38,832 nucleotides of DNA from Hyphochytrium catenoides (Eukaryota; Protista; Hyphochytriomycota): assembly GCA_900088475.1 (NCBI GenBank), contig FLMG01000804.1:1-38832 (forward strand). The letters are read 5' to 3'. Under the pieces are notes generated by a model. It ran no database searches, was not told where the DNA came from, and was given only the letters and a program-made list of their open reading frames with translations. Positions 1 to 38,832 of this stretch are shown one piece after another. Each line of letters starts with the position of its first letter. Position 1 is the first letter of the stretch. Made by a program: the position numbers and the translations under genes.

Positions 1-819
1 GGGTCTGGGTTCGGAAGGGCACGGGGATGGTCATTGTGAACAAGCAGCCTCTCTTGAAAGTTTTCCCAAGAGATCAGCACAGGCAGCGATTGTTGGAGCC
101 TCTTCTAGCGACTGGACAGTGAGTTAGCTTTCTTATGGGCGACCTCTGGATTAGTTATGCTCTTTGGCAGCTGTTTTCTTGCTATCTATGATTGGATCGT
201 ACTCTCTCTCTATTACGCTTCTCTCTCTCTCTCTCTGCTTCTAGCGCTGCTCTTTCTTTGGCACCCTCGTCTCTGGNNNNNNNNNNNNNNNNNNNNNNNN
301 NNNNNNNNNNNNNNNGCGTTCTGGTTCTCTGCTTCGTTGCTTCTGTCTTGTCCTTGGCCTCCTGACGCTAGTACTCATCCCGCTCGTTCCTTTTACTGCC
401 GAAACTCTCGCTTTCTGTGTCTGTGCGTGGCCTTGTCTGTGGTGCCTCTGCTTAAGACTTGCAGAAGTCCTCTCTTTGCTTTCTGATCTGCGGCATAACT
501 GTGATGTTGGCCTGACTTTACTTGCCTGATGAACCTTATATTCTTTGTGTGGCCCCTAACTTTCCCTCCCTATCACCGCCTTTCCCACCGCTGTAGAGCT
601 GGCAAGTTTGATATCTGGTGCACAGTGAAGGGCGGAGGTGTCTCTGGCCAAGCAGATGCAATAAAGCTCGGAGTTGCCAGAGCGCTGCAGCACTTCGACC
701 CTGAACTTCGATGGCCGCTCAAGATTCAAGGATTACTCAGGAGAGACCCAAGAGTGGTGGAGGAGAAGAAGTACGGCAGAAAGAAGGCGAGAAAGTCCTT
801 CCAGTGGGTCAAGAGATAA
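1..819 (+). CDS. MRPS9: Ribosomal protein uS9, probably mitochondrial (3' part; 5' end outside window)
   Basis: Exon 1-118 encodes [43 protein letters not shown] intron spans 119-596. Exon 597-819 encodes [28 protein letters not shown]...[25 protein letters not shown], with the uS9 GGG.SGQ motif and a bacterial/mitochondrial-type basic tail. Splice phase is consistent (CA|A). Confidence 0.93.
277..315. other. Assembly gap (39 N) within a CT-rich intron
   Basis: Run of N flanked by (CT)n-rich sequence inside the uS9 intron. Confidence 0.98.
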
Positions 820-1436
820 GGACTCACAGAAGACGAGTCCAAGGGAAAAGGGAAAGGAGAGAGAGAAGGTCGAGGAACAAGTGGGTGTGGTGCCTGTCCG
901 TATCCCATGTGTGGAGCCTTTCCTCACTGCTGCCTCAGTCGGCACAGTGGCCTGGCTTCTAATATAAACTCAGCATTCATAAGTCACTTGTTTCAACACT
1001 GGAGCTCTCCATAATGATGCAGAATAATGGCACTAGAGAGAGAGAGACATCATCATCTCATTATTGAGTTGTATTGAGTTTGATGACCAGGCGGCTCGGG
1101 CTTGCATCCTTCTCTTAACGGTATATGCATGGTCGGCTATTGCCTCCTTACCTCTATCCAGTAGCAGACCACCCACAAAACCCCTCGCAGCGTCACCCTC
1201 CACTCCCGCGACCGACAAGCTACCTCTTTCCTTATTGCCAATTTCATCTCTTCAGTTCCCTTGCTGTCTAGACACTAGATCCTGTTAGCTCGTATTCGAC
1301 CGCCAGATAGAGTCAAAAACTCTGACAGGGTCCCAAACGGCCCATCCTGGAGAATGGACTTTATCCTCCACGAGCATTAGCTTGTTGGGCAGCAGGAACA
1401 GTGCAAGATTTGACCAGCCCACTGTCCCTCTCGACC

Positions 1437-2594
1437 TCAGTCATACATCGTATTATAGAAGCGCAATAGCTCTTGCCTGTTCTTCTCTCGCTGCAAGTCG
1501 GCTTCCGTCTTATCAATCTTCCTCTTGATCTTCTTCCCGCTGATTGCACTTCGAAGAGTTGCTGAGTCGCTATCGCTCGAGGACGAGGAAGACGATGAAG
1601 AACTGTCGTCTCGGCTCTTTTTGGAGCAAGGAAGGGCAAAGGCAGCGCCAACTGGTTAGCGGCGTCTGGGTAATCAAACGGAACGAGAAGAGAACGAGAG
1701 AGACGGAGAATAAAAAATAAAAGAGGACAAGTAGTCCCAACGTAGCGGATAAAAACTAAGGGCACCAGGAGCTCATGAGGCGAAGGGAAGAAGAACTTAA
1801 GTGTGAAGGAGAAGCGGGGATTCTCGAAAAACAAGCCGCTTTACCCTCTTCTTTTTTGACTTCGCGTCTTTCTTCCTTTTCTCCTTCTTGCCGGACTTCT
1901 TCTTACTCTTCTTCTTCCTCTCACTATCGCGATCCTTTTTTTTCTCTCTTTTACTCCTGTCCCTCGAGCGTCCTCTCGTGCTCCTCTCTTCCCTGGACCG
2001 CTTCTTGCCATACCTATCCTGGACGATCATATGGCCGTAGACTTGTGGATGTTAGAAGGGGGCGATGAAGGCGATAATAGGCGATAACGCGCTTTGCAAG
2101 TCTATGGCGAGAGACAGAGAGTATACAGAAGAGACAGAGAGAAACCAAGAAGACAAGGGTAACTGGAGACGTGTGTCTCACATCATCGCTGCTAGCGTCG
2201 GCCGCGGAAAGGGATCCACTTCGCTCTCTCCTCTTATATTTGGCATCTTCTTTCCGGTGATCTCTGGGAGATAAGCTCCGGCTGTGCTTCCGCTCTCGCC
2301 TTTTTGTGGACGATGCCTGCGGCGACCTTGAAGAACTGTGACAGAATATTTTCGAAGGGTAATTAGGAACGATTGACCGGGTTGGTCGCTCACTGCACAT
2401 CGCCTGCACCTTCTACGGCTTCTTCTAGCATCTACTTCGCTTCTATCTCTGCTGCGATCCCTATGCCGGCTTCGGGATCTTGACCGCCGCCTTGACCCTA
2501 GAACAGGCAGAGAAATCACATCGATGGAGATTCAACAGGACTGCGGTATGGGTCACTTACGGTCATCATATCTATCTTGGCTTCTCGATGGCAT
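1437..2594 (-). CDS. Uncharacterised Arg/Ser/Lys-rich, probably nuclear protein (~5 exons)
   Basis: ATG at 2594 (MPSRSQDRYDD|gtaagt). Later exons encode RSRRRSRSRSRHRDRSRDRS, RKHSRSLSPRDHRKE and DRYGKKRSREE...KKDAKSKKKR. The last exon encodes SSSSSSDSDSATLRSAISGKKIKRKIDKTEADLQREKNRQELLRFYNTMYD* with TGA at 1439-1437. Internal splice sites are partly uncertain. Confidence 0.75.
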
Positions 2595-2928
2595 CCTTAC
2601 GTGCACTGTATCTTGACTCTCACAGCACTAGACCCCTCTTCTGCCGCCACCTACTCTCACCCTAAGTGGAACCTTCCTTAAGCATCGGCAGATTAGCCGA
2701 TAAATCTCCGAATCTTCAGTTTTTCACTCTCAGAAATGTGCTGAAGCTTCACACAGAGATTCATAATCGGCAAACTTGAAACCGTAACGTACATTTTAGA
2801 TTCGTATATTCTACGGATAGAGTCAAAGATACAATCCTAAATTAGTTTGGAGCCTGGCGCATACTACTATGAACAGTCTGACTAAACAAAGGTACACTCC
2901 ATCTTTCTCTCATTACTACTGCCCCTGG

Positions 2929-2937
2929 AAACCCTAA
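2929..2937 (+). promoter_or_regulatory. Telo-box-like motif AAACCCTAA in the divergent intergenic region between the RS-protein gene and SEC31
   Basis: Exact AAACCCTAA in the ~700 bp between two head-to-head start codons. Function is inferred only. Confidence 0.25.
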
Positions 2938-3289
2938 GTTTACTTCAGCTCCTGCGGTGTGGGAGCCTTGACCCTGCTAAACTCTTAGGCGAAGCGCAGA
3001 TGGCGCTGTTCTCGAGGTAATAAAAGACGGCAAACTCAATGCGGAACGGAGCTTCATGAAATCTGCAGAGGGAAAGAGGCGTTCTTCAGGGGCAGAGAGA
3101 GAGCGCGCATTGAGCCTCATTGAGATTTGTTCTGCGGCGGGGCTAGGGACGAAGGTCCTCAAGGGATTTGCTGCCCTCTTCAGTCTGTTTAGGCTTGCGG
3201 ACAGTAAGGTAGTTCGCTAAGATCAAGGGTCGAAGTGGGTCTTCGCAAGAAGAAAGTCAGCTGTTAGAAAGCAGGGATAGGTTGTCAGG

Positions 3290-6200
3290 ATGTCTCTGTT
3301 AAAGGAGATTCCTGACAAGGGTGCCACTGTGGCATGGAGTACGGCCTCCGCTTATCCAAACATCATTGCGGTGGGCTCTAAAGAAGGGGGAGGAGTCGGT
3401 TTTGATAACTATGGAGGGGAACTGGAGCTATACCGCGTAGACTTTGAGAACAACAACCCCAGCCCCGTCAATGCAGGCAGCGTCAAGACTACGGCCCGAT
3501 TTTCCTCCTTGGCGTGGAGCAAAATGAGCAAGCAAAGCGCAAAGTTCCCTTGCGGGATCATCGCAGGAGGTGAGATATGCTTTGGTCCTTGCCTGACGTT
3601 GTAACCACTTTGCTTCCACGCACTGTGTCTCATGCTGCTAGTCGTCCCATCTTCCGTATCTCTTCATCTCGTTCTTCATTGCCTTTGATAAGCTCCAGCG
3701 GGGCCAGGTTGGTCTTCTTCCGCTGTGCCTCTTTGGATACTGCTATTCTCATCTCACCCGGGAATTATATGAAGGGATGTCGGACGGCACTGTCAACATT
3801 TGGGACCCGCTGAAGCTGATGCGCAATGAAGGCGCGCAGTCGCAGCTAGCACGTGTCCAAAGGCACAAAGGCGCTGTCAAGGGATTGCAGTTTAACCCAC
3901 ATCGAGACAGTTCACATCTTCTGGGCTCGGGGGGAGCCGATAACGAGGTTTACATCATGGCGTTGGAACGGCCTGATGCACCGACTATCTTTTCCCCCGG
4001 CGAAGCTGTTAAACACAATGCTGAGGTGAGCTGCGTAGCCTGGAACACGCAGGTAGCCCACATTCTGGCCACCGGAGCTTCGAACGGGATCTGCATGATC
4101 TGGGATCTCAAGCAGAAGAGACCATGGTGCTCTCTCACAGATCCTCATCGCGCTCCCGTCTCTTCGGTGGCATGGAACCCTACAGAGGCCCAGCACATCA
4201 TCACGGCCTCCGAGGATGACCAAAAGCCCGTCATCAGACTGTGGGATCTGCGAAGCTCTACGTCTACGCCTCTGGCTGAGCTAAACGGCCACACGGCAGG
4301 TAGATTTCTGGCTGTTTAGCTGTTATGCCCTCCTCCTTATGTTGGGTCGTTTTCCTGTCCGTCCTCAGTCCCTTTGATCGCGTTGTTCACTTCTTGAGGG
4401 TGTTTCTATCGACTTTCCTCTTCCTAGTCCGTCGTTGCAGCGTCGATGTAGCCTCCGGTGCCATTTCACCAATCTTTGTCTTACACTCTTGTCTTCGCAG
4501 GGATCCTTTCCATCTCCTGGTGTCACTACGACACGGGTTTGCTGCTCTCCTGCGGGAAGGACAACAGAACCCTTCTCTGGGATCTTTTTTCTGGCAAGAG
4601 TATCTTCGAGCTACCGTCAACTGGCACGATGGAGCAGCCACAGGCGCCTGGCGGGTTCTTCGGTGCCGCTGGAGGCGGCCAACGGCGGTATGATGTCCAG
4701 TGGGCCCCTCACATCCCGGCGGTGATCTCCACCTGCTCCTTCGACCGCAAGGTACAAGTGTTTGGCATGGCTGGAGCCGGCAGCAAGACCTCGACGAGGG
4801 CTCCCAAATGGCTACGCCGTCCTTGTGGTGAGTCTGCGAAAATATTCGCTTTGATGGTGTATGTTTGGCAATCCAAGAGTGGTTAGGCACGCCTTTAGGC
4901 TGCTCTGTCACACGTCTTTGGTGCCTCTCTTATCTAGCTTTCAGGTCTAGTACGAGAACGATCACTCTTCCTCACGTACCCCCGACGTTTTCGTTTCGAT
5001 CTTTTCGCTTCTTATAGGTGTCTCCTGGGGCTTTGGTGGCAAGCTCGTATCGTTCTCCAGCGGTCCTGCTGGAAACTCAATGGGCATGCCAAACCCGCAA
5101 GCTATGTCGAAGATGGTGCAGATTAGGCAGGTCATTACGGAACCAGAAGTGGTCGATGGCGCGGTGAAGTTCGAAGAGACCCTAAATAGCAAGGATTTCA
5201 AGGCATTTTGCAAGGATAAAGCGGCGAGTGCAAAGACAGAGCACGACAAGAATGTCTGGAGCTTCATGCAGATACTTTTTGAGAAGGACGCGCGACAGCA
5301 GCTCTTGTTGCAGCTCGGCTTCGACGCTGAGGTGGTAACCAAAGAAGCTGCGAAATATAGTCAGAAGCCTAAAACGCCGGGAGATGCAGCAGCAACCTCG
5401 ACGCCAGCATCTGAAACGGGCTCTGCTACTGGGTCTGAGACAAGAAGTATGGCGGAAGCCTTTGCCCCGTCAAATGGTCCAAGCGGCGCGGACATCTTTA
5501 ATGCTCCTGCGGCAGGAGCGGAAGAGGTGCCGGGGATGACAGAACTGTCGCTCGAGGGTGTTGACTCTAAGCCAGGGGACGGGGAAGCCGATCAGAAGCC
5601 TGCCTCGGACGATAAGAAGGAGGACGCACCCATCGCAAAAGCTATCGAAGCACTCTCTTCCCTCGCCCCTTCTCTCGGGCCACGCAGCCCTGTCCAGGGC
5701 GGTCCAGTGCCAACGTATACGAAGGAATCTGAGGACATGATTAAGCGTGCGCTTCTAGTAGGAAACTTTGAAGCAGCCGTGGACTGCTGTCTGTTCCACA
5801 ATCAGCTGGCAGACGCTCTTCTCTTAGCCACCTGTGGAGGCCCAGAGCTCTGGGCAAGGACGCAGGAGGCCTACTTTGCAAGGCAGCAACGGCCTTTCTT
5901 GAAGCTTGTCTCCGCTATCATCAAGTCAGAGCTAGGACAATTGGTTGCGTCGTCAGACCTTAATAAGTGGAAAGAAACTCTGGCCATTCTCAGCACCTAC
6001 GGCAAGAGTGAGGAGTTTCCGTCCCTGTGTGAGGCACTGGCTAACAGATTGGAAAGTGAACGGAAGGACATCCGTAGCGCCATGCTCTGTTATATGTGCG
6101 CCGTCAACGTTAAGAAGACCGTTGCAGTTTGGGTCAAGGAGGCCGCGCGGTCAGCCACCGTCATTGGCTCCACAGCAGCCTTGCAAGACTTGGTAGAGAA

Positions 6201-7873
6201 AGTCTCCATCTTCCGCCAGGCGCTTTTAGATCAGGGTGACCAGGATCTGGGCGGTGAAGTGGCTCGGCACTTTGCGAACTACGCGGCGCTACTAGCCTCC
6301 CAAGGCCGCGTAGACTTGGCTACCAAGTACGCAATTTTCCAGGACGAGAGCTGTACTTTGCTGAGGGACAGGCTGGAGCAAGCGCAGCAGACGAGTGCTC
6401 CCTCTGCAGGTGGGTGGGGTCAGACTGCAGCAAAACCCCAGCAAGCAGCTGCCACCAACTACGGAACTCAGCAGCCAAGGGCGGGCTATGGTGCTGCAGC
6501 GGCGCCCTCCCCGGTCCCAAGCGCTGCAGCGCCCGCGTATGGTGCTGCAAGTGGAGGGTACGGAGCTCCGGCCACAGGAGCAGTGGGAGGCTATGGCGCA
6601 TCTGCAACGGGAGCCGCGACAGGCTATGGAGCGTATGGGGTTCCTTCCGCAGCAGCGTCTGCGGCAACATATGGCCAGCCTGCAGCTGTACCGCAGCCTG
6701 TCGCTGCAACAGGATATGGAGGTCAGGCAGGTGGAGGCTACGGGACAGGTGCACCAACCTCACAATATGGAGCGGGCTCCTCTTATGGAACAGGGGCCTC
6801 ATACCCTCAGACCTCCGCTTATGCAGCGCCAACTCCGGTCCCTACCCCCGCGGCCCCCTATGGGGCAGCCCCTGCTGCTGCCGCAGGTGGGAGCTTCGGA
6901 GTGTCAACCGCTTCGACCCCTGCTCCTCCATCTTCGTATAGCATGGGCGGCGCCTCAGGCGGCTATGGAGGTCAAGGGTTCGGTGCTTCTGCTTACGGCT
7001 CAGCTCCTGTCCCAACTCCTCCAGTTCCTTCTTCTACACCTCTGGATGCCGCTCGTGCCGCCACGCTCGCAGGAAGAGCACCCTCTTCTGTGCCTGACAT
7101 TAGAGAGGCTAAGAAGGACGGCTTTGTGAGCAGCGTAGGGAATAAGGACTTGGCGAAGAAGTATGGCAATCAGGTTTCTCTGTCTCCGCGGCCAGCGACC
7201 GAGACTTCAGCGGTAGCTGAGGTTCCAGCTCCTCCTCCTCCGCCCCCAGGCGATGTATCCAACGTCGCAAGGGAGAGTATGCCAATCGTCGAAGCTTTCC
7301 GAGGGCTGATCGACCTTCTTGCCAACATTGACCTCTCAGCGGTAAGTAGGTGAAGAGTCTGGAAAGCAGGCATAAACGTGTGGCGTGGAATGCTCGCCAT
7401 TCATTCGCCTCTTCCTATCTTCTCCCTACTGGACACTAGACTTGTACCTCTGTTGTCCCTTTCTGTTTGTTTGCCGCTAAATGTTACTTTGGACGCTCTG
7501 TTCAGTTCTCAGTCAGCGACAGACCTGGTCTAGCTCTCAAAGTTGCCTTAGCGGTGTTTCAACCTCGTCATGAAGACTAAACTTGTCTTGTTTGCACCCT
7601 TCACTTCCCTCTGTTGTTCTACAGCCTGAGAGAAAACAGCTACAGGAGATTGAGAAGAGCCGGGATGCTCTTTTCTCGAAACTAAACTCGAACGCTGTGA
7701 GCCCTGACGTCCTCGCCAAGCTGCTGGAGATGGCACAGCTCTTCGCTGTCAGAGACTATCGTGGAGCCCATAACATCAACACGGCTTTGACCACATCAGC
7801 TTGGGACCAGAACAAGGACTGGCTAAAAGGGACGAAGTTCCTCATCCAGCTTGCACAGAAGAAGAACGTGTAG
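3290..7873 (+). CDS. SEC31: COPII outer coat protein Sec31 (5 exons)
   Basis: Exons are about 3290-3569, 3775-4299, 4501-4827, 5018-7341 and 7625-7873, all GT-AG and phase-consistent. N-terminal WD40 repeats (HKGAVKGLQFNP, IWDLKQKR, IRLWDLRS) are followed by the Sec31 signature APKWLRRPCGVSWGFGGKL and the ACE1 solenoid (IKRALLVGNFEAAVDCC...ADALLLA.CGGPELW). A low-complexity linker and a C-terminal helical domain (RDYRGAHNINTALT...W) complete the protein. Confidence 0.97.
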
Positions 7874-8271
7874 GGCTTTAGGTAGGGTGATAGCTGTAGA
7901 AGAAGATAAAAGGAAAGAGAGAATGACAGACAAAGAGAGGGAAAAGTGAAGGAGAAGGAGAGTAGTCTGACTAGCTCTGTTCTACCATGAGCAGAAGAGA
8001 TGGAGAGAGCCGCACCTATATATGAAGGAATAAATGTCGGTATATTTTATTCAAATTGATATGTGACACAAAGTGGCAGTGCAATGTAGAGGACAAGCCG
8101 ATCTAAACGGGAGAATGGACATTATGAAAGAGCAACTGGAAAAGAAAGGGACCAAGAGTGGCATGATTTTTGCTAAAGGGGGCTAAGCACAAGGGAGAGG
8201 TGGACCACAGGGTAAGGGATTCGGAGAGGATGGACAAGAGCGTATGGCGGTGAGCGTGAGCGGAAGGTTTG

Positions 8272-10988
8272 TCACATGACAATAGTGCCCGGCTCTGGGA
8301 TGCTTGTGGCGATGGACTTATGAGGCAAGATGAGCCCTCCGTTAATGTACTTCTCGTCCTTCACTTGTACATCTTCTCCCACAACAGTACAGCCTTCCAA
8401 CCGACACTGCGAGAGAGAGGCAAACGTAGTTTGAGAGACCGGGATTAGATGAGAAGCATGTGAAGCAAAGGGAGGACCGCTCTGATGCAAGACGGTATGG
8501 CAGTCCTGGGCGATGAAAGGCCGGCAATTGTGGAAACGCAACATGTAAGCGTAGGGAGATATGGGCTTCGTCTGTAAGATAATATGGCAGCATGACGACT
8601 TGCAGTGGAAATCCATAGAACTTAACCCCGTCTGATAGTCTTAGTCCTTCACTTACCCATCGTCCTATTGTGGACTGCCAGCCGATGATAGAGGAATGGA
8701 TCCAAGAGTTGGAGCGTACTGTCACATTAGTAAGCAGCGTACTTCGAGCGAGCCTGACACCTATTAGGCATTAGACAGGTGAGAGTCGTATATACTAGAC
8801 CTAAGAGCGCAGGTTAGGCTCCTGTCAACAGTCATTTGCAACGCAAGTTCATAACATTCCATACGGCAGCAACGCAAACCTGCCCCACCTTCTTCTATGA
8901 TACAGCCTGAGCCAATGACGACGTCCGGTCCCAGGATGCAGTCTCGACCGATCTTTGACGATGGATCCTTCAATAGAATAACGGGCACCGAAAGGAGAAC
9001 GTCACGACCAACGACAAGCTAAATAGTGTCAACCGTAGATGGAGAAGGCTGTAATACAGAGCGCCTCCGGGGCAGACCCAGGAAGTGTACCCAACAGAGA
9101 ATGACAGGTTCGGGTGGCTAATGTGATTGAACTGCAGCTCCTGCTTACAATGAGCACATTTCCAATAATGTTGGGCCCTGACGCCAGTAACTCAGGGTTG
9201 TGCAGCCTCATATGCCGGAGATGTAAGCACATGCCGGTTAAGTAGTCCTGCGGGAGGGGATGAGAATTAGAAGCAAGGTCAAAAGCACTTCATCTTCTAC
9301 TAGGAAGCAACCCTAACCGCGTTAACCTAGAGCTTCCTTACTACTTTCCTCTTCTCAACTCTATTGCGGTTCGTACGCAACTCAATGTCCAAGAGATGGC
9401 GACGGCGCCGTCTCTGAACGGTTGCCTGTTTTCCCCGAAGGTAGATGATGAACGTGCAACCATTTCCATGCAACCATTTCCATGCACGAGTTGCACCATC
9501 CAGTTCCCAGCCAAATGACTGGCTGGTCGCGTTTGCAAGACAATGACTAGGTAAAAGTGCACTGGACGCGCTATAGAGCAAACTACGTACTTTGGGTTGG
9601 CCGATGTCCATCCAGTATCCATGTAACAGGATTGCGTACAGCTGCTCCTCAGCTGCCATCTGGGGAAACACTTCTTTTTCTATTGATGTGGGACATAGCT
9701 AGAGGGCGAAGCAAGAGCAGGTTTTTGCGTCACCATTGATGGGAATGGTTAGGAATGGGAAGTCGCCTCGTCCTTAAAGAGCACGAAAGGATAGAGGAAG
9801 GGGAGCCATGAATAAGGCAAAACAAAAATCGCAGGAGGAGAAGCCAAGAGAGACCAACGATATAGAAGGACATGAAATAACTTGTCTTGGCCTCCCGACT
9901 TACTTCTATCCGGTCAAGAATGTCTCTATTCAGCAGGTAGATACCCGCATTGATCTTGTTGCTAATATAATCCATGGGCTTCTCTATAAATCTCTCTACT
10001 CGTCCATCCTCGGCACACACGACTACTCCAAACTTCGAGGGCTCCTCTGCACGCGTCACCTACATGCCACGAGCAAGCTGTTAGTGTCTCTTCAGGTTGA
10101 ATAAACGAGTAGCGGTAGAAAGTATGGCAGGGATGCACGTATGGCGTGAAGTAAGAAGAAGGTTAAGCCAGAGCTCGCCGTTTTAAAGCGAGACAGTACT
10201 CAGAGGCTCACAAGAATGGTACCCTCCCCGCCATGCGCTAGATGGAAGTCAAGCATCTCCTGCAGTGGGTAGCCACAAACGATGTCACAATTCATGACGA
10301 AGAAAGCATCGCCATCGTCAAGACTATCGCGGGCCAAGGCAAGGGGTCCGCCTAAAGGGTTCAAGTTAGCCTTAAATGACAACTCTAAGGGACCATGGGA
10401 GGCAGAAGACCCTTAGCCTGCAAGAATAATTGCAGCCAAAGCCATAGATTGGAAACAGACCACTGAGTGCCCTACCTGTCCCTAAAGGCTCCTGTTCATA
10501 TGAGCAGGTGATCTTGACACCGTACTACAATCGTGCACAAAGGATAAGTGAGGAGGAATACTAGGGGAGCGGATGAGATGATGCATGGCGAAGGCACTGC
10601 GAAGATGAAGTAGCCCGCTACAATAGATGCCTTACCTCCTCCTCCATGGACGCAATAGCCTGCATCATAACCCGGGGCTGATAGTTAACAGCCAAGATAA
10701 CCTCGGTGACTCCAACCTTGCAAGGGCAGAACGATGGGAAAACCGGTGAGGCTGGAAAGAAAGCAGTTGCGTCTATTCCTTCTCCTAGACCAGATCAACC
10801 TCGATCCACTAGGGCTTTTGCTCTCGCTTAGAGGGTCGAATTCGGCACTCCTTCCGTACCTTAACCAGTGCTTCAATTTGGTGTCTGACGATGGACTTAT
10901 TGCAGAACTCCACCAGCGGCTTGGGGCAGGAAAGGGTCAGCGGCCGCAATCTGGTGCCAAACCCCCCGACCAATATCAAGGCCTTCAT
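8272..10988 (-). CDS. GMPPB: Mannose-1-phosphate guanylyltransferase (GDP-mannose pyrophosphorylase, catalytic beta/VTC1 type), 10 exons
   Basis: Spliced product reads [31 protein letters not shown]...EPLGTGGPL...FIEKP...KINAGIY...[10 protein letters not shown]...[11 protein letters not shown], then a hexapeptide beta-helix ([14 protein letters not shown]; [13 protein letters not shown]), ending ILPHKSI...IVM*. Exons are about 10988-10860, 10716-10636, 10524-10476, 10350-10212, 10059-9904, 9698-9591, 9247-9149, 8967-8889, 8760-8657 and 8406-8272. Confidence 0.97.
9455..9486. repeat. Short tandem duplication (TGCAACCATTTCCA x2) in a GMPP intron
   Basis: Exact 14-bp direct tandem repeat followed by TGCA. 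Confidence 0.85.
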
Positions 10989-13900
10989 GGGTCCCCTTCC
11001 CAAACAGTTGAGCACGGTACGGGAAGGCCTATACACGAGTGAAGATCTCTCGAAAGAAATGACGTTGGGGTCACGAGAGCATGATGATAGTACCCAGCAG
11101 ACTCAGATCTAAGCACTCCTGCCTAGCACAGGCCATGTCTCTCAGATCTTTGTGGCACCAGTCTCTGTGCGACGATTCTTATGACAAGAAAGAGCAATGG
11201 CCCGCTAAACAGGCTAACGTGCTGGCGTGTTCGTGGTGGTAGGAGTGAGCCGTTACAATGCCCCTACTTTATGTTGGAGCTTCTGGGTTCGTGCTCTTCT
11301 CGTTGTTGCTGCACTTCAGGACTCTGGATACTTCTCGTGAGAGAAGAAGGCAGCGGCAAGTTTCTGCTCTTTCCAGCAGGTACAGCACGCAAAGCAAGGA
11401 AGAAGCGCAAACAGGGCTGGAGCATTAGGTAGGGGGAGCTGCTGGGAAACAGAGATAAAGGAGCGGAGCTGGCCGATGAAGAGACAGAGCGAGACACAAA
11501 GAGACAGAGAGAGAGAGAGAGAAATGGTCAGGTTCCGATGTGCCGATTCTCATTCTTCATGGAGAGAGTTGAGTTTGTCATCCAAGGCCGGCGTAGGAAT
11601 GAGCTCATAGTCAGAGACTCTAGACTAAAATGAAAGTTTACCTCTCGACGGGCGGAATACCTTTGACACACCATCAGCTCCACAGCCGTTAGCGGTATTT
11701 GATGACCATCAAGATCAACTCACTGGGCAGGCAACGGATCCGATTGGCTGGCTACCATACAGAATAAAGAATAGAATTTATGCATCGATTGGCGATCCTT
11801 GGGGTTAAGATATGGGATCTTCGCAGCTAGTGGGAGAGGTCACAACTCCTGTCTTCAACTTGGAGAGATAGTTCTTTCTTCTACTCTTCTTGTTGTCTTT
11901 GTCCGCGATGACGAAACAGAAGACACGCTTTTCTCCTCCTCCACTTCCTCTACTAGTAGTGGTAGTTAGGTGAAATGATAGAAGATTGCCGGAGAGGAAG
12001 AAGAAGCGATAGCAGCAAAAAGACTATCGCCAACCATCTTCTTCTTGCTTGTCAGCAAAGTATGGATTCTGCTCTCTGTTCGCACGCCTGCAAGCAGCAA
12101 TACTCGTAGAGAAAACGCCACGCAACTGACGATCACGATACCCTCATCATCCCCATCTCTTCTTGATGCTTTGCCATTCGCCATTAAAAAATTTAATGAT
12201 AATCTACGTACTAAGTACGATGATAATCTAATATTAATTCTTCCTCCCTTCGTCGCGTGCCGTATGGTGCAGTATATATATGGTGATGACGACGAAGAGT
12301 AACAATAAGAAGAAGAGGGTCATGCGTCGTGCTACTAGTAGCTTCTTCAAAATATATATGTAGAATCTATATATTCTCAAAAAGGAGAGGTAATGGCCCT
12401 ATTAAATATTTGCGGCAGATGGACCTTCCAAATAGTAGTTAGGGCGGCTCGTCGTCACCAGCAGTAGTAGTAGAAGAGGTTAGGCGCGATAATAGTCGCA
12501 GGGTCAATCAACAAAAAAGTGGTTCACCGCCACCACCGCCACCACTGTCTCCCTCCTGGTTTTGATGTAATCACAAGTACTGCAGCTCTCATCGCATCGA
12601 CACATAAGAGGAGAAGAGGAAGGAAGTGAGTATAGTACCAAAGACAAGAAGAAGAAGCAGGATGAGGGATTTGGCGGGCGGCTATTACTATTATTGGCTT
12701 GCTGGGAGGGTAACTGGAGGACGTAGTAGGCGGGCGGGTACAGTTTTTTTTTAGGTCGTGACACCTATGACATAGGTGTAACTATCACTACTCCTTCATA
12801 TGTTTTATCAGTGGTGGGTTACTATTATTACCTCCCCGAAGCTTAATGACATCATCCAACAACCTTGAAGATGCCTTATGTGTTGTGGTGATGGACGGAG
12901 TGAAGTTAGCAGTAGTAGTAGGCCGCAGCAACCAGGTAAACAGAGTTCAGAAAGCTAGTAGGTACATACATCCTTAGCAACTATGAACACAAGAAAACAC
13001 CATAATGTCGTCATATGTCATCATCACTCGCCATACTCCTTCGTCTTCTTCTCTCCCCCACCATGTGAATTGACGATAGACTTCTTACTACTATTATGCA
13101 GTGGTAGCTAGGGCATAATACATGATGAGAATAATTTTATAGATATTATTTGTTATTAGGGGCAGGAGGGGTGAGTGTCAACAACAAGAAACCACGACGG
13201 ATAATAGACAAATTATGTTGCTTTGACAACACTGCTTGCCAGTAGGAAAAACATCTCGACAATCGTGTCTTCACCACGTTCCCTATCATCAACGACGAGT
13301 TCCTGACCTCTTCCTCTTTCTTGTGTTATCCCTGAACGGCAGCAGTCCTTCTTCTCCCCTTCTGTGCCGCCGCCACGCTGATGGCACAGGGAGAGGAGTC
13401 GGTTCGCCGCTCGTACCTGTAGTTGTTGTTGTGCATTCCTAGTAGAACTAGTCCAAGTAGTTCTGTGGCTACAACATGACAATGAAGATGTTCCTGACTT
13501 ATAAAGTAAACTCCGAGCGAAAGAGACTTTGATGATTATAGCACCAAACAAGGGGATGATGATCATAGAAGAATGAGGATGCTGCTCTGCCTTGCACTGC
13601 CGCTGAACTGAACTGCCGCTGCCCTGATGCGACCACGAACTTAGAAGTATCACTACTGGCTGAAAGCTGGCCGTGGACCAGCCATCCTATGAATTAGTGC
13701 TCAACCACCAAGAAACATTAGCACTAGGGCGCAGACCAAGGATGATTTTGAGCACGGGCGGAAACCTCTATAGAAAGGAGGAGGTCAAAGGGATCATCGC
13801 GGTAGGTAGAGAGATGCTGCAATATGTACTGCTATTTTCTTCTTCAGCGTCCGTTCCATATCAGATTTGTCCACTACTGAACTCAGTATTGATTGCGCTA

Positions 13901-14082
13901 TATGAAATATCCTCATGCGTCTTTTCTTCCTCAATCTGCCGCCAGCCAACTGCAGTAGCAAGCTGACCCTATCATGGCGGACACCAGCCAAGAGAAAAGA
14001 CGAGAGCCTCGCAGTCATCGCTTACCGCTTATAGGACACAAGGAGTTCCTTTCGGGTCTAACCAGGAGAAGGAGTGACAAGG

Positions 14083-16286
14083 ATGCTAAAACGTTTTCTA
14101 GCTCTCGCCCTTCTCCTTCTTGAGGGCACTCATGGTTCTACAAAGATATGGAACTCTCGACTTCAGAATTTTGTGGATGTGGAGCCAGAAGACCAGCACA
14201 TTCCTCGCGACCCGGCGGTCAGCCATCTCCGTCCACTCTCTCCGACGCTTCCTAAAGCCGATAATATCTCCTTCTTTATCGGCATTGCTGCCTTCAGGGA
14301 CTCGATAAGGTGTGGGCGCACCTTGCACTCCGCTTTCCATAACAGTACAGGAGATCCTGCTAGAATTTTCATTGGCGTTGTTGATCAGTTGGGCAGTGGA
14401 GAGAAAAGCTGCGTGGACGAGTACTGCGAGTTGGTCAAGAAAGAAGGCATTAGGGAAACAAAGCCTGAGGCATTAGGTGAGGAGTGTCCCTATCGTTCCA
14501 ATGTTAGGACAAAAAGGTTGAAAGCGAAAGACTCTCGGGGCCCAACTGTAGCACGAGCTTATCAACAGGAATTGCTCCAAGATGAAGAATTTTGTTTGCA
14601 GGTGAGATCTGAAATGCTAGGAACCGGGCCACTACCAAGCAGTAGCGAGGCGTTAGGAAACAAAAAGATAGGGATAGATGAGCAAGGACTAGCTTAGGGG
14701 TGGTAGACCACAGGGAAGGAACTGGACTGGAAAGAGAGCATAATCAGAGAATTAACAATTCACTCTCCTTCGCTGTATGCAGATAGACGCGCACTCCATC
14801 TTCGCGAAGAACTGGGATCGCGACATCGTCGCTGACTGGCTCAAAGCCAATAATGAGATGGCTGTCCTTTCTACCTACATTCACGACTGCGATAATGCCT
14901 GGGCGGGGGCGAGCGATACGACACAGCTACCGCATCTTTGTGCAACGACCAGGGCCCCACCGCATGGCATGATCAGGAACGAGGGAGCGTCCAGCATAGT
15001 GGGCGCCAAGAAGCCACAGCTAAGCCACCTCTGGGGCGCAGGTAAAGGGGTCGGCTCAGGAAACGATGGAGGATTAGTTGGAAATGATAGTGACATGGAC
15101 CCCTAGACCTAACATACGTACTAGGAAAGGCCAGAACTCGTTAGGCAACGGCCCAGAGTGCCATAAGCTGAATGTTGGGGAGGGGGAGGAAAAGCAAACG
15201 GCCATAAGCTTGTCCTTACGAATTGTCTGTGTGCTACCTTCCAGGTTTCTCTTTCACAAAATGTCACGCAGAGAGGAGAGTCCGCGTCGACCCCCATACA
15301 CCCTGGATATTTGATGGCGAAGAGTTCTTGCGCGCCATTCGCTTGTGGACCCATGGCTATGATATATATACGCCGTCAACCTTCACCGTCTGCCACGACT
15401 ACAAGCCGGTGCCGTACAGGTGAGACAACTGGATAGGGGCACTAAACGGTCAGAGGAAGTGGAGGGAGAGCAAAAGTAGTATTGCCATTGGGGGCTCTGT
15501 AGAACTTTGAAGCAGAGGAACTTGCGTGGAAGTCTAGCATTATACATTTGTGTCTCCCGGTGACCATTCCTTATCTTCAGATACGACGACCCGGATGAGG
15601 ATCCCAACCGTTTGCATTCGGATCTCGAACTTCTAAAGAGCTCTAACAGAATCAAGAAGATACTTGGTCAGACCTTGGAAGAAGATGGAGAACTATTTGA
15701 GGAGGAGTTGGATCACTTTTTGCTTGGAGATGTGCGGACTAGGGACAAGTACTTTGAATTTTCCGGCATCAATCTTCAAAAGGGACAAGATGCCGACCGC
15801 TGTCACCAATTGTACTGGGTATCTTATGATACCGATCTCGTCTCTTGGCCACTTTTGGGGTATGACAAACCGAAACGCCAACGGCCTCGTTTACGACAGC
15901 ATCAAAACGGAGCAGCGTCTGCTCTCAGGACGGATTATACACAGTGGAAGCTACCGGATTTGACTTTATTAGGAAAGGGTGGAGATAGTACGGCACGAGG
16001 GACGACCAAAGGCGATGGGGAGGCCGTGACTGTATTTGCCGGTATAGGTACATTGCAAAGAGAGGACGTGCTAAGGACAAAGACGGAAGTCAGAAAGCAA
16101 GGTATAGAGGGTCCGAAGGATGAAGACACCTCACAAGAACTGTTCCTTCCTATACTTGACAAACCTGATGCAGTGGAACGGGGGTATATCACATCAGCTT
16201 GCCTCCTGGCACTAGGTGGCACTTTCATAGGGATTGCGATTCTCTTGAGACAGAGAAGAAATAAAACGAACGCGAAGAGCGCTTAG
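14083..16286 (+). CDS. GT60-family (Skp1-hydroxyproline GlcNAc-transferase Gnt1-like / polypeptide GlcNAc-transferase) glycosyltransferase with signal peptide and C-terminal transmembrane helix, 4 exons
   Basis: Exons are about 14083-14601, 14783-15041, 15245-15419 and 15581-16286. Motifs: FIGIAAFRD..C..TL, IFIGVVDQ, SRGP..AR, QIDAH (DxH), WD, AVLSTY, WGAGFSF, DPHTPWIFDGEEF...RLWTHGYDIYTP, LGDVRT. The N-terminus MLKRFLALALLLLEGTHG looks like a signal peptide. YITSACLLALGGTFIGIAILL followed by RQRR looks like a TM helix with a basic stop-transfer. Confidence 0.9.
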
Positions 16287-16670
16287 ATGTGGGCATTGTA
16301 CGGCCGGGTACTCTTGTTCGTTGCCAGAGGTCGCCCCTTCCCTACCTGCACCGCATTCACTCGTCTGTACGTTGAGACTAGATGATGTCCTAGCGACGTG
16401 GTATCCCTTTAGACTTCTCTTTCTATTGGGTTAGGGTTAACCTTTCCGAAAACTAGTTTGTGCTTCCTTACTTTTGAATAGCTGATAGACCAGATAGAGA
16501 CAAGTCTACATAGAAACAAATTTCAAAGAATCCGACTATGGCACTAACAATTTCTCAATAGTTGGCATCTATTATGTTAGCACCGTATCATTCTGTCGGC
16601 ACTTCTAGCGCTATCTTAAGCAAGTTCTGCCCAGCTGGCGCTTGGATCTGCCTAGACAAGACCCCCTGGG

Positions 16671-19600
16671 TCAAGATGAGTGCTTTTTTGAGGCCTTCTG
16701 TCGCACACTAACTTTGCCCGCCATCCTTCTGTCTTTCATCCAGTCAACAACGATGCCGTTTTTAAGTAGAAAATCATGCTGCGCGCTTTCCTCGTAACGA
16801 TAATTGAAAAAGAGTTCCGACCCAGCGGCAATGTCATCGTTCGCAAATAAACCAATGCGGTGATCGCCGTTCACCAGCATCACCTGACATAAAAAACACG
16901 GGCGTGAGACAGGAGCAGAGTACAAAGTAATGTGACGATTCTAAAACTCTTCACACCAATCACCCGCGTCACTTACCTTGGTATACGTGTTTGGTTTCTT
17001 GGAGTGGTTAGCGAACTGTTCAAGCAGGAGGAAGGAGGGAAAAAGCGGCAGATCAGGTACATAGTTTGATGCAACGCGCTGCGGCAAAATTTGTGTGAAT
17101 GGTGGGAAGAAGTAATGCCAGCCTTCACTCTAAAGGAGGGAGGGATCATGAATTAAGGACTTTTTGAACTTTGAGGAGTGCCTCGCCGTCCCTAAATCGA
17201 TCACGCAGTATTAGAAGGCAGGGCTGTGAAAAGAAGGAGAAGTTATCATGAAGGTAAGGGAGAGCAGAAATTGAGAGCACACAAAGACACTTACTCGAGT
17301 CTTGTTGCCCTTATGAGTGGCATCCACGACGTTGTCTACATCCAAGTTAAAGAGATAGCTGTGGAAGCTATTAGTCACCAGTCGACCAGCCAGCCGAACG
17401 AAGGAAAAGACAACTAGGCATGAATAATAAGTACCATCGGGACAAAAAACACTACCACTGCAGTTTCGTGAGAAAAGAAGAGGAACGGTCTACCTTCGGT
17501 TGAGCTTATCATAGACCCTGCCCCTCCGCTCGGCCTCTTCTTGACTGACGACCTCTCCGAGATATTCGTGAATAAATTCGTCCTTTCGAACAGTGTCCAA
17601 TGTGTAGATTCCCCATCCGGCCTCAGGAATATGTGAAGCCGCTAGGAGAAGCCTCTGTCAGGGGAGGAGCACGGAGAAGCAAGATTTCAAATTGGTAATA
17701 GTCAAACTGGTGGAGAGACCAAAGCCGCAGAGCGGGCAGCCAGACCTTGTGCTGCCGTCTGCCAATATTCTGATTGTGGCAGTTCTTCTGCCCTTCAGAC
17801 AGAGGATTTGAGCTATCGAGCACGCAAACTTTGCACACATCGGGGTCACACTCTCGTCCAGCTAGCGATGCCGCGGAATAAGCGTAAGATAAAGCCATGC
17901 AATCATACGCTCTAACAAGAGGACATAGGCCAGCTACATATTCAGCTCCAAGAGCGGTAAAGACTGAAGCACCCTCGTTTGGCATCTACAATCTAAATAC
18001 ACTCTCACCAGCAAAGCATGGACAGTGCTTTGTCTGGCACTGTCCCTTCCGACATTGACAACCGGGAAATCGGTTCTTGCAAGCCTCCGAGCATCCGCAA
18101 TGCCTAAAGTGCATAGTCAGAAGAAGATAAAAGTGGAACGCTCTCATGGAGGACAATGTAGTGGATCTTAGTCTAAAGAGATCAAAACAATATCGGATTG
18201 AGAGAACTCGTCAACTTACTTTGAGCAAAAATGTCGCCTTGCAACACACGAACAAGTTTCCCCACAGGGCCCATCATGGGCACAAGGGATAAATCTGCGA
18301 TACCACCATTGAGAGAGACAGAGAAAAGTGAAGCATAAGGTGCAGCAACAGCTTAACGGTCATACGTATCTCCTTCTACTCATGGCCAACGTACTCTGAT
18401 GCGATGTCCTGGCGAGCTCCTGCACGGACAGTACCGGGGTGACGAAAGAAGAAGATGAACCAAGTGTCAGAAGAGGGTGGCGAGGAGTAAAGAGTGATGT
18501 AGGTAATATGAATGTTCCCAAATTAAGAGACAGCCTCCCTCATGCTGGAAGAGGTGCTGCAGGAAAGAAAAAGGGAAAGGCGTTTTCTTGTCCCGCTCTT
18601 GTGAGTCCCTAGTAGCTAACACTAGACAAGGAACTGTATCTAGGGGGACGCTAGCACAACTAGGTGCTAATTATAGAGAACTCAGGAATAGTAGCACAGG
18701 GAGCCGACAAGGCCAGGGAACGGAACAACTAGAAGCAAAGGGCACGGTATTTACCGTAGGTAGAAGAAAAAGAAACAGCGCCAAAGCGTACTTTTTTTCG
18801 CAACGTCACTGGTTGCGTAAGAGGTTGTGCGTGACGACCTTCCCGATTTCTTGGTCCCCGACTTCCGGCGGCCTTGCTGTTGTTCTTCTCGTCGTCTGTT
18901 TGCCTAGATGATGACAATTTGGGCAGTCGGTGGAGCGCACATTGGTTTATTGAGACCCCGTCTAAGTACTACCGCTAGATAGTCGTGGATTCCGTACCTC
19001 CCTTTTCAGGCTGTCGGGATAAAGCTTCTCCTTTAAGCAAAGCTCATGCAGCTGTCATGGTCAAAGAGGGTTAGAAGGGGAGTACTGGTTGAGAGGCTTG
19101 CCAAATGTGCGTTATCAGGTCGCTGGAGTTGGATAGCCACGAGAGATAGTAAAATGTCTGGCTCCATGCAATGGGAAAGCTTGGCTTAATGGGCGATAAA
19201 AAAGGTAGTAGTGACAAAAGGAGCTGAAGCAGCCAGATTGAACTGCACCTGCCGACAAGTGAGCCCTAGGTGACCAAGTGTTGCTGCCAATGCACAGTAG
19301 TTCCCCTCTGTCATAAAGAAGGTCTTATGCAATAACACCACATCTGATGCTGATAGCATCGCTACTTCTTCGACCTTGCTACCAGACTAATATGTGGTTA
19401 GACGCAACTTGACCCCAATTCACCCTAGAAACACATGTACCGTTGAAAGATAACAGTCTCGTTGGCAAGGCGAGGTGTCCATAGGATTCCTCCCGCTCGT
19501 TGCTCCAGTGAGAGCAGACTCCGCATCTTGCTTGGCTAGGGCATTTTGATGTTGTACCAACTGTGTTCGTATAAAGAGCAACAAAAGATTGCGTACAGCA

Positions 19601-21723
19601 CGTAGAGACCACATCAGGACAATCATAACTCGACTATGATCAGCAAAGACGCGTTAGGCGCGGAAAGAAGGGTGAAGTACCAGTGACGGAGGATCCGCGC
19701 AGCCGTGGAGCTTGCAGTCATACACAAAACATCGGCGACAGAAGAGCGCTGCATTGAAGTAGTGCAGAAGCAGAATTGTTAGTAGCTGTTGTCTGGGAAG
19801 GGTCCAAAAGGAACTCAATGGCATCTTACAGCGGTAGGAGTCCATCGCGGACACATAGTCGGTCCGGTACTGAGGCAAAAAGAAGCTGCTAGAAGTCTTC
19901 GTACTGGCAGTTCCTGCACAAGAATGTTTTAGAGCGTCCGACTCAACAGGAATAGGACACTCATACATAGCTCGACAAAAAGGAGAATTCTGGATCTAGA
20001 AAAAAGCACTCCTCCTACCTTCCTGCTCTTCCAGACAACTGAAGTCCTCACAAACGTTCGATCTTCCATAGATGTCCTCACGACATGGTGACACCACTGA
20101 GGACCCGTCGCACTCGCTAGTCGCAGGACTGCTACTGACGATAGAGCGATATTGACGCTTTACCATCTAATGACATTCGAAACGTCGTCAAGGTTATCAA
20201 TAGATGAAGGGGCCTAGGAGAATGTAGCAGAAATTCGTTGGGATGTACCAAATGAGCAAGAAAGTGCTTCTTTCATCGTAGCGAGGTTATTCGGGAAACG
20301 CTAATCGTAACAGGTGGCATTGATAAGAACTTACACTGAAGGGAGCTACGATCGCCCTCGACACGATCAGTAGATGTCTTTCGTCTATCTGTGGGCTATT
20401 CTGCATAAGACCACGAATGACATGATCCACAACACGGAGATCCAGCTCCTCTTCGATCTCTGTGCGATCCACGTCCTTTCTGAATGGCAGATAATGAGTT
20501 TTTTCCGATGACCTTGCTATACTGCTCGCGCTTTCCACCTTCACTTATGAGCTCCTACCTTACTTCAAAGACCTGAGAAACAACATCCTCACAGTCCTCG
20601 TCGCCAAAGTAAGGCTTATATCTGAGCACTGGGTCGTCCTCGACCTGGATGGGGTGAAGTTATAAGGGTCATCGCGAAAGGGAGCGATGTAAGGAGTCAA
20701 ACGCAGAGGATACCGCATCAGAATTAGTACACCCTGTAGGCCATGTTTCACTCGGATGGCCATCATGGCGCATCCTAGTAACATGCTAAATGGCTAAAAG
20801 AATGCGAGCTGTATCGCAGGAACGCACGGTAGGAGATTCCCATCGTATAAAGACCACGGCAGAAATATAAATCTAGATGAGGAAACGGGATCAACGCAAG
20901 CTAAGTTTACTCATACCTTCAAATTTTTCGTTAGCGTCACGTACGCACATGCATTTGGCAAGAACTGAACAAAGGGCAGGATCTTGGGCTTCGAAAGGAT
21001 CTTCCTTACGGTCTTCTTTCCGTTCGAGATAGAGATAGAAGCGGGGCTCTCGGCTGTTCCCTTCCGGTTTACTCCTAGAATTTCAGTTTAAGCGGACAAG
21101 GTGCTAGGATGGTAATATCAGCACCGTCGTACCAAGCTCGTTCCCCTTAAACAGACTTGGCAATGGCTGTCGCATCCTGTTTCTTGCTCCCCATAGTATC
21201 TCCTGCTTCGTCGCCAGCTTTTGCTTCCTCTTGAGAGCTCTTACCTCGGCACGACAGAAAGCACGATTGTCGGTGATAGTGTCCTATTCAAGGACTGTAA
21301 GCAGATTGTGGATTGCTGGACATCCGCTGACTGGGAATAAAGGTCCTCTCAACGGCCTACCTGCTGTTCAGCATCCCACTTCTTCCAGAACTCGTTGCTT
21401 CTTTCAACCACACTTTCCCAAACGCCAGGTATAAGGTCGTCCACCTCTTCATTGGTGAGTTCTGTTAGATTCCTGCCCGCAAGAGTTATTTTACTGAAGG
21501 TTGGCAGCGAGGTCTGATGCAAAGCTGCGAGTGGGGAAGCATCCCAAACCGCGGTCTCCTCCTCTTTGGAGACGGTCGAATCTAGGAGCATCTCCTTTCT
21601 TTCTATAGTCTCCGGGTCATTCTCGGGACTATATGCAACCACCTGAGAATGAGGTAACCTTTCGTTTCCAATTGGGGCTATGACCCCAAGTTCTTCACCG
21701 GTCAGAAGAGTAGCATCCTTCAT
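16671..21723 (-). CDS. E(z): Enhancer of zeste (EZH1/2, CLF-like) H3K27 methyltransferase, PRC2 catalytic subunit; ~18 exons, start codon uncertain (possibly further upstream)
   Basis: Spliced motifs appear in the correct order: [15 protein letters not shown]|[16 protein letters not shown] (SAL/SRM-like), [21 protein letters not shown] (MCSS), a SANT2-like [19 protein letters not shown], and [19 protein letters not shown]...[42 protein letters not shown]. The SET domain reads AGWGIY...[24 protein letters not shown]...SYLFNL...VDAT.KGNKTRFANHS..PN...[11 protein letters not shown]...[11 protein letters not shown]. Confidence 0.95.
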
Positions 21724-22581
21724 CGGGTTCAATGTCCAATAATATTCCGATAAACATGCCTGACCTAGAGAGTCTCAGGCTATGTCTAGAGTACCACCCG
21801 CCGCTTGAGCTCTTGTTAGTGATCTCAGGCTTCTCAAGCGCTTAGTGTCCCTTCAAACGACTTCTGCCTCCTGCCGTTGTACTTTATTCCCGAACGGTCA
21901 GGGTGAGTGGAGTCCGTCTGCTAGGAACACTACCCCTACCGCCAAGCTCGCGGCCCACTTCCCTCTCGTACAATGCGCTAGGACTCAACAACAGGACGAT
22001 TGGGCCTCCTCAATATTTGATTTGGGCGCCTCTCCCGTTCTGCACCTCCCACCTTGAGCTGTGACTCACCGCACTTTCCCCCGACATACATTAGCCATCC
22101 GGGGGAGACTGCTGCATGCCAGACAAGAAGCACGTGACCACTGAGAAGGACTGATCACTGGAGCTCCAGGAGGTGCCGCTAATAGTGGTGCTAGAGAGGG
22201 AAGCAGCAGGATGATGATTCGCTGTGGAGGAAGGGCAACAGTGCACTTTCATCGACAGTGACAGACGTGAGAGTAGCACCAGCGACAGCATTTTCAAACT
22301 AGAGAGGTGAGTGCAGAGAAAAGGAGCAGGGGAAGGGGAGAGCGAGGTTCATCTCAGATGCAGTTCCATATCTGCACTCCCCCAGTAGCAGCCTCCCATG
22401 TACGTAGTCGTGGGCGTCCAAACAGGCCAGTGCATTTGCTTGTTTGCTTCGGTTTTTTTCCTGCATTCTGCATTCTCATAACCATAGAATCATGAGGAAA
22501 TCACATATTGATTAATCGATCGGGGAGTGAAGCGGCGCGAAGGCTCAATAACGCTTTGCTCTGTCTGCATCATCCTCACGG

Positions 22582-22617
22582 CCATCGCCATCGCCGCCAT
22601 CGCCATCGCCATCGGCA
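22582..22617. repeat. (CGCCAT)n-like microsatellite in the divergent region between E(z) and the giant scaffold gene
   Basis: gccatcgccatcgccgccatcgccatcgccatcggc visible directly. Confidence 0.75.
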
Positions 22618-22844
22618 CATCAGCTCCTCTTAGGGGGCAGCTCCCGCCCACGGTACGCAGGTTATCCACTATGTCTGCAACACCACATCCCTTTTTCTGA
22701 TGATCAGCTCGATGATGACCATTGCATGGCCAGCCTTTCGTCCCCAGATTACTGGAACTGTGAAGCCGGCGATTTGGTGAAGCCTATGTTTTCTTTTGTT
22801 AGCTTTCGAAGCTATGTGACAATCCCGCTTGTATAAGCATTCCC

Positions 22845-25800
22845 ATGGGCACACGAGAAGCGGAATGGAGTGGACGGACTCCTGCGGTTGTACCGCTACC
22901 TCCAATTGACACTTCTTCTGCTCGAGTTGGTAGGGAAGGACACACTTCCATCTCCAGTAGCCGGAGCATTTCCTCTGATCCGTCACCTCGTCTACGGTAT
23001 AACCTGGATGTTGGACCACAACTCATCTACCCGGCCACAAACGATGTGACTGGTTCACAGGCCACAGAGACCAACAAGTTAGGACTCCCTCCTATCTCTC
23101 AGGATCCCTGCTATCGGTCAGTTCCTGAAAAGGCAGAGAGCGCGAGAAGTGACATTGCTAGCGATAGGAGCGGCTGGCTTCCTTCTTCGCCCACCGAGCG
23201 CCTCAAGTCACAGCCTTCCTCTCCCTCTTCTGCGCTATTTTGCAGAAAACCTAACCCGATCGCTTCATTATCTAGCAACAATGGACAACAGGTGGACAAC
23301 GCCTGCGATCGGAAACCAGAGATCACACTTTCTCCCGCTGCACCGAAATCCCCATACTCTAAGAAATGGCTTTCAAAATATACAAACGGTGCTGGAGGTC
23401 TTCTGGCTTCCGCCCAAGGAAAAGGACGACTAGTGACAGACATTGCGGCAGAGATACTAGACAGAGAAAGTGACCCCGCGAGCAACCTGGCTTTCGCAAG
23501 GGACTTCCAACTTTTGCTACAGAAGCCTGACTCGATAGACAGGGATGGATTGGTCATGCCTAGTGATGCAACTATTGACTCCTGGATATCTATTCGAGAA
23601 GCACTAAAGCTCCAGCTTGGGATAGTCTGTAAGGAGTTAGTTGACAGACTAAACGTCGCTCAGCCCGACTTGCGCGGCCATCGGCAGCTCATCGGCTGCC
23701 TTCGCGAGTTCCACTCATTAGTGGAGAGGTTGAGAATCGCTTCGATAGAGGTGGTGCTGGCCATCCGACAGTGGGAGGAGGAAACTTCACGCTTCGGAGT
23801 TGAAGAAACTGCTCATTTTACTCCACGGGAGAGGGACGAGCCTGATGATGACGATGGACAAGAGATAGCCGACGAAAAAGGGCGTAAAGAGGAAGACGCC
23901 CCTGAAGCTACTCTGGAACGGGAAATTACAAAGGCCGAGACAAAGGCAGGCGCCTCAACGGATGAGCTGTCTAAAGAGTTTGCCATGGGGCTTAGGGAAG
24001 GCATGCAAAACTCTGTATCCTTGCTGTCTTATCTGTGGCAGGGAAAGCCATACGCAGCGAGTATGACCTCGGACCTAGACTTTTTAGAGCATCAGCTACG
24101 AGGACTTAGGGCCCTGATGGACGCGTACAATTCTAATCACAAGCTCAACCCGCCAATAGAGCTACCTTTTCACTGGAAATCTCTCTTGCGGAATCCCTTT
24201 CTAATTCCCTTGACCTTGGATGACATTGCGGCCTTTGAGATCCTTCCCCTTGGCGAAAGAGAACTTGATGTCCTTCACATTAATATATCATGGTCTCAAC
24301 TGGTTGAACTCATGCGCTACCTGATTGAGCAGCGGCGGAAGTATGAGCAGGAGGTCACTGCAAGCTTGACGCAGAAGCAGCGAGAAATTGGTGATGTCAG
24401 TCGGGTCCAGGACAGTCTCCTTACCTCCATGGGCAGAACTTTACAGCTTCCAGTTGGTGCTTCAGAGCTCCGCGCGCTGTCCCTTGTTCATTTTCCTTGT
24501 CGCGGCGCGGTTCTGGTGACTGCTGCAGTGAAACTCATCCTACGCGCCGATCGACCTGAAAACGAAACTGATGTAGACGTTGACCTTGGCATGGATATCA
24601 CTCAGCTGAACTGGAAGTTGTTGAGAAAGTGTTTCAAACATCCGGAAAGCCTTATGGAGAGGGCAGCGCGCTTCGTCTCTTCTGGATGCAGCCTTTCAAC
24701 TGCGAAACTAATGAAGCTCGCGGTGTTGATTGCTCATCCACAATTCACCCCCAACAGTGTGAGGGCTGACTCTCCCACTTTTGCTGATCTCTGCCTGTGG
24801 GTGCTAAGGATTCTTGACCACGCTTGTGGCAGTGTGGGTGGTTATCCTGGGATTGGCCTGCTAATAGAAAAGGAGCTGCGGCTTCTCAAGGAGACAGAGA
24901 GCAGAGAAAGGATAGCAGGAAGCAAAGGGCGACCACTCCACACTCAAACTGAGAGCAGCAAAATGTCACAGATAAGACATGAAGCAGACTTCGTCGAAGC
25001 TATCCGCGAAAAGTACACGAAAATGAAAAAGTTGGCTGACCTCTCTCTCTCTTCCTTAACCAAGACAACACCAAAGTTGACCAAGGACTTCAGAATACTC
25101 CAAATGGCCGAGATGAGGCATCGGAAGAAGAGGCTACTTCTCTTGCAAACAGCTTGCCGACTCCATATAGAGGACAGGCAAGAGCGGGTGGGCCACAGAG
25201 CATTTGTTTCGTCACTCTCCCTTCGGTATCGTCACTGCTACGTCCCAGCCCCAGGATTGCTTCTTCGCCTGTTTGATACTCGAGCGCGACGTGAAGAGTC
25301 TTTATTTCTCCCTTCCGTAATGTGCAACAGAGTTATCGGCGTCAGCCTCGTCCAGCTGCTCCGCGCCTCCCCTGATGAGTACCCTTCGTTCCTTACAAAG
25401 ATCTTGAAAAGCCTGACAGTCACGCGTGGGACCTCTAGGTCGCCAGCTGGAATTTCCTTGGCCCTTATGGCAGATAGCACAGTCTACAAGGACAATGTTC
25501 GAGCACACCGGTCCGCCTCTTCCCCCGCTCATCGTGAGGTCTTCACACCCTTTCTGTTGGGACGGGAGATAAGCAGTGAGAACAAGGTCTTAAGCGTTGC
25601 TTTTGAGGCCAAAGCAGACTGTAACGGAGGCTTCTCCTTATCGTTAGTTGTGTCTGAACCTACAGGAGATGGCGGAATCCTCAGAGAGAACAGTGATAGA
25701 AACCGCTTGCTCTTGACAAGTGAGACCTTACACCTTCTCGTCCTGGACTGCCCTTCTCTGCTACAGCCACCTACAGAGGATGAGAACGATGATCTAAAAA

Positions 25801-28800
25801 TTGCGGCTGAGATCTCCCAGTGGCTCTCTGGACGTCTCTATAATATCCCCAGCCCAGCTGGAGGCCCATCCAGGTTCATTGGTGTCCAGAATGTTGTTAA
25901 CTTGCCCGGTAGGGAAAAGTGGGTTCAAAAAGTAAGGACACACTTAAAGGAGGAAGATGTCTCACTCCTCACGGTTGTTCACGAAGAAAGGCTCCATTTT
26001 ATCCTTCGCTTCCAGGGCCTCTCGAATATGACATCGGATGGGAGCTGGCCGTCGCTGTCCTTCAGAGAAGTTGGAGCGTTAAGTGCAACCCGGGTACCCA
26101 AAAACGAAGAGGAAGAAGTTGTAGAAAAGTATCCTTTTGCGGCAATCAAAAAACTAGTAGACTATGAGAGCCCCGTCCTAATGGACAAAGTCACATCTCA
26201 TCGCTACCTCTTCGAAAGGCTGAGGACGGTGAAAGGACAAAGCCCAAACAACGGAGACGCATCGTCGGAGTCCGTCGCTTTAGATATAGATCGCCGCCTG
26301 TACAACTCCTACCGTCAAATGCGTGGTCAACCATGGATCTTGAGAGTGGAGCTGCTGCGAGACCTTGCCGATGTCGAAAATTTGTCCTTCCCAACCCTTA
26401 GGGTCTCAGCTCGCCTGAAGCCACCCAGATCAGCAGAGCTGGAGAATGGGGAAGAAACCCCACAGACGCCTGAGCCCCCATTGCTAGTTAAAATTATTTC
26501 GGCAGACGACTGCCGCACGCTGCTTTCACAGGTAGAACAAGTTTCCAATTCTTGCGGTACCCACTACCATCTTTTGATCTCAAGATCAAAGCATACCTTC
26601 TAATTGTCTCTCTTCCTTGCATTGGATGTTAAAACTCTACGTCTCTTCACACTTTCCGTTGGACATTCTTGGGATAAGCTCTCTTTCAATCCAGTATCGT
26701 TGGCTAGACTTGCTTTCCTATTTCCTGGCAGGACGGAGTGACACAAGAAGCAGCGGACAACATTCTGTACTCCTTCAACCTCCGGCCACTAGCGGCTTAT
26801 ATATCGAGGAAGATGAAGGTAGTCCTCGATGACAATATGCGGAGACCGGAAGAAAAGAGGGATAATGAGATGGAACCTCGAAGAGGAAGTGGCGTCCAGC
26901 AGTGGCCCAGTTATCGCCTTGAAACGCATCTGTACCGAGAGAGATTTACTTTGCACCTCTTCTTCAACCAAGTACAGGAGGGAGCTGCTATTGGCAGTGT
27001 CGCAATCACTGACACGACGACTCTAAAGCAACTTAGAGACATCATAGCCCGGGAGATTGACTCTGTAAGAAGACTCAAACTCGAATTCTAGTTTGCGTCA
27101 GTTACTTTTCCTTGGTATCCTCGATAACGTCCCCAACGGCTTGCCTTGAAGGTGTTAGTTGATGTTCTCATATAATCGCTCTTCTTTCTCCTTTCCACTA
27201 ATTTGAAGGACATGTTGCCAGAAGAGTTCAAGTTCGCTCATCAAGGAGTCGTTTGCAGCAGAAAGCAGGAGCCTACGAAATTAGCTAGAGCCTTTCTGCC
27301 ATCTCTTTGCCTATTCAATCCCAAGCTCCAGGCAGCCGGAGGAGACTTGTTCCTTGGAGGTTTCCAAACAGTGTTGCACGCGAAAGAAGAGGAAATTCCG
27401 GAAGTAAGTCGAGGGATACAATCGGGTTTAAGTAACAGAGTGAAAGGGCTAAGGCTTTCCCTCATTGCAGATAACAATCATAAGCATCTATGAAACCTAT
27501 CGAGGCGGCTGGAAGGAGGGTGATAAGTTGAAAGCAATGGTTAACGTACAAGACAGCGTGGGCCAGCTTAAGAAGCTCTTGGAAGAGCAGGTAGGCTGAT
27601 AATGGCTATATGAGCTCTCACTATCGAGAAATGAGCTTGCTACTTTGAGTGCTGCCCTTAGTGCTCCTTCATCTTTCCTCGCCAGATGAGCAGTAGCCAG
27701 CGCTTGGTGCCTTCTCTAAGCCATGATTCTTTTAGCTGTCAATGCCAGTCTCCTCTCAACGTCTAGTACATCGAGGTGTGGAGCTTCAAGACGAACGTCC
27801 TCTACAGCATTACGGACTTAAGATGGGCTCCGTCGTGCGAATGAGGCCACCGCTTCCTCCTCAAAAGAAAGTCCGAGTGTTACTGGATGGAAGACTCCAA
27901 CCTTGTGCAACAACAGCTTCGTCGTTTATACCTTCCCACAATCTCACGGTAATACTCGGGCCTATTCTCCGAACCCCCTCCCTTCTCTCGCTCCGTATCT
28001 CCGTCCCCATCTTTTCTGGACCCTTTCTGAAAGTATGCAGCTTCAGCTAAATGAACCCCCTGCTGCTATGCCTCTTCATGGGGGCTAGGTTGCTAGACCA
28101 CCAGTCTATCCGCAGATACTCAGTGTGGGAGATGAAGTGGTGCTTGAGGGCTCGGAACGTGTCGTTCGTAAGGTTCTTGCAATCACAGAGGCATCTGTTC
28201 TTCTCAGCCCCCACCCTGCCAAGGACGGAAAGAACGATAGTAGTCCACAAGAAAGCAGAGGAGGTCAGCCTGACAGTGGGGCGGCAGATGGAGAGGAGCT
28301 GAAAGAGCGAAAGCTTTTCAAGCTAATATGGGAAGCTGAAGACAAGCGTCCAAAGTGGATCAGGGATTTTTGCGATGGTCGAGTACCATTCCATTTTGAA
28401 TATAGAGGCAGTAAAGAGTGTCTCCAGTTCTTTGGTATCAGTACCAGAAAAGAGGAGCTGGAGCAAGCAGTTCATCAAGGTGACGGCCTTCTGCATATGA
28501 GAAGGGAGGTAAGCTGTCACTGTTATCTCCTCCTACCTTTATTCCAATTACCCCTACACTATTCCAGCCGAACTGACGTGGTCTCCCTTCATCTCAATTG
28601 CCAGACGGATAATGGTTTCACTTCTTTGTCATGCATTGTTCTTGTCCACTTACCTGCTTATGGTCCCAAGTTTCGGTGACATTTACTTGCTTCTGTACAC
28701 CTATTGGCAAACCCAGGATTTTGTTAGCAAAGTGGACTTAAAGTGTATCTTGGACGTGGTCTTTACCACTGTAGTGCGTTGGCCGCCCCCTTCTGACGCG

Positions 28801-31800
28801 ATAGAAGGAGGAAAGTTTGCCAAGGTAGAGGTCTATCCCTTGCATGCGGCTTTCTTTTGCGAATTTCGAGCTGACGCCCTTGGCCCTGATCCTCTCGGAC
28901 TCTCTGATATACTCAGCTCGCTAGAGAGTATAACCTCTTGGGTTGTGGGGCCGACCTAGGAACCGGCTATCGTGGGTTGACGAAGAGTGACATGGATCTA
29001 ATCTTCAATAAGGTTAGACCCCCAGGAGAAAGGCGGCTTGACAGGTAAGATAGTACCTTGCCTTGCGGGAAAAGCTACGCTAGATCACACCTCGCATTCT
29101 TAATAGTGGAATTCTCTGAAGCACTGAGAGAGACTTCCTTTGGACGGATCTTTGTACTATGTTTCTCAGAGCTTACCTCAAATTTAGAGTTAACTCCCTG
29201 TAGATTGCTTCTATCATTGACGTACGGATACCCATTAGGGAGGCCTTTGCAAGATCCTTGCCATTTGTGGCGAAGCTTGTGTACCCAAGTATGGGACAAG
29301 AGCTAGCTGTACAGACTCTTGTCTTCGAAAAATTCGCTGCACACAGCAAGACGCTTGCCTGGGTTTGGAACCTGGCCAAAGATTTAGCCATGACAGCTGA
29401 AGGTCATTGAAAAAGATAAAGCTGTCTTAGCTGCATCCCTAGTTCTTTTGATTCTCACCTCCAAAGACTCCTCGGTATCGACTGTCACCCCACGCTTCCT
29501 TCTTTCGGACCCGTTATGACTCTTGGTTGTATATTAGGCCGTAGAAGATCTGCGGCTATCCGGCTGCAGGCCTTTATGCGCATGCACTTTGCTAGTACAA
29601 ATGGCATTATGAACTCCCAGGGCCAGCGTCTGGGGGTAAGCTAGTACTCTATTTATGTTTCTGCGGCACTCTCGCAGGCTCACGGTATCGCTTACTATAA
29701 ATTTAGGGTCTCAAAAGGCAGAGAGATGCGGTGACGCTTGTCCAAGCGATAATGAGAGGCAGGCTAGGACGCTTACGAAAGAAAAGGAAAGAGCAAGAAG
29801 AGGGGAAAAGAGAGCGGGAGGAGCTGTTACGCAGCCAGGCGACGCTAATACAAGCCATGGCCCGATGCTATATCTACAAGAGTCGGTTTAGACGTTACCT
29901 CACGGTATGATCCCTCCGTACTGCCTTCACACCGTCCTCGGTGCAACAATGGCCTCATTAGGGTCAATTACCTCTTTTGCAGCTTCGAAAGGGTCCAGAA
30001 GAAAAGGAAAGGGATATAGCGCGGACGCGTAGAATCCAGGAGATTGCCGTTAGGAAGCGAAATATCGTTCTTTACTCGTGTCGTAGACTGAACAACGACA
30101 TGGTGATGATCACCGTTCGAAAGATGTAGGTCAATAGGTGGGAGATAGACAAACTATCTTCCTTCTGATATGTCTTCGTCTACCAACAACTGACCTTTCT
30201 GTCGCATTGACTTCTGTAGCCCAGGTCTCCTCTTGCAAGTCTATGTGCCCAAGAACTCCGAGACCTTTGATATATCTGTCTCAGAGAACCAGGCCATCTC
30301 CATCTTTCTGGGCTCTCTCCCTACGAAGATGTCAATGAAAGAGTTTGAAGAACGAAGGGATGAACTCATGTACTGCCCAGCCATGGTGGCAGCGTGCTTG
30401 GCCAGGCTGATAATCAAGTACAATGGAAATCGCACCCTCATTTTATTTAGTCGCAAGCGGCAAGTGGAGACTGGACGCTTCGTGCTGCGGAAAGTGGTTA
30501 CTGTGGAGAACGCGCAACTAATCGTTTCAGTATACAGAGAGTCTATGACCTTAGTTTTTGCCGCTCATGATCCCAGGTGATTATCCACCCCCACGGGATG
30601 CGCCTACAACTATGATTTGACTTTCAATTTCTCATCAGGTCCTGCGAAATACTACGCACATCGGTGCTGATCCTGTCCATCGCAGATTGGTACCAACGTT
30701 ATCACCAGGGGCTTACGACCAAACTCCTAAGGCTCCATAACGGAGCCGCAATAACCACATCGACTGTAACTGAAGCTTTCGAGGGTGTAATCACTCCTCC
30801 CAAGACCGCCGTGCAGAAGGCAGTGATATTTTGGCTCTTGAGAAACCTAAAGATACAAGATTCCAGACCTTCAACATCGAAGACGAAAGGTGATACGCGC
30901 AAAGGTGCTGTCGCAGGAGGCGCTGTGGACAAAAAAGCTATCACGTTCACCTTTGAGATACTCCACCAATCGCTGAAGGTCAAGACGATACTAATCCAAA
31001 GTGTTTGGAGGAGCTATACGACGAGACTTGCCGTGCGGAAGCAGTACTTACCTTTACTCCAGAAGGTACTTCTTCTACTTTCTTCCGTGAAGGCTTATTA
31101 TCTTTCTCAGCGGTATCCCTAAAGCTTGACGACATGCAGCGTCCCATCTAACACCGCCTTACGTCTGCATACCTTCTATCATTGTAGGTCTATGACAGCC
31201 AGTCCAAGATGTTCTACTATACAAATATTATGACTGGTTACACTACTTGGTCCAAGCCGAAACTCCTGGGCTCTGAGGACGTACCAGCTCCGCCCGACAG
31301 GTGGGAATGATAACAGCCTATTTTTCTTTTCCTTGAGAGGCTTTGTCACTCGCACTGTATAACATACTTCCTCTTTCCTCTGAGAATTTGAGTGGGTGTG
31401 GGCTTTGCGGTGCGACAATGGCGAGATTGTTTGCCTTAACGAAGCTTCTTCGGTATGTCTGCTATGGACTCTGACTGCCAATCCCTGTTATGTCTGTTCC
31501 AGATGGGAGATGCGCCAAGATGATCAAGGACGAGTTTACTATTTCCATCCGCTTACCGGTCGTTTCAGTTGGATTAGCGAAGAGGAAGCCGCCAGCCGGA
31601 TACAGGTCGACTTTGTCGTTGCTGAGACACTTCATCTGTTTCAGTCCACCACATCCATGCAATTTGTTTTGGCATAAGCAATTATGCCCTGAGAGCCAGT
31701 TAGTCAGTCATTTGACTGTCCTTTCTGTTGTACGGTCCGAATGTGGGTCAACCAGACCACACTCACTAATCTTGACTGTGCAGACCAGGTTTCGCTCCTA

Positions 31801-33099
31801 TTTATCTAAACCTCCGATGCGCATGACTCTATCCGAGCTCGCAAACGCACTCATGATATTCAGAGACGTCGAGGGAAATTATTTAGAAGACCCATCGCGA
31901 ATTCCTTCCGTCGTGAACTACGGTCTATATTTATTAACCTGGGAGGTAGGAGGATGAACCTAGTCTTTACTCCGCTCTCTGCTAGTCCTGGGCGTTTTGG
32001 GATTCCTAGCTTCTGGCCATCGCTTAATTTTGTTCTTTATATCTTTCAATTTGTAACTAACGGATGCGTGGGCTTCATCTCGCTGTTTGGACCATTATAG
32101 AAGCGTTATGATGCCGCCGAGGACCTTCTCAAACAGGCCATGACTTTGTCTCCCCATAATCCGGTGGTATTATACGCCTATTCCGTGCTCTTGCTAGCGA
32201 GTGGTTTGGACAACCGCGAATCTGTTTGGGGCCGCGTGAGAATCATGACAGAAGAAGCCCAAAAGAGCGACGGGAAGAAAGAAAGTTTCCAGGTATGGAA
32301 GGTTTCCTGGCATTAACCTGCAGTCGCCAGCATAGACCCGCTACCCTATCAGTGGTCCACGCTACTCTGATCTATTCCTCTTTCGCATAGCACTTGAGCC
32401 TTTATAACTGAGCATGCTCTGCCTACGTGCACAGATGGCGGAGAAGCTGTTTTTCCGGACATCCGTCATCCTCAATCCAGGCAACGCTACAAGCCTTCTC
32501 CTATACGCTCTAGTACAGCAAGTGGTATATCGAGACTACGATAGTTGTGACAGGTACTACCGCAGAGCCCTCGCATGTGATCCAGCCAATGAAGCTATAT
32601 CACTGGTAGGTTAGAACCATCCTCTTGCTAGCACTTGTTGCCTAAGGGCGCATTTGTTGCCAATCTTACGCCCACTACGTGCCTGCACCGAGACCACAAT
32701 AGATTCATATCATGCTCTGCGATTCCTTCAACTCTTCCACAGAACCTGTCAGACTTCCTAGTCAATCGTCTTCCAGGTGGCTTGTATGAGGGCGGAGGTC
32801 CGCCTGCAGATACTCGGCGCAGAGGACAGCCCATTGAGGGCACAGAAAATGCCGAATGGGTCCAAATGCAGGATCCCACGGCGATGGAAGAACGGTTGAG
32901 TCGCTTTTGGTATAATTGGGCGACACAGGAGTGCCAATGGCATGAACCTGATTGGGAGGCCGAATGGGTTAAGAGGAAACAAAGAGGAAAGGTGAAGAAG
33001 TATTTCGGCCCTTGGGCGGAGATGGAAGACCCTGTGGCGCAGCAAATATTTTACTTCAACAGGCAGACAAAACGGTGCCAATGGGAATACCCTGCTTGA
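22845..33099 (+). CDS. Giant multidomain protein (~2,600 aa, ~20 exons): dynein-stalk MTBD-like, ubiquitin-like, p25-alpha/TPPP, IQ, WW and TPR-like modules
   Basis: A 3.7-kb first exon (22845-26531) can be joined by a phase-consistent chain of GT-AG introns to the stop at 33099. Later exons start at about 26732, 27209, 27471, 27736, 28116, 28717, 28917, 29239, 29538 and 29707, continuing to the last at 32742. Examples of motifs: Ubl (VNVQDSVGQLKKLLEEQ|LSMPVSSQRLVHRGVELQDERPLQHYGL), IQ (AAIRLQAFMR, TLVQAIMRGRLGR, TLIQAMARC, LIQSVWRSY, RIQTRFRSY) and WW (WEMRQDDQGRVYYFHPLTGRFSW, WAEMEDPVAQQIFYFNRQTKRCQWEYP). Confidence 0.85.
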
Positions 33100-33599
33100 C
33101 GTACTAAAGATACACACACCAACAGAGAAGGATCACACGAGAGTGAAGACAAAGGTGCAAACCCAAGAGCTTGACCAACTAAATTATTCAGTTAAACAAC
33201 TACCAACGTTACTACCGTGCCAGGAATATTTTCCTGCTCGTCGTCATGAAAAGTTTTTCGTCCACTTACCATTACAAATGAATTCCTCAACGTTGAATGC
33301 TTGCTGTAAACTGAGGAGCCGACGGGATATATGCTAGGTAGAGGCTCCAATGCAAATACTCGTAGACCGACAACCTGCAAAGGCTAAGGACTAGATTTGT
33401 GGTTTGCTTTTGGCATGCTGCTTATGGTCATGAAGCTGTGACAAGCAACCGCTTGTCCACGGTATTTCTGTCCTGTCGTTCGATAATAGCACAAGCTCAT
33501 TGGCAAGAAGCTCATGATTAGTAGGAGGCAAGGCTACTGCAACGTACCTTTTTGGGACTACCAGAGCACACATTGCTCTTGGGTAGGCAACCAGCGAAA

Positions 33600-36500
33600 T
33601 GTGCCCTTCTCACCATCATATCACTTCTTCTCTCCCCGCCATAGGCTGGAACTCTCTCTTGTTTTTCACTAACCCTAACATTTCTGCTTCGCTGACTATT
33701 CTTCTCTTTCTGACTATTCCCTTTATTACTACTGATCTATCTTCTCCGCTCGAAATCCCTCCCTCTGTCCGCCACTTGATGCTCGTCATATTTTTCTTTG
33801 TTGTACTTCTTTCCTCTATCTTTTCACATATTTTGTTAGTGGCCAGGGCACTGTTTTTCTTCCTCCTAGGGGAAGAGAAAAGTATGACGTTGGCCTGTCT
33901 AGAAGTCCTGAGCAGAAGAAACCCTGGCCCTCGGTTCCATCAACGATTCGCAACGGGAAGACTAAACTCTTAGCGCCTTGAGACAACAATTCGGAGCAGG
34001 TATACTACCATTTAGCGGCCTTCCAGACCGTGGATCTTGGAAAAAAAGCATGTGAGGTGAGATCGAGAATAGAAGAAGTAGATGGACGCTTAGTAAAGTG
34101 AAAAAGAGGAAGCGAAGTAGTGACAGCTGCGGCACGAAGAAAGCACAGGCTTCTGAGCAGACCGGTTAATCTCTTATCTTTCTCCAAGTGCAGAAAGGCC
34201 CCAAAATAGTAAACGGAAGGAGAGCAAAATTGATGACGTGTTGTTCCCTCTCTCCCACTCTCTCACTCACTCTTTCTCTCTCTCTTTCTCCTTTTCTTCG
34301 CTTCTCCCTCTTTCTTTTTTAGGTGTCAGAGCCTTGAGCCTTAACAGATGGGCGACCAAGACTCCATAGATCGAATGACACTCCTGTGTTGCCTACTCCG
34401 TAAAGGTATCGCCGAGTCCTCTGATGTTATGTACCGGATTCCCTTGTCGTTAACCAACCGGTGGTACCCGATAGGGAGGATGACAAACTGTATCTCCACT
34501 TCCAACAGACTGGTTAACGAACGCTGAGAGCGACGCCTAAATTGTTGTTTAGTGTTATCAGCCAGGGCAACGTAAGCGGTCAATAACGGGAACAGCCCCA
34601 AGAAGATGACAAGATGCTACACCTCCAAGTAGGAACTAATGATACTTCTAGCCGAAGAGGTTAGAAAGCCTTACACGCAGCCGCGCTGTTGCAGTTCGTG
34701 TCAACGCTGAGGTACGAGTTTACACGAGCGAGCAGCAGCTGGAATGGGGAAAAGAAGTAATAACGCGAAATGCTTCTGCCTGGGGAAAGGAATATGGAGA
34801 GACAACAGCGAGAGCATAATCGACGGCTAACTCTAATGGGACGAAAAGACATAAACAGTAGATGGAGAAGGAAGAAGACGAAGAGAGGAGAGCGGAGTTG
34901 CAGAGAGAAAAAGACAAAGTCATCGCAGAAAAGGACGTCGATTAGGAAGGACTGACGAAGAAAGGAGTAAAAACTGCCACAAGGAGGAGGAGCCCAGCTG
35001 GGGGAACGATACCAACGGCAATGATAGAAGAGAATAAGTGTGTAAGAACGCAAGAGAAAAGAACCTACCTATAAGCTAAAAAAGAGGGAAAGAGTAACAA
35101 AACCGGAACTTCCACGCAGGAAGGAATGAGGACGAGGAATAAAGATCCGAGAAGGCGAGAGAGGGAAATGAGAAATCGAGTGAGATATTGATGAAAGCAG
35201 GATGACTTTTAAAGTCTAGAATTCTCAGGATAAGGGGAGCGGTATATCCGAGAAAGATCCCCTATCGTACCGTCCGCAAAAGCGGGTTGTGAGGCATGAA
35301 CTAGGTAATCCGGCAAGTGGTCTCCTAGCCCACCGCTAACTCCACAAACAGCTAAAGCAGTCTCTTATGGCCGGAAAGTGTAATCGGTCTTCCTTTCGTC
35401 TCATTTCTCCAGTGACTTCTACTAGCCCCTGCATTCGCGGAGACACAAAAATGGGCAAAGAAGAGAGAACAAAAAGGCTAAGAAGGAGAAGATGGAGCGA
35501 GACGAAATAGCAGTCTAACGCAGTGTGAAAGAGGAAGAGATATGGGAGCATGGAAGTGAGAATTATAGAGGCGATAGAGAGGAAAGAAATTGAACAAATA
35601 ACGCGTGAGTTACAAAGAGACAAGGGCGGAAGCGAATAAGTTGTATCAACGTGAACGGAATAGGTGGTGCAAGTAACAAATGACAAGGACGGTCCGAACG
35701 AGTAAACGAGAGAAGGCGACAGATCAAAAGAGTAGGAGAGATGAAAAAGAGTCAGATGTGATGTGAGGTAGACGTGTGACCTCGACAGGAGGGACCAGAA
35801 AAACTGATTTTCGAAAGGAACAGGTCGCCGAAGAGAAAAACTGGCGTCAAAGAGCATAAAGGAAGGGTAGAAGACGTTGGGAAAGAGCGAGTGATGCTGA
35901 CATGGGTAGAGGAGAGAATAGGAAGACGGTATAAAAAGAGACACAGGGAAGACACGGAGGATGCGCCACGGCAATGGGCCCAGAAGAGAGGGAATGAAGG
36001 TAATTGGGAATAGGGAAAGAATGAATAAGAAGAGAGATATGACCTGGGAAATAGGGAAAGGAAAGAGAAGGACCAGAACCTGAAAAGGCAAGAAAGGTGA
36101 CAGAAAAGAAATTATGTGCTGCTCCTCCTTGTATGAGAATGGAAGTTAAGGACAATTAAGGGACTTAGGTAAAAAAGGTCTAGTTGCCTAGACAAAGGCG
36201 GTAGTGACAGAGAGAAAAATGAGGGAAGTGAGAAGGGAGTAGGAAAACAAGGAAGTAGAATCATTAGAGGTCAAGGCATAGGCGAAAACAAACAAGAACA
36301 ACACTAGGATATAGAAGGAAGAAGGAAAGGCGGGACGGGGCAGATAGGTTTGGATGAGGAAGATACTGCAGGGAGATAATGAAAAAGAGAAGAGAGAGCA
36401 AGAGATTGGACAAACAAAAAAGATAGCGTAACAATACAAAGAGACGATAAAGGGTTGTGCTACTTTTAAGTCGCCCAGCTACCATCACGCCCATCTCTAA

Positions 36501-37150
36501 TTATTGTATGACCTATGTTGCTGGGTGGGTAAGCATGGCACATGTCCGTCCTCGCTAAGGAAAGGCGATCCTGATACTTGGCCCGTGTTAATAGCCTGAG
36601 TGGGCGTCACAAGTGGCACCGCTTTTCCACATCCTCCAATAGAAACAAAATAACAACACCCCCAAAACTATGGGTTTTGCCGTAGCATGGGCGTAGAAGT
36701 GGCAAACCCTTTATGTGATTGAGAGGCAGAGCGTACAGAACGTTGACAGTAATTAGCCAGGACGAGAGGAAGGGCGGACCGAAGTTGACTGAACCGTTAT
36801 TGAAGAACGGATGACGTGTGTGCAAGAGAAACTACTGAGAGAGGCAAGATTGGGGCAGGTGTTTGGTGATGGGTGATATGTATGACGTGGGAAGCAGTGA
36901 GGATAGTGGAAAGAAGCCTTAGGAGGAACGAAAAACAAACCAGACCAAAAACGACAGCAGAAGCCCAACAGGGGAGAAAGTAGGAAAAAGTAACAAGGAA
37001 AAGGGCTGAATGGAGAGGCAAAGGGAATGAGAAGAGGGTAGAACATCAACAGGCCATGGGAAGTTGAAGTATGGGATAGGGTTCAGATAAATAAGGCAAG
37101 TCAAAAAAGAGGCTGGACCAAAAATCACCATAAAATAGTAAGCATCTGCA
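33600..37150. other. Non-genic mosaic of strand-biased purine (GA) and pyrimidine (CT) tracts with short mixed blocks; possibly decayed gene or element fragments
   Basis: CT-rich on + at about 33600-33870 and 34245-34320. GA-rich on + at about 34740-35210, 35430-36450 and 36830-37140. No recognisable intact protein. Confidence 0.5.
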
Positions 37151-37159
37151 ATGAAGAAT

Positions 37160-38710
37160 ATGCGTTTAGGGCTACGACTAGGTCTGTGGGTTAGGCTTTT
37201 AGACACCGTAGTAGAGGTTAGAGACCGACTTAAAGTTTACGGCAGCTGTAGGCGGCGCGAACTAGGAGGCGGTTCGGTAAAAGCTAGTAAAGCTTAGGGC
37301 AACGATTTTAGGTAGCAATATACCCCGGGAATTCGAGCAGCATGGTGTTACCGTGGGATAGGGCAGTGGATTAGAGAGTAGGTGGGGAGGTTAAGTGCCC
37401 TCGGTTAGCGCAGGATTCAAGGATCTCATTACATGATACAAGGGAGGATAAGAGGATGGAGAGCAAAAAATGTAGGTCTCTAGAAAGAACGGTAAAGGAG
37501 AGAAAAAGAATTCTGAAACAAATGAAAACTGCTGCATTGGCCGCGAGTTATGGCAGAAGATTAAGACAGGGCGTTATGCCAACGGTGGTGGCAGCGGCTT
37601 ATCGCAAGGGTCATGACAGAGGTTATGGCACCAAGTTGTGGCAGTGGATTATGGCATCAGGCTTAGGGTTAGTGTTCATTGCAGCAAGCTATGGAAGTGG
37701 ATTATCGCAGCAGAATTTCGCAGCGGGCTATGGCGATACGTTATGGCTGATGTTTATAGCAGCGGGTTATATGGCAGCGGGTTAAGACAGTGGATATGGT
37801 CGAGGATTATGGCGGCGGGTTATGGCAGCAGGTTTTGGCAGCAGGATTTGGCAGCGGGTTAGGGCAGCATATCATGGCAGCAGACGATGGCAGTGAGTTA
37901 TGAATGCGGGTTATCCAGGACGTCGATGACAGTGGGTTATGGACGTGGGTTATGGCAAGGCGTAACGGTGAGTTAGGGCAGCTCGCGTAAGGGTTAAGGC
38001 GGCGTGTTAGGGTTATAGCGGCGGTTAAGGGCAGCGGCTATGGGTAGCGGGTAACGGTAGGGGTTAAGGGCGGCGGGTAAAGCTCAGGGGATAAGGTAAT
38101 GGGTTCGGGCAGCCATTTAGGGCAGCGTTTAGGGCTGCGGTTCAGCGCAGCAGCTTCGGGTAGCGCTTAAGGACAGGGGGGTAAAGTTAGTGTTAGCGTT
38201 AGGGAAAGGGCAGGGGGTTACAATGAGGGTAAGGGCAGCTTGTTAGGGCAGCGTGTTAAGGCAGCTTGTTAGGGCAGCGTGTTAGGGCAGCGTGTCAGGG
38301 CAGCGTGTTAAGCTAGTGGTAGCGTTAACTAAAGAGCAACGGGTTAGAGGGTTAAAGTAAGAGCCGTGGGTTACGACGAGGGTAAGGGTAGCGTGTTAGG
38401 GCAGAGTGTTATGCCAGAGTGTTATGACAGCGAGTTATGGTAGCGTGTTATGGCAGCATTTTAGGGCAGCGTGGTAGGGCAGCGTGTTAAAGCAGCGTGT
38501 TAGGGCAGCGTGTTAGAGAGGGTGATAGGCAGCGTCTTAAGTAGGTATTAGCGTTAGGGAGAGGGCAGCGAGCTAGAGGGTTCCAGTAAGGGTAGGGGAA
38601 TAGGATAAGGGTAAGGGCAGCGTGTTTGGGCAACGTGTGAGAGGAGCATGCTAGGGCAACGTGTTAAGTTAGTGTTGGGTTGGGAAAAGAGAAACGGCGG
38701 TTAGAGGTAC
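37160..38710 (+). repeat. Degenerate telomere-like (TTAGGG-containing) 13-bp satellite, probably subtelomeric
   Basis: Units GTTATGGCAGCGG dominate about 37545-37960 and GTTAGGGCAGCGT/G dominate about 37970-38665 (e.g. gttagggcagcgtgttagggcagcgtgt at 38268). The G-rich strand points towards the window end. Confidence 0.88.
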
Positions 38711-38741
38711 GTGTGAGAGGCACAGGTTGGACAAGTTTTAT

Positions 38742-38765
38742 TTGTATTTGTGTACACAAATACAA
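38742..38765. repeat. Perfect 24-bp palindrome TTGTATTTGTGT|ACACAAATACAA in an AT-rich block
   Basis: The 12-bp arms pair exactly with no spacer. Outer TTTATTTG (38737-38744) is also complementary to CAAATAAA (38769-38776). Confidence 0.92.
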
Positions 38766-38832
38766 TCGCAAATAAATATTAGAAGTTTGTGTAAATATAG
38801 ATAATTGTACATAAAATGGAGGAGCCTATTTG

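Follow-up and report, generated by a model that had tools for sequence, protein, structure and literature searches.

The window analysed here is a 38,832-nt stretch of the genome of Hyphochytrium catenoides, and an intron-rich gene spanning ~10 kb is predicted on its forward strand (Table 1). The 21 exons sum to 7,794 nt of coding sequence, that is 2,597 codons followed by a TGA at 33097-33099, with no internal stop, and the predicted protein has ~2,600 residues. Canonical GT-AG borders were found at all 20 introns, and the junctions of non-zero phase were mutually consistent by phase arithmetic (5/5); the single phase-consistent frame of about 20 exons described in an earlier note on this DNA was thus recovered. 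A Markov score of coding versus non-coding sequence, with a coding model built from independent ORFs of this genome, was positive in frame for 17 of the 21 exons and negative for every intron (20/20). One IQ motif, one ubiquitin-like (Ubl) domain, one TPR and one WW domain are completed by splicing only. Exon 1 encodes the N-terminal 1,229 residues, and the unspliced frame that contains it (ORF1) reads 1,252 aa.

Table 1. Features of the predicted gene (positions in the window)
Feature	Position	Strand	Basis or remark
Whole coding region, 21 exons	22845..33099	+	Phase arithmetic, GT-AG introns, no internal stops, coding-potential scores
Exons 1-11	22845-26531, 26732-27064, 27209-27403, 27471-27590, 27736-27948, 28089-28508, 28717-28824, 28917-29044, 29084-29153, 29204-29402, 29538-29635	+	
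Exons 12-21	29707-29904, 29983-30125, 30220-30576, 30639-31065, 31188-31300, 31503-31605, 31784-31945, 32101-32292, 32435-32605, 32743-33099	+	
Conserved N-terminal helical block KYT.G..LL..AQ.KGR..TD.AAEI ... IDSWISIREALK	23370..23627	+	Match to P0001
Family N-block YLWQGKPY..M.SDLDFL ... NPFLIP	24030..24221	+	BLASTP, hhalign; colinear with MTBD match
Divergent dynein-type MTBD, helix-flanked, no AAA motor	24465..24821	+	PDB phmmer, BLASTP, hhalign, profile vs PDB, AF2, VIA
Intron 1	26532..26731	+	200 nt; CAG/GTAGAA donor, polypyrimidine tract and CAG acceptor
Claimed first ubiquitin-like fold, across intron 2	26930..27330	+	Pattern of hydrophobic strands and helix only
Ubiquitin-like domain, interrupted by intron 4 (exon 4 and start of exon 5)	27471..27843	+	Pfam ubiquitin PF00240
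Probable short p25-alpha/TPPP-like segment GGKFAK / ...SDMDLIFNKVRPPGERRLD / ...EFSEALRE...	28800..29290	+	Exons 7-10; sub-threshold Pfam
Three IQ motifs	Exon 11, 29546-29593; exon 12, ~29728-29787, 29839-29892	+	Pfam IQ
Region of ~220 residues between IQ clusters, exons 14-15	30220..30900	+	No significant Pfam hit
IQ motif, exon 15	30985..31032	+	Pfam IQ 17.3 bits, E 0.0039
WW domains 1 (31191-31259) and 2 (31504-31572)	31188..31572	+	Pfam WW 21.7, 30.0 bits
IQ motif created where exon 17 (AASRIQ) is joined to exon 18 (TRFRSYLSK)	31588..31810	+	Read from sequence
TPR repeats, exons 18-20	31900..32605	+	Pfam TPR_19 28.9 bits (cut-off 25), TPR_17 20.2 bits
WW domains 3 (32905-32949, degenerate) and 4 (33007-33093), then TGA	32857..33093	+	Pfam WW 14.4, 31.8 bits

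Modules encoded downstream of exon 1

Pfam searches were run exon by exon, on single exons or ORFs. Two ubiquitin-like folds had been claimed in this part of the gene, and one of them was substantiated: the ubiquitin profile matched exon 5 alone (E 9.5e-7, 28.9 bits, profile positions 34-67) and passed its cut-off of 25.4 bits, whereas no Pfam or PDB sequence match was obtained for the first putative fold (26990-27270) on either of its exons. A short p25-alpha/TPPP segment is probably encoded by exons 7-10. Exon 8 matched the Pfam p25-alpha profile (PF05517) and no other, with 13 bits (E 0.12, positions 37-59; cut-off 22.6), a score that comes from exon 8 only of a domain split over three to four exons; consensus-like p25-alpha residues were recognized by eye in the flanking exons, and a PDB search with exon 8 returned nothing.

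With the Pfam IQ profile (cut-off 20.3 bits), exon 11 scored 18.1 bits and exon 12 scored 20.8 bits over two stretches. Together with the weaker motif of exon 15 and a last one that is formed at the phase-0 junction across intron 17, and is absent without splicing, five to six IQ motifs were found where about five had been reported. The four WW domains reported earlier were also detected; domains 2 and 4 passed the cut-off of PF00397 (26.9 bits) and domains 1 and 3 did not, domain 1 having no first Trp. The helices described as TPR-like scored above the TPR_19 cut-off. The region between the IQ clusters in exons 14-15 is present in a single copy in the genome and gave no significant Pfam match, no word-search match and no atlas match. 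No paralogues of exons 6 and 14 were found in the same genome, and a search of ORF1, exons 2-3 and exons 14-15 for internal repeats (beta-grasp-like) yielded no pair scoring above shuffles (best z 2.7).

A dynein-type microtubule-binding domain in a motor-less family

No Pfam family was matched by ORF1 at E <= 0.1, and the Pfam MT profile of the dynein microtubule-binding domain (MTBD; PF12777, cut-off 24 bits) was not reached. The phmmer search of ORF1 against the PDB returned dynein heavy chains only, at their MTBD, with a best E of 0.019. BLASTP of the MTBD region against a paralogue in the same genome (L008, at G000:C1946:28821-33958) gave 2e-6, and the MTBD of this paralogue in turn matched Pfam MT at 3.8e-16. 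By hhalign the region aligned with eight dynein MTBDs of the same genome at a probability of 85.8% (E 5.4e-6) and with the motor-less family described below at 87.4% (E 3.7e-6), and when an MTBD profile was run against the PDB, dynein accounted for 47 of the 49 matches (best 3.8e-11).

The AF2 model of the MTBD region reached a pLDDT of 85.4 from an alignment that included dynein MTBDs, so the fold match to dynein is not fully independent; a single-sequence AF2 model of residues 470-760 was too poor for use (pLDDT 42). In VIA comparisons the model scored Z 10.4-14.3 against dynein MTBD structures and at most 5.7 against unrelated folds. An unbiased structure search with the same model placed MTBDs in all of its top nine positions (Z up to 13.5), the best seven matches having an rmsd of 2.2-2.9 Å over 111-127 residues. 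The paralogue, the profile searches and the fold model thus indicate that the MTBD-like module is genuinely homologous to the dynein MTBD.

In comparison with the stalk tip of dynein heavy chains (PF12777; 3err, 5ayh, 6l4p, 2rr7), the modelled module has the same six-helix fold and shares the conserved Trp as well as the F.P and S.A..LC.WV motifs, and the long helix before it aligns with stalk CC1. The dynein helix-1 'PP' is replaced by FPC, and a 10-residue acidic insert stands ahead of the conserved Trp. Unlike dynein, the predicted protein has no AAA+ ring, no linker and no long antiparallel stalk, only a short flanking helix, and its MTBD is placed inside a non-motor multidomain protein. 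Neither ORF1 nor the downstream exons gave a Pfam match to an AAA motor domain, AAA+ modules or linker; for ORF1 this follows from the lack of any Pfam finding over its 1,252 aa, and the earlier description of a non-motor protein agrees with it. Many dynein heavy-chain loci are present elsewhere in the genome, which fits a flagellate host. An apicomplexan origin of the genome was considered and rejected, since SRS, DCX and alveolin were all missing and AP2 gave a single hit.

Four further relatives (P0002-P0005) were found in ENA, Logan and JGI assemblies. In these and in the paralogue, the Pfam MT match was confined to profile positions 101-208 (E 2e-13 to 4e-21; 59.5 bits for the paralogue, 50-76 for the others), and BLASTP of the present MTBD against the family gave 2e-6, 6e-6 and 8e-6, the MTBD here being much more diverged than those of the family. 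The N-block that precedes the MTBD (NY..KM.SDL.FL ... NPFMMP in the family) is also present here as a weak match in colinear order (BLASTP 1e-4 to the paralogue and 0.005 to P0002; hhalign E 1e-4, probability 58%). In P0003 and P0005, one unbroken ORF holds the MTBD and, after it, IQ motifs above the cut-off (21.6 and 24.8 bits); in the gene studied here, the same order, with IQ motifs C-terminal to the MTBD, depends on exon 1 being spliced to the remaining exons. A post-MTBD domain of P0003-P0005 (TSPWTF...LYEPMSSVESQ) was not detected in ORF1 (hhalign probability 0.1%) and is seemingly absent from the paralogue and P0002 too. The family members are of 778-1,500 aa and have none of the Ubl, p25-alpha, WW and TPR modules of the present gene. 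On these alignments, the N-terminal half is a member of an unpublished family of motor-less MTBD(+IQ) proteins, and the whole gene reads as an extended member of it, since the paralogue and the relatives carry the MTBD (with or without IQ) in single shorter ORFs, mostly of 800-1,100 residues.

No orthologue of the whole protein was found in searches with ORF1 and with single exons. The exhaustive HMMER search of 1.84 billion representatives with ORF1 residues 53-1252 gave nothing beyond P0001, a 107-aa metagenome fragment that matches the N-terminal helical block (E 1e-5; BLASTP 1.5e-11). The word search with ORF1 and the atlas look-ups yielded no useful orthologue, neither the last exon nor the N-terminal block brought up anything useful in two metagenome scans, and no relatives of the C-terminal exons tried were found. 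The claim of an undescribed scaffold therefore stands in part: the full combination has no description in the literature searched, but the protein is not a one-off, as the paralogue and relatives share its N-terminal half.

Alternative explanations of the locus

That all PDB sequence matches were dynein heavy chains exactly at the MTBD, that two colinear blocks are shared with a paralogue which itself passes Pfam MT, and that hhalign and the structure search agree with this, with unrelated folds scoring far lower, make it most improbable that the resemblance is the chance likeness of a small helical bundle in an ORF1 without evolutionary link to dynein, even though ORF1 alone reached a poor E value against the PDB and no Pfam hit, middling Z scores are common for helical bundles, and dynein rows were present in the alignment behind the fold model. 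Of the two microtubule-binding-type modules named in the earlier note, the MTBD (24465-24822) was thereby upheld by sequence, profile and structure, while the p25-alpha segment stayed below threshold.

Intron 1 is the junction on which the single-gene reading depends. ORF1 carries its own stop 70 nt past the proposed donor (TAA at 26601-26603), and the first downstream ATG (26813) follows at a distance of only ~210 nt; two adjacent genes wrongly joined, a single-exon motor-less MTBD gene ending at that TAA and a separate Ubl-p25alpha-IQ-WW-TPR gene starting at that ATG, would therefore meet here. Such a boundary is conceivable because the paralogue and the relatives end without the C-terminal module set (ORFs of 778-1,066 aa in members elsewhere), and in stramenopiles the p25alpha+IQ+WW combination occurs in stand-alone proteins of 900-1,500 aa (PMC3498115). 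We nevertheless consider it unlikely. With -15 bits/100 nt, the ORF1 tail after the donor (26532-26600) ranked below 99% of exon-1 windows, whereas the first 81 nt of exon 2, which precede its first ATG, were open and scored +5.6 in frame; a tail that is intron-like and a head that is coding-like before any ATG point to one gene. Moreover, the donor and acceptor of intron 1 equal those of the other 19 introns in quality, its 200 nt are near the mean intron length of the genome (208 bp; PMC5795050), and two separate genes would require this gap to accommodate a promoter together with the 3′ UTR of the first and the 5′ UTR of the second. Splice and coding-potential statistics thus support one gene and one polypeptide from exon 1 through the downstream exons. 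It is less probable still that the gene is decaying or mis-assembled near the p25-alpha exons, so that a full-length protein with this architecture would not be produced. Exons 8 and 9 stand in the same frame with a TAA between them, exon 9 scored as non-coding (-9.3), and introns as short as 39 and 50 nt are needed to hold the frame across exons 8-9-10, the remaining introns being far longer (62-208 nt); the assembly is, besides, a draft of a heterozygous diploid (PMC5795050). However, ~4 kb of downstream exons are open, phase-consistent and domain-bearing, and an alternative in-phase splice from 29012 to 29204 would bypass the problem with the full protein still encoded.

Proposed function

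The reading that we favour, with moderate confidence, is that a flagellated stramenopile encodes here, in a single nuclear gene rich in introns, a ~2,600-residue non-enzymatic, non-motor, MTBD-bearing scaffold. Its N-terminal exon would belong to a motor-less family that has kept the small helical MTBD of the dynein stalk tip and has no AAA ring, and its C-terminal half would present the Ubl, the probable short p25-alpha/TPPP segment, five to six IQ motifs, four WW domains and the TPR block in series. The MTBD, perhaps together with the p25-alpha segment, may provide a passive hold on microtubules. The IQ 'necks' may carry calmodulin or centrin-type light chains, by which the scaffold could be Ca2+-sensitive, and the WW, TPR and Ubl modules may dock proline-rich and other partners. 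From this domain content we infer a putative role in anchoring or cross-linking microtubules, passive and possibly tuned by Ca2+/calmodulin; the flagellar apparatus of the zoospore, or its cytoskeleton, would be a plausible site.

A wider reading is put forward more tentatively, as somewhat short of an even chance: the dynein MTBD may have been reused without its motor as a passive anchor in an unrecognised class of scaffolds, of which the gene studied here would be a Ca2+-switchable cross-linker of the hyphochytrid flagellar apparatus, with a second, TPPP-type tubulin-binding module attached through calmodulin-binding IQ necks. This class would occur in stramenopiles and, judging from the fold matches, perhaps far more widely. 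No description of a dynein MTBD in a motor-less protein, or of the combination MTBD + IQ + WW + TPR + Ubl, was found in the literature searched, in which the dynein MTBD is treated as part of the motor. With only the dynein 'foot' retained, such a family would represent a new type among microtubule-associated proteins and a natural experiment on MTBD function without ATP-driven affinity switching. The gene described here is the most elaborate member seen, and, with IQ, WW, TPR, Ubl and probably TPPP modules attached to the foot, it is a candidate for Ca2+-dependent microtubule organisation in a single-flagellum stramenopile.

Comparison with other proteins

IQUB, a radial-spoke flagellar protein, has a Ubl followed by an IQ motif; it is much smaller than the protein predicted here and is not known to have an MTBD, WW or TPR. 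Multidomain proteins with p25-alpha, IQ and WW are known in stramenopiles, as the earlier note had stated, and were listed before in silico: the short-p25alpha proteins CBJ49059 and CBN75312 of Ectocarpus and XP_002905233 and EGZ26181 of Phytophthora (Orosz, 2012; PMC3498115). Compared by description, these proteins of flagellated stramenopiles combine one incomplete p25-alpha domain with IQ motifs, plus WW in CBJ49059. They are of 900-1,500 aa and have a B-box zinc finger, to which no exon of the present gene gave a Pfam match (zf-B_box), and none was reported with MTBD, Ubl or TPR.

Chain L of 9ya2, from the intraconoidal microtubules of Toxoplasma gondii, superposed on the MTBD model over its residues 1207-1457 (Z 8.4; rmsd 3.3 Å over 121 residues) and was absent among the sequence matches of the MTBD profile against the PDB. 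The domain is globular and helical, is part of a long protein that is not a motor, and was seen bound to the microtubule lattice (PMC12819142), in another lineage and another domain context than the present gene. From its length and the description in that paper, the chain is probably ICMAP2, which holds two microtubules together (PMC12819142, PMC10774369). By analogy, it offers a precedent for the attachment of an MTBD-like domain to a microtubule outside a motor protein. Microtubule-bound chains from structures of the Toxoplasma conoid and of the bovine sperm and trypanosome axonemes were also seen among the fold matches of the MTBD.

Structure of the gene

The open reading frame at 22845-26603 (ORF1, 1,252 codons) was taken as the start point for exon tracing; exons were traced by eye on the sequence, and their lengths and phases were then checked by script. 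The resulting model comprises 21 exons with GT-AG borders in 20 of 20 introns, and its coding parts sum to 7,794 nt (2,597 codons) with a TGA stop at 33097-33099. Fifteen of the 20 junctions were in phase 0 and the other five (29044/29084, 29402/29538, 30125/30220, 30576/30639 and 31300/31503) were all matched, which bears out the phase-consistent frame of about 20 exons proposed in the earlier note. Eighteen introns measured 62-208 nt and the remaining two were unusually short (39 and 50 nt); the mean intron length in the H. catenoides genome is 208 bp (PMC5795050). A 3-periodic Markov score was used, with a coding model built from further long ORFs of this genome and a non-coding model trained on introns 2-20 plus flanks, intron 1 being excluded from it. 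The in-frame score was positive for 17 of 21 exons, and it was negative for all 20 introns, the untrained intron 1 included. Several modules appeared only after splicing: the ubiquitin-like domain (Ubl) was complete only once exons 4 and 5 were joined, one TPR was present only in exons 18 + 19 and WW1 only in exons 15 + 16, and one IQ motif (AASRIQ/TRFRSYLSK) was created by joining exons 17 and 18.

The case for a single gene, as opposed to two, is drawn solely from evidence internal to the sequence. The 69 nt of ORF1 past the proposed donor scored -15 bits/100 nt, below 99% of in-frame exon-1 windows, and the 81 nt of exon 2 ahead of its first ATG were open with a score of +5.6. The 200-nt gap that forms intron 1 resembled all other introns of the gene, and it leaves too little room for a promoter plus the 3′ and 5′ UTRs. 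An orthologue spanning the ORF1/exon 2 junction was sought and not found. ORF1 and the downstream exons quite likely constitute one gene.

The exon model is weakest in the p25-alpha region. There, exons 8 and 9 share one frame, and the 39-nt in-frame candidate intron between them contains a single TAA. At 29045-29203, a 70-nt exon that scored as non-coding lies between two candidate micro-introns (39 and 50 nt); the frame is kept only with both, and an alternative splice (29012/29204) is available in phase. The 39-nt stretch may be a genuine micro-intron, a fault of the assembly or an alternatively spliced cassette, and a base error in the draft diploid assembly near these exons is possible.

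A dynein-type microtubule-binding domain

When residues 461-720 of ORF1 were compared with PDB sequences, only four matches were obtained, all of them dynein heavy chains at the microtubule-binding domain (MTBD; best E 0.019). In the own genome, weak matches were a 3,299-codon dynein ORF and a 996-codon ORF (L008, a single exon of a paralogous gene, G000:C1946:28821-33958); with the latter ORF1 had two colinear blocks in common, one being the MTBD (2e-6) and the other an N-block that precedes it (1e-4). Alignment of ORF1 by hhalign with eight dynein MTBDs of the own genome gave 85.8% and E 5.4e-6, and with a two-row profile (ORF1 + L008) 47 of 49 PDB matches were dynein chains (best 3.8e-11), isolated MTBD structures among them. 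An AF2 model of the region (pLDDT 85.4, pTM 0.76) was built from a 14-row alignment of ORF1, family members and own-genome dyneins, and the inclusion of dyneins means that it does not count as a line of evidence separate from the sequences. With this model, the top 36 Foldseek matches were all dynein stalk or MTBD structures, and VIA-align superposed it on dynein MTBDs with Z 10.4-14.3 and rmsd 2.3-4.2 Å over 113-146 residues. When 48,161 chains were scanned without bias, nine MTBDs ranked first and unrelated folds reached Z ≤5.7. The homology of the MTBD and the architecture of the gene are established here, and the placement of a dynein MTBD-like module at 24465-24822 in the earlier note was exact.

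A motor-less MTBD family

L008 is not a dynein; the Pfam MT profile (E 3.8e-16) matched only at positions 98-209 and no AAA domains were found in it by Pfam. A word search with L008 yielded four relatives (P0002-P0005) from ENA, Logan and JGI assemblies, each a single ORF of 778-1,066 aa with a common N-block and with Pfam MT matched at positions 101-208 only (E 2e-13 to 4e-21). Tails of P0003 and P0005 carried IQ motifs above the cut-off. ORF1 matched the relatives at the MTBD (6e-6 and 8e-6) and N-block (0.005), and hhalign against the family gave 3.7e-6 and 1e-4, respectively. Since P0003 and P0005 pair both modules and ORF1 matches the relatives, MTBD plus IQ in a single polypeptide is, judged from these sequences, a conserved design. 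After their MTBD, P0003, P0004 and P0005 (L022:10001-12697; L023:3688-6888) also share a highly conserved domain, RTSPWTF..VTYFVSFFLEQ..LSIKLYEPMSSVESQ, which had no Pfam match and is absent from the window's gene. The window's gene belongs to this unpublished family as a divergent and much longer member, a new variant and not a unique invention. A 585-codon open frame (L021, G000:C4384:357323-357496) matched the family N-block only (E 4.8e-4) and may be a third paralogue.

C-terminal modules

Domain searches on the spliced product were done exon by exon, and the earlier note's observation, taken as a whole, proved largely right. Pfam recovered IQ motifs, of which about five were claimed (20.8, 18.1 and 17.3 bits), two more IQ-like motifs being seen by eye, as well as all four WW domains (31.8, 30.0, 21.7 and 14.4 bits) and the TPR-like helices (TPR_19, 28.9 bits; TPR_17, 20.2 bits). 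Of two claimed Ubl folds, the second was upheld by Pfam ubiquitin on exon 5 (E 9.5e-7), and the first (26930-27330) had no support in any search made. A p25-alpha module is probably present: p25-alpha was the sole Pfam match of exon 8, though below threshold at 13 bits and E 0.12, and GGKFAK and EFSEALRE in the adjoining exons agree with its consensus by eye. For exons 6 and 14-15, no relatives were detected in sequence searches, own genome included.

Known systems and predicted role

Stramenopile proteins of 900-1,500 aa combine one short p25-alpha with B-box and IQ, sometimes WW (Orosz, PMC3498115). No B-box was found in any exon of the window's gene, and MTBD, Ubl and TPR are not reported in those proteins. 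No published description of a dynein MTBD outside dynein was found in the literature searched. Three chains from microtubule structures superposed on the MTBD model: 9ya2 chain L, residues 1207-1457 (Toxoplasma intraconoidal microtubule, Z 8.4), 9fqr chain Xl, residues 1348-1491 (bovine sperm, Z 8.9) and 9e5c chain 2e, residues 153-414 (T. brucei axoneme, Z 5.6). All three are microtubule-bound and apparently not dynein. Their residue numbering is at odds with that of dynein heavy chains, and the modelled fold likeness is taken as a lead. From its length and the paper's text, 9ya2 chain L is probably ICMAP2, which ties the two intraconoidal microtubules together and was reported to have 'no recognizable domain' (PMC10774369, PMC12819142).

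From established domain properties, the MTBD, and perhaps p25-alpha too, would bind the microtubule lattice passively, IQ necks would carry calmodulin or centrin light chains, and WW, TPR and Ubl modules would dock partners. A Ca2+-responsive axonemal microtubule cross-linker is a reasonable prediction.

Host genome and other features

The host is a flagellated stramenopile and not an apicomplexan. Its genome, searched as 61.0 Mb in 4,759 records, contained numerous dynein heavy-chain loci and no matches for SRS, DCX or alveolin. On the contig of L008, the paralogous gene is followed by a SERCA-type ATPase ORF at 36926. Convergent to this paralogue lies a giant Ca2+-binding array (L003, minus strand, near 44179-47364). 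It belongs to an open frame of 2,490 codons that consists of at least 19 EF-hands (EF-hand_7 E 5e-132), and a p25-alpha match (E 4e-20) overlaps the EF-hand array. CT/GA microsatellite-like low complexity was frequent at other loci examined in this genome.

Additional features located in the window
Feature	Position	Strand
Sec31-like gene with WD40 exons followed by one that bears Sec16/Sec31 ACE-type TPR_Sec16 (E 3e-8) plus a long tail rich in Ala/Gly/Tyr/Pro	3777-7353	+
Exon encoding an N-terminal signal-like stretch and a domain of the GlcNAc glycosyltransferase type (PF11397, E 2.7e-13)	14074-14697	+
Strongly purine-skewed stretch (GC skew 0.32-0.39)	35000-38540	
Degenerate 13-nt tandem array TTATGGCAGCGGG, at end of purine-skewed stretch	37754-37914	
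Degenerate 13-nt tandem array AGGGCAGCGTGTT, 24 copies, at end of purine-skewed stretch	38232-38539
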